Positions 1 through 64,000 of a stretch of 64,000 nt of DNA are shown here, piece by piece. A program made the position numbers and the translations under genes. The DNA lies in assembly GCA_965220125.1 (NCBI GenBank), contig CBDCPB010000004.1:2383366-2447365 (forward strand), given 5' to 3'. This DNA comes from Dehalococcoidia bacterium. Lineage in GTDB: Bacteria > Chloroflexota > Dehalococcoidia > UBA2979. Positions within the stretch are counted from its first letter, which is position 1, and every line of letters begins with the position of its first letter. The notes under the pieces were generated by a model. It did not search any database. It had not been told where the DNA came from and worked only from the letters and a program-made list of their open reading frames with translations.

Positions 1-56
1 GAACGCGCCGCCCGCCGCCGCGCCGCTGACCTCGGCCGCGCGGGCCATCGCCGGCG

Positions 57-869
57 CTACCCCTCCAGCAGGTCGAAGGCGGCCATCATCCGTGCGTGGC
101 GGCGCTCGATGAACCTCCGGGGCCAGGTGTCCGTGAAGACGAAGAGGCGGTCCTCGCTGACGGCGTCCAGCAGCATCCGTCCGATCTTTCTCGGCTCCAT
201 GCCTTCCCACTGGTCCACGGGCGCCGGCGCCGGCCCGCCGAGCGCCTCCGGGCGGTTGCGCTCGGCCTCGAAGATGCGCGAGCGGATGCCGGCCGGGCAG
301 AGCACGGTGACGCCGATGCCCTCGGGCTCGAGCTCGTCATGCAGGGCCTCCGAGAGGCCCACCACCGCGTACTTCGAGGTGATGTACGCCCCCGCCGCCA
401 TCGTCGTCGGCCGCGGGTACGGACCGCAGCCGCTGATCGAGCCGGTGTTCACGATGTGCGCGGCGCCGGCCTGCTGCCGCATCCGCGGGACGAAGGCGTC
501 GATGCCGTGGATCACCCCATGGACGTTCACGCCAAGCACCCAGCTCCAGTCGTCCGCCGAGGTGCCCACGATCGGCTTGAAGACCTGCACGCCCGCGTTG
601 TTGCAGAGCAGGCGCACCTCCCCGTACTCCTCGTACGCGCGTGTCGCCAGCGCAGCGACCGAAGCGGGGTCGGAGACATCCGTCTCGACGGCGATCGCTT
701 CACCGGCCGCCTTCCGGATCTCCGAGGCCACACGCTCGGCCTCGTCGAGTTGGATGTCGGCGACGACCACGCGCATGCCGGCCTCGTGACAGACGTAGGC
801 GAGGCCCTCGCCGAGTCCGCTCCCCGCGCCGGTGATGACGGCCGCGTCTCCCGGCTGGATCTCCATCAC
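57..869 (-). CDS. SDR-family short-chain dehydrogenase/reductase
   Basis: N-terminal TGAGSGLG Rossmann motif and NNAG / Y-x3-K SDR signatures. GGAGG RBS sits 6 nt upstream of ATG at 866; the track's start at 869 is a GTG one codon earlier. Confidence 0.85.
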   Translation of the reverse strand: MMEIQPGDAAVITGAGSGLGEGLAYVCHEAGMRVVVADIQLDEAERVASEIRKAAGEAIAVETDVSDPASVAALATRAYEEYGEVRLLCNNAGVQVFKPIVGTSADDWSWVLGVNVHGVIHGIDAFVPRMRQQAGAAHIVNTGSISGCGPYPRPTTMAAGAYITSKYAVVGLSEALHDELEPEGIGVTVLCPAGIRSRIFEAERNRPEALGGPAPAPVDQWEGMEPRKIGRMLLDAVSEDRLFVFTDTWPRRFIERRHARMMAAFDLLEG

Positions 870-878
870 GCACCTCCC

Positions 879-1572
879 TCAGGCGAAGCGGTACTCGCTG
901 AGTGCGCCCACGATCGCCGTCGAGGGCTCCCAGAACGTCGGCAGGTGATCGAGCACCTCCTTCACCACGGCGCGGTCGCCCGCGTAGCGGGCGTCGTCCG
1001 TGAAGACCTCCATGCTCGGGAAGCGCTCGTAGACGATCGCAAGGTAGACCGGCGCCTCCGCGGTGAGCCGTCGCGCCACGGCGTTGCGGATGTAGGACTC
1101 GCGCAGGGGGTGCAGGGCGAAGGAGAGCCTCGATTGCACCTCCTGCCACTCGCGGTAGAAGTCGTCGAGGCTCACGTGGGCCGGCTTGTCGTTGATCGCG
1201 AACTGCGTCACCCCGGGCACGCGCTCGCCCTCGCCGGGCGAGTGCGGGCAGGCCTGCACCGTCGACTCGGTCACGAGGTAGCCCCACAGCCCGGCACCGC
1301 CGCTGCTGCTCCGCAACGCTTCCTCGATCGGGGCGCGTCGTCCAGGCTGGGCAGCCAGCACTCGAACGTGGCCGCGACGCGCTCGAAGCCCGGCTGGATG
1401 CGCGCCGCACTGCGCTCGAGGATCTCCTCGGTCAGGTCCGGGATCAGCAGCGCCAGCTGCGAGGCGCCGACGGCGCGCGCCGCGGGCGCCACCGCCTCGG
1501 CCAGCCGGGCGCGCCGCTCCTCCAGCGGCACGCTCCCGCCCTCGAGGACGTAGATCAGCTTCTCCACCGTGG
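879..1572 (-). CDS. tandem EthD-like domain protein, apparently frameshifted (two overlapping ORFs 1271-1572 and 879-1361)
   Basis: Upstream ORF (VEKLIYVLEGG...ATFECWLP) and downstream ORF (LDDFYREWQEV...FPSMEVF) both look like EthD-type ~100-aa domains but overlap by 90 nt in different frames. Either a real frameshift/pseudogene or a sequencing indel. Confidence 0.4.
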
Positions 1573-1628
1573 CCCCCTCGCGCGGACGCAAGTGTACGCT
1601 CCGACTGGATCGTCGAAGGGAGCCTCGC

Positions 1629-2045
1629 ATGACACTGGAGCTGACCGACCTCGGGACGTTCGCCGTCCGCACCGGCGACTCGTGGCGCTTCTCGCGCGGA
1701 CCGCTCGGCGGGCGCTCCGTGAGCATCCTCGAGGGCGCGACGTGGGAGAGCGACCGCGTCCGCGCCGAGGCCGTCTGGATCAACGGCACCTACCGCTCGG
1801 GCCGCGAGACCGCCGAGGTCAACGTCCGCGCGATGCTCGAGACCGATGACGGCGCGCTGCTCTACATCGACTACGTCGGCCGCTTCCGCCCGCAGTTGAT
1901 GGGTACCGAGGGCGGCTCGGTCATGATGTCGGGCCGCATCGACACGCCCGACGAGCGCTACGACTGGCTCAACGCCACGCAGGTCGTCGGCAAGGGGCAG
2001 ATCGGCGACGGGGTCATGACCTACGAGCTCTACGCCCTCGAGTAG
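1629..2045 (+). CDS. DUF3237-family protein
   Basis: MTLELTDLGTF...GVMTYELYALE beta-rich pattern typical of DUF3237. ATG at 1629 preferred over the ORF-track start at 1569. Confidence 0.55.
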   Translation: MTLELTDLGTFAVRTGDSWRFSRGPLGGRSVSILEGATWESDRVRAEAVWINGTYRSGRETAEVNVRAMLETDDGALLYIDYVGRFRPQLMGTEGGSVMMSGRIDTPDERYDWLNATQVVGKGQIGDGVMTYELYALE

Positions 2046-2054
2046 CCGCCGCGC

Positions 2055-3368
2055 TCAGTTGCGCGGCGGGCGCTGGTAGTGCTCCGCCGGGTCGCGGTAG
2101 TACGGCCCCTCGATGCGCCGTCGGGCGATGCGCCAGCGGCCGTCGACACGCACGAGATCGTCGAGGTAGCGCCGCGCGCCGTCGCTCCAGTGGGTCGCCG
2201 CCCGCTCGCCGGCCCGCTGGTAGTTCACGTACGCGTACGTCTCGACGCTCGCGCGGTCGCCGTCGATCTCGAGGCGCTGGTTGCCGAGCAGGTGGGTGCT
2301 GCGCCGCCACGGCTCCAGCTCGTCGCGCAGCGAGGCGATCAGGCTCTTGGCGTGCTCGCCGGCGTCCGGCGCGAAACAGGACCGCACGAGTTCGAAGTCG
2401 CGCCGGTCGAGCGCGATCGCGAACGTCGCGGTCAGGTCCTCGATCTCCGCGCGGTCGAGCAGGGAGCGAACCTCGCGATCGTCGGAGCTCGGGCGCAGCG
2501 GGTTCGCGCTCGGGACGGTCGCCGCGTCCGGTCCCCGCTCGGCGAAGCGCCAGCGGCCCTCGTGGCGGACGAGCCGGTCGCTGTAGCGCCTGCCGGCGAT
2601 GGCCCACTCCGTCTCACCGTCGGGAGGCTCGCGCTGACTGATGATCGCGGCGGTCCGCATCGCCGCCTCATCGCCGTCGACCTCGATCAGCTGTGAGCCC
2701 ATGAAGTGCGTGGTGGACACGAAGTGCTCGACGCCGCTGATGTACTCGATGAGCGGGTCGAGGTCGTCGAACTCGTGGTCGCCGTAGCGGGCGCGGAAGC
2801 CGGGCGCGAAGCAGGCGCGGACGCGCTCGTAGTCGCGCAGGTCGACGCCCAGCGCGTACGACGCCATCAGGTCGTGGATCTCGGCACGGTCGAGCAGCCA
2901 CTGCACCGCGGGCTCGCTCGTCTCGACGCCCGTGACGCCTGTCGGCGCCCACAGCGGCTCGGCCTTGCGCTCCACGATCATCCAGCGGCCCTCGCGGCGT
3001 TCGAGCCGCTCCGAGTAGCGCCGATCGCTGGGGTTGAACTCGAACGGCGTGCCGTCGCGGCGAGTCGCCCGGTGCATCAGCATCGCGTAGGCCTGCAGGC
3101 TGGCCTCGTCTCCGTCGACCTCGATGAACTCGTTGCCGAGGAAGTGCATCGTCGTGTGGAAGCGCGCCACCTGGCGGATGTAGTCCATCAGCGTGTCGCG
3201 GTCGGGAATCTCTCCGAAGCCCCAGCTGCCTCCCAGATCGGGCACGAAGCAGGAAGCCTGCATATCCCACTCGCGGCGGTCGCAGGCGAACGCGTAACGC
3301 ATCAGCAGGTCGTGAATCTCGGCGCGATCGAGCAGCAGTTGCACCGCGGGGTCGCGAGGCGAGGTCAA
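2055..3368 (-). CDS. protein with three tandem SnoaL/NTF2-like domains
   Basis: A ~140-aa unit beginning 'LLDRAEI(H/E)DL...' and ending 'EGRW(R/M)I' occurs three times in one 437-aa ORF. Confidence 0.7.
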   Translation of the reverse strand: MTSPRDPAVQLLLDRAEIHDLLMRYAFACDRREWDMQASCFVPDLGGSWGFGEIPDRDTLMDYIRQVARFHTTMHFLGNEFIEVDGDEASLQAYAMLMHRATRRDGTPFEFNPSDRRYSERLERREGRWMIVERKAEPLWAPTGVTGVETSEPAVQWLLDRAEIHDLMASYALGVDLRDYERVRACFAPGFRARYGDHEFDDLDPLIEYISGVEHFVSTTHFMGSQLIEVDGDEAAMRTAAIISQREPPDGETEWAIAGRRYSDRLVRHEGRWRFAERGPDAATVPSANPLRPSSDDREVRSLLDRAEIEDLTATFAIALDRRDFELVRSCFAPDAGEHAKSLIASLRDELEPWRRSTHLLGNQRLEIDGDRASVETYAYVNYQRAGERAATHWSDGARRYLDDLVRVDGRWRIARRRIEGPYYRDPAEHYQRPPRN

Positions 3369-3411
3369 GGTCCGGCCTCCTTCTGGTGCAGCGCCTCGCT
3401 CGCGGGCAACG

Positions 3412-4323
3412 CTACTGCGCCTCGGGGTCCTGCCGCACCTCGACGCCCGCGAGGCGCTCCATCGCCTTCACGATTGCCTGCGTGCCCTCCTCGCCGAGGC
3501 CCATCGCCTCGGCGGCGGTGAGGTACTGGCGGGCGACGGCGGTGACGGCGAGCGGCACATGCCCCTCCTGCGCCGCCTCAAGGATCAGCCGCAGGTCCTT
3601 CTGCTGCAGCTTCACCATGAAGCCGGGCGCGAAGTCGCGCTGCGCCATGCGCGGTCCGAGGTTGGCGAGCTGCCACGAGCCCGCCGCGCCGCCGGAGACG
3701 GCCTCCACCGTCTTCAGCAGGTCCGCCCCCTGCGAGGCCGCGAATACCAGTGCCTCGGCCACCGCAGCGCAGGTGCCCGCGACGAGGATCTGGTTCACGA
3801 GCTTCGTCGTCTGCCCCATGCCGGACGGCCCCATCAGCGTGATGCTCGTCCCCATCGCCTCGAACACGGGGAGGCAGCGCTCGAAGGTCTCCTGCTCGCC
3901 GCCGACCATGATCGTGAGCGTGGCCTGCTCCGCGCCCCACGAGCCGCCGCTGACCGGCGCGTCGAGCATCGCGATGCCGCGCTCCGCCAGCCGCCCCGCG
4001 AGGGCGCGCGTCTCGCCCGGCGAGATCGTGCTCATGTCGATCAGCACGGAGCCCTCCGCCATCGCGCCCGCGAGCCCGTCCTCGCCCTCGACGGCGGCGA
4101 GCACGTCGGGCGTGTCCGGCACCATCGTGATCACGGTGCTCGCGGCGCGCCCGACCTCGGCGGGGGAGGCGGCGACGCTGACGCCGTCGGCTCGGAGCGC
4201 CTCGGCCTTCGCCGCCGTGCGGTTGAAGGCGACGACCGCGAAGCCCGCCTTCGCCAGGTTGCGCGCCATCGGCGCGCCCATGATGCCGGTCCCCACGACG
4301 CCGATCGTCTCCTGCTCGGACAT
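3412..4323 (-). CDS. NAD(P)-dependent 3-hydroxyisobutyrate dehydrogenase-family oxidoreductase (MmsB/GarR-like)
   Basis: N-terminal GVVGTGIMGAPMARNL dinucleotide-binding motif and overall 6-PGDH-like architecture of the 3-hydroxyacid dehydrogenase family. Confidence 0.85.
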   Translation of the reverse strand: MSEQETIGVVGTGIMGAPMARNLAKAGFAVVAFNRTAAKAEALRADGVSVAASPAEVGRAASTVITMVPDTPDVLAAVEGEDGLAGAMAEGSVLIDMSTISPGETRALAGRLAERGIAMLDAPVSGGSWGAEQATLTIMVGGEQETFERCLPVFEAMGTSITLMGPSGMGQTTKLVNQILVAGTCAAVAEALVFAASQGADLLKTVEAVSGGAAGSWQLANLGPRMAQRDFAPGFMVKLQQKDLRLILEAAQEGHVPLAVTAVARQYLTAAEAMGLGEEGTQAIVKAMERLAGVEVRQDPEAQ

Positions 4324-4533
4324 CAGCGGCCCCTCCTCGCTACTTCCGCGCGTCGCCGCGCGCGCCTCGCTGAGCCTCGGCGGCGGCTTGTGCGCCGGAG
4401 TCGCGTGGCAGCACCCAAGTCTAGGGCAGTGAACGCGAGGGTTTGCTCAGGCTGGCGCTGGTCGTGGTGTGGTTTGACGGTCCACTCCACCGCCCTCAGG
4501 CTGGCTGTCGCCAGGCCGTGAAGGAGGTTCGCC

Positions 4534-5004
4534 ATGAAGATGGACGATGAAATGCAACCCATGGGCTCCAGCCCGCTGTTCGGGAACTTCCTCCTCCGCT
4601 ACGTGGAGGAGTTCTATCTCGGTTTCCGGCTGCTGTTTGCCTTTCTGCTGGCTCTGCACGGGGCACAGAAGGCGTTCCTGCTCTGGAACTTCCCGGCCGA
4701 TCATCCGCTCGGCTGGAAGGTCGACGTCGCCGGGTGGGTGGAATTCGTCGCCGCGATCCTGATCGCGAGCGGCGTGTTCACGCGTCTGGGGGCTGGCGCA
4801 CTGGCGGTGCAGATGGTGGTCGCCTACCTCGATGTGCACTACGGCAACGATCTCTGGCCGCACATCTACCCGGCGGAGGGCGGCTTCGGCGCCACCGGCG
4901 GCGAGGTGGCGATCCTCTACTTCGGGATCGCGGGCATCATCGGCGTCCTGGGGAGCCGCAAGTACGGACTCGAGCAACTGCTGTTCAAGCGGGAGCTGCT
5001 CTAG
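4534..5004 (+). CDS. DoxX-like small integral membrane protein
   Basis: 156 aa, 3-4 hydrophobic helices; GAAGGAGG RBS 7 nt upstream of ATG. Confidence 0.5.
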   Translation: MKMDDEMQPMGSSPLFGNFLLRYVEEFYLGFRLLFAFLLALHGAQKAFLLWNFPADHPLGWKVDVAGWVEFVAAILIASGVFTRLGAGALAVQMVVAYLDVHYGNDLWPHIYPAEGGFGATGGEVAILYFGIAGIIGVLGSRKYGLEQLLFKRELL

Positions 5005-5062
5005 CGGCAGCCCTCGCGCCACCGCCTTCCGCCAGCACGTCGCTGGCCCACGGCGCCGCGCG

Positions 5063-6439
5063 TCAGGTCGCGCTCTCGAGGTAGGCCGTCCCGACGATGC
5101 GGTCCTCGACGAGCTGCGCGTACTCGGACTCGCCGAGGCCGATCAGCCCGCACAGCAGCTCCTCGTTGTGCTGGCCCAGCAGCGGGGCCGGTCCGCGCAG
5201 CGGCGTGAGCGAGGTGCGCGAGAACTGCGCCATCGGTCCGGGGTAGGGGTGCGTCCCGGCTGCCGGGTGGGTGATCTCCTGGAAGAAGCCGCGCTCGACG
5301 AGCTGCGGGTCGCCGGTCATCTCCGGCTGGTGCAGCAGCGCCACGGCCGGCACGCCCGCGCGCTGCAGCCGCTCCATCAGCGGCTGCGCCTCGTGCCGGA
5401 CGGCCCAGGCGCGGACCTCTGCCTCGAGGGCGTCCCGGTTGCGATGCCGCGAGACGATGTCGGCGTAGCGCTCGTCCGCCGCCAGCTCCGGCCGGCCCAT
5501 CTCGCCGCAGAGCGCGGCAAACGCCTCGTCCGAGGGCGTCGCGATCGCGATCCAGCGGTCGGCGGCGTCCTCCGGACCCGCCGGGGACGGCGAGGGCGCG
5601 CAAGCAAAGATGCCGTAGGGCGCGATCGAGGGGTGCGTGTTGCCCGCGTGCCCGTGCGCTCGGCGGTTCATCGAGTAGTCCATGAAGGCGTAGCTGAGGT
5701 GCTGCATCACTGCCTCGGCCTGCGAGATCTCGATCAGCTGCCCTCGGCCGCTGCGCTTGCGTGACCAGAGCGCCGCCTGCAGCGCGAAGGCCACCGTCGC
5801 GCCGGCGTTCGGATCGCCGTGCAGCGAGGCGGGCGTGAGCGAGGGGTCGGCGTCGCTGTAGCCGCGCAGCATCGTGTGGCCGACGACCGCTTCCATGACG
5901 TTGCCGTAGCCCTTGTAGTGCTCGTACGGCCCGTCGATCCCGAAGCCCGGGAAGCGCACCATCACCAGCCGCGGGTTGATCGCCGAGAGCGTCTCCCAGT
6001 CGATCCCGAGGTTGCCGACGACGTCGGCGGCGCCGTTCTCAATGAAGGCGTCCGAGCGTTTCACCAGCTCATGGAACAGCTCGCGGCCGCGCTCGCGCCG
6101 CAGGTCGAGCGTGATCGACTTGCAGCCGCGCTTGCCGTAGTTGAACCAGGCCTGGCGGTTCCAGAAGCCCTCGCTGCCGTCGCGGTTCAGGTAGTAGGTG
6201 CCCGTCGTCCCGGCGAGCATCACGGGGCTGACGTGGCGCGAGTTCGTGCGCGTCGGGTTGAGGTGCTGGATCGACTCGACCTCGATCACCTCGGCGCCGA
6301 GGTCGGAGAGCAGGACGGTGGCGAACGGTCCCGCCCAGACGATCGCCTGCGCGAGCACGCGCACGCCCTCGAGCGGCAGGCGGCGGGCGGGCGCTTCCGC
6401 GTCCGCCGCCGCGGCGTCCGGCTGCTTGCTGGCGGTCAT
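5063..6439 (-). CDS. CoA-transferase family III (CaiB/BaiF) protein
   Basis: N-terminal 'LEGVRVL...GP...LLSDLGAEVIEVE' motif and family III architecture. 3' of an acyl-CoA dehydrogenase gene on the same strand. Confidence 0.85.
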   Translation of the reverse strand: MTASKQPDAAAADAEAPARRLPLEGVRVLAQAIVWAGPFATVLLSDLGAEVIEVESIQHLNPTRTNSRHVSPVMLAGTTGTYYLNRDGSEGFWNRQAWFNYGKRGCKSITLDLRRERGRELFHELVKRSDAFIENGAADVVGNLGIDWETLSAINPRLVMVRFPGFGIDGPYEHYKGYGNVMEAVVGHTMLRGYSDADPSLTPASLHGDPNAGATVAFALQAALWSRKRSGRGQLIEISQAEAVMQHLSYAFMDYSMNRRAHGHAGNTHPSIAPYGIFACAPSPSPAGPEDAADRWIAIATPSDEAFAALCGEMGRPELAADERYADIVSRHRNRDALEAEVRAWAVRHEAQPLMERLQRAGVPAVALLHQPEMTGDPQLVERGFFQEITHPAAGTHPYPGPMAQFSRTSLTPLRGPAPLLGQHNEELLCGLIGLGESEYAQLVEDRIVGTAYLESAT

Positions 6440-6457
6440 CTCCTCGGCCCGCTCGCG

Positions 6458-7720
<1,263 letters not shown>

Positions 7721-7828
7721 CGCAACCTCCCGATCTTCGCGATGGCGATGCTAGCAGCCTCGCGCGGCGCTCGTTGTGGGTGATGGGCTTGAGGCTCGTC
7801 GCAGACGGAGTTTGGCCCGCGCGCCCCT

Positions 7829-8257
7829 TCAGGCCGCGGTCACCTCGACGACGAGGCTGTGTCCCACGGCCCGGAGTGCCTTCTGGACCTGGCTGACGTG
7901 AGAGCGGTGGTCAGGGTTGGCCAGCTTTCGCACGGCCGACTCGCTGATCCCGAGCCTGTCAGCGAGCTCCACCTTGGTGATGCGCTGGGCGCGCATTGCC
8001 GTGTAGAGCGCGAGCTTGGCAGCCACGACGGGCTGCACGGCGACGAGCACCTGACCGGCGACTGCCTCGCCGGGGGCGGGGATGTTCCGCTTCTCGTGGA
8101 CGTATCCGGCGAGTGCGGTCGCGAGGGAGTCTTCCGCCATCTCCAGGGCCTCGGACCGATCTTCTCCCCCTGTGATGGCCTCTGGAACGTCGGGAAAGGT
8201 GGCTACCAGCCATCCCTCCTCATCGGTCGTGAGTTGACAGGGGTATTGGTAGATCAT
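7829..8257 (-). CDS. hicB: HicB-family antitoxin (UPF0150 fold plus C-terminal HTH)
   Basis: N-terminus MIYQYPCQLTTDEEGWLVATFPDVPEAITGGEDRSEALEMAED matches the HicB consensus; C-terminal RITKVELADRLGISESAVRKL HTH. Confidence 0.7.
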   Translation of the reverse strand: MIYQYPCQLTTDEEGWLVATFPDVPEAITGGEDRSEALEMAEDSLATALAGYVHEKRNIPAPGEAVAGQVLVAVQPVVAAKLALYTAMRAQRITKVELADRLGISESAVRKLANPDHRSHVSQVQKALRAVGHSLVVEVTAA

Positions 8258-8432
8258 CGCTCAGAACTCCCGTTGATCGGATGTCCAGTTGACGCAGCAT
8301 CGCGGCCAGCATTCCCCGTGACAGCTCGCCTCGCTTCACCGTCGTGAACCGCGAGCCGATGTAAAGCCGGCCGTGACTCCCCTTGCCATGCGCCGGATCG
8401 AAACGGAAGGCTTGTCGGCCGCAGTATCGCAC
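8220..8432 (-). CDS. hicA: HicA-family mRNA interferase toxin
   Basis: 70 aa with the GSHGRLY...TTVKRG HicA-like core (dsRBD-like), immediately upstream of and overlapping hicB. Confidence 0.55.
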   Translation of the reverse strand: MRYCGRQAFRFDPAHGKGSHGRLYIGSRFTTVKRGELSRGMLAAMLRQLDIRSTGVLSDDLPIPLSTHDR

Positions 8433-8596
8433 CTAAAGGTGCGATTATCAACACCGGCTCGTTGCCTGCCCACGATCTGACCGCCGCGAAGGGCATGGTG
8501 CGACCGGACAGGCTGGGCCGTGAATGAAAGCCATTCGCGTCGTGAATGATCGACGAGACGAGGTCGCCGTAATCCACGGCCAGTTGCCCGAGGGCG

Positions 8597-9019
8597 CTAC
8601 TCCTCGTAGACGATGAACTCCAGCAGGTTGTGGTCCGGGTCGCGCGTGTAGATGCTCACGCCCCAGTCGCGGCCGCCGCCGCGTCCGCCCTCCCTCGGCA
8701 CCGGGCCCTCCTCGATCGGCGCCCCGGTCGCCTCGAGGGCGGCCTGCAGGTCCTCGAGGCCGCCGTCCCAGACGAAGCAGAGGTCGCCGCAGCCGGGCTT
8801 CGCGGTGGGGCCGCGCAGCGTGAAGTCCTCGCGCGGCCAGAAGTCCGGGCCGTGCACGTTCATCTTGTTGTCCCCGAACGCGATCGAGAAGATCGGGCGG
8901 TCCCCGCTGCGGAAGGCGTCGGCGTCGAGGATGGTGAAGCCCATGCTCTCGTAGAAGGCCATCATCTCCTCGGGATGGTCCGTCGGGACCGAGGCGTGGT
9001 CGAAGCGGATCGCGGGCAT
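8597..9019 (-). CDS. VOC-family (glyoxalase/bleomycin-resistance/dioxygenase fold) protein
   Basis: 140 aa with the paired beta-alpha-beta-beta-beta pattern and H/E metal ligand spacing typical of VOC proteins. Confidence 0.75.
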   Translation of the reverse strand: MPAIRFDHASVPTDHPEEMMAFYESMGFTILDADAFRSGDRPIFSIAFGDNKMNVHGPDFWPREDFTLRGPTAKPGCGDLCFVWDGGLEDLQAALEATGAPIEEGPVPREGGRGGGRDWGVSIYTRDPDHNLLEFIVYEE

Positions 9020-9029
9020 CGGGGCCTCC

Positions 9030-9395
9030 TCACAGGCCGTGGCCGGCGGGGTAGAACTCGGGGATCGGAGTGCGGATGCGGTCGCGCACCCAGCCGGGGC
9101 CGATCAGCAGCGTCCACTCCGCCTCCGGGAGCTGGCCGGGCGGCAACTCGACCTCGATCTCGATCGTCGGTTTGCTGCCGGCGATGCGGAAGATGAAGCG
9201 CTCCAGGCGCTCGTCGTAGGCGCTCTGCACCGGCGCCGGTCCGAAGACCAGCTCGACGAGCTGGCGGTGCGGGTCGTAGCCCTGCTCGCGCATCGTCGCC
9301 ATCGCCGCCTCGATGTCGAACGCGCGCCCGCCGCGCATGCCCGCCGCGTGGGCGCGCTGCCGTTCCTGCTGTAGCCGTGCGACCGTGATCGTCAT
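9030..9395 (-). CDS. hypothetical protein
   Basis: 121-aa ORF tightly packed (10 nt) behind the VOC gene on the same strand; no recognisable family. Confidence 0.4.
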   Translation of the reverse strand: MTITVARLQQERQRAHAAGMRGGRAFDIEAAMATMREQGYDPHRQLVELVFGPAPVQSAYDERLERFIFRIAGSKPTIEIEVELPPGQLPEAEWTLLIGPGWVRDRIRTPIPEFYPAGHGL

Positions 9396-9446
9396 GCGCG
9401 CGCTCCCCGCGAGCGCGATGGTAGCAGCGCCGGCGCTGCCCGCGCG

Positions 9447-10328
9447 CTACGCTCCGTAGCGCTCGCCCAGGTCGAGGTAGCCCGCCGTGCCGACGATCGC
9501 CTCGCGCTCGTTGAAGGTGATCATGCGCTCCGCCTGAGCGGCGCTGCTGCCGTCCTCGCGGATCGCCTCCAGCGTGCGCTGCATCGCCCATACGGCGGCG
9601 CGCTGGAGATCCGAGGGGATGATCACGATGCGGTAGCCGAGCTCGGCGAGCCGCCCGGCGGGAACGAGCGGGGTCTTGCCGCCCTGGAACATGTTGATCA
9701 GCTTCGGACCGGGCAGCCGCTCCGCGATCGCCTCGATCTGCGCCTCGCTCTCCGGCGCTTCGACGAAGAGCACGTCCGCCCCCGCCTCGCCGTAGCGCCC
9801 GGCGCGTTCGAGCGCGGCCTCGAGGCCCTCGACGGCGATCGCGTCGGTGCGCGCGATCAGCACCACGCCGCTGCCCTCCAGCGCCTCGCTGGCGGCGCGC
9901 AGTTTCTGCGCCATCTCCTCGGCGGGGACGAGCGACTTGTCGTCGAGGTGGCCGCAGCGCTTGGGGAAGGTCTGGTCCTCGAGGTGCAGCGCGGCGACGC
10001 CGAGGCTCGCGAACGCCTGCGCCGCGCGCCGCGTGTTGAGCGCGTTGCCGTAGCCCGTGTCCGCGTCCGCGATCACCGGGATCGAGACCGCCTCGACGAT
10101 AGGACGCAGGCGGTCGACGACCTCGCCGAGGCCGAGCAGCCCGAGGTCCGGCAATCCGCCGCTGCGCGCGATCGCGCCGCCGCTGGCGTAGACGGCGGGG
10201 AACCCCGCCTGCTCGACCAGCCGCGCCGAGAGCCCGTCGAAGACGCCGGGCGCGACGACGACCTCGTCGCCCTCGATCAGCTCGCGCAGCCGCGCGGCAG
10301 CCGGGATCGTCGTCTGCGTCGCGCTCAT
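9447..10328 (-). CDS. isocitrate lyase/PEP mutase superfamily enzyme (methylisocitrate-lyase / carboxyvinyl-carboxyphosphonate phosphorylmutase-like)
   Basis: AGF(P/A)A(V/I)Y(A/L)SG, ...IPVIADADTGYG... and ...LHLEDQ..PKRCGH... motifs of the ICL/PEPM TIM-barrel family. 4-nt overlap with the upstream PrpF-like gene. Confidence 0.85.
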   Translation of the reverse strand: MSATQTTIPAAARLRELIEGDEVVVAPGVFDGLSARLVEQAGFPAVYASGGAIARSGGLPDLGLLGLGEVVDRLRPIVEAVSIPVIADADTGYGNALNTRRAAQAFASLGVAALHLEDQTFPKRCGHLDDKSLVPAEEMAQKLRAASEALEGSGVVLIARTDAIAVEGLEAALERAGRYGEAGADVLFVEAPESEAQIEAIAERLPGPKLINMFQGGKTPLVPAGRLAELGYRIVIIPSDLQRAAVWAMQRTLEAIREDGSSAAQAERMITFNEREAIVGTAGYLDLGERYGA

Positions 10329-11536
10329 CTGGCCGCCCCGGCCGTCGCTGCGGCCTCGCGGGCCGCGAGGCGCGAGGCGGGGACCAGCACGCGGCCCTCC
10401 ATCAGCCGCCGCGCCGTGCGGTAGACGACCACGTCGTCGGCGACCCAGCGGCCCTCGCCGCCGCCCTCGCGGCGCACGCTGGCGGCCACGGGCAGCACGC
10501 CCGAGGGGTTGCCGAGCCGCAGGTCGGCGGCCGGGTCGGCGGGCCGCGTCAGCTCGTGCACGACGCTGCCCTCAATGCGCGCGGCGACGGCGAGGCACAT
10601 CGCAGCCGTCAGCGGCAGCGCGCGGTGCGCCTGGCCCATCGACATCACGCGCGCCGTGAGGTCCACCGCGGACGCCGCGACGGCCTCGCCCGCGAGCGTC
10701 GACGCCGCCTGCGGAGCGGCGACGATCGCGATCAGCGGGCTCTGCGGCGAGCAGGCGCTCGCCTCCTCCACGCTCGGCGAGAGGCCGAGCCGCAGCGCCG
10801 CCGCCCCGCGCACCGCCTCGAGGCGCGCCAGCAGGCCGGCGTCGGCCTCGATCGCGTCCGGCAGCTCGCTGCCCCGCAGGCCGAGGTCCGCCGAGCGCAC
10901 GGCGATGACCGCCGTGGTCGCGTCGACGATCGAGACGCGCAGCTCGCCGAGGCCGGGGACGGCCAGCGTCTCCGCGGGCGCTCCACCGGGGAGCAGCTCG
11001 CCGGTCACCGCGCCGCCGGGATCCTGGAACTCGAGGCGGATCGGCGCGCCCTGTCCGGCGACGCCGAGCAGCTCGAAGTCGCCCTCGACCGCGGCGCTCG
11101 CGCCGTCGAGGGGGAAGCGCGCGACGATCCGCTTCTGCGTGTTCACGTTGTAAAGCCGGACCGCCGCCTCCCCGGCCGCGTCGAGCGAGGGCGTCACGAG
11201 GCCCTCGTCGACGGCGAAGGGGCCGACGGCGGAGGTGAGGTTGCCGCAGTTCGTACGGTAGGCGACCGCCGCCTCGCGGACGGCGACCTGGCCGAAGGTG
11301 TACTCGACATCGACATCGGGCCTCGCGGAGGGCTCGACGACGACGATCTTGGAGAGCGAGGAGACACCGCCTCCGAGGCCGTCGAGCTGGCGGCCGTAGG
11401 GATCCGGGCTGCCGAGCGCGCCGAGGAAGATCGGCGCCCAGTCGTCCCGGGCCTCGGGCAGCCAGGCGCGCTGGAAGAAGATGCCGCGGCTGGTGCCGCC
11501 GCGCATGAAGACCGCATCCACCCGTTGCTGCGCCAT
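10325..11536 (-). CDS. PrpF/AcnD-accessory family isomerase (2-methylaconitate isomerase / 4-oxalomesaconate tautomerase family)
   Basis: N-terminal 'VFMRGGTSRGIFF' is the PrpF hallmark; ~400 aa length. Confidence 0.8.
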   Translation of the reverse strand: MAQQRVDAVFMRGGTSRGIFFQRAWLPEARDDWAPIFLGALGSPDPYGRQLDGLGGGVSSLSKIVVVEPSARPDVDVEYTFGQVAVREAAVAYRTNCGNLTSAVGPFAVDEGLVTPSLDAAGEAAVRLYNVNTQKRIVARFPLDGASAAVEGDFELLGVAGQGAPIRLEFQDPGGAVTGELLPGGAPAETLAVPGLGELRVSIVDATTAVIAVRSADLGLRGSELPDAIEADAGLLARLEAVRGAAALRLGLSPSVEEASACSPQSPLIAIVAAPQAASTLAGEAVAASAVDLTARVMSMGQAHRALPLTAAMCLAVAARIEGSVVHELTRPADPAADLRLGNPSGVLPVAASVRREGGGEGRWVADDVVVYRTARRLMEGRVLVPASRLAAREAAATAGAAR

Positions 11537-11649
11537 CGCCGCCGCCTCCGCTTCCGCTCCCCGAGATTCTACGCGGGCGCGCCGCGGTCGACAGCGCGGG
11601 CGGCGACCCGCTAGCCTCGCGCGGCGCCGGTCGGGAGGCGGCAGCGGCG

Positions 11650-12882
11650 ATGGCGGACTCCGAAGGCCGGGCGGACGGACTGCCCCTCGAGGGGATTCGC
11701 GTGCTCGATCTCACGCAGGGCGCCGCCGGCCCCTACGCCACGAAGCTCTACGCCGACTACGGCGCGGACGTGATCAAGATCGAGCGCCCCGACGGCGGCG
11801 ATCCGATGCGTCGCGTCGGCCCCTTCCCGGACGACGAGCCGCACCCGGAACGGGCCGGCGTCTTCCTGCACATCAACACCGGCAAGCGCAGCGTCACGCT
11901 CAACCTCAAGACCGCGAGCGGGCAGCGGATCCTGCAGCGCCTCGCCGCCAGCGCCGACCTCGTGTTCGAGAACTTCCGCCCGGGCACGCTCGAACGGCTC
12001 GGACTCGCCGCCGAGCGCCTCGCCGCACTGCGCCCGCAGGCCTCGCTGATCCGGCTCTCCAACTTCGGGCAGTACGGCCCCTACCGCGACTTCGAGGCCG
12101 ACGACATGCTGCTCTACGCGGCCGGAGGGGTGTTGCAGGTCACCGGCGTGCCGGAGCGCGAGCCGGTCAAGATCGGGCTCTACGCGCCGCTCTTCCTCAC
12201 CGGCGCCGTGGCCGCGGCGCAGTCGTTCGGGGCGCTGATGGCCGCCGACCGCGACGGCGTGGGGCAGACGGTCGACATCTCGATGCAGGACGTGCTTGCC
12301 GCCTCGATGGACCGCGGCGGGCCGAACCTGGTCGCCTGGCAGTACTCGGGCTCGATGATGCACATGCGGATGCGCGAGCTGCGGCGCAACGCGATCCCGC
12401 GAGGCGTCTACCCCTGCCAGGACGGCTACGTCTTCGTCAACGGCACGTTGCAGTGGTTCGACCGCTTCTGCCGCATGATCGGGCGGCCCGACCTGATCGA
12501 TGACGAGGAGACGCTCGCCCAGCTCGAACATATCGAGTACGGCGAGCGCTTCGATGGGTTGCTCTACCCCTGGCTGCTGGAGCGCACGAAGCAGCAGGTC
12601 ATGGAGGAGGCGCAGCAGGAGGGCCTCCCCGTGGGCGCGATCAACTCGATGGCCGACGTCTTCGCCGACCCGCACCTGCGCGCGCGTGAGTTCATCACCA
12701 CGATCGAGCACCCGGAGGCGGGCGCCTTCGAGTTCCCCGGGCTGCCCTTCCGCATGCACGGCACGCCGGGCCAGCTGCGCCGCGCCCCGCTGCTCGGCGA
12801 GCACACCAGCGAGGTGCTGACCTCGGAGCTTGGTTACGCGCCCGAGGACATCGTGATCCTGCGTCAGCGCAACATCGTCTGA
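11650..12882 (+). CDS. CoA-transferase family III (CaiB/BaiF) protein
   Basis: LEGIRVLDLTQGAAGPYATKLYADYGADVIKIE N-terminal motif. Divergent from the PrpF-like operon across an ~110-bp promoter region. Confidence 0.85.
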   Translation: MADSEGRADGLPLEGIRVLDLTQGAAGPYATKLYADYGADVIKIERPDGGDPMRRVGPFPDDEPHPERAGVFLHINTGKRSVTLNLKTASGQRILQRLAASADLVFENFRPGTLERLGLAAERLAALRPQASLIRLSNFGQYGPYRDFEADDMLLYAAGGVLQVTGVPEREPVKIGLYAPLFLTGAVAAAQSFGALMAADRDGVGQTVDISMQDVLAASMDRGGPNLVAWQYSGSMMHMRMRELRRNAIPRGVYPCQDGYVFVNGTLQWFDRFCRMIGRPDLIDDEETLAQLEHIEYGERFDGLLYPWLLERTKQQVMEEAQQEGLPVGAINSMADVFADPHLRAREFITTIEHPEAGAFEFPGLPFRMHGTPGQLRRAPLLGEHTSEVLTSELGYAPEDIVILRQRNIV

Positions 12883-12895
12883 GGAGGCGGCGGAC

Positions 12896-14599
12896 GTGAG
12901 GCTGGCGCTCGCCGCCGGACTGCTGCTGCTCGTCGCGGCCGCGTGCGCAGGCGGCGGGTCCGTGCCCACGCCCACGGCCACCCCGACGCCGCCCGCCAGC
13001 GCCGCGCCTGCGACTGCCACGCCCGACCCTCGCGAAGCGGTCGCGGTCCTCGTCGCGGATCCCGCCGAGCGCGCCCGCCTTGAGGCAGCGCTGGCGTCGT
13101 CGGCCGGTTTCGTCCCTGCCGCCGGCGTCGCGCGAGTGCAGTGGGCGATCGCCGATATACCGCTGTCGGGCTCCCTGCCGCTCGTGCTTGCGCGCTGGGC
13201 GGCGATCACGGACCAGCGGCGCGACGTGCTGGACCTGGGCCGCGCCGACGTACTGCGCATCCTGCGCGGCGAGGTCCGCGACTGGTCCCAGCTGGGCGGA
13301 AGCCAACAGCCAATCGTCGCGTACCTCCCCGCCTCGCACGCGGCCCGCATCGCGGGCGCCCTCGGCGTCCCGTCCGCCGAGCTGGCAGCGGAACTGCTGC
13401 CGGACGGGGAGGTGGCCGACCGCGTCGCGTCCACGCCGGGCGCGTTCGCGCTGATCGCGCCCGAGCAGCTGCGCCTCGGCGTGCTCGCGCTCACCGTGGA
13501 CGGCCACGACCCGTACCGCGACCCGGCAGGGGAGTCGCCGCTGAGCGCGGTGCGCTGGATCCGTGCGCCCGGCCTCGGGGACGCCGTCAGGCTGGCCGCC
13601 GTCGCCGGCCTCGAGGCGGCTCAGCCATTCGACCCGGCGGGCATGCTGGTCACGGGCGAGCTGGTCCCGGCTCGATGCACGAACGCGGCGCTCGCCGGCC
13701 TGGACGACTACGGGGCGATGTTCGAGGGCGTGCGCGAGGCGGTAGCGGCTGCGGACATTGCAGTCGCGGCGCTCGAGACGTCGCTCACGGACCTCGCCGA
13801 GCCGACGCCGTGCGTCTCGACCTTCGTGCTGCAGGGCAGCCCCCGCGTCGTCGGCGCGGTGTCCGAGGCCGGGGTTGACGTGATGCTCACAGCCGGCAAC
13901 CACATGCTGGATTGCTGGGAGGGCTGCTCCGGTACGGGGGCGCTGCTCGACACGCTGGCGCGGCTGGAGGAAGCCGGCATCGCCACCGCCGGCGCCGGCG
14001 AGGATCTGAGCGCCGCTCGCGCGCCGGCCGTGGTCGAGGTCCACACGGCGCACGGCTTCGTGCGCTTCGCCTTCCTCGGCTACGACACGATCGCGCCCTG
14101 GAACGCGGCCACGGAGCAGAAGCCGGGCACGGCCCCGCTCAGCGCCGCGAGCGTGCGCGAGGACGTGCGCGCCGCGCTCCTCCTCGCGGATCACGTCGTG
14201 GTCGGGGCGAACTGGGGCGTCGAGTACACGGCCGACCCGACGGCCTCCCAGCGCGAGATCGCCGGGATCGCGATCGAGGCCGGCGCGACGTTCGTGATCG
14301 GCAACCATCCCCACTGGGTGCAGGCGGTCGAGCACTTCGAGAGCGCGCTCGTCGCGTACTCCTTCGGCAACTTCGTCTTCGATCAGTCCTGGTCGGTGGA
14401 GACGACGCAGGGGATGGTGATGGAACTGGGATTCACGCGCGATCGGCCAATCGGCTACCGGATCCGTCCGGTCGTGATCCGTGGCGACGGCGGCGGGCCA
14501 CGCTGGATCTACCGCCCCGAGTTCGTCGACCCGGCCGCCGAGGGCCGCACCATCCTCGATCGCATCTGGCAGGCCCAGGACCGGCTGCCCGCGCGGTAG
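12896..14599 (+). CDS. CapA-family (PGA_cap metallophosphatase-like) lipoprotein with unknown N-terminal domain, paralog 1
   Basis: Lipoprotein signal (LLLVAAACAGG) and a Pro/Thr/Ala linker. C-terminal 'GNHMLDCWEGC ... GANWGVEYT ... GNHPHWVQ ... FGNFVFDQ' matches the CapA/PgsA-type phosphoesterase family. Confidence 0.75.
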   Translation: MRLALAAGLLLLVAAACAGGGSVPTPTATPTPPASAAPATATPDPREAVAVLVADPAERARLEAALASSAGFVPAAGVARVQWAIADIPLSGSLPLVLARWAAITDQRRDVLDLGRADVLRILRGEVRDWSQLGGSQQPIVAYLPASHAARIAGALGVPSAELAAELLPDGEVADRVASTPGAFALIAPEQLRLGVLALTVDGHDPYRDPAGESPLSAVRWIRAPGLGDAVRLAAVAGLEAAQPFDPAGMLVTGELVPARCTNAALAGLDDYGAMFEGVREAVAAADIAVAALETSLTDLAEPTPCVSTFVLQGSPRVVGAVSEAGVDVMLTAGNHMLDCWEGCSGTGALLDTLARLEEAGIATAGAGEDLSAARAPAVVEVHTAHGFVRFAFLGYDTIAPWNAATEQKPGTAPLSAASVREDVRAALLLADHVVVGANWGVEYTADPTASQREIAGIAIEAGATFVIGNHPHWVQAVEHFESALVAYSFGNFVFDQSWSVETTQGMVMELGFTRDRPIGYRIRPVVIRGDGGGPRWIYRPEFVDPAAEGRTILDRIWQAQDRLPAR

Positions 14600-14945
14600 G
14601 CGCCGCTCTCCGCGCGGACCTGGCACGGGTGCATGTGCGAGTCACCGCGACCACAACGCGACGGAACCGGGTACCGATCCGCCGAGGTGCGACCCCTCCC
14701 GGGCTTGAGCCCCGGAGATCGGGTCGTCTTCGCCATCGCGGACGGACGGCGATCGGCGAGTGGTCTGGCGCCGAGTGCTTCCTCGCGGGTGACGCGCGCC
14801 CGCCCACGGATTCATCAGCGCCTGCGCGCAGCCCTCCGCCCTCGTCACGCTCGCGTCCGCCGCCGAGCCGGCACCGCCTCCGTCTCCACCTTGCGGGAAC
14901 CCTCGGCCGCTCGCGCGCGTCCTGAGAGTGAGAGCGGAGCGCGGG

Positions 14946-16799
14946 ATGCCAATCGACGGCGCGAGCGGGATCGGCAGGCGGGTGCGCCGCGCGCAGCGTG
15001 TGCTGCCGTTGCTGACGGCCCCCGCACTTGCGCTTTCACTGGCGATCGTCCTGGGCGCCTGCAGCGCCTCGCCCGGCGGCACGCCGCCACCCGCCACGCT
15101 TACGGCGACCGCGACGCCATTGGCGGCGCCCTCGCCGACCGCCACCGCTGAGCCGACGGCCACGCCTACCCCAACACCAACCGCCGCGCCCACGGCGACC
15201 CCCGCTGCGGCGACTCCGACGCCCGAATCCGGCGAGGCGGTCGCGATCCTCGTGTCGGATCCCGCCGAGGCCGCCCGCCTCGAGGTGGCGCTGGCGGCGG
15301 CGGCCGGCTTCAATCCGGCCTCCGGCGATGCCGCGACGCAGTGGGCGATCGCCGACGCGCCGCTGTCCGGCGCCCGGCCGATCGTGCTCGCGCGCTGGGC
15401 GGCAGTGACGGACCAGCGGCGCGACGTGCTGGACCTGGAACGCGACGACGTGCTGCGCATCCTCCGCGGCGAAGTCGGCAACTGGTTCCAGCTCGGCGGC
15501 AGCCCGCAGCCGATCGCCGTCTATCTCCCCGCTTCAGAGGCGGACCGCATCGCGGGTGCGCTCGGCATCCCGCCGGCCGATCTGGCAGCGGAACTGCTGC
15601 CGGATGGCGAGGTAGTCGAGCGCGTCGCCGGCACGCCGGGAGCGTTCGCGCTGATTGAGCCGGAGCAGCTGCGCCTCGGCGTGCTCGCGCTCACCGTCGA
15701 CGGCCACGACCCGTACCGCGACCCGGCACGGGAGTCGCCGCTGAGCGCGGTGCGCTGGATCCGCGCCCCCGGCCTTGGCGACGCCGTGAGGCTCGCCGCC
15801 GCCGCCGGCCTCGCGGCCGCTCCGCCGTTCGACCCCGCGGGGATGCTCGTCACCGGCGACCTGATCCCGGTGCGCTGCAGCAACTACGTGCTGGCCCGGC
15901 TCGACGACTACGGGGCGATGTTCGACGGCGTGGGCGACGCGATTGCGTCTGCCGACATCGCCGTCGTCCCGCTTGAAGCGTCGCTCACGGACCTCGCCGA
16001 CCCTACGCCCTGCAGGGAGACGTACATGCTGCAGGGCAGCCCTCGCGTCGTCGACGCGGCGGCCGAGGCCGGCGTGGACGTGATGTTCACGATCGGCAAC
16101 CACATGCTGGACTGCTGGCTGGGCTGCTCGCCTGCCGGGGCGCTGCTCGACACACTGGAGCGGCTGGAGGAGGCAGGCATCGCGACCGCCGGAGCCGGCG
16201 AGAATCTGAGCGCCGCTCGCGCGCCGGCCGTGTTCGAGGTCCACACGGCGCACGGCTTCGTGCGCTTCGCCTTCGTCGGCTACGACTCGATTGCACCCTG
16301 GCAGTCGGCCAACGCGATCACGCCGGGCACCGCTCCCCTCGACGTCGCGAGCGTGCGCGAGGATGTGCGCGCGGCGCTTGAACTCGCGGACTACGTCGTG
16401 TTCGGGGCGAGCTGGGGCGTGGAGTACACCGCCGACCCGACGGACTCCCAGCGCGAGATCGCGGGGATCGCGATCGAGGAGGGCGCGACGCTCGTGATCG
16501 GCAACCACCCGCACTGGGTGCAGGCGGTCGAGCACTTCGACGACGCGCTCGTGGCCTATGCCCTCGGCAACTTCGTCTTCGATCAGGACTGGTCGGTGGA
16601 GACGACGCAGGGGATGGTGCTGGAGTTGGGCTTCACGCCCGATCGGCTGATCGGCTACCGCATCCGTCCGATTGTGATCCGCGGCGACGGCGGCGAGGCG
16701 CGCTGGATCTACCGCCCGGAGTTCGTAGAGCCCGCCGCCGAGGGCCGCCCCATCCTCGATCGTGTGTGGCAGGCGCAGGACCGGTTGCCGGAGCGGTAG
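14946..16799 (+). CDS. CapA-family lipoprotein, paralog 2 (tandem duplicate)
   Basis: ~80% identical to 12896-14599 with long identical nucleotide blocks; own lipoprotein signal (AIVLGACSA). Confidence 0.75.
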   Translation: MPIDGASGIGRRVRRAQRVLPLLTAPALALSLAIVLGACSASPGGTPPPATLTATATPLAAPSPTATAEPTATPTPTPTAAPTATPAAATPTPESGEAVAILVSDPAEAARLEVALAAAAGFNPASGDAATQWAIADAPLSGARPIVLARWAAVTDQRRDVLDLERDDVLRILRGEVGNWFQLGGSPQPIAVYLPASEADRIAGALGIPPADLAAELLPDGEVVERVAGTPGAFALIEPEQLRLGVLALTVDGHDPYRDPARESPLSAVRWIRAPGLGDAVRLAAAAGLAAAPPFDPAGMLVTGDLIPVRCSNYVLARLDDYGAMFDGVGDAIASADIAVVPLEASLTDLADPTPCRETYMLQGSPRVVDAAAEAGVDVMFTIGNHMLDCWLGCSPAGALLDTLERLEEAGIATAGAGENLSAARAPAVFEVHTAHGFVRFAFVGYDSIAPWQSANAITPGTAPLDVASVREDVRAALELADYVVFGASWGVEYTADPTDSQREIAGIAIEEGATLVIGNHPHWVQAVEHFDDALVAYALGNFVFDQDWSVETTQGMVLELGFTPDRLIGYRIRPIVIRGDGGEARWIYRPEFVEPAAEGRPILDRVWQAQDRLPER

Positions 16800-16891
16800 G
16801 CTGTGGGCCCGGGCCAACAGTGCAACACTAGCATCCATGAACAATGATATAGTGTCTTTACATTGTGTTAGCGAGAAGGCATTGGACTCGC

Positions 16892-17161
16892 ATGAGAGAA
16901 ATCACTGCAGCCACCACACAACGGAACCAGGTCACCATTCCCGCCGAGGTCCGCCGCCTTCTTGGCCTGAAGCCCAGGGACAAGGTTGCGTTCACCATCG
17001 AGGACGGGGGTGCGGTGCGCCTGGCGGCGGCGTCCTTCACGCTGGAGTCGACGTACGGCTCCGTGCAGCCCTCAAGCCACCCCGAGGACTTCGATGAGGT
17101 GTCCCGGAATGCCAAGGATGCCAAGGCTGAGCAGACCGCACGCGAACTAAGTGACGCGTGA
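16892..17161 (+). CDS. vapB: AbrB/MazE/SpoVT-fold antitoxin (VapB-like)
   Basis: 'QVTIPAEVRRLLGLKPRDKVAFTIEDGG-VRL' swapped-hairpin motif; ATGA overlap with the downstream PIN gene. AT-rich promoter island 16800-16890 upstream. Confidence 0.7.
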   Translation: MREITAATTQRNQVTIPAEVRRLLGLKPRDKVAFTIEDGGAVRLAAASFTLESTYGSVQPSSHPEDFDEVSRNAKDAKAEQTARELSDA

Positions 17162-17571
17162 GATTCCTCGATACGAACGTCATCCTCAGGTACCTGACCA
17201 GGGATGATGAGGCCAAGGCTGAAGCCTGCTACCAGTTGTTCCAGCAGGTACGGCGCGGGGAGGAAGAGCTCGTCACCTGCGAGGCGATCGTCACGGAAGT
17301 CGTCTACGTGCTTTCCTCCGCTCGCGCTCCCTACAGGCTGAGCCACGAGGAGATTCGAGCCCGGCTCGTACCGATCCTGACGCTTCGGGGCCTCAGGCTC
17401 CCTCAGAAGCGCGTCTACCTCAGCGCTCTGGATCTCTACGCCTCATCTCCGTTCCTTGATTTCGAGGACGCTCTGGCGGTCGCCCACATGGAACGACTGG
17501 GGGTGACGGAGATCGTGAGCTACGACAGGGACTTCGATCGGTTGCCGACACTCCAGCGAGTGGAGCCGTGA
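17158..17571 (+). CDS. vapC: PIN-domain ribonuclease toxin VapC
   Basis: 'FLDTNVILRYL ... D' N-terminal acidic motif plus a later E and the C-terminal 'YDRDFDRL' aspartates typical of VapC. Confidence 0.85.
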   Translation: MRFLDTNVILRYLTRDDEAKAEACYQLFQQVRRGEEELVTCEAIVTEVVYVLSSARAPYRLSHEEIRARLVPILTLRGLRLPQKRVYLSALDLYASSPFLDFEDALAVAHMERLGVTEIVSYDRDFDRLPTLQRVEP

Positions 17572-17628
17572 GGTCAGTGCCGCCTGCGGGCGCCTGGCCC
17601 TGAATGTCGCGCGGCGGGCCTTTGCCCT

Positions 17629-18969
17629 CTACAGCGGCTTCGGCGCGTAGTCGGCGTCGATGCGCAGGACGGAGCCCATCCGCTCGTAGTCCTCGAACGG
17701 GAGTATCGAGCCCTCGCGCGCGATCGGGTCCGATCGCAGATCCGTGGCGCGGTCGGCGATGCGCCGCTCCAGCAGGTCCGCGACCTCGTCCTCGCTCAGC
17801 CCCAGCTCGGCCAGCACCGCCTCCGTGTCCGCCCCGAGGGCGGGCGCGGGTCCGCGGGCGGGGACGCCCTCGCCATCGAACCTGGCGGGCAGGTAGCGCT
17901 GGATCGGCACGCGCCCGAAGTCGCCGATCTGCAGATCGTCGAAGAACTCGCGCGCGGCCAGGTGCGGGTCCGCGATCACCTCGTCGCCCTTGAGGATCGG
18001 CCCGGCCGGAGCGCCCGCCGCCTGCAGCAGCGCGGCGACCTCGAACTTGTCCCGCTCGCGCGTCCACTCGGTGATGAGCTGGTCGAGGGCGTCGTGCTGC
18101 GCGCTGCGTGACGCGGCGTCGGCGAAGCGCGGGTCGTCGAGCCAGGCCTCGTGGCCGCTGGCGCGGCAGAAGGCCCGCCACTCCTCCTCGTTGCGCAGCG
18201 AGATCGCGACCCAGTCGTCGTCGCCGCGGCAGGGATAGGCGCCGCGCACCATGCCCGGCCGGCGGTTGCCGTCGCGTGTCTGGTGGCGTCCGTTGCGCTG
18301 GTAGTCGGCGAGCTGCGACTCGAGGACGGGCAGCGTCGCCTCCTGCATCGAGACGTCGATGATCTGGCCCTCGCCGGTGCGGTCGCGGTGGATCAGCGCG
18401 GCGAGGACGGCGGCGGCGCCGTGCAGGCCGGAGTAGGGGTCGACCCAGGTCTGGCCCGTCTTCGTCGGCCCCTCGCCGCGGTAGCCGGTCACCGTCGGCA
18501 CGCCCGAGGCGGGCTCCATCGTCATGCCGTTGGCGGGCCGGAAGGCGCTCGGGCCCGTCTGCCCGAAGCCGCTCAGGTGGAGCAGGACAAGCTGCGGGTA
18601 CTGCGCGTGCAGCTCGTGGAAGTCGAAGCCGAGGCGGCCGACGACGCCGGGCATGAAGTTCTCGACCACGGCGTCGGCCTCGGAGATGAGCCGCCGCACC
18701 AGTGCGCGGCCCTCCTCCTGCCCCAGGTCGATCATCGCCGAGCGCGTGCCGGCGTTGCGGACGGTGAAGTAGATGTTGCGGTTCCAGACCTCGCCCCCGA
18801 TGTCGTTGCGAGGCGGGAAGAGCGTGCGGTTGCCGTAGTTCCCGCCGGGCGTGAAGGCGCGCTCGACGCGGATCATGTTCGCGCCCAGATCGGAGAGGAT
18901 GCGTGTCACCAGCGGCCCGACCCAGCCCTGCGTCAGCGCAACCACCGTCAGATCCTCGAAGAAGCGCAT
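17629..18969 (-). CDS. CoA-transferase family III (CaiB/BaiF) protein
   Basis: Real start is MRFFEDLTVVALTQGWVGPLVTRILSDLGANMIRVE, with its ATG overlapping the stop of the upstream paralog (ATGA). The longer track ORF to 19713 is a read-through artefact. Confidence 0.8.
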   Translation of the reverse strand: MRFFEDLTVVALTQGWVGPLVTRILSDLGANMIRVERAFTPGGNYGNRTLFPPRNDIGGEVWNRNIYFTVRNAGTRSAMIDLGQEEGRALVRRLISEADAVVENFMPGVVGRLGFDFHELHAQYPQLVLLHLSGFGQTGPSAFRPANGMTMEPASGVPTVTGYRGEGPTKTGQTWVDPYSGLHGAAAVLAALIHRDRTGEGQIIDVSMQEATLPVLESQLADYQRNGRHQTRDGNRRPGMVRGAYPCRGDDDWVAISLRNEEEWRAFCRASGHEAWLDDPRFADAASRSAQHDALDQLITEWTRERDKFEVAALLQAAGAPAGPILKGDEVIADPHLAAREFFDDLQIGDFGRVPIQRYLPARFDGEGVPARGPAPALGADTEAVLAELGLSEDEVADLLERRIADRATDLRSDPIAREGSILPFEDYERMGSVLRIDADYAPKPL

Positions 18970-20273
18970 CAGTCCGCCCCCTCCGCCGCGGCCGCACGCA
19001 GCACCTCGCCATCGGCGTCGAGGGCGGGTGCGGGTCCGAACTGCTGGGGCGTAGCCGACATAATCGCGCCCGCGCCGCTGAGCCTCACGCCGTCCGGTCC
19101 ACCGAGCCAGTACTCGCGCTGATCGAGGTGCGGGTCGGCCAGCAGCTCCGCCACGTCGGGGACGGCGCCGAAGCCGAGCCCCAGCTCGCCGGCGCGCTGG
19201 AAGATCTCGTTCACGGTATGGCGCTCCAGCCAGGGCTGCGCGACCGCATCGAACTCCCGCCAGCGCAGGTTGCGCGTCTGCGTGCTCGTGAAGATCGGAC
19301 TGTCCGCCATGTCCGGCCGCTCGAGCAGCGTCGAGACCACGCCGGCGAAGTCGTGGTGGCCCGTGCCGACGGGCACGAAGGCGATGTAGCCGTCCTTGCA
19401 AGCCATGATGTCGTTCGGATAGCCGGGCAGGATGCGCGAGTAGTAGCGCCGCCGCACCACCCCCGACCCGAGCCAGACCACGAGGTTGTGGTCGTCCGTC
19501 ATCGTCAGCGCCTCGTGCGCCGAGACGTCGACGACGTGCGTCCGCTGCCCGCGCCGGGCAGCAGCGACGGCGGCCAGCGCGGCGATGCAGGCGTGCGTCG
19601 CCGCGAAGTAGTCGCTGATCTCGATGCCCGCGCTGAGCGGCTCGCGGTCCGGCGCGCCGCTCACGTAGGAAAACCCCGCGAGGCCCTCGATGATGTGGCT
19701 GTCGGCGCGCCACGAGGCGTACGGGCCGGTCATGCCGAAGTCGGAGATCGAGACGAAGGTCGTCTCCGGGAAGCGCTCGGCCAGGCGATCCGGATCGGCC
19801 AGCGGGAGCTGCGAGGAGATCCGCTCGCCCTCGCGCCAGTCCGAGACCAGCAGCCCGGCGCCCTCGATCAGCCGGGCCGCCAGCGCCGCCTCCTCGTCGC
19901 GTTCGAGGTCGAGCACGATGCTGCGCTTGCCGCGGTTGATGGCGGCGTGCAGTCCGCCGCCGTCGGCGTCCGGCTCATCGCCGTCGAAGGGCCCCGCGAG
20001 GCGGATCGCATCGCCGCCGGGCGGCTCGATGCGGACCACCTCGGCGCCGAACTGCGCGAGCAGTTGCGCGCAGTAGGCGACCGGACGCCCTGCCGCGATC
20101 TCGACGACGCGCAGGCCCTCGAGCGGCGTCGCCGACGCGTCGCCCTCGGTCGCTGCGTCCGATCGCTGTCCGTTCGCCCCGCTCAAGCGCACCGCCCTCC
20201 GCGCGCGGGATGGCCGCGCCCGATGGTGGTGCGCCCGCGCGCGGCGCGTCAAGCGGGGGGCCGCTTGCGTCAC
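18969..20273 (-). CDS. CoA-transferase family III (CaiB/BaiF) protein
   Basis: LEGLRVVEIAAGRPVAYCAQLLAQFGAEVVRIE motif; translationally coupled to the downstream paralog. The true start may be internal to the Arg-rich N-terminal extension. Confidence 0.8.
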   Translation of the reverse strand: MTQAAPRLTRRARAHHHRARPSRARRAVRLSGANGQRSDAATEGDASATPLEGLRVVEIAAGRPVAYCAQLLAQFGAEVVRIEPPGGDAIRLAGPFDGDEPDADGGGLHAAINRGKRSIVLDLERDEEAALAARLIEGAGLLVSDWREGERISSQLPLADPDRLAERFPETTFVSISDFGMTGPYASWRADSHIIEGLAGFSYVSGAPDREPLSAGIEISDYFAATHACIAALAAVAAARRGQRTHVVDVSAHEALTMTDDHNLVVWLGSGVVRRRYYSRILPGYPNDIMACKDGYIAFVPVGTGHHDFAGVVSTLLERPDMADSPIFTSTQTRNLRWREFDAVAQPWLERHTVNEIFQRAGELGLGFGAVPDVAELLADPHLDQREYWLGGPDGVRLSGAGAIMSATPQQFGPAPALDADGEVLRAAAAEGAD

Positions 20274-20294
20274 TGGCTGGTCCGGCAGGGTCGA

Positions 20295-21896
20295 TCACAC
20301 CCATTCCTTGGAGCGAGCGAGAGTCCAGACCAATACCAGTGCGTCGGCACATGCCCCGCTGAGCGGCTCCACAATGTGCGAGGGCAAGAATCTCGGCCTG
20401 TGGCTGACGAGGTTCCGGGTCGCTACAGCGGCTCCGAGAGTGCTCGCGATCCTGCCATCTCGATCTTTCTCGGTAGAGAGAGCCGCCCTCGACATGTCGA
20501 GGGCTCGTCGTTCGAGGTCTCCGGGCCGGTCGTCATTCTGATCGCTAGACTCCAACCTTTTGAACTCCGCGATCCAGGAGCAACCCTGTCCGAGAAGGCG
20601 AATGAATTCCCGGAGTGATCTCGGCATCCTCGACCCTTCCGAAGGACGGAGGTGCGACGACTCTTCAACGAGCACACGGGCCAGCTGCTCAACTGCTAGC
20701 GCCAACGGCCTGAGCCTTCGATTGAGGAGACCTGGAACACGATCGTGGTGCTGATCAGTGATGGTGAACGAGTAGCTTTGGAGGCTCATCAGTACCTCGA
20801 GCAGATCGTGCTCCTTACAGAACTCCACGATGTCCTCGGCGACATCACCGGGGTCGCCGCAATCTGAAGCGATCGTGGCGGCCAGCCCCTCGTTGAGTAC
20901 GGCTCTCAGGACTTCTCGAGCGTCACGGGCCGCAGACTCAACCGGATCGAGATGGCGGAGTCGGGTGGCGAGGCTCAGCCCTCCGTGTTCCTCGGCAGCA
21001 GCGAAGAAGTCCTCCCAGTCATAGCCGAAGGCATGCCCGGCGAGTCTCTCTGCGTCGCGGAGGTACTCCTGAGCGTCTTCGGACAGCGCAATGCGTTCAT
21101 CGCTCCGGTAGTCGTGTATCAGTTCAGCGAGCTTGCCGAGGAACTCGAAGAACTTGGGCTCGTCCATGCCGGACATGTCCAGCGACCGTCGCGCTCGCTG
21201 GCCCAGAACGACGCCGAGCCTTTCGCGACGAGGTGCCGGAAGCCGTTCTCCTACTGAAACGCCATCGAAAGCCTCGTAGTGGGCAGCCTCGTCTGCGAAC
21301 AGAAACAACTCCACTGCATCGAAACCGGCGGCCATCCCGTTCAACGATCGGAGCTCCTCCGTGTCCTCGGGAAGGCGGTACCGCTTCCAGAGTTGGTGCG
21401 ACGGATCCAGATGTTGTAGGAACTGAGAGTGGACATAGTGGTGCTTCTGCTGGCGCAGTAACGCAACGACATGGACTTGCCAGGGGGCGTAGTGCCGCTC
21501 AACCGTCGGAGTCAGCACAGTTCGGCCGTCGGGCATGACTGCTGGTACCCGATCGGAACCCCATTCCTCGAACGTGCTGCAGTCAGGTATCTCAAGGAAC
21601 GGGTTGCGGCCCCGCTGCGCGTCGAACGCATGCAGGCCGTCAGTGTGACCCCGCTGCAGCCTGTCCCAATCTTTTGGTGGAGACGGGGCAGGCCCACGGA
21701 CCGCCGCGTCGGCGAGGCCGTGTGTCTTTCGCTTGATGGCGTACGCGGTCGGCATGCGAGTTCGTGCCATCGGCAGAAGCAAGCAATGCCGCTCGTAGAA
21801 CTCAAGCTCGCGCGGTGACAGCCCCAGGATCCTCAGCGACCAGGCGTGCGAGACAAACTGCTGTACGTCGATGTAGCGCTCGCCGTGTCGGTTCAT
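20295..21896 (-). CDS. hypothetical 533-aa protein, no recognisable family (compositionally atypical)
   Basis: Single clean ORF with amino-acid-like composition and no long antisense ORF covering it. Local GC is visibly lower (~60%) than flanks (~72%). Stem-loop at 21915-21945 separates it from the upstream LLM gene. Confidence 0.6.
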   Translation of the reverse strand: MNRHGERYIDVQQFVSHAWSLRILGLSPRELEFYERHCLLLPMARTRMPTAYAIKRKTHGLADAAVRGPAPSPPKDWDRLQRGHTDGLHAFDAQRGRNPFLEIPDCSTFEEWGSDRVPAVMPDGRTVLTPTVERHYAPWQVHVVALLRQQKHHYVHSQFLQHLDPSHQLWKRYRLPEDTEELRSLNGMAAGFDAVELFLFADEAAHYEAFDGVSVGERLPAPRRERLGVVLGQRARRSLDMSGMDEPKFFEFLGKLAELIHDYRSDERIALSEDAQEYLRDAERLAGHAFGYDWEDFFAAAEEHGGLSLATRLRHLDPVESAARDAREVLRAVLNEGLAATIASDCGDPGDVAEDIVEFCKEHDLLEVLMSLQSYSFTITDQHHDRVPGLLNRRLRPLALAVEQLARVLVEESSHLRPSEGSRMPRSLREFIRLLGQGCSWIAEFKRLESSDQNDDRPGDLERRALDMSRAALSTEKDRDGRIASTLGAAVATRNLVSHRPRFLPSHIVEPLSGACADALVLVWTLARSKEWV

Positions 21897-21974
21897 GCAC
21901 TCCTGTCAAGCGGTTGCGGGACGCTGGATAGGTGACGTCCCCGCACCTACTTTCCCGCGATGGTCCACCGCCGC

Positions 21975-22925
21975 CTAGCGGAACGCGGGCGCGACCTCCG
22001 AGGAGAAGCGCTCGATGGCGGGCCAGTCGTAGGGGGTGTTCATCATCATGATCACCTCGGAGTAGCCGGCGTCGGCGTAGGTCTGCACCGCGTCCCGCAT
22101 CGACTCGGCGGGGCCGCCCACCGTCTGCGCGCGCTGCTCCTCCACGCTGATGCCGCGACGGCCGGCGGTGCGCTCCGTCCAACGCTCGTAGATCGCGTCC
22201 GGGATCAGCGGCGTCCCCGCCGTGAGGCTGATCTCCTCGAAGCGCCGCCCGACGTCGTTGCAGTGCTGGCGCAGCACCTCGACCTTCGGCGCGAGGTCGG
22301 CGGCGGTGCCGACGCCGTTCCAGGCGTCGGCGTGGCGCGCGACGATGTTGAGCGTGCGCCGCTCGCCCGCGCCGCCGACGAGGATCGGCGGGTGCGGGCG
22401 CTGCACGGGAGCCGGGCGGAACGGGGCCTGGCTGAGGCTGTAGTACTCGCCCTCGAAGGAGACTTCCTCCTCGTCCGACCAGAGCAGGCGGATCACCTGC
22501 AACGCCTCGTCGAGCCGATCGAGGCGTTCGCGCGCCGAGGGGAAGGGCCAGCCGTAGGCCTCGTGCTCGCGCGGGTTGTTGCCCGCGCCGATGCCGAAGT
22601 CCACCCGCCCGCCCGAGATCTGGTCGATCGTCGTCGCGACCTTGGCGAGCATGGCGGGGTTGCGGAAGAGGTTGCCCGTCACCAGCGTGCCGAGGCGCAG
22701 CCGCTCCGTCTCCGCGGCGAGCGCGGCGAGCACGACCCAGCCGTCCATGCACGGCCCCTCCGTGTCGCGCGTGCCCGTCGGCAGGAAGTGGTCGATCGTC
22801 CAGGCGCCGTCGTAGCCGAGCGCCTCGAGGCGCTGCCACGTCTCCGAGAGTTCGCCCCACTCGATGTTCTGCTGCCCGGTCTGGACGCTGAATTTCACCG
22901 CCGCCTCCGTCCTCGCGAGCGGCAC
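21975..22925 (-). CDS. LLM-class (luciferase-like) F420/flavin-dependent oxidoreductase
   Basis: TIM-barrel LLM motifs (GYDGAWTIDHF..., RLRLGTLVTG, GRVDFGIGAG). Confidence 0.85.
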   Translation of the reverse strand: MPLARTEAAVKFSVQTGQQNIEWGELSETWQRLEALGYDGAWTIDHFLPTGTRDTEGPCMDGWVVLAALAAETERLRLGTLVTGNLFRNPAMLAKVATTIDQISGGRVDFGIGAGNNPREHEAYGWPFPSARERLDRLDEALQVIRLLWSDEEEVSFEGEYYSLSQAPFRPAPVQRPHPPILVGGAGERRTLNIVARHADAWNGVGTAADLAPKVEVLRQHCNDVGRRFEEISLTAGTPLIPDAIYERWTERTAGRRGISVEEQRAQTVGGPAESMRDAVQTYADAGYSEVIMMMNTPYDWPAIERFSSEVAPAFR

Positions 22926-22943
22926 TTTAGCAGGCGGGGGCGG

Positions 22944-23523
22944 CTAGGTGATGGTGAGCGGGACGCCCTCGGGGCAGAGCGGGCAGTCGCCGGGCTCCCA
23001 GCTCTCGATGTCGAGCGTGGCGGCGGCGAAGAAGGGCAGGCCGAAGTCGGTTCGCCCGCCGGAGCGGTCGACGAGCACGGCGACGCCGACGGGCTCGCCG
23101 CCGGCCTGGCGCACGGCCTCGATCGTGTCGTGGACGGAGCCGCCGCTGGTGACCACGTCGTCGGCGATCAGCACGCGCTCGCCGGAGGTGAGCCGGAAGT
23201 CGCGCTGGATGGCGCGGCCCGGTCCGTCCTCGCGGCGTTCGGCGATGATCCCGCGCACGCCGAGCTGGCGGGCCATCTCGTAGGCGAGGATCACGCCGCC
23301 GGTGGTGGGGCCGGCCACGGTCTGCGGTTCCAGGCCGCGCGCGGCCTCGGCGAGACGAGCGCAGATCGCGGCGGTGCGGTCCGGCCACTGCAGCAGGTTG
23401 AACTTCTCGACGTAGCGGCCGGCGTGGCGGCCGGAGGCGAGCTGGAAGTGGCCGTCGAGGAAGGCGCCGCTCTCCTCGAAGGCGGCGATCACCGCGGGGT
23501 CGGCCGCCTCGTCGCGCGTCACC
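22944..23523 (-). CDS. pyrE: orotate phosphoribosyltransferase
   Basis: GHFQLASGRHAGRYVEKF and the PRPP-binding 'VLIADDVVTSGGS' motif; GTG start overlaps the lepB stop (GTGA). Confidence 0.85.
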
Positions 23524-24334
23524 GGGACTGACTTACCTCGACGCCGAGCTGCAGGCCCGGCTCCTCGTGGCCGACGATGCCGAAGCGATCGAGCGGCCAG
23601 TAGCGCAGCTCGGCGCGTCCGACGATCAGGCCCTGGTGGAGCATGCCCCAGGAGTGCGAGTCGTAGGAGTTGTTGCGCGCGTCGCCGAGCACGAAAACGT
23701 GGCCAAGCGGGACCGTCTCCGGGGGGAACGAGTAGCGCGGCGCGTGCAGCAGGTAGGGCTCGTCCAGCACCTTCCCGTCCACGATCACCTGCTCGTCGCG
23801 CACCTCGATGGTCTGTCCCGGCAGCGCGACGACGCGCTTGATGAAGTCGCGCTCCGGGCCGAGCGGGAAGGCGAAGACGACGACGTCGCCCTGATCGATC
23901 GTGCCGAAGGGGCGCCACGCGTCCTCCTCGACGAGCGGCAGCCAGGAGAAGTCGAACGTGCGGTAGGCGAGCTTGTTCACGACGACCAGGTCGGCGTGCT
24001 GGAAGCTCGGCTCCATCGATCCGCCGTCGACGATGAAGTTCTGGGCGACGCCGCGCACGACGATGAACATCAGCAGGGCGAGCGCGATCACCTCGAGCGT
24101 CTCGCTGAGGCCGCGCAGCCCGAACGGCCAGATCCGCTGCATCCCGCCGCGCTCGTCGGCTACGGCGGCGGGCGGCTCGGGCGGCGTCAGCCAGGGATCG
24201 CGTTCCGCGAGCCCGCCGTGGCTCAGCGCCGCCGCAACGGCGAGCGCGCGGGCGGGCGGCGGCGCGCCGGGCGGGTCGCGAGGATCGGGGTGCCGGGGAA
24301 GCCGGCTCGGGTCCGCCGGGGGCTGATTCACCAT
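23519..24334 (-). CDS. lepB: signal peptidase I
   Basis: TM anchor then 'GGSMEPSF' (catalytic Ser box) and 'FVLGDARNNSYDSHSWG' (Lys box region). Pro-rich N-terminal extension; an alternative start at MQRIW is possible. Confidence 0.85.
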   Translation of the reverse strand: MVNQPPADPSRLPRHPDPRDPPGAPPPARALAVAAALSHGGLAERDPWLTPPEPPAAVADERGGMQRIWPFGLRGLSETLEVIALALLMFIVVRGVAQNFIVDGGSMEPSFQHADLVVVNKLAYRTFDFSWLPLVEEDAWRPFGTIDQGDVVVFAFPLGPERDFIKRVVALPGQTIEVRDEQVIVDGKVLDEPYLLHAPRYSFPPETVPLGHVFVLGDARNNSYDSHSWGMLHQGLIVGRAELRYWPLDRFGIVGHEEPGLQLGVEVSQSR

Positions 24335-24397
24335 CGCATCGAGTATACCTACGCACCCTGTTGGGAACCCCGCGCTGGCTTCGGCATCGAGCGCTGC

Positions 24398-25228
24398 TCA
24401 GGCGCGCAGCGCGGAGCCCAGGGCATCCATCCGCTGAGCCGCGACGGTCGCGACGGCGGCGCGCGCCTCGAGCAGCGCCGGGCGGGGGTCGCCGCCTCGC
24501 GAGCCGGCGATGGCGGCGGCGAAGGCGGCGTGGATCTCGCTGCTGACGTTGAGCTTGCGGATGCCCGCGCGCACGCAGTCGCGCAGCTGGCGCGGCGGGA
24601 CGCCGGAGCCGCCGTGCAGCACCAACGGCAGCCCGCGCACCGCCGCGCGCAGTTCGCGCACGAGCGCCAGGTCGACGCTGCCCGCGAGGCCGTGCGCCGT
24701 GCCGACGGAGACCGCCAGCGCGTCGACCTGCGTCTCCTCGACGAAGCGGCGCGCCGCCGCCGGGTCGGTCAGCACGGACTCCGAGGTGATGACGCCGGGC
24801 TCGCGCCCGCCGACATGGCCGAGTTCCGCCTCCAGCGAGACGCCGTGCTCCAGCGCCAGCACTGCGGCCTCGCGCGTCTCGCGGATGTTGAGCTCCAGCG
24901 GCTTGATTGAGCCGTCGTACATCAGCGAGCTGAAGCCGGCGCGCGCGGCCGCGCGCAGCAGCCCGACCTCGTGGCCGTGGTCGAGGTGGACGGCGACGGG
25001 CACGCGCGCGCCCTCGGCGAGCGTGCGCGCGGTGGCCGCGGCGACGGCGACGCCGCCGAAGTGGTCGAGGTTGCCGGGGTTGAACTGCAGCAGCACGGGC
25101 GAGCGCCGCGCCTCGGCGGCGTCGAGCACGCCGAGCGCGAGCTCGAGGTTGGAGACGTTGAAGCCGGGCACGGCGTAGCCGCCCCGCTCGGCGTCGGCCA
25201 GTAGCTCGCGGCCTCCGGTGAGCGCCAT
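24398..25228 (-). CDS. class II fructose/tagatose-bisphosphate aldolase family protein
   Basis: 'YAVPGFNVSNLE', 'PVLLQF' and 'VPVAVHLDHG' motifs of ketose-bisphosphate aldolase class II. Start set at ATG 25228; the longer track ORF is an artefact. Confidence 0.85.
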   Translation of the reverse strand: MALTGGRELLADAERGGYAVPGFNVSNLELALGVLDAAEARRSPVLLQFNPGNLDHFGGVAVAAATARTLAEGARVPVAVHLDHGHEVGLLRAAARAGFSSLMYDGSIKPLELNIRETREAAVLALEHGVSLEAELGHVGGREPGVITSESVLTDPAAARRFVEETQVDALAVSVGTAHGLAGSVDLALVRELRAAVRGLPLVLHGGSGVPPRQLRDCVRAGIRKLNVSSEIHAAFAAAIAGSRGGDPRPALLEARAAVATVAAQRMDALGSALRA

Positions 25229-25628
25229 GCGCCGATCTTCACACGAATCGGCCCAGTGCGGTGGGGCGCCGTCCGGTCCGGTTGCCCGGAAGACACGCTC
25301 CCGGTACGAATCCCGGGGAGACTGGGCAGGGTGGTGCTCGCGGAATGGACCTGCGCTTCCACACGGACCTCGAGACGGGCGCTCCCCACATCCATCGACA
25401 TGGCGTGAGCGGCGCGAGGTCGAGGAGATCATGGCCTCCCCGGCGGAGGACCTGCCCGGTCGGCGCAACTCTCGCCTCGCCATCGGGCAGACGCTCGGAG
25501 GGCGTTACCTTCGGGTAGTGTATGTACGCGACCCGGAGCCGGGCAGCGCATTTGTCGTCACCGCCTACGAACTGTCCGGCAACGCCCTCGCGGCGTTCCG
25601 GCGGCGGAGGCGAAGGAGAAGCAGATGA
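25218..25628 (+). CDS. DUF497/BrnT-like toxin candidate (C-terminal half conserved, N-terminus degenerate or frameshifted)
   Basis: C-terminus 'RLAIGQTLGGRYLRVVYVRDPEPGSAFVVTAYELSGNALAAFRRR' resembles the BrnT 'ERFITIG...GRLLVVVHT...IRIISARKAT' region. A 'HRHGVS' motif sits in a different frame upstream. Confidence 0.3.
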   Translation: MSAMRRSSHESAQCGGAPSGPVARKTRSRYESRGDWAGWCSRNGPALPHGPRDGRSPHPSTWRERREVEEIMASPAEDLPGRRNSRLAIGQTLGGRYLRVVYVRDPEPGSAFVVTAYELSGNALAAFRRRRRRRSR

Positions 25629-25852
25629 GCGACGGGGCGAACCGGTTGCCGCCGGGCTGGGACGAGGCGCGCGTCCACGATCTCATCGAGCACTACGAGT
25701 CGCGGACCGACGATGAGTTGGCGGCCGAAATCGAAGCGGCGTTCGAGGATCCCTCTCACACCGCGATGGTAATTCCGAACGAGCTGGTTCCCGCTGTGCG
25801 TGCACTCCTCGCCGAGTCTCCCGACGCTGCGCCTGCGCCCACCGCGAGCTGA
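25625..25852 (+). CDS. small acidic protein, putative antitoxin partner (unverified)
   Basis: 75 aa with a 4-nt ATGA overlap onto the BrnT-like ORF; ends in a 'MVIPNELVPAVRALLAE' strand-helix like the start of an RHH. Confidence 0.3.
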   Translation: MSDGANRLPPGWDEARVHDLIEHYESRTDDELAAEIEAAFEDPSHTAMVIPNELVPAVRALLAESPDAAPAPTAS

Positions 25853-26614
25853 TTGCGCGCGGCTACTTCCTTCCCGCTCGCGCTAGCTGCCACCACCAAC
25901 CAGCACCGTGTGGGCTGCGGCGCCGTGCAGCGGGGCCATTGTGATCATCGCGTGCTAGGCTCGCCGAGGCGGGATGGAGCGAACACGAGCCAGCTCTTGG
26001 CGGCGCAACGACACCGTGCGGGTGACGATGTTCCGGACCTCGTCCGGCGGGCGCAGCGCGGCGAAGTTGCGGCGTTCAACACGCTCGTGATCCGCCACCA
26101 GGACGCCGCCTACTCGCTCGCCTTCCGCTTCCTGCGCTCGCGCGAGGCGGCCGAGGATGTGACGCAGGAGGCGTTCCTCCGCGCCTGGCGCGCCATCGAG
26201 AGCTTCCGCGGCGAACGCTTCCGCTCCTGGCTGCTGCGCATCGTCGCCAACGCCGCGCGCGACGAGCTGCGTCGCCGCAAACGGCGCCCGCAGCGCTCGC
26301 TCGACGAGGCGCGCGACGACTCGGATATGGCCTCGATCGACCCGGTCGAGCCGGGCCTCGGGCCGCAGCAGCGCGCGGAGCAGGCGGAGCTGCGGCAGGT
26401 GCTGGAGGGCGCGCTCGCCGAGCTGCCGGAGGACTGGCGGATGGTGGTGCTGCTCTCCGACGTGCACGGACTCTCGTACGAGGAGATCGCGGAGACGACG
26501 GGCGTGCCGCTCGGCACGGTCAAGTCGCGGCTGAGCCGCGCGCGGGGGCGGCTGCGCGACCTGCTGCGCGAGTCCGGGGAACTTTCAGGCCTCATGCAGC
26601 GTCAGAAGACATAG
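25853..26614 (+). CDS. ECF-subfamily RNA polymerase sigma-70 factor
   Basis: Sigma-70 region 2 (FLRAWRAIESFRGERFRSWLLRIVANAARDELRRR) and region 4 (LSYEEIAETTGVPLGTVKSRLSRAR). The true start is probably an internal GTG/TTG near 25958-26030. Confidence 0.8.
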   Translation: MRAATSFPLALAATTNQHRVGCGAVQRGHCDHRVLGSPRRDGANTSQLLAAQRHRAGDDVPDLVRRAQRGEVAAFNTLVIRHQDAAYSLAFRFLRSREAAEDVTQEAFLRAWRAIESFRGERFRSWLLRIVANAARDELRRRKRRPQRSLDEARDDSDMASIDPVEPGLGPQQRAEQAELRQVLEGALAELPEDWRMVVLLSDVHGLSYEEIAETTGVPLGTVKSRLSRARGRLRDLLRESGELSGLMQRQKT

Positions 26615-26623
26615 GGTGGTGAT

Positions 26624-27733
26624 GTGATGCGCCTCTGGGGTTGGCGTCGGCGTCGTAACGTCGGGAACGAAGAGTTCCCGGAGGGCCTCGACGCAGCCTC
26701 GGCCTGGGACGAGCAGCTCTCCGCCTACCTCGATAGCGAACTCGAGGGGCGTGAGGCCGTGGCCGTCCAGGACGCGCTCGAGGTGGATCCGGCGCTCGCC
26801 GTGCAGCTCGACGAGTTGAGCGTGGTCCGCGACGCCCTCGGCTCCCTCGGCGAGTTGCGGGCACCACGCCCGTTCACGCTGGAGGCGCCGCCCACGGCCG
26901 TGCGCCACACGCCCGGCAGGCTGGAGCTCGTCTTCCGGATGGGCGCGCTGGCCGCGGCCGTCGCGTTCGCCGTCGTGCTGACGGGCGACATCGTCGGCCT
27001 CGGAGACGAGGGCGTCGAGGGCTGGGGCATCTCCCGTCCGAGCTTCGGCGGCGGATCGAGCGAGCAGGCGAGCGACGCGCCGCAGGCGGCCGCGGCACTC
27101 GCCGCTCCGGCGAGCCCCGCCGCCGCGCAGGCCGAGACGGCCGCCTCTACTCCTCAGCCGGCAGCCACGAGCGCCGCCGCCGGCGCCAGCCCGACTGCGA
27201 CGGCCGCCCCGGCGACGCCGACTCCCGAGGCCACGACAATCCCGACGGCCGTAGCGGCCGCCGTGTCCACGGCCGTCGCTACCGTTGCGGCTTCGCCGGC
27301 CGCAGCGGCGGACGGAGCCGCCGACGCCTCGCCTGCCGCCACGACCGACACCCGAACAGCGGGGCGCGCGGTGGAATCGCCGGAGGCGGACGCCACCCCG
27401 GCGGCCGACCAGCCGGCCACTCCCACCGTCGCCGCGGGGGAGTCGCAGGCCGCGGCGACCGAGGCCGTAGCGTCGGCGGACGACGACGCGGACGAAGAGG
27501 ACGGCGCCGAAGCCGCGTCTCCCACGGAGCAGGCGGCAGCCACACTCGCGCCGGCCGCCACCGCGACGCCCGCACCCTCGACCCGGGATGAGGTGCTCCA
27601 GGAAGAGCCGGCCGGGACGGACGACAGCGCGCGCGCGCTGCGCAGGGCCGAGCAGTGGCTGCTGCTCGCCGCCGTCGCTCTCGCCGTGCTTGCGCTTGGC
27701 CTCGGGCTGCGGCGGCGAGGCGGTAGCGCATAG
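26624..27733 (+). CDS. anti-sigma factor, membrane-anchored with a long Ala/Thr/Pro-rich extracytoplasmic low-complexity region
   Basis: Starts 10 nt after the ECF sigma gene. N-terminal 'WDEQLSAYLDSELEGRE...' is a typical anti-sigma N-domain, followed by a TM helix, ~200 aa of A/T/P/E-rich sequence and a C-terminal hydrophobic helix. Confidence 0.7.
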   Translation: MMRLWGWRRRRNVGNEEFPEGLDAASAWDEQLSAYLDSELEGREAVAVQDALEVDPALAVQLDELSVVRDALGSLGELRAPRPFTLEAPPTAVRHTPGRLELVFRMGALAAAVAFAVVLTGDIVGLGDEGVEGWGISRPSFGGGSSEQASDAPQAAAALAAPASPAAAQAETAASTPQPAATSAAAGASPTATAAPATPTPEATTIPTAVAAAVSTAVATVAASPAAAADGAADASPAATTDTRTAGRAVESPEADATPAADQPATPTVAAGESQAAATEAVASADDDADEEDGAEAASPTEQAAATLAPAATATPAPSTRDEVLQEEPAGTDDSARALRRAEQWLLLAAVALAVLALGLGLRRRGGSA

Positions 27734-27807
27734 CCGCGGGAGCCGCGCGGCGCGCCCGAACGTTGTGCCAATGGACGGACATGGCGATCGAAAGCGGGAG
27801 GGCCGCA

Positions 27808-28542
27808 ATGAGACGAACGATGACCGTGCTGGCCCTCGCTGCCCTCGCGCTGCTGAGCCTGACCGCGACTGCCTGCTCCGGCGCCACGGTCTCGCCCGAT
27901 CCGCGGGCGGAGGACGGCGGCATCTCGGTCAGCGGGACCGGCAGCGTCACGGTGACGCCCGACATCGGCGTGTTCGAGGTCGGCGTCGAGGTGACCGCAG
28001 ACACGGTTGCCCTCGCGCGCAGCGGCGCGTCCGAGGCGATGCAGCGGGTCCGCGCCTCGATCACCGGCAACGGCGTCGAGGAGCGCGACATCGCCACCCG
28101 CTTCTTCAACATCTACCCGCAGTACGACTACGAGAACGACGATGGCGGGCCGCGCATCACCGGCTACACGGTCAGCAACCACATCGAGGTCAAGGTCCGC
28201 GACATTGACCGGCTCTCCGACATCCTCGACCAGGCGGTGACGGCGGGCGGCGACGCGATTCGCGTCGGCGGCATCTCCTTCCGCGTCGACGAGCCGGAGC
28301 AGTACGCCGATGAGGCGCGCAAGCTGGCCGTCGAGGACGCGCGCGCGAGGGCGCAGCAGCTTGCCGACCTCGCGGGCGTGACGCTGGGCAGCGCGCGCAC
28401 GATCTCCGAGTCGTCCGGCGGATTCGCGCAGCGCGGCTTCGCCGACGCCCCGGCGGCGTTCGCCGATGACTCTGCGACGTCCGTCTCCGTCGGCGAGAGC
28501 GAGGTCTCGGTCTCCGTCCACATCGTCTACGCGATCGACTAG
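27808..28542 (+). CDS. SIMPL-domain (DUF541) lipoprotein
   Basis: Lipobox LSLTATACSG; 'VSGTGSVTVTPD...', 'ITGYTVSNHIEVKVRD' and 'RVDEPEQYADEARKLAVEDARARAQ' fit the SIMPL/YggE family. ATG 27808 with GGGAGGG RBS preferred over 27763. Confidence 0.75.
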   Translation: MRRTMTVLALAALALLSLTATACSGATVSPDPRAEDGGISVSGTGSVTVTPDIGVFEVGVEVTADTVALARSGASEAMQRVRASITGNGVEERDIATRFFNIYPQYDYENDDGGPRITGYTVSNHIEVKVRDIDRLSDILDQAVTAGGDAIRVGGISFRVDEPEQYADEARKLAVEDARARAQQLADLAGVTLGSARTISESSGGFAQRGFADAPAAFADDSATSVSVGESEVSVSVHIVYAID

Positions 28543-28611
28543 CGCGACCGGGGCGACGCGGGGCGGTACCATCGCGGCCCAGCGCGCACGCCCCGGAGGC
28601 GAGGCCCGGCG

Positions 28612-29718
28612 GTGGCGATCTCCGAACACATGCAACTGGCCGTTGAAGAGGGCCGCCGCGCCCTCGGCTGGAGTTCGCCCAATCCCGCCGTCGGCGCGGT
28701 CGTGGTGCGCGACGGCGCGGTCGTCGGCGCGGGCCGCACGCAGCCGCCGGGCGGCGACCACGCCGAGGTCGGCGCGCTGCGCGAGGCCGGCGATCGGGCG
28801 CGCGGGGCCACGGTCTACGTCACGCTGGAGCCGTGCGCGCACACCGGCCGCACGCCGCCCTGCACCTCGGCGCTGATCGAGGCCGGCGTCGCTTCCGTCC
28901 GCTACGCGATCGGCGACCCCGACCCGGACGTGAACGGCGCGGGCCGTCGCGCCCTCGAGGCCGCCGGCGTCGCTGTCGAGGTAGGCGACGGTGCGGAGCA
29001 GGTCGCCGCCCAACTCGAGGGCTACCTGCACCAGCGACGGACGGGGCGCCCGTTCGTGATCGTCAAGTTCGCCGCCTCCCTCGACGGGCGTATCGCTGCC
29101 TCCTCCGGTGACTCGCGCTGGGTCTCCGGGCCGCAGACGCGCGAGTGGGCGCATGAGCAGCGGCCCGGCCTCGACGCGATCGTGGTCGGCTCCGGCACGG
29201 TGGTCGTCGACGACCCGGAGCTGACCGCGCGGCCGGGAGGTAGCAGCGAGGGCGCGCACCAGCCGCTGCGCGTCGTCGCCGACTCGCGTGGGCGCACGCC
29301 GGACGGGGCGCGCGTGCTTGCCGGCGACTCGCCGACACTGATCGCGACGACCGCCGCCTCGCCCGAGGGCTGGCGCGCGCGCATGGCCGCGCTTGGCGCC
29401 GAGGTGCTGGTGCTGCCGGAGTCCGACGGCCACGTGGACCTCGACGCGCTGATCCGCGCGCTCGGCGAGCGGGGAGCGCTCACGGTGCTGTTCGAGGGCG
29501 GCGGGATCCTGCTCGGCTCGCTCTTCGACGGCCGCCTCGTCGATCGCGTGCAGGCGATCATCGCGCCCCTCGTGATCGGCGCGGACGCGGCGCCCGCCGC
29601 CGTCGCCGGCCGCGGCGTCGAACGGATGGCGCAGGCCCCGCGGCTGCGCGAGGTGACCGTCACGCGCCTCGGCGAGGACACGCTGATCAGCGGTCTGCCC
29701 GCCTGGCCAGCCGGGTAG
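28612..29718 (+). CDS. ribD: bifunctional diaminohydroxyphosphoribosylaminopyrimidine deaminase / 5-amino-6-(5-phosphoribosylamino)uracil reductase
   Basis: CMP/dCMP-type deaminase zinc motif (HAEV...LEPCAHTGRTPPC) followed by a RibD C-terminal reductase domain. Confidence 0.9.
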   Translation: MAISEHMQLAVEEGRRALGWSSPNPAVGAVVVRDGAVVGAGRTQPPGGDHAEVGALREAGDRARGATVYVTLEPCAHTGRTPPCTSALIEAGVASVRYAIGDPDPDVNGAGRRALEAAGVAVEVGDGAEQVAAQLEGYLHQRRTGRPFVIVKFAASLDGRIAASSGDSRWVSGPQTREWAHEQRPGLDAIVVGSGTVVVDDPELTARPGGSSEGAHQPLRVVADSRGRTPDGARVLAGDSPTLIATTAASPEGWRARMAALGAEVLVLPESDGHVDLDALIRALGERGALTVLFEGGGILLGSLFDGRLVDRVQAIIAPLVIGADAAPAAVAGRGVERMAQAPRLREVTVTRLGEDTLISGLPAWPAG

Positions 29719-29747
29719 TATTCTCTCCCGGCGGAACGGGGCCGCGC

Positions 29748-38171: not shown

Positions 38172-39460
38172 CGACGGAACGCGCAGAAGGGCAGACAACG
38201 ATGCTCACGATGGTCGGCGTCAGTCACCGCAACGCGCCGCTGGGTGTGCGCGAGCGCTTCGCGATCCCCGCGGATGCGCTGCCGGACATCCGCCACGAGG
38301 TGGCCGAGCGCTTCGGATCGGGCGCGATCGTCGCCACCTGCAACCGGCTCGAGCTCTACGTGCCCGGCGACCACGAGCCGGGTGAGCTCACGAGCTTCCT
38401 TTGCGCGGCGGCCGATGTCGGCCCGGACGTCGGCGAGCGCTACCTGCTGCCGCGCCGCGACGAGGAGGCGGTGAGCCACCTCTACGCCGTCGCCGCGGGC
38501 ATCGACTCGATGGTGGTCGGCGAGTCCGAGATCCTCGGGCAGGTCCGCTCCTCGTTCGCCGCGACGGTCGCGGCGGGCGCCGACACGGCGCTGCTCTCGC
38601 GCCTCTTCCACACCGCGATCCGCGTCGGGCGGCGCGCCCGCAGCGAGACCGCGATCGGGCACGGCGCGCTCTCGATCTCCTCGATCGCCGCGCAGCAGGC
38701 TCGTGAGCTCGTCGCCGACCCGGCGACCGCCGCGGTGCTTGTCGTCGGCGCCGGCGAGGCGGGGAGGCTGGCCGCCGCCTCGCTCGTCGATCACGGCGTG
38801 GGCTCGATCGCCGTCAGCAACCGCACCACCTCGCGGGCGGAGGCGCTCGCCGAGGAGCTGGGCGGGCGCAGCGTGCCCTACGGAGCACTCGGCGCCGAGC
38901 TGTCCGCGGCCGACGTCGTGATCGCCGCCACCGACGCGCCGGAGCCCGTACTGAACAGCGGCCGCGTCGCGAGTGCGCTCGTGCGCCGCGAGGGCGCGCC
39001 GCAGCTGATCATCGACATCGGGGTGCCGCGCGCCTGCGATCCCGCCGTCGGCGCCATCCCCGGCGTCACCTACCGCGACATCGACGACCTCCAGGAGATC
39101 GCCGCCACGCACGCCCACGCCCGCGCCGCCGAGGTGCGGGCCGTCGAACGGCTCGTCGTGGAGGAGACGGCGCGCTTCCTCGAGTGGTGGGAGCACCTGC
39201 AGGTCGCGCCGACGATCGCCGCGCTCAGCGAGCGCGCCGAGCAGCTGCGCAGCGCCGAGCTGGCGCGCACGCTGCGGCGGCTCGATCTCGACGCCGCGGA
39301 GCGCCAGCGCGTCGAGGCGATGACGAAGGCGCTGGTGCGCCAGATCCTGCACGACCCGATCTCCGCCCTGCGCGAGCGCGGCGACCGCGATGTCTACGTG
39401 GACGCGGTCCGGCACCTCTTCCGCCTCGACGAGCCGGCGGACCCGCCCGCGGCGCCTTGA
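38168..39460 (+). CDS. hemA: glutamyl-tRNA reductase
   Basis: 'VGVSHRNAPLGVRERF', catalytic 'TCNRLELY', and NADPH-binding 'VLVVGAGEAG' motifs; an alternative start at 38201 is possible. Confidence 0.85.
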   Translation: MTTERAEGQTTMLTMVGVSHRNAPLGVRERFAIPADALPDIRHEVAERFGSGAIVATCNRLELYVPGDHEPGELTSFLCAAADVGPDVGERYLLPRRDEEAVSHLYAVAAGIDSMVVGESEILGQVRSSFAATVAAGADTALLSRLFHTAIRVGRRARSETAIGHGALSISSIAAQQARELVADPATAAVLVVGAGEAGRLAAASLVDHGVGSIAVSNRTTSRAEALAEELGGRSVPYGALGAELSAADVVIAATDAPEPVLNSGRVASALVRREGAPQLIIDIGVPRACDPAVGAIPGVTYRDIDDLQEIAATHAHARAAEVRAVERLVVEETARFLEWWEHLQVAPTIAALSERAEQLRSAELARTLRRLDLDAAERQRVEAMTKALVRQILHDPISALRERGDRDVYVDAVRHLFRLDEPADPPAAP

Positions 39461-40368
39461 CCCCGCTGCGCCTCGCCACGCGCGGATCGCGTCTGGCGCT
39501 CGCGCAGAGCGAGCTTGTCGCCGACGCCCTGCGCGCGCAGCAGCCCGGCATCGAGATCGAGCTCGTGCGCGTCAGGACCGAGGGCGACATCGACCGCAGC
39601 TCGCCACTGACGGAGATCGGCGGGCGCGGCGTCTTCGTGCGCGCGGTCGAGCAGGCGCTGCTCGACGGGCGGGCGGACATCGCCGTGCACTCGCTGAAGG
39701 ACGTGCCCACCGCCGCGCCCGAGGGGCTGACGTTGGCCGCGATCCTGCCGCGCGGCGATCCGCGCGACGTGCTCGTCGCCTCGGGCGGGCGGCGGCTTGC
39801 CGCGCTGCCCTCGGGCGCGCGGGTCGGCAGCGGATCGCGGCGGCGCGCGCTGCTGCTGCGCGCGCTGCGCCCGGACATCGAGGTCGCACCGATCCGCGGC
39901 AACGTCGAGACGCGCCTCGGCAGGGTGGCGAGCGGGGAGTACGACGCCGTCGTGCTGGCGGCGGCCGGCCTCGCGCGCCTCGGACGGCTCGACGAGGCGA
40001 CGCAGCTGTTCGAGCCGATGGAGTTCCTGCCCTCGCCGGGGCAGGGCGCGCTCGCCGTGCAGTGCCGCAACGACGACGCGGCCACGCGCGAGCTGCTGGC
40101 GAGCCTCGACGACGCGCCCACTCGCGCCGCCGTCGAGGCCGAGCGCGGCATCCTCGCCGAGCTGGGCAGCGGCTGTTCCGTGCCCGTCGGGGCCTACGCG
40201 CAGGTCGCGGACGGCCTGCTCGCGCTGCGCGCGATGATCGGCGACGACTCCGGCGAGCAGGCGAGCTTCGGCGACGCCGCCGGCCCCGTGGACGCGGCCG
40301 AGGAGCTCGGCCGCGGCCTCGCGGCGCAGCTCGGCGCGGCCCCGGCCGCCGGGGACGAGCCGCAGTGA
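39457..40368 (+). CDS. hemC: hydroxymethylbilane synthase (porphobilinogen deaminase)
   Basis: 'LRLATRGSRLALAQS', 'GGRGVFVRAVEQALLDGRADIAVHSLKDVPT' and the C-terminal 'GSGCSVPVGAYA' cofactor-cysteine motif. TTG start overlaps the hemA stop. Confidence 0.85.
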   Translation: MTPLRLATRGSRLALAQSELVADALRAQQPGIEIELVRVRTEGDIDRSSPLTEIGGRGVFVRAVEQALLDGRADIAVHSLKDVPTAAPEGLTLAAILPRGDPRDVLVASGGRRLAALPSGARVGSGSRRRALLLRALRPDIEVAPIRGNVETRLGRVASGEYDAVVLAAAGLARLGRLDEATQLFEPMEFLPSPGQGALAVQCRNDDAATRELLASLDDAPTRAAVEAERGILAELGSGCSVPVGAYAQVADGLLALRAMIGDDSGEQASFGDAAGPVDAAEELGRGLAAQLGAAPAAGDEPQ

Positions 40369-41906
40369 GCGCGCCCCAGCCCGAGGCCGGCCGCGTCTGG
40401 TTCGTCGGAGCGGGGCCGGGCGATCCGGGCCTGGTGACGCAGGGCGGCCTGCAGGCGCTGCGCGAGGCCGAGGTCGTGCTCTACGACCGCCTCGCCCCGG
40501 CCGCGCTGCTCGATGCCTGCGCCGCTGGCGCGGAGCGCATCGACGTCGGCAAGGCGCCGGGCCGCGTGGCGATGACACAGGAGCAGATCAACGCCGCGCT
40601 CGTCGCGCACGCGCGCGCGGGCAAGCGCGTCGTGCGCCTCAAGGGCGGCGACCCGTTCGTCTTCGGGCGCGGCGGCGAGGAGTTGGAGGCGCTCGCGGAC
40701 GCGGGCATCGAGGCGACCGTCGTGCCGGGGGTGACCTCGGCGATCGGCGGGGTCGCGGCGGCCGGCATCCCCGTCACGCATCGCGGCGTCGCCGCCAGCT
40801 TCGCCGTCGTCACCGGCCACGAGGACCCCGCCAAGCCCGCCGCGCAGGTGCGCTGGGCCGAGCTGGCGACGGCAACCGACACGCTCGTCGTGCTGATGGG
40901 CGTCGGCCGCCTCGAGGGCATCGCCCGCGCGCTGATCGAGGGCGGACGGCCGCCCGCGACGCCGAGCGCGCTGATCGTCGAGGCGACGACGCCGCGCCAG
41001 CGCGTCGTCGAGGCGCCGCTCGCGGAGATCGCGGCGGCGGCGCGCGAAGCCGGGGTGCAGCCTCCGGCGCTGCTCGTCGTCGGCGAGGTCGTCGCGCTGC
41101 GCGAGCGCCTCGCGCCGGCGCTGCGCCGTCCGCTGGCCGGCTGGCGCGTGCTGGTGACGCGCACGCGGCGGCAGGCCTCGAGCCTCGCCGAGGCGCTGCG
41201 CGCCGAGGGCGCCGAGCCCGTGCTGCTGCCCGCGATCGAGATCGCCCGCCGCGCCGACCCCGAGGCGGTGCGCGCCGCCATCGAGGCGCTGCGCGCGGGC
41301 GCCTACGACTGGGTCGCGTTCACCTCCGGCAACGCCGTCGAGGCCTGGTTCGACCTCGTGCGCGAGGCGGGCGAGGACGCGCGGCTCTTCTCTGGCGCCC
41401 GCATCGCCGCCGTCGGCATCGCGACGGCGCGTGCCCTCGAAGCGCGCGGGCTCGCCGCCGACCTGCTGCCGCCGCGCGCGAGCGGCGGGGGCGTGGCCGA
41501 GGCGCTGCTGGAGTGCGGCGTCGAGGGCGCGCGCGTGCTCCTGCCCCGCGCCGAGCGCGCCGATCCGGCGCTGGTCGAGCGCCTGCGGGCCGCGGGCGCC
41601 TCGGTGGACGAGGTCACGCTCTACCTCGCCGCCCCGCCCGCCGACCCGCCGCCGGAGGTGCTGGCGGCGCTGCGCGCGGGCGAGATCGAGGCGCTGACGT
41701 TCACCTCGTCCTCGACGGTGCGCAATCTCGCCGCCCTGCTCGGCGGCGACCTCGACGCCCTGCGCAACGCCGTCGTCGCCTGCATCGGCCCGCAGACCGC
41801 CGAGGCCGCACGCGAGGCGGGCCTGCCCCCGCACGTGGTCGCCGAGCACGCCTCGGTCGACGCACTCGTGGCGGCGCTGCGAAGATACGCGGCGGGGGAG
41901 GCGTGA
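40365..41906 (+). CDS. cobA-hemD: fused uroporphyrinogen-III C-methyltransferase / uroporphyrinogen-III synthase
   Basis: N-terminal SAM-dependent tetrapyrrole methylase ('VWFVGAGPGDPGLVT', 'VVRLKGGDPFVFGRGGEE') joined to a C-terminal HemD-like domain ('WRVLVTRTRRQASSLAEAL..'). Confidence 0.85.
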   Translation: MSAPQPEAGRVWFVGAGPGDPGLVTQGGLQALREAEVVLYDRLAPAALLDACAAGAERIDVGKAPGRVAMTQEQINAALVAHARAGKRVVRLKGGDPFVFGRGGEELEALADAGIEATVVPGVTSAIGGVAAAGIPVTHRGVAASFAVVTGHEDPAKPAAQVRWAELATATDTLVVLMGVGRLEGIARALIEGGRPPATPSALIVEATTPRQRVVEAPLAEIAAAAREAGVQPPALLVVGEVVALRERLAPALRRPLAGWRVLVTRTRRQASSLAEALRAEGAEPVLLPAIEIARRADPEAVRAAIEALRAGAYDWVAFTSGNAVEAWFDLVREAGEDARLFSGARIAAVGIATARALEARGLAADLLPPRASGGGVAEALLECGVEGARVLLPRAERADPALVERLRAAGASVDEVTLYLAAPPADPPPEVLAALRAGEIEALTFTSSSTVRNLAALLGGDLDALRNAVVACIGPQTAEAAREAGLPPHVVAEHASVDALVAALRRYAAGEA

Positions 41907-42913
41907 TGGCGACCAAGTCTGAGTTAGGCACGCTGCAATACATCGAACCAAGAAACGTCTGGGAGCACGAAGCGCATGACTTCACGCCTTGGCTTGAGGA
42001 GAACATCGACCTGCTCGGCGATGCGATAGGGCTGGATATAGAGATCACTGGCCGTGAGGTGGCCGTCGGGAGCTTCAGCCTCGACCTCCTCGGGAAGGAA
42101 GCCAATACCGAACGCACCGTGATCATCGAGAACCAACTGGAGCGAACGGATCACGATCACCTCGGCAAGACCCTCACGTACGCTGCGGGCCTCGATGCGC
42201 GGGTCATTGTATGGGTCAGCAGCGATGTCCGGGACGAGCACCGCGAGGCCATCCATTGGCTCAACGAACACACCGCTGAGACTGTTAGCTTCTTCGCCGT
42301 CGAAATCGAGATCCTCCGGATCGGCGAATCCCTGCCGGCCCTCCGGCTGAACGTCGTTGCTCAGCCCAGCGAGTTTCAGCGAGAAGTCGTCAGGAAGTCG
42401 GTGGCTCCGCCCACAGCCAGACAAACCGCATACCAGACATTCTTCACCAAGTTGGTGGAGGCGTTGCACTCAGCGCACCCAGGGTTCACACGAGTTCGCG
42501 CGGACAGCGTGAGCACAGCAACGGGCAAGAACTTCTCGACCGGAGTGCAAGGGCTAACTGTTGGCGCATGGTTCTCGGGCGGCGGGGAGCTCTGGGTGGA
42601 GACTTGGATCGCCGTGGGATCTAAGGAGCAGAACAAGATCGCTTTCGAGAGGCTCTACAATCAGCGCGAAGTGATCGAAGACACTGTGGGCGGACCGTTG
42701 ACTTGGGAGAAGAAGGAAGACCGCAAGGGCTCGCGCGTGTCGCTGCGCAGACCCGGCTCGATAGATTCGTCAGAATCTGAACTCCAAGGCCTCTCGGAGT
42801 GGGCCGTCGACCTCCTCCCCAAGTTCCGCGATGCCTTCGCTCCTCGTATAGCGGCCCTCGACCTCGACGCCCTCGTCGCCGACGCCACCAGGGACAACAG
42901 GTTTCGTCTATGA
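41906..42913 (+). CDS. PD-(D/E)XK (NucS/DUF91-like) nuclease-fold protein with a C-terminal domain I recall as DUF4268
   Basis: '[38 protein letters not shown]' is the D...E-x-Q/K restriction-endonuclease-like core. ATGA overlap with the cobA-hemD stop. Local GC is clearly lower (~57%) than the surrounding hem genes. Confidence 0.55.
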
Positions 42914-42974
42914 CGAACCCACAGACGGCCTGCCGGCACTCCGGCCTCCCGAAGCGCACGAGGAGGACAGCCCC

Positions 42975-43973
42975 ATGACCATCGCCACACGCACGCGGGC
43001 GTTCGCGCGCACGAGGAGGCTGCGCAGCTCCGAGGCGCTGCGCGGGCTGGTGCGCGAGACGCGGCTCGACCCGGCCTCCTTCGTCTATCCGCTGTTCGTG
43101 ACCGAGGGGCGCGGCGTGCGCCAGCCGATCGAGTCGATGCCCGGGCAGGCGCGGCTCTCGACCGACATGCTCGCCGCGGAGGCGGCGGAGTTGCGCGATC
43201 TCGGCGTGCGCGCGGTGCTGCTGTTCGGCGTGCCCGACCTCAAGGACGCCGAGGGCAGCGGCGCCTGGGCGAGCGACGGCATCACGCAGCAGGCGATCGC
43301 GGCGCTCAAGCAGGCCGACCCCTCGCTGGCCGTAATCGCCGACGTCTGCCTCTGCGAGTACACGGACCACGGGCACTGCGGACCGATCAGCGCGCGTGGC
43401 GAGGTGGAGAACGACGCCGCGATCGAGTTGCTCGCGCGCACCTCGGTCTCGCTCGCCGAGGCAGGCGTGGACATGGTCGCGCCCTCGGACATGATGGACG
43501 GGCGCGTCGGCGCGATCCGCGAGGCGCTCGACGAGTCCGGCTTCGCGCAGTTGCCGATCATGGCCTACAGCGCGAAGTACGCCTCGGCCTTCTACGGGCC
43601 GTTCCGCGAGGCTGCCGACTCGGCCCCGCAGTTCGGCGACCGCCGCGGCTACCAGATGGACCCGCCGAACGTGCGCGAGGCCGTGCGTGAGGCCGCGATC
43701 GACATCGCCGAGCAGGCCGACATCGTGATGGTGAAGCCGGCGCTCGCCTACCTCGACGTGGTGCGCGCGGTGCGCGACTCGACCGAACTGCCGCTCGCGG
43801 CGTACAACGTCTCCGGCGAGTACGCGATGTTGAAGGCGGCGGCCGCACAGGGCTGGATCGACGAGCGCGGCGCCGTCCTCGAGGCGCTGACCGGGATCCG
43901 CCGCGCCGGCGCCGACATCCTGATCACGTACCACGCGAAGGAGGCGGCGCGCTGGCTACGCGAGACGCGGTGA
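42975..43973 (+). CDS. hemB: porphobilinogen synthase (delta-aminolevulinate dehydratase)
   Basis: 'FVYPLFV', Zn-site '[14 protein letters not shown]', active-site Lys region '[12 protein letters not shown]' and 'YNVSGEYAM'. Confidence 0.9.
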
Positions 43974-44794
43974 CGACGACCGACGAGGCGCCCGCCGAGG
44001 GAGCGTCGGGGGAGGGGGCGCCCTTCGACGCGGGCGCGATTCGCGCCGTGGCCTTCGACGGCTACGGCACGCTCCTCGACTGGGACTTCCGTGTCGCGCT
44101 GCGCGAGGCGCTCGACCAGCAGGGCCTCGCCGTCGAGGACTTCGACGCGACGGCGAAGAGCTTCGCGAAGGCCTGGAACAGCGTCAGCCCCTGGGGCGAC
44201 CGCGTCGACGACGAGGGCAAACCGGACCGCGAGTACATGCTCCACGGCCCCGTGCCCGAGTTCATCACCACCTGGGAGATCTGGCGGCGCCAGTTTGCCT
44301 GGGTCTTCGAGGACCAGGGCCTCGACGGCGACCCGGCCGCCGGCGCGAACCACTTCCGCGAGGTGCTGAGCCACGCACCGGCCTACCCCGGCACGCGCGA
44401 CGTAGTGGATGCCCTCGATGCAGCCGGCTACCGGCTCGCGCTGCTCTCGAACGCGGACGAGGACTTCCTGCAGAGCGCCATCTCGCACAACCGGCTGCGC
44501 TTCTCCGTTATCCAGTCTTCCGAATCGCTGCGGAACTACAAGCCGCATCGCGCCGTCTTCGACGAGACGTGCCACCGCCTCGGCTGCGACCCCGCCGAGG
44601 TGCTCTACGTCGGCGACTCGCCGCAGGCCGACGTGCTGGGCGCCGACCACGCCGGGCTGCCCGTCGCCTGGGTGCGACGCGAGGAGGACGCCGAACTGGC
44701 CGAGGACTTGCCCACGCCGGCCCTCGAGGTGACCGAACTGTCCGAGGTGGCAGAGGCGCTCGGCGTACCGCTGCGGAGCGCGGTCGCCCCGTGA
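43970..44794 (+). CDS. HAD-superfamily hydrolase (haloacid dehalogenase-like)
   Basis: '[11 protein letters not shown]' motif I, 'LSNADE' motif II region and '[13 protein letters not shown]' motif IV. Sits between hemB and hemL with start and stop overlaps. Confidence 0.75.
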
Positions 44795-46110
44795 GTGCGG
44801 AGGCGTCAGGCCGCCCACTCGAGCGCTCGCGCGCGCTGATGGCGCGGGCGCAGGCCGTGCTCCCCGGCGGCGTCAACTCGCCCGCGCGCGCCTACCGCGC
44901 CGTCGGCGGCGACCCGGTCGTGCTCGCCAGCGGCGCGGGCGCGATCGTCACGGACGCGGATGGCAACGAGTACATCGACTACCTCGGATCGTTCGGTCCG
45001 CTGATCCTCGGCCACGCGCACCCGGTGGTGGTCGATGCGGTGGCGCAGGCGGCGGCGCGCGGCACCTCCTTCGGCGCGCCGACCGAGGCGGAGCTGGAGC
45101 TGGCGGAACTGGTCGTCGAGGCGCTGCCCTCGGTGGAGATGGTGCGCCTCGTCAACTCCGGAACCGAGGCGGTGATGAGCGCGCTGCGGCTCGCCCGCGC
45201 GGCCACCGGGCGCGACCTGATCGTGAAGTTCGAGGGCGGCTACCACGGCCACTCGGACGGGCTGCTCGCCGCCGCCGGGTCGGGCGTCGCCACCCTCGGG
45301 CTGCCGGACTCGCCCGGCGTGCCGGCCGCCTTCGCCGCGCAGACGCTGCTCGCCCCCTACAACGACGCCGCGGCCGTCGAGGCGATCTTCGAGGCGCATC
45401 CCGGCGCCGTCGCCGCCGTCATCGTCGAGCCAGTCGCCGGCAACATGGGCGTCGTGCCGCCGCGCGACGGCTTCCTCGAGGCGCTGCGGCGGCTCTGCGA
45501 CGCGCACGGCGCGCTGCTCGTCTTCGACGAGGTGATCACCGGCTTCCGCGTCGGCTGGTCCGGCGCGCAGGGCCGCTACGGCGTGCGCCCGGACCTCACG
45601 ACGCTCGGCAAGGTGATCGGCGGCGGCCTGCCGGTCGGCGCCTACGGCGGACCGCGCGAGCTGCTGGAGCAGATGGCGCCGGCCGGCGGCGTCTACCAGG
45701 CAGGCACGCTCTCCGGTAATCCGCTGGCGACGGCGGCCGGCCTCGCGACGCTGCGCACGCTGCAGGCCGACGAGGCCGCCTACGCGCGCCTCGAGGCGCT
45801 CGGCGCGCAGCTCGCCGACGGCGTCGCAGACGCGGCGCGCGAGGCGGGCGTGCCGTTCGCGGTCGCGCGCGTCGGGTCGGCGCTGACCGGCTTCTTCCGC
45901 GCCGAGGCGCCGGGCGACTACGCCGAAGCGGCGCAGAGCGACACCGCGCGCTTCGCCCGCTTCCACCGCGCGCTGCTCGATGGCGGCGTCATGCTGCCGC
46001 CCTCGCAGTTCGAGGCCTGGTTCGTCTCCCTCGCCCACGACGAGGCGCTGATCGAGCGCACCGTCGAGGCCGTCGCCGGCGCGCTGCGCGAGGCCGCCTC
46101 CGAGGCGTAG
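44791..46110 (+). CDS. hemL: glutamate-1-semialdehyde 2,1-aminomutase
   Basis: '[12 protein letters not shown]', '[10 protein letters not shown]', 'VNSGTEA' and PLP-lysine region '[19 protein letters not shown]'; GTG start overlaps the HAD stop. Confidence 0.9.
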
Positions 46111-46290
46111 CGCCTTCGCGAGCCCGCTCTCCGGGCTTCGGGAACCCAGCGCCCCCCTGCGACGTACTCTACCTATGACTACTCGGGCAGGGCGGCGCTC
46201 CGCACGGACTCCGCAACCGGGAGGCGCCGGATGAGAGCGCTGATCCTCGCAATAGGCATCGTCCTGTCCGTCGCCGCCCTTGCTGCCTCC
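46026..46290. repeat. segmental duplication copy A (hemL 3' end + intergenic promoter + signal-peptide start), paired with 48745-49050
   Basis: ~80% identity to 48745-49050, including a degenerate copy of the hemL C-terminus ([14 protein letters not shown]...ASEA*) and the shared start 'atgagagc(g/a)(c/t)tgatcctcgcaat(a/c)ggcatcgtcctg'. Confidence 0.65.
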
Positions 46291-48702
46291 AGCGCCCTCG
46301 CGTCAGCGTCGCCGGCGCCGTCCGGCGATTCGCAGCCCGCTGTCGTTGCCCAGCCCCACGACACGTCGCCGCCGGGCAGTTCGTTCACCTCGATCAGCGC
46401 CGGGACGCTCCACAGCTGCGGGCTCAGGACCGGCGGTTCCGTCGTCTGCTGGGGCTGGGACTTCTATGAGCAGTCCACGCCGCCCGCTGGTTCCTTCACC
46501 TCCGTTAGCGCCGGGGGGTTCCACAACTGCGGGTTGAAGGCCGGCGGCCTGGCAGAGTGCTGGGGCTGGGGTGGGTTGCGCCAGTCGACGCCGCCCAGCG
46601 ATCCCCTCGCGTCCGTCAGTGCCGGGCGGTTCCACACCTGCGGAGTGACGAGCGAGGGTGCGGTCCTCTGCTGGGGCAGGAACAACGAGGGCCAGACCAC
46701 GCCGCCTGACGGCTCGTTCGCCTCGGTCAGCGCCGGAGGAGACCACAGCTGCGGGGTGACAACGGAGGGGGCCGTGCGCTGCTGGGGCAAGAACGACCAG
46801 GGTCAGGCCACCCCGCCTGACGGCTCGTTCGCCTCGGTCAGCGCCGGAGGAGACCACAGCTGCGGGGTGACGACGGAGGGCGCGGTGCGCTGCTGGGGCA
46901 AGAACGACGATGGCCAGGCCACGCCGCACCTCGGCGCCTTCAGCTCAGTCAGTGCCGGTGACGATCACAGTTGCGGCGTGAGGACCGACGAGGCAGTCGT
47001 CTGCTGGGGCAGCGACGAATGGGGCCAGGTCCCGCCGCCCGGCGGCGCCTTCGGCTCCGTCAATGCTGGAGGGAGCCACAGCTGCGGGGTCGAGACCGGC
47101 GGCGCTGTCGTGTGCTGGGGCCTGGATTCACATGGACAGTCCACGCCCCCAGGCCGCGCCTACCTATCGATCAGCGTCGGTCATGAGCACACCTGTGGGG
47201 TGCGCGCTGATGGTTCGCTGCTCTGCTGGGGCCGGAACAACGAGGGCCAGGCCACGCCACCCGACGGCGCCTTTACCTCTGTCAGCGTCGGCATGTGGTC
47301 CAGTTGCGCGGTGAAGACCAACCGGTCTGTCTCGTGCTGGGGCAGGAACGACGACGGGGAGGCCTCGCCGCCGGAAGGTTCGTTCACCTCGGTGACCGTT
47401 GGGCCGAGCCATGCTTGCGGGCTGACGACGGACATGGCCGTCGTGTGCTGGGGTGACGGATCCTTCGGCAAGACCTCGCCGCCAGCCGGATCCTTCACAT
47501 CCATAGGCGCCGGCTGGGCCCTCACCTGCGGCGTGAAGACCGACAGCTCGATCGCGTGCTGGGGCTGGGATGTGGATGGCCGAACTTTGGTCCCCGCTGG
47601 CTCGTTCGCCTCGATCAGCGTTGGTGCGCACCACGCTTGTGGGGTGAGAACCGACAGCACGGTCGCATGTTGGGGCAGGAACGACCACGGGGAGGCCTCG
47701 CCGCCGGCCGGCTCGTTCACCGCCGTCAGCGCCGGCGCGGAGCACAGTTGCGGGATCAAGACCAATGGCTCGGTCGTGTGCTGGGGCGGCGACATCTCCG
47801 GCGAGACCTCGCCGCCCGGGGGCGCCTTCAACTCCCTGAGCGCCGGATTGCACTACAGCTGCGGTGTGAAGGCCGCCGGTCCAGCCGTGTGCTGGGGCCG
47901 AGGGGTCAATGGCCATGCCTTGCCGCCGCACGAGGCCCACCCGCCCGCCGGGGCCTTCAGCTCCCTCAGCGGCGGACCTTCTCACACCTGCGGGTTGAAG
48001 CCCGACGGTACCGTCGCCTGCTGGGGAAGGGACGCCGATGGGCGGGTCTTGTCGCCGGTCGGCTCGTTCATCTCCCTCAGCGCCGGGTTGCGCCAGACCT
48101 GCGCGGTGCGGACCGACGGCGCCATCGCGTGCTGGGGATGGGGCGCTGGAGTGCGAGGCTCGCCGCCTGGCGGCTCGTTCAGCTCAGTCAGCGTCGGGAC
48201 TGACCACGCCTGCGGCGTACGGACGGACGGCTCAGTCCGCTGCTGGGGCGGGAACTGGGATGGTCAAAGTTCGCCGCCCGACGACTCATTCACCTCCGTC
48301 AGCGCCGGCGGGAACCACACCTGTGGGTTGCGGGCCGACGGTTCGGTCGTCTGCTGGGGTTGGGACGCCCAGGGCGAAGCCACGCCGCCGACCGGTTCGT
48401 TCACGGCCCTCAGCGCCGGGTGGGACCACACATGCGGGCTATTGGCCGATGGCTCGGTCGCCTGCTGGGGAGGTAACGATCACGGAAAGGCAGTGCCGCC
48501 GGCGGGCTCCTTCAATTCCGTCAGCGCAGGATGGCACCACACCTGTGGCCTGCGGACGGACGGTACCGTTGCATGCTGGGGCTACGACTACCACGGCCAG
48601 TCTTCGCCCCCCGATGGCTCCTTTGCTTCCGTCAGCGCCGGTTCAGTCCACAGCTGCGGGGTGAAGACGGACGGGACCGTTGTGTGCTGGGGCATGGACT
48701 GA
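46231..48702 (+). CDS. secreted RCC1-like (BLIP-II/beta-propeller) repeat protein, 823 aa with ~26 tandem repeats
   Basis: Signal peptide then ~29-aa units 'GSF(T/A)SVSAGxxHSCGVxTDGSVVCWGxNxxGQ(S/A)TPP', the RCC1/alpha-tubulin-suppressor repeat signature. Confidence 0.8.
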   Translation: MRALILAIGIVLSVAALAASSALASASPAPSGDSQPAVVAQPHDTSPPGSSFTSISAGTLHSCGLRTGGSVVCWGWDFYEQSTPPAGSFTSVSAGGFHNCGLKAGGLAECWGWGGLRQSTPPSDPLASVSAGRFHTCGVTSEGAVLCWGRNNEGQTTPPDGSFASVSAGGDHSCGVTTEGAVRCWGKNDQGQATPPDGSFASVSAGGDHSCGVTTEGAVRCWGKNDDGQATPHLGAFSSVSAGDDHSCGVRTDEAVVCWGSDEWGQVPPPGGAFGSVNAGGSHSCGVETGGAVVCWGLDSHGQSTPPGRAYLSISVGHEHTCGVRADGSLLCWGRNNEGQATPPDGAFTSVSVGMWSSCAVKTNRSVSCWGRNDDGEASPPEGSFTSVTVGPSHACGLTTDMAVVCWGDGSFGKTSPPAGSFTSIGAGWALTCGVKTDSSIACWGWDVDGRTLVPAGSFASISVGAHHACGVRTDSTVACWGRNDHGEASPPAGSFTAVSAGAEHSCGIKTNGSVVCWGGDISGETSPPGGAFNSLSAGLHYSCGVKAAGPAVCWGRGVNGHALPPHEAHPPAGAFSSLSGGPSHTCGLKPDGTVACWGRDADGRVLSPVGSFISLSAGLRQTCAVRTDGAIACWGWGAGVRGSPPGGSFSSVSVGTDHACGVRTDGSVRCWGGNWDGQSSPPDDSFTSVSAGGNHTCGLRADGSVVCWGWDAQGEATPPTGSFTALSAGWDHTCGLLADGSVACWGGNDHGKAVPPAGSFNSVSAGWHHTCGLRTDGTVACWGYDYHGQSSPPDGSFASVSAGSVHSCGVKTDGTVVCWGMD

Positions 48703-48744
48703 GGGCCGGGGCAACCGTCTGCCAGCGCGAACCCGCCGCTGGCA

Positions 48745-49050
48745 ACGTCTCCCGCTCGCCCACGACGAGGCGCTGATCGAGCGCACCGTCGAGGCCGCCA
48801 CCGGGGCGCTCCGCGCGGCGGCCTCGGAGGCGTAGCGCCCGCGCGCTGTACGGGCCTTCGGGAGACCCGCGGTCCCGTCGCTGCGTGCAGCCCGCGCGCG
48901 GGGGTCGAGGGAACCGGTCGCCGTTCTGGGACGTACCTATCTGCAACTCCGGATACACGGGGCGAACGCTCCGCACCGGCTCCGCAGGGAGGCCCCAGAT
49001 GAGAGCATTGATCCTCGCAATCGGCATCGTCCTGGCCCTCGCCGCCCTCG
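48745..49050. repeat. segmental duplication copy B (degenerate hemL 3' end + promoter + signal-peptide start)
   Basis: See copy A; contains an extra ~45-bp insertion relative to copy A. Confidence 0.65.
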
Positions 49051-50102
49051 CCGCGTCCACGTTCGCCCGGGTCTCAGGGCGCGACAGCTCGCGGGCGCGG
49101 GCGGTGTCCGGCGCGCTTACCCTGGCGGCGCTCGCGGCCGCGTTGCTCTTGCTCGCCTGCAGCGACGATGACGACTACGAGAGCTCCGCGCCGCAAGCGG
49201 CGCCCTCGTCGGCGCGGATCCAATACGCCGTCACCGCGGCGCCAACCGCGGTCCCGCCGGAGGCCGGTGGCTCGGCCAACCCCAACGACCGGCCGCTTCC
49301 CCTCATGTTCTTCGAGGGACACGGCGTCAATCCGTTCATCGATGCCGACGAGGACGCGCTCTCGACCTTCGCGCTGGACGGGGACACCGCGTCCTACGAG
49401 ATCCTCGCGCTCTACCTCGACCAGAACTCCCTGCCGCCCCCGGACGCAGTGCGGGTCGAGGAGTTCATCAACAGCCTGCCGCAGGACTACCCGGCCGCCG
49501 AGGGCGCCCTCGGGCTGCACCTCGACGCCGCGCCTTCGCCGTTCGGGGAGGAGGGCTACGTGCTGCTGCGAGTTGGCGTCAGCAACCCCGCGCCGCGGAC
49601 CGAGCGCGGTCCGGTCTCGCTGATCTTCGTCGTCGACGTCTCCGGCTCGATGGAGGCCGACAACCGGATCGGCGTGGCCAGGGACGTCATCGCCGGACTC
49701 GCCGGGATGATGACCGCGCAGGACCGCGCCGCCATCGTCACCTACGGCGCCGAGGCCAGCCTCGTCAGCGGCTTCGAGGACGGCGATCGCCGTCAGGAGA
49801 TCGTGACCGGCGCGCGCGCGCTCCGCACGGGTGGCAGCACGTTCGCCGAGGATGGACTGCGCCTGGCCTACGATCTGGCCGGCGACGAGCTTGAGCGCGG
49901 CCAGCAGGTGCGCATCGTGTTGCTCTCCGATGGCGTCGCCAACGTCGGCGCGACCGGACCCGACTCGATTCTCGGGTTGGTCGACCAGCAGGCGCAGCGC
50001 CAGGCCACGCTCACCTCGATCGGCGTCGGCATCAGCGGCAACTACAACGACGTCCTGCTGGAGGCGCTCGCCAACCGCGGCAACGGCACGTACCACTTCC
50101 AT
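48999..50102 (+). pseudogene. vWA-domain (YfbK/BatB-like) secreted protein gene, 5' part, interrupted by an IS
   Basis: Signal peptide identical to the RCC1 gene's, then a vWA MIDAS region ('LIFVVDVSGSM', 'IVLLSDGVAN', 'LTSIGVGISGNYNDVLLEALANRGNGTYHF'). The frame is lost at the IS junction at 50103. Confidence 0.7.
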
Positions 50103-51646
50103 GAGAGTCGTCTGATCCGCAAGGGCCGACGTGGCGGCCGCCTGCGCCGTCCTAGCGAGCGCGCCTCCCATCCGCGGCCCTGTGGTGGTCGTCGGTGCCG
50201 ATGCGAGTGGTCCCGTCGTGTCGTCCCCGGGAAGTCGTGTTGGCCATGCTTCCATTCGCACTCGTCGAGGGGCCGCTCCGGGCCCGGTGCATGATGGACA
50301 ACCTGTCTCCAGGATGTGGGCGCTGCCATCTACCTGCCGTCCTCGTTGGGACCAGTGGTCGCCGCAGTCGCCCGCGTGTCGGCATCTGTCGCATCCTCCG
50401 AAGCCCACCGGCCGCCCGGTCGCCCCGCTCCTCGCGTGCTGCCTGCTGCTACGCCGCCTCGGCCGCGCGCGCCTGGCGCAACGGCTCGTAGACCTCGCCG
50501 CTCTTCCAGAGCGCGAGCATCAGCACCGCTAGTCGCCTCGCGACCGCGACGACGGCACGCTTCTTCGCATTGCCGGCCCCCGACTCCGCGTAGCGCAGCC
50601 CCCATCGCCTGAGGTCGCTATCGGGGCCGAACGGGCCCAGGATGTAGTGCGCGGCCTGGCTCAGCACCCGGCGCAGCGCCACGTCCCCGTCCTTCGTGAT
50701 CCGGAGCTGGGGCTGCCGGTCGCCGGAATCGCGGCTTCTGGGCACCAGTCCGAGGTAGGGGCCGATCTCCCGGTTCTTCGGGAAGCGGGTCGGGTCCTCG
50801 ATGGTGAGGACGAAGGTGAGCGAGGTGATCGGACCGACGCCCGCGATCTGCCGGAGCGCGCCGGTCTCCGTGTAGCGCTCGCACATCGCGGCGATCTCCG
50901 CGTCGGCTTGGCGGATCTCCCCGGTCAGCTGCTCGATCTGCCGCAGCACCGGCAGCAGCGCCGGGCGTAGCTCCCCCGGGATGTGCCCGGCGACCGCACG
51001 GTGGAAGGCCGGCGTCGTGCAGCTCGGGAGCGCCGCGCCCCACGCCTTCACCGCGCCCCGGACGTGGTTGATGAGCGCGGTCCTCGCCCGCATCAGCGCG
51101 TCGCGGCTGCGGAGGACCTGGAGGTCCGCCTGTGCCGTGGCGCCCCGGTGCCGGATGGGAAAGAGGAGCTTCGGGTCGTATCGTCCGAGCCGTGCGAGGT
51201 GCTCGGCATCGGAGCGGTCATTCTTGCGCTGGCTGCGCGCGATCAGCTTTACCTGCCTCGGGTTGGCGACTATGACGTCGTGCCCGAGCGTCGAGAACAT
51301 CCGGCTCAGCCACGGGGACCGCGGCCCCACCTCCAGCACCACCCGCGCGTCCTGCAGTGGCGCGAGCGCCCGGGTGAGCGCCGCGGTCGTGGTGCGGACT
51401 CGCTCCTCCCGGAGGATCTCCCCGTCGTCCCCGAGGATGCAGAGGTGGCTGTAGCGGTCGCTCACGTCGATCCCGATGGTCACGAGCTCCGCGTCCCCCA
51501 CCCTCCTGCTCTCTGCGACTGCTGTACCCTGTGCCATGGTCGGTCTCCTACCTCGCTCAGGCTCGTCAGAGCCGTTCCTGGCCCACCTACGTGAGGCCGT
51601 CTTCTTGGGGGGAAGTATCCCCTCTGAGGAGGGGACCGACTCTCAT
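50103..51646 (-). mobile_element. IS110-family (IS1111-like subgroup) insertion sequence with 10-bp terminal inverted repeats, inserted in the vWA gene
   Basis: Termini 'atgagagtcg' (50101-50110) and its reverse complement 'cgactctcat' (51637-51646). Joining the flanks restores '...NGTYHF|HPIYLADRE...' of the vWA protein. 116-nt 5' region and 343-nt 3' non-coding region relative to the recombinase. Confidence 0.7.
50449..51537 (-). CDS. IS110-family DEDD transposase/recombinase (IS1111-like)
   Basis: 'LVTIGIDVSDRYSHLCIL', 'VVLEVGPRSPW' RuvC-like N-domain and C-terminal Tnp domain with 'IAGVGPITSLTFVLTIEDPTRFPKNREIGPYLGLVPRSRDSG'. Confidence 0.9.
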   Translation of the reverse strand: MAQGTAVAESRRVGDAELVTIGIDVSDRYSHLCILGDDGEILREERVRTTTAALTRALAPLQDARVVLEVGPRSPWLSRMFSTLGHDVIVANPRQVKLIARSQRKNDRSDAEHLARLGRYDPKLLFPIRHRGATAQADLQVLRSRDALMRARTALINHVRGAVKAWGAALPSCTTPAFHRAVAGHIPGELRPALLPVLRQIEQLTGEIRQADAEIAAMCERYTETGALRQIAGVGPITSLTFVLTIEDPTRFPKNREIGPYLGLVPRSRDSGDRQPQLRITKDGDVALRRVLSQAAHYILGPFGPDSDLRRWGLRYAESGAGNAKKRAVVAVARRLAVLMLALWKSGEVYEPLRQARAAEAA

Positions 51647-52228
51647 CCCATCTACCTGGCCGACCGCGAGGCCGCCAACCGCTACCTTGAGGAGAGCGCC
51701 CAGGGCGTCTTCACCGAGGCGGCCCGCGACGCCCGCATCCAGGTCGAGTTCAACCCGGAGACGGTTCGCAAGTACCGGCTCATCGGCTACGAGAACCGCG
51801 CCGTCTCCGACGAGGACTTCCGCGACGACTCGCTGGACTTCGGGGAGCCCGGCTTCGCCCAGGACGCGACCGCGCTCTACGAGCTGCGCCTCGAAGATGG
51901 GGCCGCCGCGGACGGCGTGCTGGCCACCGTGCGGCTGCGCTGGCTCGACCCGCAGACGGGCGAGCCGACCGAGATCGAGGCTGGCATCCCGGTAGCCGAG
52001 GTGGCCGCCGAGATCGGATCGGCCAGCCCGTACTTCCGCCAGACCGCCGCCGCCGCCGAGTTCGCCGAACTGCTGCGCAAGTCCTTCTGGGCGCAGTGCG
52101 GCAGCCTCGATGCGGTCTCGGAACTCCTCGACGGCGTGAGCGCCGAGCTGGGCGAGCAGCGGGACTACCGGGAGCTGGTGCGCCGCGTGGGCGCTGCCTC
52201 GGAGCTGTTCGAGCCCTACTGCTCGTAG
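51647..52228 (+). pseudogene. vWA-domain protein gene, 3' part (DUF3520-like C-terminal region) downstream of the IS insertion
   Basis: 'PIYLADREAANRYLEESAQGVFTEAARDARIQVEFNPETVRKYRLIGYENR' matches the post-MIDAS region of YfbK-like proteins and continues the 48999-50102 reading frame once the IS is removed. Confidence 0.65.
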
Positions 52229-52371
52229 CAGCCGATCGAGCCGGGGCAGGGTCTCGTGCGGGTCATCCCATGTGTACGGGTCTGATTGCCGCGGCGGGTG
52301 CTCACCCGTATACTCGCTTCGCGGGCTCAGGCGCGCAGCGCTTGAGCGGTTAGGCGGGTCGGACTCCGCCC

Positions 52372-53508
52372 ATGCAGCTTACGGTCCAGCAGGAAGATCT
52401 CCACCGCGGGCTCAGCGCGGTATCTCGCGCCGTCCCCGCACGCTCGCCCCTTCCCATCGCCGGCCACATCCTGCTCGAAGCGCGCGACGAGGGCCTCACG
52501 CTCTCGGCGACGGATGCCGAGACGATCGCGATCACCTACAGGATCGACGCCGCCGTCGGGGAGGCGGGGGCGATCACGCTGCCCTCGCGGCTGCTCTCCG
52601 ACTTCGTCGCCTCGCTCCCCCAGCAGCCGATCAGCCTCTCGCTCGCCGAACGCTCCCGCCAGGTCAGCCTCTCCTGCGCCCGTAACGAAGCCTCGATCGG
52701 CGGGCAGAGCGCCGATGACTTCCCGCCCATCCCGCCGGTCGAGGACGGCGACTCGCTGGCGCTTGACTCCGCCGCGCTGCGACGCGCCATCAACCAGGTG
52801 GTGTTCGCCGCCGCCACCGACAACTCGCGGCCCGTGCTCACGGGTGTCCACTTCGGAATCAAGAGCGCGCAGTTGCGGCTCGCTGCCGCCGACGGCTTCC
52901 GCCTCGCGGTCCACACGATGGATCTGGGGGACGCGCCTGCCGAGCGCGAGGCGATCGTGCCGGCGCGCGCCCTCGGCGAACTCTCGCGGATACTCGCGGA
53001 GGTCGACGAGCCGGTGGAGATGCGCTTCAACCCAGTCGGCACGCAGGTGCTCTTCGACCTCGGCCACGCGACGCTCAGCGCCACGCTGCTGCAGGGCACG
53101 TTCCCCAACTACGACCAGCTGATCCCGAGCTCGCACGCGACCCGCACGGAGATCGCCGTGGCCGAGTTCATGCGAGAGACGCGCATCGCCTCGATCTTCG
53201 CGCGCGACGGCTCCGGCATCGTGCGGCTCGTCGCCACGCCCGGCGAGGACGCCGCACCCGGCCGCCTGCTGATCACCGCGCGCGCCGAGGAATTGGGCAA
53301 CAACGAGGGCGAACTGGACGCCATGGTCGACGGCGAAGAGGCGAAGATCGCCTTCAACAGCCGCTACCTGACCGAGGTCCTGCAAGTCATCGACGCCGAC
53401 CGTGTCGCCATCGAGACCAGCTCCCCCTCAAGCCCCGGCGTCCTCCGCCCCGTCGGCGACGACCGCTACACCCACGTCGTCATGCCCATGTTCGTCGCCT
53501 GGTCCTGA
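52372..53508 (+). CDS. dnaN: DNA polymerase III beta sliding clamp
   Basis: 378 aa with a three-domain clamp pattern ('LSAVSRAV', 'PVLTGVHF', C-terminal 'VMPM(F)V'). Confidence 0.9.
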   Translation: MQLTVQQEDLHRGLSAVSRAVPARSPLPIAGHILLEARDEGLTLSATDAETIAITYRIDAAVGEAGAITLPSRLLSDFVASLPQQPISLSLAERSRQVSLSCARNEASIGGQSADDFPPIPPVEDGDSLALDSAALRRAINQVVFAAATDNSRPVLTGVHFGIKSAQLRLAAADGFRLAVHTMDLGDAPAEREAIVPARALGELSRILAEVDEPVEMRFNPVGTQVLFDLGHATLSATLLQGTFPNYDQLIPSSHATRTEIAVAEFMRETRIASIFARDGSGIVRLVATPGEDAAPGRLLITARAEELGNNEGELDAMVDGEEAKIAFNSRYLTEVLQVIDADRVAIETSSPSSPGVLRPVGDDRYTHVVMPMFVAWS

Positions 53509-53542
53509 CCCGTCGCCCGGCGGCTGGCGTCTCAGGGCGAAC

Positions 53543-55185
53543 GCCCTCCGAGATTGTCGACGAGCAGCGATTTTGTCAGTGCAAGAGAGCAGCGACTTTG
53601 TCAGTCCCGCCGTCTCCGTCGGAGGATGCCGCGGCGCCGGTCTGGCGTCCAGGCACGCCGTTGGCCCGGACGTAGCTGCTGACGGTGTCGCGGGAGATCC
53701 CGAGCAGCCTGGCGGTCGCCCGCATCGAGAGCCCCTGCAGTCGCGCCTGCTGGATCGCCTTCCAGCGGGCGAGCTGCCGGGGTGTGGGAGCGCGGAGCTG
53801 CTTGCTCCCGGTCTCGGGTCTGGTGGTAGCACCGTTGCTCGCCACCTTGACCGCGGTAGAGGCAGCAGGGAGCGCGGGGAGCCGCCGGGGTGCTCCTCCG
53901 GAGCCGAGCCCTGAGGCGATGCGCTCGTGGTCGGGGTTCCGGGCCAGCTCGGAGCGCGCCGCTCTCAGCACCCCGGCGCGCGGCGGCGCCTCGCGCGAAC
54001 GGATCGTCTCCCCCTGGTGCAGGACGGAGAGCTCGCCGCCCGGGCGTTCCAGCACCTCGACCCGCGCCCCGGCGTAGCTGGTCCGCTCGGGCCCGGGCAG
54101 CAGCTGGAGCGTGCGCCAGCGGTACTTGACCGTGTTGTCGCGCGCGACGGTGCGCGGGTGCCGGAAGCCGAGGACGGCGCCGAGGTCGAGCGCGGGGTCG
54201 AGCGGGCGGTAGGCCGGCTCGGGCTCTGCCGCCGGGACCCGGAAGCGGGCATTGAAGCGCGGCAGGAAGCGCTCGAGCACGGCCTGCGCCTCGGCGATGG
54301 TGGAAGCCGAGGCGTCGCTGAGTTCGGTCACCAGGCGGTCCTGGAGCGTCCCTGCGGCACGTTCCACGCGGCCCTTGGCCTGTGGTGAGCGGGCGAAGAT
54401 CTGGGTGATCCCGAGTTCCCGCATCGCCCGTGCGAATTGGGTTGCGACCTTCAGGCCCCGCCGTCCGTCGGAGGAGGCTTTGAAGACGCCGTGGCGGTCG
54501 CTGTAGAGGGCGAGCGGGATGCCGCAGCGCCGGACGATCTCCTCCAGCAGCAGGAAGTAGCCGCGCGCGTCCTCGACGGGGCGGAAGAGGGCGTGCACGG
54601 CTGCGCCGGTCGCATCGTCGACGGCGAGCAGCAAGGCGAAGCGCGGGCCGCGCTCCTCGAGCCAGGCGTGGTGGCTGCCGTCGATCTGCAGCAGCATCCC
54701 CTCGCGGGGCATGCGCTCACGCCGGACACGGTGCTCGGGGGGCCGGCGGCGGCGGGGACTCGCGATGCCGGCCCGCGCCAGGATCCGGCGGACCGTCCAA
54801 TTGCTCACGTCCAGGCCCTCGTGCTCCCAGAGCAGCTCGGCGAGGTGGGTGTGGTTCGCTCCCGGGTAGCGGGTGCTGGCGAAGCGCACCACGGCCGAGG
54901 CGACATCGGCCGGGACGGCGTTGTGCGGACGGCGCCTCCGGTTGCCGTGCTCCAGCGCCGCCGCTCCGCGCGCGCGGTAGGCGGCGAGGAGCCGCCACGC
55001 GTGTCGCTCGCTGAGGCCCAGGATCTCGGCGGCCTGCGCGGCCCGCAGATCTCCGGCCATCACCCCTTCGAGTACGTAGCGTCGTGCTTCTTCGGACTGC
55101 TGCACCTGTCACCCCCTGCTCGCTGGCTGGGGACTGACAGAATCGCTGCTCCGTTAACTACTGACCGAATCGCTGCTCAACGACA
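53543..55185 (-). mobile_element. ISNCY-like insertion sequence with ~55-bp imperfect terminal inverted repeats and 7-bp target-site duplication
   Basis: TIRs 'TGTCGACGAGCAGCGATTTTGTCAGT...GAGCAGCGACTTTGTCAGTCCC' (53543-53597) and reverse complement at 55129-55185, each holding two 'gagcagcgattNtgtcagt' sub-repeats. TSD 'ccgagat' at 53536-53542 and 55186-55192. Confidence 0.7.
53576..55105 (-). CDS. DDE transposase (rve integrase core; ISNCY-family-like) with N- and C-terminal HTH domains
   Basis: N-terminal 'AAEILGLSERHAWRLLAAYRARGAAALEHGNRRRRP', rve core ('LLQIDGSHHAWLEE...LLLAVDDATG...LYSDRHGVF'), C-terminal 'LSMRATARLLGISRDTVSSY'. Confidence 0.75.
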   Translation of the reverse strand: MQQSEEARRYVLEGVMAGDLRAAQAAEILGLSERHAWRLLAAYRARGAAALEHGNRRRRPHNAVPADVASAVVRFASTRYPGANHTHLAELLWEHEGLDVSNWTVRRILARAGIASPRRRRPPEHRVRRERMPREGMLLQIDGSHHAWLEERGPRFALLLAVDDATGAAVHALFRPVEDARGYFLLLEEIVRRCGIPLALYSDRHGVFKASSDGRRGLKVATQFARAMRELGITQIFARSPQAKGRVERAAGTLQDRLVTELSDASASTIAEAQAVLERFLPRFNARFRVPAAEPEPAYRPLDPALDLGAVLGFRHPRTVARDNTVKYRWRTLQLLPGPERTSYAGARVEVLERPGGELSVLHQGETIRSREAPPRAGVLRAARSELARNPDHERIASGLGSGGAPRRLPALPAASTAVKVASNGATTRPETGSKQLRAPTPRQLARWKAIQQARLQGLSMRATARLLGISRDTVSSYVRANGVPGRQTGAAASSDGDGGTDKVAALLH

Positions 55186-55516
55186 CCGAGATGGCAGCGC
55201 ATCCAGGCCGGGCTTGTGAGCTTCCAACATCGGGGATCGTCATCTCGATCAACCCCGCACCCAGCCCGGCTCATCGCCCTGCACCCGCCGCGACGAGTCG
55301 TTCGAGATGGGGGGTCACATGAGGGGTCTCGGCTGACTTCAGCACCTGGAGGTCACGGTGACCCAGTCGGGTAACACCGCGACCATCGAGCCCACCGGCT
55401 GCTGGCGTAGCCGCCTCGAGCTGAGCGGGGCTCGAGAAGGACGGGATGGCGGACGACGGGTTCACGCCGGACTGGGACGCGCTGACCGAGGAAACGACGG
55501 AGCTACTCTCCGCCTA

Positions 55517-56144
55517 CTAACCGAACCTGTCGGATGCCCGGCCTCTGTGACGGCGGCGCCTGCGCAGGCCTGGCCGATTCACTCCGATGCCCTTCTCGGC
55601 TGCGATGTCGAAGGTTGCCGGCTGCTGGGCGGCGACCCAGATCGGCGGGTGCGGTTTCTGGTAGGGCTTGGGCAGCACCTGCCGCGGCGGCATGCTCCAG
55701 TAGCGGCCCTCCCAGGAGAACCAATCGGAATCCCAGATCCTGGGAATCATCGTGAGCGATTCCTCCACATCCCGCGCGAGTCTCGAGGGTCGACTCCCAG
55801 ACCCGTGAGCTCGTAGGTGCCTGAACGACCGGTTTCGAAGTCCACGCGTCCGTCCGAGAGGTGGTCCAGCATGGCGACCCGCTCCGCAACCCTGGCCGGA
55901 TGGTGGTACGGCAGGATCACCACGCCGAGGCCCAGCTTGATCTGCGTGGTGCGCTGGCTCAACGCGGCGTAGATGAGATCCTGGCACGGGGACGCGGAGA
56001 ACCCCGTCAGGAAGTGGTGCTCCACGAACCAGAGCTCGTCGAAGCCCACCTCATCGGCCAGGATGCACTGCTCCAGCGTCTCCGTGAGCACCAGGTGGTC
56101 GTCCAGCTCTGGCCTCTGCATCTCGTACTGCAGCGCGATCTCCA
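55517..56144 (-). pseudogene. LLM-class flavin/F420-dependent oxidoreductase gene remnant (frameshifted, 3'-truncated next to the ISNCY element)
   Basis: N-terminal 'MEIALQYEMQRPELDDHLVLTETLEQCILADEVGFDELWFVEHHF' continues in another frame ('FSWEGRYWSMPPRQVLPKPYQKPHPPIWVAAQQ'), then degenerates. Confidence 0.55.
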
Positions 56145-56432
56145 TCGCCTCTTCCCTCCGCTGGTCGGGTCTCTCCGGGCTCCACGCTACCGCCCCCCTC
56201 CGCGCCCGGTTTCGCACTACGGAACGGTGTCCCGACTCGCAGCGTACCCAGCCCGGAGTGCGCAGATCCCCGGCCACGATTCACACTGTGAGACGACGGG
56301 AATGCGCACGGCTCACCCGGACCAATAGGCTTACGCTCACGCCGTTCGAGCGGGGCCTCGGTCTCTTCGACCGTGAGAGCTGGCGCGAGGCGGCGCTGGA
56401 CGAAGGAACCGGCCGTGTCCCCCTACGCCCCG
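56071..56432. repeat. ~365-bp direct repeat, copy 1 (copy 2 at 59033-59398), carrying a divergent promoter region, LLM gene start and a GTG/RBS start
   Basis: Near-identical (few SNPs) to 59033-59398. Boundaries sit right after 'LEQC' of the LLM start on one side and after the shared 7 codons 'VS(P/L)YAP' on the other. Confidence 0.7.
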
Positions 56433-56618
56433 CGCGTGGCCATCGGCAAGATCCGCGTCCGGCGGCTGGCCGACGGTCGCGTCGAACTGGGCTTCCGCGA
56501 CGCCGCCGACGAGCAGATCGTGCCCGATATCCGTTACGTGCCCGCCGACCCTCCGGTCGGTGTCTGGTTCCGCAGCAGCGAGGTCATAGTGCGGCCCCCA
56601 CCCACCCCCTTGGAGTGA
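56415..56618 (+). CDS. small ORF (67 aa) driven by the duplicated promoter/RBS; possibly fortuitous
   Basis: GTG 56415 with AAGGAA RBS lies inside repeat copy 1; the product 'VSPYAPRVAIGKIRVRRLADGRVELGFRDAADEQIVPDIRYVPADPPVGVWFRSSEVIV...' has no family I recognise. Confidence 0.25.
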   Translation: MSPYAPRVAIGKIRVRRLADGRVELGFRDAADEQIVPDIRYVPADPPVGVWFRSSEVIVRPPPTPLE

Positions 56619-56694
56619 CGCTTGAGGGTGGCGGCCGGCTCGCACGCGCGGGCCGCGAGGATGCGCGGGCTGTGTCCCCGGGCGCGCGTCTAGT

Positions 56695-57729
56695 TGTAGT
56701 TCCCACGTAGGTTGTTGACAGGTGAGGGGCTCCGCCTGCTGCTGTGTGTGTGAAACGAACGCACCAGTAGCAGGAGAGGAGCCTCTCGTGGCACATCCTA
56801 ACGCGCGTCTGACTCCGGCCACCCGGCTGGAGATGGTTCTGGAGGTCGAGGCCGGCTGGTCGCAGGCGGAAGTTGCGCGGCGCTTCCGGGTTGCTCGTGC
56901 GACGGTCGCCAAGTGGTGGCGCCGCTACCGGGAGGAGGGCGCGGCCGGTCTCCGCGACCGTACCTCCGCTCCGCGCTCCAACCCGCGGCGCACCGCAGCC
57001 GCGCTCGAGCAGCGCATCTGCGCCGTGCGCCGCAGCCAGGGGTTCGGGCCGCACCGCATTGCCTGGGCGCTCGGGATCGCCCGCTCCACCGCCTACGCCG
57101 TGCTCAGGCGCTTCGGTCTCAACCGCCTCGACCGGCTGCACCGCGTCACCCGCGCGGTGGTCCGCTACGAGCACCCCGCCCCCGGCGACCTGCTGCATAT
57201 CGACGTGAAGAAGCTGGGCCGCATCCCCGAGGGCGGCGGACACCGCGTGCGCGGGCGCTCCGCCCGGACCCCGCGCACGCGCGGCCTCGACTACCTGCAT
57301 GTCGCCGTCGACGACCACAGCCGCTACGCCTACGTCGCCGCGCTGCCCGACGAGCGCGGCCCCAGCTGCGCCGCCTTCCTCGAGCAGGCGCTCGCCGCGT
57401 TCGGCCGCCGCGGCGTGCGCGTGCGCGGCGTGCTCACGGACAACGCGAAGGCCTACACCGTCTCCGGCGACTTCCGCCGCGTGGCCGCCGCCGCTGGCGT
57501 GGAACTGCGGCACACCCGGCCCTACCGCCCGCAGACGAACGGCAAGGCCGAGCGCTTCATCCAGATCCTGCAGAACGAGTGGGCCTACGCCCGCCCCTAC
57601 CGCTCCAACGCCGAGCGGCTGCACCAGCTCCCGCGCTGGCTCTACCGCTACAATGTTCGCCGGCCACACGGCGGCATCGGCGGGGCTGTCCCCGCCTCAC
57701 GCCTGTAAACAACGTTCGTGGGAACTACA
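56695..57729 (+). mobile_element. IS481-family insertion sequence with 27-bp terminal inverted repeats and 6-bp target-site duplication
   Basis: TIR 'TGTAGTTCCCACGTAGGTTGTTGACAGG' (56695-) and reverse complement at -57729. TSD 'tctagt' at 56689-56694 and 57730-57735, and the right copy contains the enolase-family gene's stop codon. Confidence 0.8.
56722..57708 (+). CDS. IS481-family transposase (rve integrase core)
   Basis: 'NARLTPATRLEMVLEVEAGWSQAEVARRFRVARATVAKWWRRYREEG' HTH, then 'LLHIDVKKLGRIP...YLHVAVDDHSRYAYV...TDNAKAY' DDE core. The true start is probably GTG near 56787. Confidence 0.85.
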   Translation: MRGSACCCVCETNAPVAGEEPLVAHPNARLTPATRLEMVLEVEAGWSQAEVARRFRVARATVAKWWRRYREEGAAGLRDRTSAPRSNPRRTAAALEQRICAVRRSQGFGPHRIAWALGIARSTAYAVLRRFGLNRLDRLHRVTRAVVRYEHPAPGDLLHIDVKKLGRIPEGGGHRVRGRSARTPRTRGLDYLHVAVDDHSRYAYVAALPDERGPSCAAFLEQALAAFGRRGVRVRGVLTDNAKAYTVSGDFRRVAAAAGVELRHTRPYRPQTNGKAERFIQILQNEWAYARPYRSNAERLHQLPRWLYRYNVRRPHGGIGGAVPASRL

Positions 57730-57730
57730 T

Positions 57731-58870
57731 CTAGTCGACCGCGGCCTTGCGCAGGGCGGCTTGGTCCAACTCCAGGCCCAGGCCGGGGCGGTCCGGCAGC
57801 CGGATCACGCCGCCCTCCGGGATGAGGGGCTCCTGGTAGATCTCGCCGACCACCTCGGCGAGGCCGGTGAACTCCTCCGAGAACTCGTGCGGCCGGACGG
57901 CGTTGGTGACCGTGCTGTAGGCGTGCAGGCTGGCCGCCGCGTTCGGCCCAATGTTCGGGCTGTGCGGCATGAGCACCTTGTTGTGCACCACGGCCAGCTC
58001 GAAGACGCGCAGCATCTCGGTCAGGCCGCCCACGATGATCACGTCGGGCTGCAGGATGTCGGGGTTGCCGATCTGGATCAGGTCGCGGAACCGCCAGGAC
58101 GAGGTCTCGCCCTCCCCGGTGGAGACGGCGCAGTCGAGCGCGTCGACGACCTGGCGCAGCCCCGGCAGGTCGTACTGCGGCAGCGGCTCCTCGAAGTGGG
58201 CGATGCCCAACTTCTCGAAGCGGCGCCCCTGCTCGATGGCGGTAGGCACGGAATAGCCGCAGTTGGCGTCGAAGCTCAGCGGCACATCGTCGGGCAGCCA
58301 CTCGCGGCAACGCTGGAAGATGGCGAAGTCCTTGGCCGGATCGCCGTCCTGCCGGTTGTCGCGCCAATCCATCCGGATCTTGAAGGCGCGGAAGCCCCGC
58401 TCGTATCCCTCCTGGACCTCCTCCAGCATTTCCTCCGGATTCTTGCGCCAGCCGTTGCCCCGGCTCCAGTAGAGGGGGATCTCGGTGCGGAGCGCGCCGC
58501 CCAGGAGCGCGTGCAACGGGAGCCCGGCGGCCTTGCCCACGATGTCCCAGCAGGCGACGTCGATGGGTCCGACGACCTGCGTCGGGAACCGGGTCCACAA
58601 GACAACGCCCAGGCGCAGCGCCTCCCAGATGCGGCGCGGGCGCAGCGGGTCCATGCCGACGATCAAGGGCTTGATCAGCTCGGCGAGGTAGGCACGGAAC
58701 ACCCCGGCGTTGCCCGTGCCCTCCGCGATCCCGGTCAGCCCCTCGTCGCTGTGGACCTGGACGATGAATCGGCCCGCCGGGGCGGGGCGCTCCCCGTCCG
58801 CGGGCGACGCTCGCAGTTCGGTGACCGTGACGTCTCTGATCTTCACCGTGTGTTCCCTCCCCTGTTCCGT
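57731..58870 (-). CDS. mandelate racemase / muconate lactonizing enzyme (enolase superfamily) protein
   Basis: Capping domain 'VKIRDVTVTEL...HSDEGLTGIAEG' and barrel with metal ligands ('FKIRMDW', 'LSFDANCGY', 'FEEP'). GTG start about 58870; the longer track ORF is an artefact. Confidence 0.8.
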   Translation of the reverse strand, partial: TEQGREHTVKIRDVTVTELRASPADGERPAPAGRFIVQVHSDEGLTGIAEGTGNAGVFRAYLAELIKPLIVGMDPLRPRRIWEALRLGVVLWTRFPTQVVGPIDVACWDIVGKAAGLPLHALLGGALRTEIPLYWSRGNGWRKNPEEMLEEVQEGYERGFRAFKIRMDWRDNRQDGDPAKDFAIFQRCREWLPDDVPLSFDANCGYSVPTAIEQGRRFEKLGIAHFEEPLPQYDLPGLRQVVDALDCAVSTGEGETSSWRFRDLIQIGNPDILQPDVIIVGGLTEMLRVFELAVVHNKVLMPHSPNIGPNAAASLHAYSTVTNAVRPHEFSEEFTGLAEVVGEIYQEPLIPEGGVIRLPDRPGLGLELDQAALRKAAVD

Positions 58871-59032
58871 GTTGAGGCGAGGCGCCTGCATGCACTTCGT
58901 CCGGCCGCCGGGCTCGTGCCCGAGGCCCGCGCGTCTACCCCCCGAAGACGGCGCGCACCGCGCAGGAGAAGCCGGGGAGCACGTCCAGGCCGTCGAGGAA
59001 GTCGTCCTCGACGAGCGTCGCGGCATTGCACT

Positions 59033-59398
59033 GCTCCAGCGTCTACGTGAGCACCAGGTGGTCGTCCAGCTCTGGCCTCTGCATCTCGTACTGCAGCGCG
59101 ATCTCCATCGCCTCTTCCCTCCGCTGGTCGGGTCTCTCCGGGCTCCACGCTACCGCCCCCCCTCCGCGCCCGGTTTCGCACTACGGAACGGTGTCCCGAC
59201 TCGCAGCGTACCCAGCCCGGAGTGCGCAGATCCCCGGCCACGATTCACACTGTGAGACGACGGGAATGCGCACGGCCCACCCGGACCAATAGGCTTACGC
59301 TCATGCCGTTCGAGCGGCGCCTTCGGTCGCTTCGACCGTGAGAGCTGGCGCGAGGCGGCGCTGGACGAAGGAACGGGCCGTGTCGCTCTACGCCCCGC
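59033..59398. repeat. ~365-bp direct repeat, copy 2 (see 56071-56432); carries a stop-truncated LLM start (MEIALQYEMQRPELDDHLVLT*)
   Basis: As for copy 1; a single c>a change creates the TAG stop. Confidence 0.7.
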
Positions 59399-61017
59399 CG
59401 ACCACCGCCCCGCCGCACGAGGCGCTCGCGGCCGGCGCCGCCTCGCCGGAGCGTCGGCTCCGGGTCGGCAGCCGCTCGTATCCGGTGGTGCTCCCGAGCA
59501 TCCGGGACGCGAGGCTCCACCTCGCGGCGGTGATCATCACGATCCACGTGCTCGGCCAGGTCGCGCTCGACTTCGCCGTGTCGGCGCCGCAGATCCTCGT
59601 GGCGATCCTGGTCAGCGCGCTGATCGAGGTGGTCTGGATCTTCGTTCGCGAACAGCGGCTGGTCTGGCCGGCGAGCGCCATGCTGACCGGGAGCGGCATC
59701 GCCCTGATCTTCCGCGTGATCGGCACCGAGCACGGCGACTACTGGGCGACGGGCGACGTGGCGCTGTTCGCCGCGGTCAGCGCCGGCGCCATGCTCTCGA
59801 AGTACGCGATCCGCTATGGCGGAACCCACCTGCTCAACCCGTCCAACGTGGCGCTCGTCGCGGCGTTCGTACTGCTCGGCAGCAACCGGGTCGAACCGCT
59901 CGACTTCTGGTGGGCGCCGCTGTCGCCGTGGATGGCGTTGGCCTACGGCGTGATCTTGATCGGCGGTGTGCTCATCACCTCGCGCCTGGCGCTGCTGGCC
60001 ATGGGCGCGGCGTTCTGGCTGGCGCTGGCGGCGGGCCTGGGGGTCCTGGCCGCGTCCGGGCACTGCATGACGGCGCGCTGGTCGGTCGATCCGGTCTGCG
60101 ACGGCGACTTCTGGTGGGTCGTGGTCAGCTCACCCGAGACGCTCATCTTCCTGTTCTTCATGATCACCGACCCGCGGACGATCCCCGTTGCACCGAGGTC
60201 TCGGGTGGCGTTCGCGGTGGGCGTGGCGCTCGTGTCGACCCTGCTGATCGCGCCGGCGACCGACGAGTTCGGCGCCAAGGTCGGCCTGCTCGCCGGCCTG
60301 GTCCTGCTGTGCGCGCTGCGACCCGCCTTCGATCGGTTCGGCCCGCCTGTCGCCGCGGACGCCGAAGCCGCGCCGCCCGTCCCCGAGGCGAGGGCGCCTC
60401 GTCACCGATCGCGCGCGTTCCTGCTGCTGGCGGCGCCGGCCGTGGCGCTGGCGGCGGGCGCGATCGTCCTCGCCGGCTCCCCGGCGCGCAGCGCGGTGGA
60501 CGTGCCGGGCGAGGGCGAGATCATGGATCTGGCCGAGCTGCCGGCAATCGAGCCGTTCACCATGCCCTCGCCAACCCTCGGTGATGGCCAGGTCATTCTC
60601 GGCAACCCGACCCAGGCCGAGGCCGATGCGATCGCCGCCGTGCTCGGCCAGAACCTGGCCATCGAGTCGGAGGCCCTGCGACGCGGCGAGGCGGGCTGGC
60701 TCAGCGCGGTCAACCACGGCAACCGGCTGTTCCGACTGCTGGATGTGGTCGCCGCCGGGCAGGACGGGACCGAGGTGCGCGTGGCGACGTATCACGTGGA
60801 CGAACTGGAGTTGATCGCGGTCTGGCTGGGCAACATGCAGACCACGGCCAGCCACGGGTTCAAGGCGATCGGCACGGTCGAGTACGAGTTCGTCGACTAC
60901 CGAACCGGGGCGGTCCGTGACGGGGGCTCGCACGAGCTGGCGGTCACCTTCGCCATGGGGCGTTCCTGGGAAGGGCGCTGGTTCGTGCTCGACACTCCGT
61001 CGACCGACGGCGACTGA
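59380..61017 (+). CDS. RnfD/NqrB-family integral membrane protein homolog with a ~190-aa C-terminal extramembrane domain
   Basis: Multi-TM N-terminal half with 'YAIRYGGTHLLNPSNVALVAAFVLLG' (cf. RnfD 'QLYGG.GQNPFNPAMVGY') and 'FFMITDPRT' (cf. NqrB/RnfD 'FFMATDPVT' FMN-threonine region). GTG 59380 with AAGGAA RBS lies inside repeat copy 2. Confidence 0.5.
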   Translation: MSLYAPPTTAPPHEALAAGAASPERRLRVGSRSYPVVLPSIRDARLHLAAVIITIHVLGQVALDFAVSAPQILVAILVSALIEVVWIFVREQRLVWPASAMLTGSGIALIFRVIGTEHGDYWATGDVALFAAVSAGAMLSKYAIRYGGTHLLNPSNVALVAAFVLLGSNRVEPLDFWWAPLSPWMALAYGVILIGGVLITSRLALLAMGAAFWLALAAGLGVLAASGHCMTARWSVDPVCDGDFWWVVVSSPETLIFLFFMITDPRTIPVAPRSRVAFAVGVALVSTLLIAPATDEFGAKVGLLAGLVLLCALRPAFDRFGPPVAADAEAAPPVPEARAPRHRSRAFLLLAAPAVALAAGAIVLAGSPARSAVDVPGEGEIMDLAELPAIEPFTMPSPTLGDGQVILGNPTQAEADAIAAVLGQNLAIESEALRRGEAGWLSAVNHGNRLFRLLDVVAAGQDGTEVRVATYHVDELELIAVWLGNMQTTASHGFKAIGTVEYEFVDYRTGAVRDGGSHELAVTFAMGRSWEGRWFVLDTPSTDGD

Positions 61018-61036
61018 CCCGCGCACGCCGGGCAGG

Positions 61037-61071
61037 TTGAACGAGGCCCGGGCAGGCTGGGCCTCGTTCAA
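61037..61071 (+). terminator. perfect 13-bp-stem hairpin (candidate intrinsic terminator) after the RnfD-like gene; second 10-bp-stem hairpin at 61110-61140
   Basis: 'ttgaacgaggccc-gggcaggct-gggcctcgttcaa', 20 nt after the stop at 61017; no U-tract, which is common in high-GC genomes. Confidence 0.45.
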
Positions 61072-61305
61072 CGGAGGGAGGGGGCCGTCTGGCGACTCTG
61101 CCCGAAGCGCTGCGTGCGGACCGCTACCTCCGCACGCAGCTGACGTTCGGCAGGCACGCCGACAGCTCCGGAGGACCGAGCATGGGTGATGGGGTGACGG
61201 CGTCGTTTCGCATTACGAGATGCCGCGAGTTTCTTGTCGGGCGCCTCGGTCGCGTCGCCGCTGCGCATTGCGGCCGGCGCCACAAGCGCAAGGGGAGTGT
61301 CCGGT

Positions 61306-61864
61306 CTAGCGGGTTTGCTCGTGGCGCTGTTTGCGCAACTTCGCCTCCGTCCGCAGCTGATGCTGCGCGGCGGCGTCCTTGCGTTCGGTATCAGCCGCGA
61401 TGCGCCTCGTGACGCGCGCGTCTCGTTGCGACGCGGCGGGCGCGCGCAGGCGGCGCAGGAACTCGCGCCGTTCCCCCTCGACCTCCGTCCGCTCGACGAT
61501 CCCGCCGCGCTCGAGGTCGGCGTTGCGCTGCAGCTCGCGCTTGTGCGCGTACTGCTCGGCCTCCTCGACGCTCGGGGCCCGGGTCGGCTGCGGCTTCGTG
61601 ACCTCCGGGTGCTGCAAGGGGCTGCCGGTGCCGCCGGTGTACGGCTTTGACACCTCGTGGCCCAGGTGCCGGAACTTGCCGTTGTCCGGCAGCAGGCGAG
61701 GGTTGCCATCGCGGTACGTGTAGGCGTTCCAGCGTGTGGGGACCGTCGGACCCGCTTCGGCGTCGCACTCGGGACAGGGCTGACTGCGCCCGGCGTCCCG
61801 CATGGGCCGCAGCAGCTCGAAGCCGGACCCGCACTCGGCACATGCGTACTCGTAGATTGGCACG
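61306..61864 (-). CDS. FmdB-family zinc-ribbon protein with C-terminal charged extension
   Basis: 'VPIYEYACAECGSGFELL....CPECDAEAGPTV' is the FmdB CxxC...CxxC zinc ribbon. GTG 61864 with GGAGG RBS preferred over the longer ORF start. Confidence 0.7.
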
Positions 61865-61971
61865 TCGACACCTCCGGGAGGCTGAGCATATGTGGCCAGG
61901 AGCGCGGGTCGTTTCACATTGCGAGACCCGCGCGGGAGCGGGGCCGGACCGCGCATGACGCGGGGTTTGCC

Positions 61972-63657
61972 CTATGCCCGGATTCGTACCCGAGTCGTGT
62001 GGTGTCCGGTCGCGCCGTCGGGGAAGGGCGGGGCCTCCTCGGCCGTCTGCACCATGCCGCTGCGATCGATTGCGCGCACCTCGAGGTCGAAGACGCCCTC
62101 GCTGGCGACCCAGTCGGCCACCCACTGGCGCCAGCTGCTATCGGACAGCTCCTCGCCAAGTTCGGCGTCGGTCCATGCGCCTTCCGAACGCTCCCCGCCC
62201 GTAGACCGCCGGCTCACCCGCACCTGAACGCCGCTGACGCCGCTCAGCCCGCCCCAGGCGACGCCCGCGATGCGCATCTTGCCGGGCGCGAGCGATTGTC
62301 CGCCGCGCGGTACGTCGATGCGCGACTGCAGCTTGATCGGAGCCTGCTGGGCCCAGCCCCGGTACACCCAGTAGGAGTCGAAGCTGTCGAGCCTCGAAAG
62401 CTCGATTTCGCCGAGCCACTTCGTGGCGGAGACGTAGCCGTAGAGCCCGGGGACGATCAGGCGGGCGGGGAACCCGTGGTCGGCGGGCAGCGGCTCGCCG
62501 TTCATGCCGAACACCACCAGCGATTCACGCCCATCGAGCGCGACGTCCGTCGGGAAGCCGACGGTGAACCCATCGACGGAGCGCCCGATCACCTGCGTCG
62601 CATCGGCCTGGACGCCCGCCCCGTGCAGCAGTGCCGGCAGCGGGACACCGAGCCAGTAGGCGGTCCCGACGAGCTCCCCACCGACTTCGTTCGAGACACA
62701 GGCGAGGGTGCTCACCTCTTCGCGCAGGTCCATCGCGAGCAGCTCGTCGAACGTGAACTCGGCCGGCCGCTCGACCATCCCGGTGATCCGGAGCCGCCAC
62801 TGCGCGCTGTCGATGCGGGGGACCGAGAGCGCGGTGTCGATGCGGTAGAACTCGCTGTTCGGGGTGACGAGCGGCGAGATGCCGGGGACCGAGGCTGGGC
62901 CGCCCTGGACGACCGGCGAGGGCTCGGGCGTCGGCGTTTGCGACGGCGGCGTGGGGGCGCCCGGCGGGGGCTGCGGCGTCGCCTCCGCCGACGCCGGCGT
63001 GGGGGTACTCGGCACCGGCGCGGGGGTGCTCGGCGGCGGCAGCACGATTGCCGCGCGCTGCGCGTCGACATCGCCCGCCGGTTCGATCAGGCGCCGCCCC
63101 AGGGGCACGGAGAGGGCCGCCGCCGCCAGCCCGCCGCCGGCGAACTGCAGGAAGCGCCTGCGCCCCGGGCGCTTCACACGAGGATCAGGAGGCGCGGCGG
63201 GGGCGTCGGCGCCGCCCTCGTTCGCCATCCGCAACAGCCAGAGCAGCGTCGCGATGCCGGCGCCGCCGGCGGCCGCCGCGGTGGTCCAGGCCTGCGCGGG
63301 CGAGGTGAACGGATCGCGCGCCCCCGCGAGGCCGCCGGCGAGGGCGAAGGCCGCCATGGCGCCAACGCCGATCGCGCGGTAGCGCATCGCGAGCGGACCC
63401 AGCAGGGCGCCCAGCAACAGCGAGAGGGCGACGACGCCGCTGAGCAGCGCGGGCTTGTTGTTCGTGCCGAAGGTTTCGATCGCCACGCCGGAGACGGCGC
63501 GCGGGGAACTGTCGACGACCACGTCGCCGATCGCTCGCACCAGCGACTCGCCCTCGAGGAGCCGCGCGACGAACTCGCCGACGGCCAGCGCCAGCGCCGC
63601 GGCCACGAGTCCCGCGGCCGCTCCCGGCCACCACGCGCGAACTCGCGGCATTGCCAT
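61972..63657 (-). CDS. membrane-anchored molybdopterin-dependent oxidoreductase (sulfite-oxidase/MsrP-YedY family)
   Basis: N-terminal multi-TM region, Pro/Thr linker, then a Moco-binding domain ('EFYRIDTAL', 'LACVSNEVGG', 'GFPARLIVPGLYGYVSATKWLGEIEL') and an immunoglobulin-like dimerisation domain. Confidence 0.8.
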   Translation of the reverse strand: MAMPRVRAWWPGAAAGLVAAALALAVGEFVARLLEGESLVRAIGDVVVDSSPRAVSGVAIETFGTNNKPALLSGVVALSLLLGALLGPLAMRYRAIGVGAMAAFALAGGLAGARDPFTSPAQAWTTAAAAGGAGIATLLWLLRMANEGGADAPAAPPDPRVKRPGRRRFLQFAGGGLAAAALSVPLGRRLIEPAGDVDAQRAAIVLPPPSTPAPVPSTPTPASAEATPQPPPGAPTPPSQTPTPEPSPVVQGGPASVPGISPLVTPNSEFYRIDTALSVPRIDSAQWRLRITGMVERPAEFTFDELLAMDLREEVSTLACVSNEVGGELVGTAYWLGVPLPALLHGAGVQADATQVIGRSVDGFTVGFPTDVALDGRESLVVFGMNGEPLPADHGFPARLIVPGLYGYVSATKWLGEIELSRLDSFDSYWVYRGWAQQAPIKLQSRIDVPRGGQSLAPGKMRIAGVAWGGLSGVSGVQVRVSRRSTGGERSEGAWTDAELGEELSDSSWRQWVADWVASEGVFDLEVRAIDRSGMVQTAEEAPPFPDGATGHHTTRVRIRA

Positions 63658-63787
63658 GGCCCTATCTTCGATTTCCCGCGGCCTTGCGAAACGCCGCGTC
63701 GAGCGGGGCCGGCCCCCGCTCCCTCACCCTAACCCTCCGCCTCGGGGCGAGGGAACCGGAGCCCCCCTTTGCCCAAACTGGCCATCT

Positions 63788-63816
63788 CACAATGCGCAAC
63801 ACGAAGGCGCATTGTG
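63788..63816. promoter_or_regulatory. perfect 10-bp inverted repeat 'cacaatgcgc-N9-gcgcattgtg' in the divergent promoter region (candidate IclR-type operator)
   Basis: Lies between the minus-strand Moco oxidoreductase start (63657) and the plus-strand IclR-like gene start (63937). Confidence 0.4.
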
Positions 63817-63936
63817 CAACTAAAGTGCACGCCACGCTTGCTATAGTCCCGCACTACGCAGGTCCCAGCGGGTCGGGTGTCCGCGGTGCCGTGCCGACCG
63901 GATCTCGCCCGCTTCGACGCAGGAGGGGACGACCCG

Positions 63937-64000
63937 TGCACCGCACCGCTCGCGTGCAGTCGCTCGACCGCGGACTCGCGATCATCGAGGCGCTCGCCCG
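63937..64000 (+). CDS. IclR-family transcriptional regulator, N-terminal fragment (runs off the window)
   Basis: 'VQSLDRGLAIIEALA' is the canonical IclR N-terminal HTH lead-in; GTG start with GGAGGGG RBS. Confidence 0.5.

What the first reader, a model, noticed from the sequence alone, without database searches (positions are those of the whole stretch)
20295..21896. Compositionally atypical 533-aa orphan gene inserted between metabolic genes
It is a single clean ORF with a protein-like sequence, GC clearly lower (~60%) than both flanks (~72%), no recognisable domain, and its own upstream stem-loop and promoter space. It sits between a CoA-transferase operon and an LLM oxidoreductase gene on the same strand. 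Lower-GC single-gene insertions of unknown function in otherwise conserved neighbourhoods are typical of horizontally acquired accessory genes such as standalone defence, abortive-infection or toxin genes. The sequence has several conserved-looking acidic and His clusters (HHYVHSQF, DQHHDR) but no Walker or nuclease motif I can name.
Basis: partly seen in the sequence, partly recalled or inferred. Interest (0 to 1): 0.55.

Follow-up and report, generated by a model that had tools for sequence, protein, structure and literature searches.

The report
Swappable candidate defence gene, HEPN-like RNase
This low-GC gene is a real, horizontally moving single-gene cassette in a slot where a related strain carries a different candidate anti-phage gene, and its C-terminal end has the signature of an RNA-cutting HEPN domain, so it is most likely a new, untested family of stand-alone defence or toxin RNases from uncultured marine bacteria.

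Summary
The 533-aa ORF (20295-21896, minus strand) is a real gene. GC is 0.62 and GC3 0.71, against about 0.72 and 0.90-0.95 for its neighbours. dN/dS is 0.30 and the AlphaFold model has pLDDT 90. It is not an orphan: more than 100 full-length homologues exist, all unnamed and all from metagenomes, in both Acidimicrobiia and Chloroflexota. No Pfam, NCBIfam, PADLOC or PHROG model matches, and Foldseek finds no significant PDB match.

No neighbouring gene is conserved across 24 loci. Neighbours are mostly restriction-modification, Abi, toxin-antitoxin and transposase genes.

In a relative whose LLM protein is 92% identical to the window's, the same slot (LLM gene | CoA-transferase operon) holds a SIR2 gene matching PADLOC candidate PDC-S65. 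Homology breaks at window 20260/20261 and 21967/21968.

Verdict: a horizontally acquired cassette in a defence hotspot and a probable new HEPN-effector family. The RNase activity and the defence role are inferred, not shown.

The parts
20295..21896 (-). Coding sequence, 533 aa plus stop codon. Member of an unnamed family of proteins about 510-560 aa long.
   Evidence: ORF and translation. 118 homologues. dN/dS 0.30. AlphaFold2 pLDDT 90.3.
21342..21896 (-). N-terminal alpha/beta region (about aa 1-185), one of the better-conserved parts of the family (motifs ELEFYE, P42, D92, W112, VERYYxPWQVH with invariant Q140). No known fold or family. Proposed sensor or regulatory module (inferred).
   Evidence: Secondary structure. 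Conservation. Many distant homologues match only aa 1-300/380. No Pfam, PDB-sequence or Foldseek match.
20853..21341 (-). Central all-helical region (about aa 186-348), with conserved F252, E267-R268 and L271. Function unknown.
   Evidence: Four of 59 members give a weak NCBIfam MksB match here (E 0.006-0.02), probably noise.
20298..20852 (-). C-terminal HEPN-like helical bundle (about aa 349-533). Proposed helix 1 is 349-373, helix 2 is 390-412, a helical insert spans 428-473, helix 3 is 479-499 and helix 4 is 506-529.
20676..20690 (-). E403-Q-L-A-R407, an E-x3-[K/R] motif in the proposed helix 2.
   Evidence: E403 is present in 59 of 59 members. Position 407 is R in 36 and K in 17 of 59. PMC3710099 describes this as the second conserved HEPN element.
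20400..20417 (-). R494-N495-L-V-S-H499, an Rx4H motif with N after the R, at the end of the proposed helix 3 and before the loop to the last helix. Predicted catalytic site.
   Evidence: R494, N495 and H499 are present in 59 of 59 members. Position in the model. Motif definition.
20261..21967 (.). The variable cassette (1,707 bp): the gene plus 71 bp upstream and 34 bp downstream. In relative L039 a 1,899-bp cassette carrying a SIR2_2 (PDC-S65-like) gene on the opposite strand replaces it.
   Evidence: blastn breakpoints: L039 1-1683 aligns to window 23640-21968, and L039 3583-6213 aligns to window 20260-17630. Gene content of L039.
21900..21904 (-). AGGAG, a Shine-Dalgarno-like sequence 3 nt before the ATG. 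It overlaps a TTGAC that recurs about 8 nt upstream of the start codon in a subset of family loci.
   Evidence: Sequence. Upstream comparison. Function not tested.
21975..22898 (-). Conserved left flank of the slot: LLM-class (Bac_luciferase) oxidoreductase gene.
   Evidence: It is 97% identical in protein to the L003 copy, and the DNA is 91.7% identical to L039 up to 7 bp past its stop codon.
17629..20186 (-). Conserved right flank of the slot: two CoA_transf_3 genes.

Best explanation
The gene is the cargo of a 1.7-kb single-gene cassette. It sits in a recombination-exchanged accessory-gene hotspot between a conserved LLM oxidoreductase gene and a CoA-transferase operon, in an uncultured bacterium with 72% GC.

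It encodes a three-part protein of a previously undescribed family:
- a conserved N-terminal alpha/beta module,
- a central helical region,
- a C-terminal HEPN-type domain.

The proposed mechanism has four steps, all inferred. The protein is made constitutively but kept inactive by its own N-terminal two-thirds, since it has no partner gene. A trigger, most plausibly phage infection, relieves this inhibition. Two HEPN domains pair so that their R-N-x3-H motifs, with E403, form a metal-independent RNase site. Cleavage of cellular and/or phage RNA then stops growth, giving abortive-infection-style defence.

Shown here: a real gene under purifying selection; atypical composition; cassette replacement at fixed breakpoints; no conserved neighbour; defence and mobile-element neighbourhoods elsewhere; spread across phyla; and all the sequence hallmarks of HEPN in the expected structural positions.

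Inferred: RNase activity, dimerisation, auto-inhibition, the trigger and the anti-phage role.
For: Real gene and composition.

Family: 118 full-length homologues, none named. Distant members go down to 18% identity.

HEPN hallmarks: only six columns are invariant in 59 sequences, and four of them are E403, R494, N495 and H499. Position 407 is R or K in 53 of 59. In the model the R-N-x3-H motif ends the penultimate long helix and is followed by a loop and a last helix. E-x3-R lies in an earlier long helix, and a helical insert separates the two. This is the layout PMC3710099 gives for HEPN.

Stand-alone gene: the commonest neighbour cluster occurs in only 4 of 24 loci. The window leaves 78 bp and 108 bp intergenic gaps. 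There are no tandem repeats or Rfam matches that would indicate an RNA antitoxin.

Context: neighbours include type I RM, an MTase-HNH fusion, AbiEi/AbiEii, PIN, PemK, NYN, DACNG/DACNH, integrase, and IS110, ISL3 and DDE transposases. The top neighbour families over 22 loci are N6_Mtase, ResIII, SWI2_SNF2, Replic_Relax and type I RM.

Hotspot: the same slot in L039 carries a SIR2_2 gene that matches PADLOC PDC-S65 at E 1.3e-203, with GC 0.625.

HGT: the gene's GC is 0.60-0.65 in most loci and below the flanks in most of them, whatever the host GC. Cross-phylum identity reaches 69%. The gene evolves faster than its flanks: dN is 0.084 against 0.016-0.044.
Against: - No sequence profile links it to HEPN. 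No Pfam HEPN-clan family matched any of 59 members, apart from one Ribonuc_2-5A hit at E 0.012. The PDB sequence search found nothing.
- The N-terminal part, not the putative effector, is the best-conserved region in distant homologues. That is unusual if it were only a sensor.
- In the window itself the neighbours are metabolic genes, with no adjacent RM or Abi gene.
- PDC-S65 is itself only a candidate defence gene.
- There are no homologues in the phage or plasmid collections, so no direct link to a mobile element.
- No experiment of any kind supports activity.
Confidence: 0.55

Rival explanations
1. It is a HEPN RNase, but it serves another conflict or a selfish role rather than phage defence. 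Examples are an addiction or stabilisation toxin of the cassette, a stress-induced growth arrester, or a PrrC/RloC-like guard that watches a restriction-modification system.
For: RM genes are the commonest neighbours. In L031 the gene directly follows hsdR-hsdS, and an MTase-HNH fusion lies next to it in several loci. Other low-GC patches in the window are toxin-antitoxin modules. The same HEPN evidence applies as for the main explanation.
Against: No conserved partner or antitoxin gene, and no RNA-antitoxin repeats. The window copy has no RM genes within 10 kb, so a dedicated RM guard cannot be the general role. The allelic alternative at the slot is a SIR2 defence candidate.
Confidence: 0.17
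2. The C-terminal bundle is not a catalytic HEPN domain. The protein is an accessory helical scaffold, regulator or binding protein, and its conserved R-N-x3-H serves binding or structure. Alternatively the conserved N-terminal module is the true active part.
Confidence: 0.2
3. It is a native housekeeping gene, for example an RNA-processing enzyme, that happens to have unusual composition.
For: It is intact and under purifying selection (dN/dS 0.30). It is syntenic in the closest relatives.
Against: A relative whose LLM protein is 92% identical to the window's carries an unrelated SIR2 gene in its place. Loci of more distant LLM homologues lack it. Distribution is patchy across two phyla, in unrelated contexts and sometimes in two copies per genome. 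One copy is a pseudogene (L029). GC3 is 0.71 against 0.9 or more.
Confidence: 0.03

Closest known systems
HepT / DUF86 HEPN toxins of HEPN-MNT toxin-antitoxin modules (PDB 5yep_B SO_3166, 8xdj_A, 1wwp_B)
   Different: HepT proteins are about 130 aa and are neutralised by an adjacent MNT nucleotidyltransferase. This protein is 533 aa with about 350 extra N-terminal residues and has no MNT or any other conserved neighbour. There is no DUF86 or HEPN Pfam match.
Single-protein HEPN abortive-infection and defence genes (AbiD/AbiF Abi_2, AbiJ, AbiU2, AbiV, ApeA)
   Same: The logic is the same: one polypeptide, a non-HEPN N-terminal part plus a C-terminal HEPN RNase, encoded in defence islands (concept from PMC3710099; ApeA and AbiV papers listed).
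   Different: None of their Pfam or PADLOC models matches any of the 59 members. The N-terminal and central regions have no detectable relative. No phage-protection data exist.
PrrC / RloC anticodon nucleases linked to type I restriction-modification loci
   Same: They have a C-terminal HEPN-type RNase and are found next to type I RM genes (established knowledge; PMC3710099). Here L031 shows hsdR-hsdS followed by the gene, and RM genes are the commonest neighbours.
   Different: There is no ABC-ATPase N-terminal domain. The RM linkage is not obligatory: the window copy has none.
RnlA / LsoA (RNase LS) toxins
PADLOC PDC-S65 (single-gene SIR2_2 phage-defence candidate)
   Same: It occupies exactly the same chromosomal slot in a related strain, as a single low-GC gene. 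It is therefore a positional allele of the cassette.
   Different: It is an unrelated protein with a SIR2 NADase-type fold, it lies on the opposite strand, and it is itself only a candidate.

Membership tests
HEPN superfamily | [quoted passage not shown] | tested here: met
   R494-x4-H499 is invariant in 59 of 59 members. It lies at the C-terminal end of helix 479-499, followed by loop 500-505 and helix 506-529. Definition from PMC3710099.
HEPN superfamily | Polar residue (N, D or H) immediately after the conserved R | tested here: met
   N495 is present in 59 of 59 members.
HEPN superfamily | Second conserved acidic residue, typically in an E-x3-[KR] motif, in helix 2 | tested here: met
   E403 is present in 59 of 59 members. 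Position 407 is R or K in 53 of 59. Both lie in helix 390-412.
HEPN superfamily | [quoted passage not shown] | tested here: inconclusive
HEPN superfamily | Profile-level sequence similarity to an established HEPN family | tested here: not met
   No Pfam HEPN-clan hit among 59 full-length members or 37 C-terminal fragments, apart from one Ribonuc_2-5A hit at E 0.012. PDB profile searches were negative.
HEPN superfamily | Metal-independent RNase activity giving 2',3'-cyclic phosphate ends; active site formed by a dimer | not testable with these tools
   Needs biochemistry or a multimer model.
Type II toxin-antitoxin module (e.g. HEPN-MNT, RnlAB) | Adjacent, co-conserved antitoxin gene | tested here: not met
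   No neighbour cluster occurs in more than 4 of 24 loci. The window's intergenic gaps of 78 and 108 bp leave no room for one.
Type III toxin-antitoxin module (AbiF/CptN-like with an RNA antitoxin) | Tandem repeat array encoding the RNA antitoxin upstream of the toxin | tested here: not met
   No meaningful tandem repeats and no Rfam match in 19900-22300.
Known anti-phage defence systems (PADLOC v2.0.0) | Match to a model of a known or candidate system | tested here: not met
   No hits for the window protein at E<=10. Only three isolated noise hits among 59 members.
Defence-island / hotspot cargo (operational definition) | Recurrent location beside known defence genes, and replacement by other defence genes at the same chromosomal slot | tested here: met
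   Neighbourhoods. A PDC-S65 SIR2 gene occupies the identical slot. No statistical background model was computed.
Integrative mobile element (island, prophage, IS) | Integrase or transposase, tRNA or att site, flanking direct or inverted repeats at the window locus | tested here: not met
   No tRNA in the window. No flanking repeats beyond chance. No recombinase within 10 kb. Exchange by homologous recombination of the flanks is the likelier route, given the mosaic identity.

The most novel reading that the evidence does not exclude
This is a new single-protein immune system. A previously unseen and unusually conserved N-terminal module of about 350 residues, with no match in PDB or in any family library, senses infection and switches on a divergent HEPN RNase. 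The gene circulates as a promoter-carrying mini-cassette between phyla (Acidimicrobiia and Chloroflexota) within uncultured, at least partly sponge-associated microbial communities. It is exchanged with other single-gene defences at fixed chromosomal hotspots.
Probability: 0.4. Interest if true: 0.6.

Novelty: new variant of a known kind. Interest (0 to 1): 0.42.

Why it matters
If correct, this adds an uncharacterised HEPN-effector family with a new sensor or regulatory architecture to the catalogue of stand-alone defence genes. It comes from uncultured bacterial lineages whose immune repertoire current model libraries barely cover.

The locus also gives a clean natural experiment. Identical flanks carry either this gene or a SIR2 candidate (PDC-S65). 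That supports both as defence cargo and marks the LLM | CoA-transferase junction, plus a second slot 3 kb away that swaps toxin-antitoxin pairs, as hotspots that could be mined for more systems.

The finding is modest in scope. New candidate defence genes with HEPN domains are found often, and nothing here is tested experimentally.

Tried and rejected
- Pfam, NCBIfam, PADLOC and PHROG scans of the protein, of 59 family members and of 37 C-terminal fragments found no consistent family.
- PDB sequence searches with the full-length and C-terminal profiles returned only noise.
The hhalign test could therefore not be run.
- Foldseek against PDB found nothing significant. The AFDB50 library was unavailable.
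- The second homologous-protein run, with the alignment as query, returned the same 118 proteins.
- Phage and plasmid collections gave no match.
- I looked for an empty site. Loci of LLM homologues at 81% and 66% identity are not syntenic, so they are uninformative. A 528-aa unannotated protein near one of them is unrelated to the target. A JGI metagenome scan with the CoA-transferase found only distant relatives. The informative relative was the LLM homologue that is 92% identical to the window's.
- The upstream stem-loop, a consensus promoter or terminator, and flanking repeats or att sites were all rejected as not above chance.
- A type III RNA antitoxin or other ncRNA was rejected.
- The hit to a 1,506-aa caspase-NACHT-WD40 protein is a spurious similarity between its WD40 repeats and aa 114-153.
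- The weak MksB similarity (4 of 59 members) was treated as noise.

Full report
**1. The observation**

In 400-bp windows, GC falls to 0.60-0.63 across it and returns to 0.70-0.75 on both sides. Gene-wise, GC is 0.616 and GC3 is 0.706. The adjacent LLM and CoA-transferase genes have GC3 of 0.92-0.97, and most genes in the window are at or above about 0.85.

The window mean is 0.7175 (sd 0.036 for 600-bp windows). The gene is the longest of only a few stretches more than 1.5 sd below that mean. Two of the others carry toxin-antitoxin components: a HicB-like ORF and a PrlF/MazE-like antitoxin with a PIN toxin. Another (41924-42469) is an unknown 181-aa ORF. In this genome, low GC therefore often marks accessory modules.

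The gene is real:
- it has full-length homologues;
- against the 85.5%-identical copy in a related genome, dN/dS is 0.30;
- AlphaFold2 with a 59-sequence alignment gives pLDDT 90.3 and pTM 0.84.

Three details of the finding do not hold:
- The gene is not an orphan.
- The upstream stem-loop is not better than shuffled sequence (z = -1.26), and no consensus promoter or terminator is present.

**2. The family**

The search of 5.8 billion proteins gave 118 clusters. Nearly all are 500-560 aa and full length, at 36-84% identity. Those that carry a name are called 'hypothetical protein', and two of these are from Acidimicrobiaceae MAGs. The exhaustive HMMER search of 1.84 billion representatives gave 108 hits at E<=1e-3 and 57 at E<=1e-10. 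Many are full length at 20-30% identity. Ten of the distant ones were looked up and are all unnamed metagenome proteins. The family is rare and uncharacterised.

No model in Pfam, NCBIfam (2026), PADLOC 2.0 or PHROGs matches the window protein or, consistently, any of 59 diverse members.

**3. What the protein looks like**

The model has three parts:
- an N-terminal alpha/beta part (about aa 1-185) with short strands at 44-47, 116-120, 126-130 and 132-136;
- a long helical middle (about aa 186-348);
- a C-terminal helical bundle.

In the 59-sequence alignment (down to 18% identity) only six columns are invariant: P42, Q140, E403, R494, N495 and H499. Position 407 is R or K in 53 of 59 members. 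The C-terminal region therefore carries E-x3-[R/K] and, 87 residues later, R-N-x3-H.

The reference analysis of the HEPN superfamily (PMC3710099, read) defines the domain as follows:
- a four-helix up-down bundle of two hairpins;
[quoted passage not shown] - a polar residue (N, D or H) right after the R;

The model matches each point. E403-x3-R407 lies in helix 390-412. Extra short helices span 428-473. R494-N495-x3-H499 ends helix 479-499. A loop and a final helix (506-529) follow.

Foldseek against PDB finds nothing (best E 0.89), and profile searches of PDB sequences find nothing.

I therefore call the domain HEPN-like with about 75% confidence. That rests mainly on the invariant residues and their structural placement. 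Nothing was learned about the N-terminal 350 residues, except that they are among the better-conserved parts of the family and resemble nothing in the libraries available.

**4. Genomic setting in the window and close relatives**

On the minus strand the gene order is: phosphoribosyltransferase, LLM oxidoreductase, the gene, then two CoA-transferases. The intergenic gaps are 78 bp and 108 bp.

A genome 97.6% identical in DNA (L001) has the same protein. Identity between the two is mosaic: 100% blocks, including this gene and the PIN module, alternate with 90-96% blocks. That pattern indicates frequent homologous recombination.

A somewhat more distant genome (L002/L003, LLM 97% identical) keeps the gene in place at 85.5% protein identity. 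The flanking proteins are 93-97% identical, so the gene evolves faster than its flanks.

The decisive comparison is L039, whose LLM protein is 92% identical to the window's. The flanks are collinear, but the slot holds a 579-aa SIR2_2 protein on the opposite strand. Homology with the window stops 7 bp after the LLM stop codon (window 21968) and resumes 35 bp beyond the gene's stop codon (window 20260). The exchanged segment is therefore 20261-21967.

The SIR2 gene is also low in GC (0.625, GC3 0.716). It matches the PADLOC single-gene 'phage defence candidate' PDC-S65 over its full length at E 1.3e-203 (PDC meaning from PMC11514479).

A second slot, after the second CoA-transferase gene, varies as well. 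It holds PrlF+PIN in the window, HTH_3+Fic in L003, and two small ORFs in L039, one with a PDC-S04 match.

No integrase, tRNA, flanking repeat, tandem repeat or Rfam element accompanies the cassette. Replacement through recombination in the conserved flanks is the simplest route; this is an inference.

**5. Setting of the homologues elsewhere**

Twenty-two loci from GTDB species genomes carry the family. They are labelled Acidimicrobiia or Acidimicrobiales (including Candidatus Aldehydirespirator, confirmed as Acidimicrobiia), and also Chloroflexota (Dehalococcoidia, Tepidiformaceae).

At least one MAG label (SB0670) belongs to a sample series whose Poribacteria bins a paper lists as symbiotic Entoporibacteria (PMC7883664). 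That the other MAG labels are sponge metagenomes rests on my own knowledge and was not checked.

A Tepidiformaceae copy is 69% identical to an Acidimicrobiales copy but about 55% identical to most other Chloroflexota copies. The window protein's nearest relative outside its own species group is a Dehalococcoidia copy at 54%. One genome has two copies, one copy is fragmented and one is truncated.

The gene's GC stays at 0.60-0.65 in most loci and is usually below that of its flanks.

An all-against-all comparison of neighbouring ORFs in 24 loci found no partner. The family gene is in 24 of 24 loci, and the next cluster is in 4 of 24.

Annotated examples show these neighbours:
- an integrase, an IS110 transposase and type I RM remnants;
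- DACNG/DACNH, two AbiE pairs and a nucleotidyltransferase;
- an N6_N4 methylase-HNH fusion and RmuC;
- PIN, PemK, hsdR-hsdS immediately upstream, NYN, an integrase and AbiEii;
- two transposases, NspV and a methylase;
- the methylase-HNH fusion again, plus a STAND-like ATPase.

Over 109 neighbouring ORFs from 22 loci, the most frequent Pfam families are N6_Mtase, ResIII, SWI2_SNF2, Replic_Relax, type I RM domains, RmuC, and IS110 and DDE transposases. The top PADLOC hits are type I and type II RM components. I did not compute a background expectation.

A subset of loci in unrelated contexts share 55-130 bp of upstream DNA and a TTGAC about 8 nt before the ATG. This suggests the gene travels with its own 5' region.

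**6. Mechanism**

The best-supported reading is a stand-alone HEPN-effector protein. By analogy with characterised HEPN RNases, two HEPN domains would pair to build the active site (PMC3710099; RnlA, AbiV and ApeA papers listed). R494 and H499, helped by N495 and E403, would cleave RNA without metal.

Because no antitoxin gene or RNA accompanies it, control must be intramolecular or through host or phage factors. The large conserved N-terminal part is the obvious candidate for that role.

All of this is inference. Only the residues, the predicted fold and the genomic behaviour are shown.

Rivals are:
- the same enzyme used for addiction, or as an RM guard in the PrrC manner;
- a non-catalytic helical protein;
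- a native housekeeping gene, which the cassette replacement and the patchy cross-phylum distribution largely exclude.

**7. Novelty and score**

The kind is known: a HEPN-bearing single-gene module in a defence island. The family, its N-terminal architecture and its occurrence are not covered by any library searched, and I found no paper describing it.

I rate it a new variant of a known kind with interest 0.42. It is a well-supported candidate with a neat hotspot allele pair, but it is one of many such candidates and has no functional data.

Noticed in passing
window 16892-17571 (+): A low-GC PrlF/MazE-like antitoxin plus PIN toxin pair sits in a second variable slot, after the second CoA-transferase gene. 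The same slot holds HTH_3+Fic in L003 and two small ORFs in L039, one of which matches PADLOC PDC-S04.
   Followed up: partly
window 12857-14599 and 14793-16799 (+): Two tandem paralogous PGA_cap-domain genes, about 85% identical in DNA. L003 has only one copy plus a cupin gene.
   Followed up: no
window 7829-8260 (-): A low-GC ORF with a weak HicB-like antitoxin match and an HTH match. It may be another toxin-antitoxin remnant.
   Followed up: no
window 41924-42469 (-): Another low-GC (0.59) ORF of 181 aa with no Pfam match. It may be another accessory insertion.
   Followed up: no
window 10296-31863 vs L001: Mosaic identity with a conspecific genome (97.6% overall). Blocks of 100% identity, including the target gene and the PIN module, alternate with blocks of 90-96%. 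This is a signature of frequent homologous recombination.
   Followed up: partly
L008 9995-11227; L033 5296-6816; L025, L017, L026: An N6_N4 DNA methylase fused to an HNH nuclease lies next to the family gene in several loci. It can be upstream or downstream, and these represent at least three independent arrangements. It could be a recurrent companion or just a co-resident of the same hotspots.
   Followed up: partly
upstream 20-130 bp of the family gene in L006, L010, L014-L018, L020, L023, L026 and window 21897-21910: A conserved '(A/C)TTGAC-N8-ATG' and shared upstream DNA occur in otherwise unrelated contexts. The cassette seems to carry its own 5' control region, possibly a promoter for a short-leader or leaderless mRNA.
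   Followed up: partly
L029 10001-11562; L024 10001-11601: One family copy is broken into three ORF fragments (a pseudogene) and another is truncated to 482 aa. This fits a dispensable accessory gene.
   Followed up: no
protein aa 233-317 (window 20946-21200): Four of 59 family members give weak NCBIfam MksB (condensin kleisin) matches at E 0.006-0.02 in the central helical region. Probably noise.
   Followed up: no
L006 448-2163 and 4182-7757: Beside one family copy lie a DACNG/DACNH-domain protein and an unannotated 1,191-aa protein, in an island that also has two AbiE pairs. This may be an uncharacterised conflict system.
   Followed up: no

Follow-up and report, generated by a model that had tools for sequence, protein, structure and literature searches.

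The window analysed here is a stretch of 64,000 nucleotides that carries, on its plus strand, a heme biosynthesis operon (36799–46110) delimited by Pfam matches and by start/stop overlaps of 4 nt between neighbouring genes. It opens with an HTH/MerR gene (36799–37431), followed by sirC (37440–38171), hemA (38168–39460), hemC (39457–40368), a cobA/hemD fusion gene encoding a 513-amino-acid protein (40365–41906; TP_methylase and HEM4), hemB encoding porphobilinogen synthase (42975–43973; ALAD, E = 1e-146), a HAD gene (43970–44794) and hemL (44791–46110), all identified with Pfam; the cobA/hemD start was set by comparison with the related locus L005. A first, sequence-only reading of this DNA had described the same hem gene order and the same tight coupling. 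It had also placed, between cobA/hemD and hemB, a 335-amino-acid open reading frame with a nuclease-like motif, and both frame and motif are present in the translation (41906–42913, plus strand). Based on the open reading frame, its translation and a PADLOC match, we annotate this gene as a member of the PDC-S11/Madara family encoding a putative modification-dependent nuclease. Its operon setting is unusual.

At the left junction (41897–41908, plus strand), a GGAGG motif (41897–41901) precedes the cobA/hemD stop codon TGA (41904–41906), the last nucleotide of which is also the first of the nuclease ATG (41906–41908). The overlap that had been proposed does exist, as a 1-nt TGATG and not as the ATGA initially read, and this junction is kept in L002 to L005. 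On the other side, a 61-nt spacer (42914–42974, plus strand) carrying GAGGAGG (42960–42966) precedes hemB; it is common only to the window and L087, and in L003, L004, L005, L088 and L169 the nuclease stop codon overlaps the hemB ATG. The spacer folds no better than shuffled sequence (z = -1.05), giving no indication of a structured RNA. No terminator-like site was found on the plus strand of the operon, spacer included, nor any promoter-like site at the plus-strand junctions of the nuclease gene, the only promoter-like site of the operon on this strand lying inside hemB, at 43468. The nuclease gene is probably co-transcribed with the hem genes. Separately, an Rfam match to the Actinobacteria sRNA Ms_AS-4 falls within an IS110 transposase gene and was set aside as a taxonomic clue for that reason.

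The base composition of the nuclease gene departs from that of its surroundings. The GC content of 41906–42913 is 0.601, compared with 0.718 for the whole window and with 0.779 and 0.739 for the 3 kb to its left and right; it is markedly low, as had been noticed, but not as low as the approximately 57% then given. Among all 1008-nt stretches of the window, the one with the lowest GC coincides with the gene (minimum at start 41904, with 0.014% of stretches as low), and its GC3 of 0.74 versus 0.93–0.96 in cobA/hemD, hemB, HAD and hemL bears out the claim of a deviating codon style. A gene at 0.60 GC among sequences at 0.72–0.79, with a sharp fall exactly at its borders, could be a mobile selfish or foreign nuclease gene that landed recently in the hem operon of this genome and whose base composition has yet to adapt. 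The PDC-S11 family is in keeping with such an origin, being widespread and mobile (11,323 cluster representatives; 68 plasmid records and one provirus, the Klebsiella plasmid matches spanning the DUF4268 half only), and so are the empty sites found in three more distant genomes.

Comparison with related genomes argues strongly against this scenario. The slot between cobA/hemD and hemB holds the nuclease gene in 10 other loci (L002–L005, L086–L089, L102 and L169), whose flanking hem proteins are 73–96% identical to those of the window, and it is filled in every close relative examined, L169 having been retrieved via HemB and the other nuclease-bearing loci via the nuclease itself. The hosts are uncultured Chloroflexota of about 72% GC, and the closest named relatives of HemB come from 'Chloroflexota bacterium' MAGs (88–91% identity). 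All hem-embedded alleles group in a single clade (bootstrap 98; 58 when L102 is included), have diverged to 44–80% identity and are all equally low in GC, their GC3 being 0.73–0.78 against 0.90–0.98 for their genomes; for this reason, low GC fails to date the insertion. Furthermore, no direct repeats, integrase, tRNA or mobile-element scars were found at the borders of the gene, and a classical mobile element was rejected on these grounds. The recent foreign insertion envisaged by the sequence-only reading is largely refuted, and we consider it very improbable; what survives of the proposal that a selfish or defence gene captured the transcription of an essential operon is a promoterless member of a defence family.

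The empty sites came from a HemB scan of genome contigs, in which no HemB among the matches listed was closer than 78% identity. The cobA/hemD–hemB junction is devoid of the nuclease gene and translationally coupled in the three more distant outgroups L006, L007 and L009, and in L006 the cobA/hemD stop codon directly overlaps the hemB start. A further locus, L010, has a gap of 1.2 kb at this junction, with a NUDIX-like ORF recognised by eye and without the nuclease, and gives no support to a general 'defence hotspot' at cobA/hemD–hemB. The neighbours of the nuclease are heme biosynthesis genes in all 11 loci, none of which has the gene in a defence island; such a location, on which the proposal of PDC candidates was based, is a contextual trait of the family and not a molecular one.

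The window protein belongs to the PDC-S11/Madara family. Its best match, to the PADLOC profile PDLC04911 (E = 7.4e-103, 342 bits), aligns residues 5–316 with profile positions 3–313 of 318; PDLC04914 and PDLC04912 match at E of about 1e-87 and PDLC04913 covers only the C-terminal half, so that three of the four PDC-S11 HMMs give full-length matches (E = 7e-103 to 1e-87). The same PDC-S11 match was obtained with PADLOC for the L088, L102 and L169 orthologues. In the C-terminal half, the DUF4268 domain (PF14088) that had been proposed from the sequence was recovered by profile search at residues 176–314 (42431–42847, plus strand), corresponding to profile positions 2–139 of 140 (E = 3.5e-14, 53.4 bits for a cut-off of 27). 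It is the sole Pfam family of the protein: the N-terminal half has no match in Pfam up to E = 1, none in NCBIfam and nothing relevant among PDB sequences (phmmer, then profile search).

Since no sequence profile recognises the N-terminal half, its assignment as a NucS-like PD-(D/E)XK nuclease domain (approximately residues 1–165; 41906–42400, plus strand) rests on the predicted structure and on the motif; the core proposed in the sequence-only reading is supported by these two, and the suggested DUF91/NucS profile match was not obtained. The model presents the alpha-beta-beta-beta-alpha-beta core of the PD-(D/E)XK fold (helix 22–32, strands 45–54, 57–65 and 71–80, helix 83–95, strand 100–107), with the predicted catalytic residues (42083–42136, plus strand) D60 (42083–42085) on strand beta2 and E75 and Q77, from E75-N76-Q77 (42128–42136), on strand beta3. 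All four residues are invariant in an alignment of 71 sequences sharing 42–100% identity. The motif reads D...ExQ in place of the canonical D...ExK, a glutamine for lysine variant known from BglII.

In fold searches, the nearest solved structure to the N-terminal domain is that of the mismatch-repair nuclease NucS/EndoMS (2vld, 5gke), with about 111–114 residues aligning structurally at 14–18% identity and no sequence-level match in searches of PDB sequences. This resemblance raises the question of a housekeeping function, in which a NucS-derived nuclease would have been recruited for DNA repair or recombination near the replication origin, the operon lying about 6–9 kb from dnaN, or for tetrapyrrole metabolism. 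The fixed and translationally coupled position of the gene in every close relative examined is consistent with such a role, as are the dN/dS values of 0.11–0.34, which show that the hem-embedded nuclease is under purifying selection. However, the window protein does not have the two-domain architecture of NucS: the N-terminal DNA-binding domain is missing and DUF4268, which is associated with Type IV restriction, stands in its stead, next to an ExQ instead of an ExK motif. The more distant relatives do without the gene, the family was chosen as a defence candidate and two of its members confer phage resistance, and the extreme divergence of the alleles, in conflict with their flanks (for the window and L088, 58% versus 94–98% identity), is unlike that of a housekeeping gene. 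We therefore regard a housekeeping role as unlikely.

Fusions of DUF4268 to GmrSD Type IV enzymes recur, and the domain may act here as a sensor of modified DNA. In fold searches, the C-terminal domain resembles T3SS-chaperone, YbjN and DUF1054 folds, and no modified-base reader of the EVE, PUA or SRA type was found near it, for which reason its sensor role is one that we only infer. The combination of nuclease and sensor differs from those of GmrSD-DUF4268 fusions, MspJI, AspBHI and the END nucleases (including the NucS-like END-Mag), as the window protein lacks the DUF262/DUF1524, SRA and iEndoIII domains of these modular Type IV enzymes.

Closer counterparts have been characterised experimentally. 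Madara, the PDC-S11 protein of E. coli, restricts T4 containing glucosyl-hmC and not T4(C), and the D63A substitution abolishes this activity (10.64898/2026.09.05.749240). Like the window protein, it is a single protein of about 330 residues, in which a NucS-like PD-(D/E)XK domain is followed by a putative sensor at the C-terminus, and its D63 may correspond to the invariant D60, judging from numbering and not from alignment. The DUF4268-bearing nucleases MdgA and MdgB restrict T4 and spare the unmodified T4-GT7, MdgB being reported from the soil phyla Actinomycetota and Acidobacteriota (10.1016/j.chom.2025.07.005); purified MdgA degrades modified T4 DNA, and the E77A substitution abolishes this degradation (10.1101/2025.02.28.640651). 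Again by numbering and not by alignment, E77 may be the counterpart of E75. By analogy with these proteins, the window protein is probably a nuclease whose action would depend on DNA modification. The genomic settings are nevertheless different: Madara of ECOR34 stands alone within a BREX defence island, under a promoter of its own that H-NS silences (10.64898/2026.09.05.749240), MdgA and MdgB, compared here by description only, are isolated metagenomic inserts devoid of operon context, and the window gene, which lacks a promoter, is translationally coupled to the heme operon in which all close relatives examined retain it.

The Madara authors also keep a 'non-specific abortive response' open (10.64898/2026.09.05.749240), and the hem-embedded protein could likewise be an indiscriminate DNase, switched on by infection or held back by another factor, that serves abortive infection or is an addiction module and persists mainly because its deletion from an essential operon is costly. 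An imprecise deletion would indeed damage cobA/hemD or uncouple hemB, low GC3 could throttle a toxic product and a TumE/TumA-like pair, probably a toxin-antitoxin system, is inserted directly beside the nuclease in L002, both matches being weak and below threshold. Yet no antitoxin or immunity partner is conserved alongside the gene, which is accompanied by hem genes in every locus, purified MdgA is selective for modified DNA, and embedding in the operon is no bar to precise replacement, because alleles have clearly been swapped. A toxic nuclease of this type seems to us a rather improbable explanation.

The exchange of alleles is apparent from the comparison of the gene with its surroundings. 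Between the window and L088, nucleotide identity is 0.91–0.99 in the flanks and drops to 0.47–0.71 exactly over 41900–42950, and the proportion of synonymous differences (pS) is 0.66 in the nuclease gene versus 0.11 in hemB. Overall, synonymous divergence is more than 10 times faster in the nuclease alleles than in hemB next to them. The tree of the flanks groups the window with L088 (100%), in conflict with that of the nuclease, which groups the window with L002 (100%) and L087 with L102 and L169 (99.5%); nuclease alleles have been shuffled between genomes, probably by homologous recombination. Divergence is highest in the putative sensor, with a mean pairwise identity among hem-embedded alleles of 51% for the DUF4268 half and 67% for the N-terminal domain. 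The slot recalls fixed 'immigration control' loci and core defence hotspots such as those of P. aeruginosa (PMC10250203), which are also bounded by core genes and whose varying defence content is exchanged among strains. These are, however, intergenic islands with many different, separately regulated systems, whereas the hem slot is internal to an essential biosynthetic operon and is occupied in every case by the same translationally coupled gene family, of which the allele and not the type of system varies.

Taken together, our results lead us to favour, as the probable explanation, an old, stably kept and hypervariable immune gene that uses the transcription of the heme operon. The protein would be a single-protein defence nuclease of the Type IV restriction type, similar to Madara and MdgA, in which the NucS-like PD-(D/E)XK domain (D60, E75, Q77) would cut DNA and DUF4268 would recognise hypermodified phage DNA, so that the modified invader is cleaved and host DNA spared. 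Lacking a promoter of its own, the gene would be transcribed with the heme operon and translationally coupled to it, resulting in steady expression at housekeeping level. An ancestor of the lineage would have captured it into the formerly coupled cobA/hemD–hemB junction, where it would have been retained intact since, its ancient and highly divergent alleles being swapped as cassettes that have the conserved hem genes as their borders. Such reshuffling would be expected of a locus engaged in an arms race with phages.

More speculatively, the junction could be a fixed hypervariable innate-immunity locus, in which ancient allele classes cross species through balancing selection or cassette exchange via the hem arms and in which low GC3 is itself selected, a reading that we put forward as a tentative possibility. 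If true, the operon would provide constant expression and make deletion of the nuclease costly, and low GC3 would be selected, for example to limit the translation of a dangerous nuclease. The L086 paralogue, which is nuclease-dead (D60 and ENQ are gone) and whose GC3 has climbed to 0.95, the level of the host, fits the idea that low GC3 is under selection.

The protein itself adds little, as one more of some 11,000 cluster representatives in a family whose anti-phage role was demonstrated in 2025–26. The importance of the finding lies in the genomic arrangement, a promoterless defence nuclease translationally coupled within an essential heme operon. Accounts of defence genes usually portray them as mobile, patchy in distribution, separately regulated and clustered in islands; the fixed operon position of this gene in every close relative examined is core-gene-like and atypical of them. 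It also cautions that a low-GC gene within a high-GC genome need not be a recent arrival. The hem-embedded alleles offer a natural system in which to ask how immune genes become fixed while staying diverse, whether their placement within an essential operon guards them against being lost, and whether toxic defence proteins are restrained through codon and GC content.

The open reading frame between cobA/hemD and hemB (41906-42913, + strand) was confirmed, and its 335-amino-acid product includes the motif quoted in the sequence-only reading. The sole Pfam match in this protein is DUF4268 (residues 176-314, E=3.5e-14), the domain proposed there for the C-terminal half, while PADLOC matched the full-length protein to PDC-S11, a defence candidate (E=7.4e-103; ~1e-87 for two further PDC-S11 models). 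NCBIfam returned no match, and sequence-profile searches of the N-terminal half (Pfam, NCBIfam and PDB sequences) detected neither a PD-(D/E)XK domain nor any other nuclease domain. The PD-(D/E)XK assignment instead draws its support from the predicted structure: an AlphaFold2 model was built with 71 homologues as input (mean pLDDT 89), and an independent Foldseek search with it ranked NucS and EndoMS first. Residues D60 and E75-N76-Q77, unchanged across homologues down to 42% identity, map to core strands two and three of the model, according to which the N-terminal domain is a PD-(D/E)XK arrangement with Q replacing K. The C-terminal domain has a fold like T3SS-chaperone, YbjN and DUF1054, and the fold search revealed no likeness to any known modified-base reader. 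The protein is thus a new member of a known, recently validated family, which comprises 11,323 cluster representatives (50% identity, E<=1e-3), with members on bacterial and haloarchaeal plasmids and one archaeal provirus.

In other settings, DUF4268 is known chiefly as an extra domain of GmrSD Type IV restriction enzymes. The E. coli PDC-S11, renamed "Madara" in a September 2026 preprint, restricts glucosyl-hmC T-even phages and not T4(C), and possesses an N-terminal NucS-like nuclease, inactive as D63A, and a C-terminal putative modification sensor (bioRxiv 10.64898/2026.09.05.749240). Two genes with DUF4268, mdgA and mdgB, protect against modified T4, and purified MdgA degrades modified DNA, an activity abolished by E77A (2025; 10.1101/2025.02.28.640651). 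END-Mag, a NucS-like nuclease with a different sensor, likewise acts against hypermodified phages. By analogy with these phage-restricting relatives, and given the PADLOC match, the defence role suggested earlier appears likely. Because of the activities of PDC-S11/DUF4268 relatives, the putative nuclease would most likely cleave invading DNA in a modification-dependent manner.

The operon order is HTH/MerR, sirC, hemA, hemC, cobA-hemD, the nuclease gene, hemB, HAD hydrolase and hemL, with 4-nt overlaps between successive hem operon genes; the sequence-only reading had described the gene order from sirC to hemL and its coupling by start/stop overlaps. The ATGA overlap that it reported with cobA/hemD is in fact a single shared base (TGATG); GGAGG lies 4 nt 5' of the nuclease ATG, and a 61-nt spacer containing GAGGAGG precedes the hemB ATG. 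No promoter-like or terminator-like site was found on the + strand at either junction of the nuclease gene, in agreement with its proposed reliance on hem operon transcription. Its GC content is 0.601 (60% rather than the earlier ~57%), compared with 0.779 and 0.739 in the 3 kb to the left and right and 0.718 in the whole window, of which it is the lowest-GC 1008-nt stretch (minimum at start 41904). Its GC3 is 0.74 versus 0.93-0.96 in cobA/hemD, hemB, HAD and hemL. The last codons of cobA/hemD (..CTG CGA AGA TAC GCG GCG.., 41878-41906) look rare for the genome and are near-identical in nucleotides among the five loci compared (the window and L002-L005), and the C-terminus differs in L006, where the site is empty. 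This 3' end may have been brought in together with the nuclease gene, or may be under constraint as the region where translation of that gene is initiated. The coupled HAD-family hydrolase gene between hemB and hemL (43970-44794, +) keeps its place in all related loci, and its product (64-86% identity) diverges much faster than the surrounding hem genes.

The closest homologue (80% identical) occupies the same slot on another Mb-scale contig, as do homologues at 70, 69, 65, 63, 58 and 57% identity and those on two metagenome contigs (53% and 44%). The slot is also filled in L169, whose HemB is 90% identical to that of the window; this locus was located via HemB, and all other nuclease-carrying loci via the nuclease, so these loci do not show how often the lineage carries the gene. 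The HemB relatives with a name, at 88-91% identity, come from MAGs labelled "Chloroflexota bacterium". In L003, L004, L005, L088 and L169, the nuclease gene overlaps the adjoining hem genes at its start as well as at its stop. The junction is empty in the more distant L006, L007 and L009 (HemB 70-79%); in L006 the cobA/hemD stop directly overlaps the hemB GTG start, therefore the insertion entered an already-coupled junction and the coupling was kept. Neighbour joining of 87 family members placed the nine hem-embedded alleles apart from L102 in one clade (98% bootstrap), support being 58% when L102 is included. Thirteen further homologues (48-70% identical) agree with close HemB homologues in the length of their longest contig, several of these contigs measuring only 2-5 kb, which suggests that many more hem-embedded cases exist beyond the examined loci. 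On a 4.7-kb metagenome contig (L089:1-2800), cobA/hemD, nuclease and HAD genes follow one another with no hemB between, hemB thus appearing deleted or relocated. In L002, a ~1-kb secondary insertion (6997-8046) separates the nuclease gene from hemB; near-repeats of the nuclease gene's ...CGAGGAGGC... end flank it. The two ORFs on its minus strand (181 and 194 aa) matched, weakly and below threshold yet in mutual agreement, the toxin TumE (Pfam, E=0.006) and the antitoxin TumA (NCBIfam, E=0.004).

The view of a recent foreign wedge does not hold, as relatives carry the gene in the same slot and all hem-embedded orthologues are equally low in GC (0.59-0.63, none being at native GC), therefore giving no sign of recent arrival. 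In five loci, GC3 is 0.73-0.78 in the nuclease gene and 0.90-0.98 in its neighbours. Just upstream of its intact gene (3277-4278), locus L086 has a second PDC-S11/DUF4268 copy (2338-3213, +; called as 252 aa). This second copy lacks the N-terminus, D60 and the ENQ/TDHDH residues, and shows a strong coding signature with host-like GC (0.77) and GC3 (0.95). It may be a derivative without nuclease function that selection still maintains, and its composition fits selection keeping GC3 low in active nuclease genes, for example in order to limit translation; its high GC3 could equally reflect a different origin of that copy.

The nuclease tree was compared with a flank tree built from CobA/HemD, HemB and HemL, and the two contradict each other with full support on both sides. 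The flank tree groups the window with L088 (100%), L005 with L087 (100%) and L003 with L169 (99.5%), all absent from the nuclease tree (0/100 replicates for the first), and places L102 with the nuclease-free L006 and L007 (100%). The nuclease tree unites the window with L002 (100%) and L087 with L102 and L169 (99.5%), both absent from the flank tree. Between the window and L088, flanking proteins are 94-98% identical and the nucleases 58%; nucleotide identity is 0.91-0.99 in the flanks, falls to 0.47-0.71 exactly over 41900-42950 and recovers beyond. Synonymous sites of this pair differ at a proportion of 0.66 in the nuclease and 0.11 in hemB, and for the window and L002 the nuclease/hemB order is reversed (dS 1.0 against 0.39), therefore the conflict is not merely due to faster protein evolution. 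The nuclease gene is under purifying selection (dN/dS 0.11-0.34), its DUF4268 half being more variable (mean pairwise identity 51% versus 67% for the N-domain). The 61-nt pre-hemB spacer, common to the window and L087 and absent from their nearest relatives, is a further sign of mosaicism. We read these data as ancient allele classes exchanged or long retained at a fixed locus, exchange likely proceeding via recombination in the conserved hem genes.

Elsewhere in the window, a second low-GC gene (20295-21896, -; 533 aa, GC 0.62, GC3 0.70) lies between genes for a CoA-transferase and a luciferase-like monooxygenase and had no match in Pfam, NCBIfam or PADLOC, and a PIN-domain (VapC-like) toxin gene (17158-17571, +; GC 0.61, GC3 0.78) also lies below its surroundings. 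IS110-family transposase genes (33706-34929, +; 50449-51537, -) stand in the distant flanks of the hem operon region. The sole Rfam match, "Actinobacteria sRNA Ms_AS-4" (34530-34611, -; 66 bits), is antisense within the first of these genes and therefore probably reflects the IS element, rather than an sRNA gene or the taxon. Directly 3' of hemL, the gene (46231-48702, +) for a protein of 823 aa that has 17 RCC1 repeats is replaced in related loci by other genes (CarboxypepD_reg-like or vWA protein), so the stretch from the hem operon to dnaN is a variable region.

Defence islands and core-gene-flanked hotspots, as described, differ from the arrangement of the nuclease gene. What is unusual here is a translationally coupled nuclease gene with no promoter-like site of its own, fixed within an essential operon in all the close relatives examined, with hypervariable, reshuffled alleles at that fixed place.

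What the first reader, a model, noticed from the sequence alone, without database searches (positions are those of the whole stretch)
50103..51646. Second IS110-family element (IS1111-like) with 10-bp terminal inverted repeats, splitting a secreted vWA gene; its 343-nt 3' tail is a candidate bridge-RNA locus
The vWA ORF stops making sense at 50103, and a C-terminal YfbK-like fragment resumes at 51647. Removing 50103-51646 restores '...GNGTYHF|HPIYLADRE...' in frame. The ends are 'atgagagtcg' and its reverse complement 'cgactctcat'; small terminal inverted repeats of this kind are a hallmark of the IS1111 subgroup. Unlike the first element, the long non-coding region (343 nt) is 3' of the recombinase, which is where IS1111-type elements carry their guide RNA. 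The window therefore holds both architectural classes of IS110 bridge systems.
Basis: partly seen in the sequence, partly recalled or inferred. Interest (0 to 1): 0.55.

Follow-up and report, generated by a model that had tools for sequence, protein, structure and literature searches.

The report
IS1111-type insertion sequence with bridge RNA

Summary
The core of the finding holds. Window 50449-51537(-) encodes an intact IS110-family DEDD/Ser recombinase, and it interrupts a vWA/YfbK-like gene.

The ends were misplaced. Twenty-nine intact homologues and a syntenic empty site read TACCA-CT-ACCTG, so the insertion is 1,556 bp (50098-51653) with a CT core at both joints. The 10-bp inverted repeats are subterminal, the IS1111 hallmark.

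The 351-nt 3' non-coding region holds a ~133-nt structured RNA (50240-50372, minus strand) with six helices; 17 of 31 pairs show compensatory changes.
- Its first internal loop carries two guides that match opposite strands of the flanks plus the core. Across 25 guide types, including elements found independently in metagenomes, each element's own guide fits its own flanks (p 1e-11 to 1e-18) and ranks first at 16 of 17 sites.
- Its second loop matches the element's terminal extensions plus the core. This evidence is weaker.

This is an IS1111-type bridge/seekRNA system: a new member of a known kind, of modest interest. RNA expression and activity were not tested.

The parts
48999..50097 (+). 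N-terminal part of the interrupted secreted vWA/YfbK-like gene. It ends inside codon TAC, whose first base is T50097.
   Evidence: Pfam vWF_A, VWA_2 and VWA. Aligns to intact homologues up to ...GNGTYH. Collinear with the empty site in L057 up to window 50097.
50096..50097 (.). Core dinucleotide CT (AG in recombinase orientation), copy at the right-end joint.
   Evidence: The empty site reads TACCA-CT-ACCTG. The occupied site has CT at both joints.
50098..51653 (-). The whole insertion sequence, 1,556 bp including one core copy. The recombinase gene and the RNA are on the minus strand.
   Evidence: Empty-site comparison. End-to-end alignment to related copies L001-L008.
50098..50100 (-). Right-end terminal extension (GGA in recombinase orientation), lying outside the subterminal repeat. 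It is the donor sequence read by the 3' strand of loop 2.
   Evidence: GGA versus AGA covaries with AUGGA versus AUAGA in the RNA.
50101..50110 (.). Subterminal inverted repeat, right-end arm (ATGAGAGTCG on the + strand).
50117..50122 (-). -35-like hexamer TTGCGG. Relatives outside Dehalococcoidia have TTGACA/G/T here. It lies 17 nt before GAAG|AT, a -10-like hexamer that exists only when the right end is joined to the left end. This would be a junction promoter (inferred).
   Evidence: Inference only; the simple promoter scan of the linear sequence found nothing.
50124..50139 (-). Conserved right-end hairpin GGCCGCCACGUCGGCC. Function unknown.
   Evidence: Conserved in nearly all family members.
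50240..50372 (-). Bridge (seek) RNA core, about 133 nt with helices P1-P6 and two internal loops. The transcript ends are not known.
   Evidence: Covariance model hit of 154 bits at 50228-50376(-), the only strong hit in the window. 94.9% of cells paired, 17 of 31 pairs with compensatory change, 0 of 500 shuffles reach this. Coordinates.
50353..50363 (-). Loop 1 (target-binding), 5' strand GGCGACCACUG. ACCA-CU is identical to the bottom strand of the right target flank plus the core, so it pairs with the top strand (recombinase orientation).
   Evidence: Own versus foreign flanks: mean longest match 7.2 versus 3.3 nt, p = 2.5e-18.
50327..50338 (-). Loop 1, 3' strand GGCAGGUAGAUG. CAGGU-AG is identical to the left target flank plus the core. 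The following AUG(G) matches the left-end extension, as a 'handshake' guide would.
   Evidence: Own versus foreign flanks: 6.1 versus 3.2 nt, p = 3.5e-11.
50291..50301 (-). P4 5' strand plus loop 2 5' strand (UUGUCC AUCAU). UCCAUC matches the bottom strand of the left-end extension plus the first core base at 5 of 6 positions. Probable donor guide.
   Evidence: cognate 3.17 of 4 versus 2.2-2.3, p about 2e-5. This is weaker evidence. P4 shows compensatory changes.
50246..50257 (-). Loop 2 (donor-binding), 3' strand GAAUGGAAGCAU. AUGGA-AG is identical to the right-end extension plus the core.
   Evidence: In the 18 types tabulated the five nucleotides match the element's own right-end extension in 17, with one single-base mismatch. 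The remaining listed types agree by inspection.
50449..51537 (-). Recombinase gene, 362 aa, intact. DEDD = D24, E69, D107, D110. Serine S271 lies in GLVPRSRDSG.
   Evidence: Pfam. NCBIfam NF033542 'IS110 family RNA-guided transposase', 216.7 bits against a cutoff of 140. Aligned to IS621 and ISCro4 chains. Aligned to ISEc11 and IS5708.
51637..51646 (.). Subterminal inverted repeat, left-end arm (CGACTCTCAT on the + strand).
51647..51651 (-). Left-end terminal extension (ATGGG in recombinase orientation).
51652..51653 (.). Core dinucleotide CT, copy at the left-end joint.
51654..52228 (+). C-terminal part of the interrupted vWA/YfbK-like gene (…YLADREAANRYL… to the stop).
   Evidence: Pfam YfbK_C. 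Homologue alignment. Collinear with L057.

Best explanation
This is an IS1111-type member of the IS110 family, 1,556 bp including one core copy. It inserted at a CT dinucleotide inside a vWA/YfbK-like gene.

It encodes a DEDD/Ser recombinase. In the 351-nt region downstream of that gene it encodes a bridge RNA (seekRNA) of about 133 nt with two internal loops.
- Loop 1 binds the target. Its 5' strand (ACCA-CU) pairs with one strand of the flank on one side of the core. Its 3' strand (CAGGU-AG, followed by AUGG) pairs with the other strand of the opposite flank. After strand exchange the AUGG would pair with the incoming element end.
- Loop 2 binds the donor, which is the junction of the excised circular element. 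Its 3' strand (AUGGA-AG) and 5' strand (UCCAUC) match the short terminal extensions that lie outside the subterminal inverted repeats, plus the core.

The RNA thus brings the circle junction and the target together, and the recombinase exchanges strands at the shared core. Joining the ends probably also creates a promoter (TTGCGG-N17-GAAG|AT) that reads into the recombinase gene and the RNA.

Shown here: the insertion boundaries and core; the protein family and catalytic residues; the conserved RNA structure; the covariation between guides and flanks.

Inferred: RNA expression and transcript ends; circle formation; the junction promoter; present-day activity of this copy.
For: Boundaries and core: 29 intact homologues and a syntenic empty site.

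Protein:
- Pfam PF01548 and PF02371.
- NF033542 at 216.7 bits against a cutoff of 140.
- The SG serine aligns with the catalytic-serine region of IS621 and ISCro4.
- DEDD motifs align with ISEc11 and IS5708.

RNA structure:
- One covariance-model hit of 154 bits in the window.
- On 19 distinct sequences, 94.9% of cells are paired and 17 of 31 pairs show compensatory change. No shuffle of 500 reaches this, and slid controls give 28-46% paired.
- On the uncorrected MAFFT alignment, 99.4% are paired and 4 pairs are compensatory.

Target guides:
- In the window, the guides match CAGGT-AG and AG-TGGT, 11 contiguous bp across the core.
- Across 25 guide types, own guide versus own flank gives 6.1 versus 3.2 nt (p = 3.5e-11) and 7.2 versus 3.3 nt (p = 2.5e-18).
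- Elements found independently by a metagenome scan, taken alone, give p = 1.6e-5 and 1.5e-8.
- An element's own guide ranks first of 25 at 16 of 17 sites.

Donor guides:
- The AUGGA/AUAGA-AG strand agrees with the element's own right-end extension.
- The 5' strand covaries with the left-end extension.

The layout matches published IS621 and IS1111 descriptions (PMC11208158; PMC11208160; PMC11187229).
Against: - There are no expression data, and no promoter or terminator was found in the linear element.
- No Rfam family matches, and the model does not detect the ISEc11 or IS5708 non-coding regions. The RNA assignment therefore rests on comparative evidence alone.
- The window copy matches its target over only 5+2+4 bp, shorter than several relatives (up to 9-10 nt on one side).
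- The donor-loop evidence is thin. The ends are nearly invariant, and the 5' strand matches at only 3-6 of 6 positions.
- The structure-fitted alignment favours the structure it was built on.
- The sequences are phylogenetically related, so the p-values overstate independence.
Confidence: 0.88

Rival explanations
1. The element is: 50103-51646 with truly terminal 10-bp inverted repeats. The vWA gene of this organism would then simply carry four extra residues (FHPI) at that spot.
For: Removing 50103-51646 does keep the reading frame. The repeats are perfect.
Against: - All 29 intact homologues, down to 53% identity, lack the four residues.
- The syntenic empty site lacks the 12 nt.
- Every related element carries the same extensions (ATGGN ... 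RGA) in unrelated flanks.
- A CT core sits at both joints.
- The RNA guides align to the flanks only in the corrected frame.
Confidence: 0.02
2. Only target recognition is RNA-guided, by a short seekRNA corresponding to loop 1. The element ends would be recognised by the protein through the subterminal inverted repeats. The matches of loop 2 to the terminal extensions would be structural or coincidental.
For: - The donor-side evidence is weak. Only one variable position (G/A) tracks the right end.
- The 5' strand matches imperfectly.
- Siddiquee et al. found that an 82-nt seekRNA carrying only the target matches suffices for ISEc11. Reprogramming required changing the flanks of the donor, not its ends (PMC11187229).
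Against: - AUGGA-AG / AUAGA-AG is 7 nt identical to the element's own end plus core in nearly every type, and the G/A state switched at least twice on the tree.
- The left-end extension variants ATGAG, TTGAT and ATAGG come with matching changes in the 5' strand.
- P4, P5 and P6, which frame loop 2, are conserved with compensatory changes.
- Durrant et al. report donor-binding nucleotides in IS1111 bridge RNAs (PMC11208160).
Confidence: 0.1
3. The copy in the window is a dead relic. It would be an old insertion whose recombinase and RNA are no longer active or expressed.
For: - There is a single copy in 64 kb.
- The -35-like box is degenerate (TTGCGG, 3 of 6) compared with TTGACA in other lineages.
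- There is no expression evidence.
Against: - The ORF is full length, with all five catalytic residues.
- Both ends, both repeats and all six RNA helices are intact.
- The guides still match the flanks.
- The insertion is absent from a relative that is 92-95% identical in the flanking DNA, so it is recent.
Confidence: 0.25
4. The conserved 3' region is not an RNA. It would be a DNA-level feature such as recombinase binding sites or a transcription terminator, and its resemblance to the flanks would be a by-product of how ends are copied.
For: The minimum-free-energy fold of the region is no more stable than shuffled sequence (z = 0.03).
Against: - Compensatory changes preserve six helices.
- The flank-matching segments sit on the two strands of an internal loop and read opposite DNA strands. 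This is the published bridge RNA/seekRNA geometry.
- They vary freely between elements while the helices stay fixed.
Confidence: 0.03

Closest known systems
IS1111-group insertion sequences with a 3' seekRNA/bridge RNA (ISEc11, ISPa11, ISKpn4; Siddiquee et al. 2024, PMC11187229; Durrant et al. 2024, PMC11208160)
   Same: - DEDD recombinase with the GL-P----SG motif.
- Subterminal inverted repeats with short terminal extensions.
- A short left and a long right non-coding end (114 versus 351 nt).
- The guide RNA is encoded downstream of the recombinase gene.
- The segment complementary to the top strand lies 5' of the one complementary to the bottom strand.
- Each element or subgroup has its own target.
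- Relatives often sit in repeated sequences (about 30 copies at one position of a repeat in MAG CBDFIB01).
   Different: - The host is an uncultured Dehalococcoidia (Chloroflexota) lineage.
- The protein is only about 25-30% identical to ISEc11 and IS5708 and is slightly longer (362 aa against the 330-350 quoted).
- The RNA has no detectable sequence or structure similarity to the ISEc11 or IS5708 tails.
- The donor loop here is a simple internal loop. Durrant et al. describe a multi-loop for many IS1111 orthologues.
IS621 bridge RNA system (IS110 group; Durrant et al. 2024; Hiraizumi et al. 2024, PMC11208158)
   Same: - A two-loop RNA, with one loop for the target and one for the donor.
- Each loop has two guides that read opposite strands and both cover a CT core.
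- The 3' strand of the target loop continues into bases that match the donor end ('handshake').
- The catalytic Ser and the DEDD residues are conserved.
- Viewed with the CT strand as top, the order of guides in loop 1 is the same as in IS621.
   Different: - The RNA lies 3' of the recombinase gene, not 5'.
- The RNA and the gene are transcribed antisense to the CT strand, so the core reads AG in recombinase orientation.
- The subterminal repeats are long (10 bp) rather than 2-3 bp.
- The proteins align confidently only over the C-terminal domain (35.5 bits).
ISPpu9 of Pseudomonas putida (IS110 family with a downstream sRNA gene and modular circles; PMC12288879, abstract seen)
   Same: - An sRNA gene lies downstream of the transposase gene.
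- Extra copies of the RNA module exist without the transposase gene. Here these are tandem RNA + right-end modules in related loci L037, L035, L040 and L010.
   Different: Those extra modules are seen in relatives, not in the window copy. I did not read the paper's body or compare sequences.

Membership tests
IS110 family (DEDD recombinase insertion sequences) | Recombinase with an N-terminal DEDD RuvC-like domain (PF01548) and a C-terminal Tnp domain (PF02371) | tested here: met
   PF01548 E = 2.6e-19 and PF02371 E = 1.7e-18. NF033542 'IS110 family RNA-guided transposase', 216.7 bits against a cutoff of 140.
IS110 family (DEDD recombinase insertion sequences) | Catalytic D-E-D-D plus the conserved Ser of the SG motif | tested here: met
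   D24, E69, D107, D110 and S271. These were placed by alignment with IS621 and ISCro4 chains and with ISEc11 and IS5708. Assignment is by alignment only, not by structure.
IS110 family (DEDD recombinase insertion sequences) | Site-specific insertion at a short core dinucleotide present at both joints, with no longer target duplication | tested here: met
   Empty site TACCA-CT-ACCTG against the occupied site TACCA-CT-[IS]-CT-ACCTG.
IS1111 group | Subterminal inverted repeats of 7-17 bp with terminal extensions | tested here: met
   A 10-bp perfect repeat, set in by 3 nt and 5 nt (plus the core) from the true ends. The definition is quoted in PMC11208160 and PMC11187229.
IS1111 group | The longer non-coding region lies downstream of the recombinase gene | tested here: met
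   351 nt downstream against 114 nt upstream.
IS1111 group | GL-P----S(t)G motif in the C-terminal domain | tested here: met
   GLVPRSRDSG at residues 263-272. Motif taken from PMC11187229.
IS1111 group | Transposase related over its full length to IS1111-group transposases (phylogenetic placement) | tested here: inconclusive
   phmmer scores:
- IS5708, 93.6 bits, near full length.
- ISEc11 (shown to be IS1111 family in PMC11187229), 54 bits.
- IS621, 35.5 bits, mostly C-terminal.
- The window's other IS110 gene, no hit.

No tree was built with the ISfinder set, and no comparison was made with IS1111 itself.
Bridge RNA / seekRNA | A conserved structured non-coding RNA within the long non-coding end | tested here: met
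   Six helices. 17 of 31 pairs show compensatory change and 94.9% of cells are paired. Family members were recovered from genomes and metagenomes by the covariance model.
Bridge RNA / seekRNA | Two segments in one internal loop that match opposite strands of the target on either side of the core and change with the target | tested here: met
   p = 3.5e-11 and 2.5e-18. The independent metagenome set gives 1.6e-5 and 1.5e-8. Own guide ranks first at 16 of 17 sites. In the window the matches are CAGGU-AG and ACCA-CU.
Bridge RNA / seekRNA | A second loop complementary to the donor (the element ends across the circle junction) | tested here: inconclusive
   The 3' strand AUGGA-AG equals the right-end extension plus the core, and its G/A state tracks the element's own end. 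The 5' strand matches the left-end extension at 3-6 of 6 positions. The ends vary little, so the test has little power.
Bridge RNA / seekRNA | The RNA is expressed, binds the recombinase and is required for transposition | not testable with these tools
   There are no transcript or biochemical data. The promoter and terminator scan was negative.
Rfam RNA families | A match at gathering score to a curated family | tested here: not met
   No family matched in 50050-51700, even at E <= 10, other than chance-level hits.

The most novel reading that the evidence does not exclude
In this lineage the 3' module (bridge RNA plus right end) may behave as a unit that duplicates on its own. Related loci carry two or three tandem copies of the whole module (L037) or of the right end alone (L035, L040). 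The joints fall at internal AG sites, as if the element's own RNA-guided recombinase had recombined the right-end core with pseudo-targets inside the element. If so, this would be a built-in way to multiply and then diversify guide modules. The guide-swapped relatives seen here (nearly identical elements with different loop-1 strands) would be its products.
Probability: 0.15. Interest if true: 0.5.

Novelty: new member of a known kind. Interest (0 to 1): 0.3.

Why it matters
- It is a worked natural example of RNA-guided insertion. It comes with an empty-site control, exact ends, a 2-bp core and a readable guide-to-target code. It lies in a phylum (Chloroflexota/Dehalococcoidia) that is poorly represented among characterised IS110/IS1111 elements.
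- The family recovered here has 25 guide types with their targets. It could serve as a small test set for bridge RNA prediction in the IS1111 group, and as a source of further programmable recombinase orthologues.
- For genome annotation, the vWA/YfbK-like gene is a recent pseudogene. The subterminal repeats must not be taken as the element ends.
- None of this changes current understanding of the mechanism.

Tried and rejected
- **First frame for the guides.** I first read the conserved flanks AGATGGS...RGAAG as a conserved target with an AT core, and took the RNA segment AAUGGAAG for a second target guide. The homologue alignment and the empty site showed these bases belong to the element, so I redid the analysis around the CT core.
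- **Single-sequence folding.** The minimum-free-energy fold of the window RNA is uninformative (z = 0.03). It pairs the guide loops with each other.
- **RNAalifold on the raw MAFFT alignment.** It found only P1, P2 and P5, because of misaligned distant members.
- **Helix P4.** It could not be scored on the MAFFT alignment because of a one-column register shift. It was scored on the model-fitted alignment instead.
- **Rfam.** Gathering and permissive thresholds gave nothing relevant.
- **Covariance model on the ISEc11 and IS5708 loci.** Nothing found.
- **Promoter and terminator scan of the linear element.** No promoter-like site; the single terminator-like match lies on the plus strand inside the recombinase gene and is not relevant.
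- **Search for the ideal target of the window guides (GCAGGTAGTGGTCGCC).** No exact site in the window or the loci, and only matches with 2-3 mismatches.
- **Look-up of the closest intact vWA homologue, P0001.** Not on record; P0002 was used instead.
- **First register for the loop-2 5' strand test.** It was off by one and gave no signal. Corrected.
- **phmmer and tblastn with this recombinase.** Neither finds the window's other IS110 gene. That gene was found through the Rfam hit and Pfam.
Full report
**What is at the coordinates**

The window has a 362-aa ORF on the minus strand at 50449-51537. It carries the DEDD_Tnp_IS110 and Transposase_20 domains. It also passes NCBIfam's model for 'IS110 family RNA-guided transposase' at 216.7 bits against a cutoff of 140.

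On the plus strand the element is flanked by two parts of one gene. The part from 48999 carries vWF_A/VWA domains, and the part ending at 52228 carries YfbK_C. blastn, tblastn, phmmer and a covariance model find no second copy in the window.

All read ...GNGTYH|YLADREAA....

The closest relative whose encoding contig could be retrieved (P0002, 94% identical, MAG OZ252046.1; the 97% homologue P0001 was not on record) is syntenic, with 92-95% nucleotide identity across the neighbouring genes. Its empty site is GGCACGTACCA-CT-ACCTGGCC. The window reads TACCA-CT-TCC-ATGAGAGTCG ... CGACTCTCAT-CCCAT-CT-ACCTG.

It follows that:
- The insertion is 1,556 bp including one copy of a CT core, at 50098-51653.
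- CT stands at both joints.
- The 10-bp repeats are subterminal, with extensions of 3 and 5 nt outside them.

That is the defining layout of the IS1111 group, as described in PMC11208160 and PMC11187229. The non-coding ends are 114 nt upstream and 351 nt downstream of the recombinase gene.

**Relatives**

A scan of species-representative genomes gave 56 loci, almost all from Dehalococcoidia MAGs, at 45-96% protein identity and often in many copies per genome. In recombinase orientation they all share one end structure: AG + 5-nt extension + ATGAGRG... on the left, and ...YTCAT + RGA + AG on the right. Their flanks are unrelated.

**The RNA**

The 3' non-coding regions align over about 140 nt, with invariant blocks separated by hypervariable blocks. 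The invariant blocks form helices:
- P1: GGCGACUGC / GCAGCGCC.
- P2, P3 and P6: hairpins.
- P4 and P5: stems.

On the plain MAFFT alignment of 14 sequences, 99.4% of cells pair and 4 pairs show compensatory change.

I built a covariance model from this alignment. It gives one strong hit in the window, at 50228-50376 on the minus strand (154 bits). It also finds the more distant Planctomycetota and Gemmatimonadales elements.

On the model-fitted alignment of 19 distinct sequences:
- 94.9% of cells pair.
- 17 of 31 pairs have changes on both sides.
- No shuffle of 500 reaches the observed values.
- Sliding the partners drops pairing to 28-46%.

The caveats are that this alignment is fitted to the structure and that the sequences are related. 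Rfam has no matching family.

**Loop 1 reads the target**

P1 and P2 enclose an internal loop, and the hypervariable blocks are its two strands. In the window:
- The 5' strand GGCGACCACUG contains ACCA-CU. This is identical to the bottom strand of the right flank plus the core.
- The 3' strand GGCAGGUAGAUG contains CAGGU-AG, identical to the left flank plus the core. It is followed by AUG(G), which matches the first bases of the left-end extension ATGGG.

Together this gives 11 contiguous base pairs across the core, read on opposite strands.

The same holds element by element, although the guides differ. Examples on one strand are GCGCGAA-CU in L001, GGAGCCUGU-C in L008, CAGGCUG-CU in L011 and CACCCA-CU in L039. 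Each matches its own flank.

As an independent test, I scanned metagenome contigs for the two strands of P1 and filtered the hits with the model. This gave 13 further family members. For those with an identifiable end, the guides again match their own flanks. Examples are CUAAUUG-CU in L101, CGGGGCC-CU in L114 and GCUCAGCGG-CU in L086.

| Comparison (25 guide types) | Own flank | Foreign flank | p |
|---|---|---|---|
| Left flank, mean longest match | 6.1 nt | 3.2 nt | 3.5e-11 |
| Right flank, mean longest match | 7.2 nt | 3.3 nt | 2.5e-18 |
| Left flank, metagenome set alone | 6.1 nt | 3.3 nt | 1.6e-5 |
| Right flank, metagenome set alone | 7.5 nt | 3.2 nt | 1.5e-8 |

An element's own guide pair ranks first of 25 at 16 of 17 sites with both flanks known. 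The window element scores 13 against 9 for the best foreign guide.

**Loop 2 matches the element's own ends**

P4 and P5 enclose a second internal loop.
- Its 3' strand GAAUGGAAGCAU contains AUGGA-AG, the right-end extension plus the core. Where relatives have the extension AGA instead of GGA, the RNA has AUAGA-AG. In the 18 types tabulated, the five nucleotides agree in 17, with one single-base mismatch. The other listed types agree by inspection.
- Its 5' side, UCCAUC, matches the bottom strand of the left-end extension plus the first core base at 5 of 6 positions. Variant extensions come with matching RNA changes: ATGAG with CUCA, TTGAT with AUCA, and ATAGG with UCUA. Cognate identity is 3.17 of 4 against 2.2-2.3 (p about 2e-5).

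Because the ends vary little, this is suggestive rather than strong.

**Comparison with the known mechanism**

In IS621, one guide of the target loop stays bound to the top strand right of the CT core. After strand exchange it pairs with the incoming core and two donor bases, the 'handshake' (PMC11208158).

If the CT strand of the window (the plus strand) is taken as top, loop 1 here has the same order and the same continuation into donor bases. The difference is that the RNA and the recombinase gene are transcribed from the other strand, and the RNA lies 3' of the gene. This agrees with the report that the order of the top- and bottom-strand matches is reversed between IS110 and IS1111 elements, and that in IS1111 members the top-strand match lies 5' of the bottom-strand match (PMC11187229, abstract). 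That reading assumes their top strand is the recombinase-sense strand.

**The protein**

The SG serine (S271 in GLVPRSRDSG) aligns with the corresponding region of the IS621 and ISCro4 chains. D24, E69, D107 and D110 align with the DEDD motifs of ISEc11 and IS5708.

phmmer scores are:
- 93.6 bits to IS5708 and 54 bits to ISEc11, an experimentally studied IS1111 member.
- 35.5 bits to IS621, mostly over the C-terminal domain.
- No hit at all to the other IS110-family gene in the window.

This favours the IS1111 group, but I built no tree.

**A probable junction promoter (inference)**

In family members outside Dehalococcoidia, a TTGACA/G/T hexamer lies 16-18 nt upstream of GAAG at the right end. 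Joining the right end to the left end completes GAAGAT, a -10-like hexamer with A at position 2 and T at position 6. The window element has TTGCGG-N17-GAAG|AT. The linear element shows no promoter by a simple scan. This fits the general idea that such elements are expressed from the circle, but it is untested here.

**State of this copy**

The ORF, both ends and all RNA helices are intact, and the guides still fit the flanks. The insertion is absent from a close relative. It therefore looks like a recent, possibly still active, insertion that inactivated the vWA/YfbK-like gene. Its guide-to-target match (5+2+4 bp) is shorter than in several relatives, and no perfect match to its guides occurs in the window. 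The vWA site may therefore be a near-cognate target rather than the preferred one.

**Verdict**

The ends, the 'terminal' nature of the repeats and the reconstructed joint needed correction.

The window does contain a second IS110-family gene, at 33706-34929(+), 407 aa. I did not examine where its RNA lies.

The element is a new member of a known kind, and interest is modest.

Noticed in passing
window 33706-34929 (+), and 34530-34611 (-): This is the other IS110-family gene of the window (407 aa; DEDD_Tnp_IS110 and Transposase_20; NF033542 at 194.6 bits). The only Rfam gathering-score hit in the window, Actinobacteria sRNA Ms_AS-4 (66 bits against a cutoff of 50), lies antisense inside its coding sequence. 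The element's ends and RNA were not examined.
   Followed up: partly
window 53576-55105 (-), next to dnaN at 52372-53508 (+): A 509-aa ORF with several helix-turn-helix domains of transposase type lies directly after the DNA polymerase III beta-clamp gene. The syntenic relative (L057) has a DDE_3 transposase gene at the corresponding place. This neighbourhood seems to collect mobile elements.
   Followed up: no
window 46231-48702 (+) and 48999 onward (+): The 823-aa repeat protein upstream and the interrupted vWA protein start with the same signal-like peptide, MRALILAIGIVL. The large repeat protein's counterpart in L057 has no Pfam hit on record.
   Followed up: no
L037 4134-4897; L035 about 4340-4490; L040 about 4380-4460; L010 4322-4470: Related elements carry tandem extra copies of the 3' module. 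L037 has three copies of the RNA + right end, L035 has three tandem right ends, L040 has two, and L010 has a second partial RNA. The joints fall at internal AG sites. This suggests recombination of the right-end core with pseudo-targets inside the element.
   Followed up: partly
L011-L033, L036, L043, L044, L047 (MAG CBDFIB01): About 30 copies of one element type all sit at the same position of a repeated host sequence (...GGATCAGGGGTTTTTC-AG | IS | AG-CAGCCTGCTAG). That sequence matches the element's guides over 7 and 9 nt. This is a repeat-targeting expansion, like IS1111 members that target REP or attC sites.
   Followed up: partly
L006 about 2873-2892 and L054 about 2874-2893: Two different element types in two different MAGs share the same 20-nt left flank, AGTTAGCCGGGCGCTCTGGC. 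Both lack the usual AG + ATGGN extension. Unexplained.
   Followed up: no
L052 (OZ252046.1), flanks around 2885 and 3928: This internally deleted copy has flanks GAGGT-AG ... AG-TGGTCGAG. These fit the guides of the window element (CAGGU-AG and CGACCA-CU) better than its own guides. Either the flanks or the guide modules may have been exchanged between copies.
   Followed up: no
window 50124-50139 (-), and the same place in nearly all relatives: A conserved hairpin, GGCCGCCACGUCGGCC, lies just upstream of the -35-like hexamer in the right end. It is conserved even in distant family members. Function unknown.
   Followed up: no
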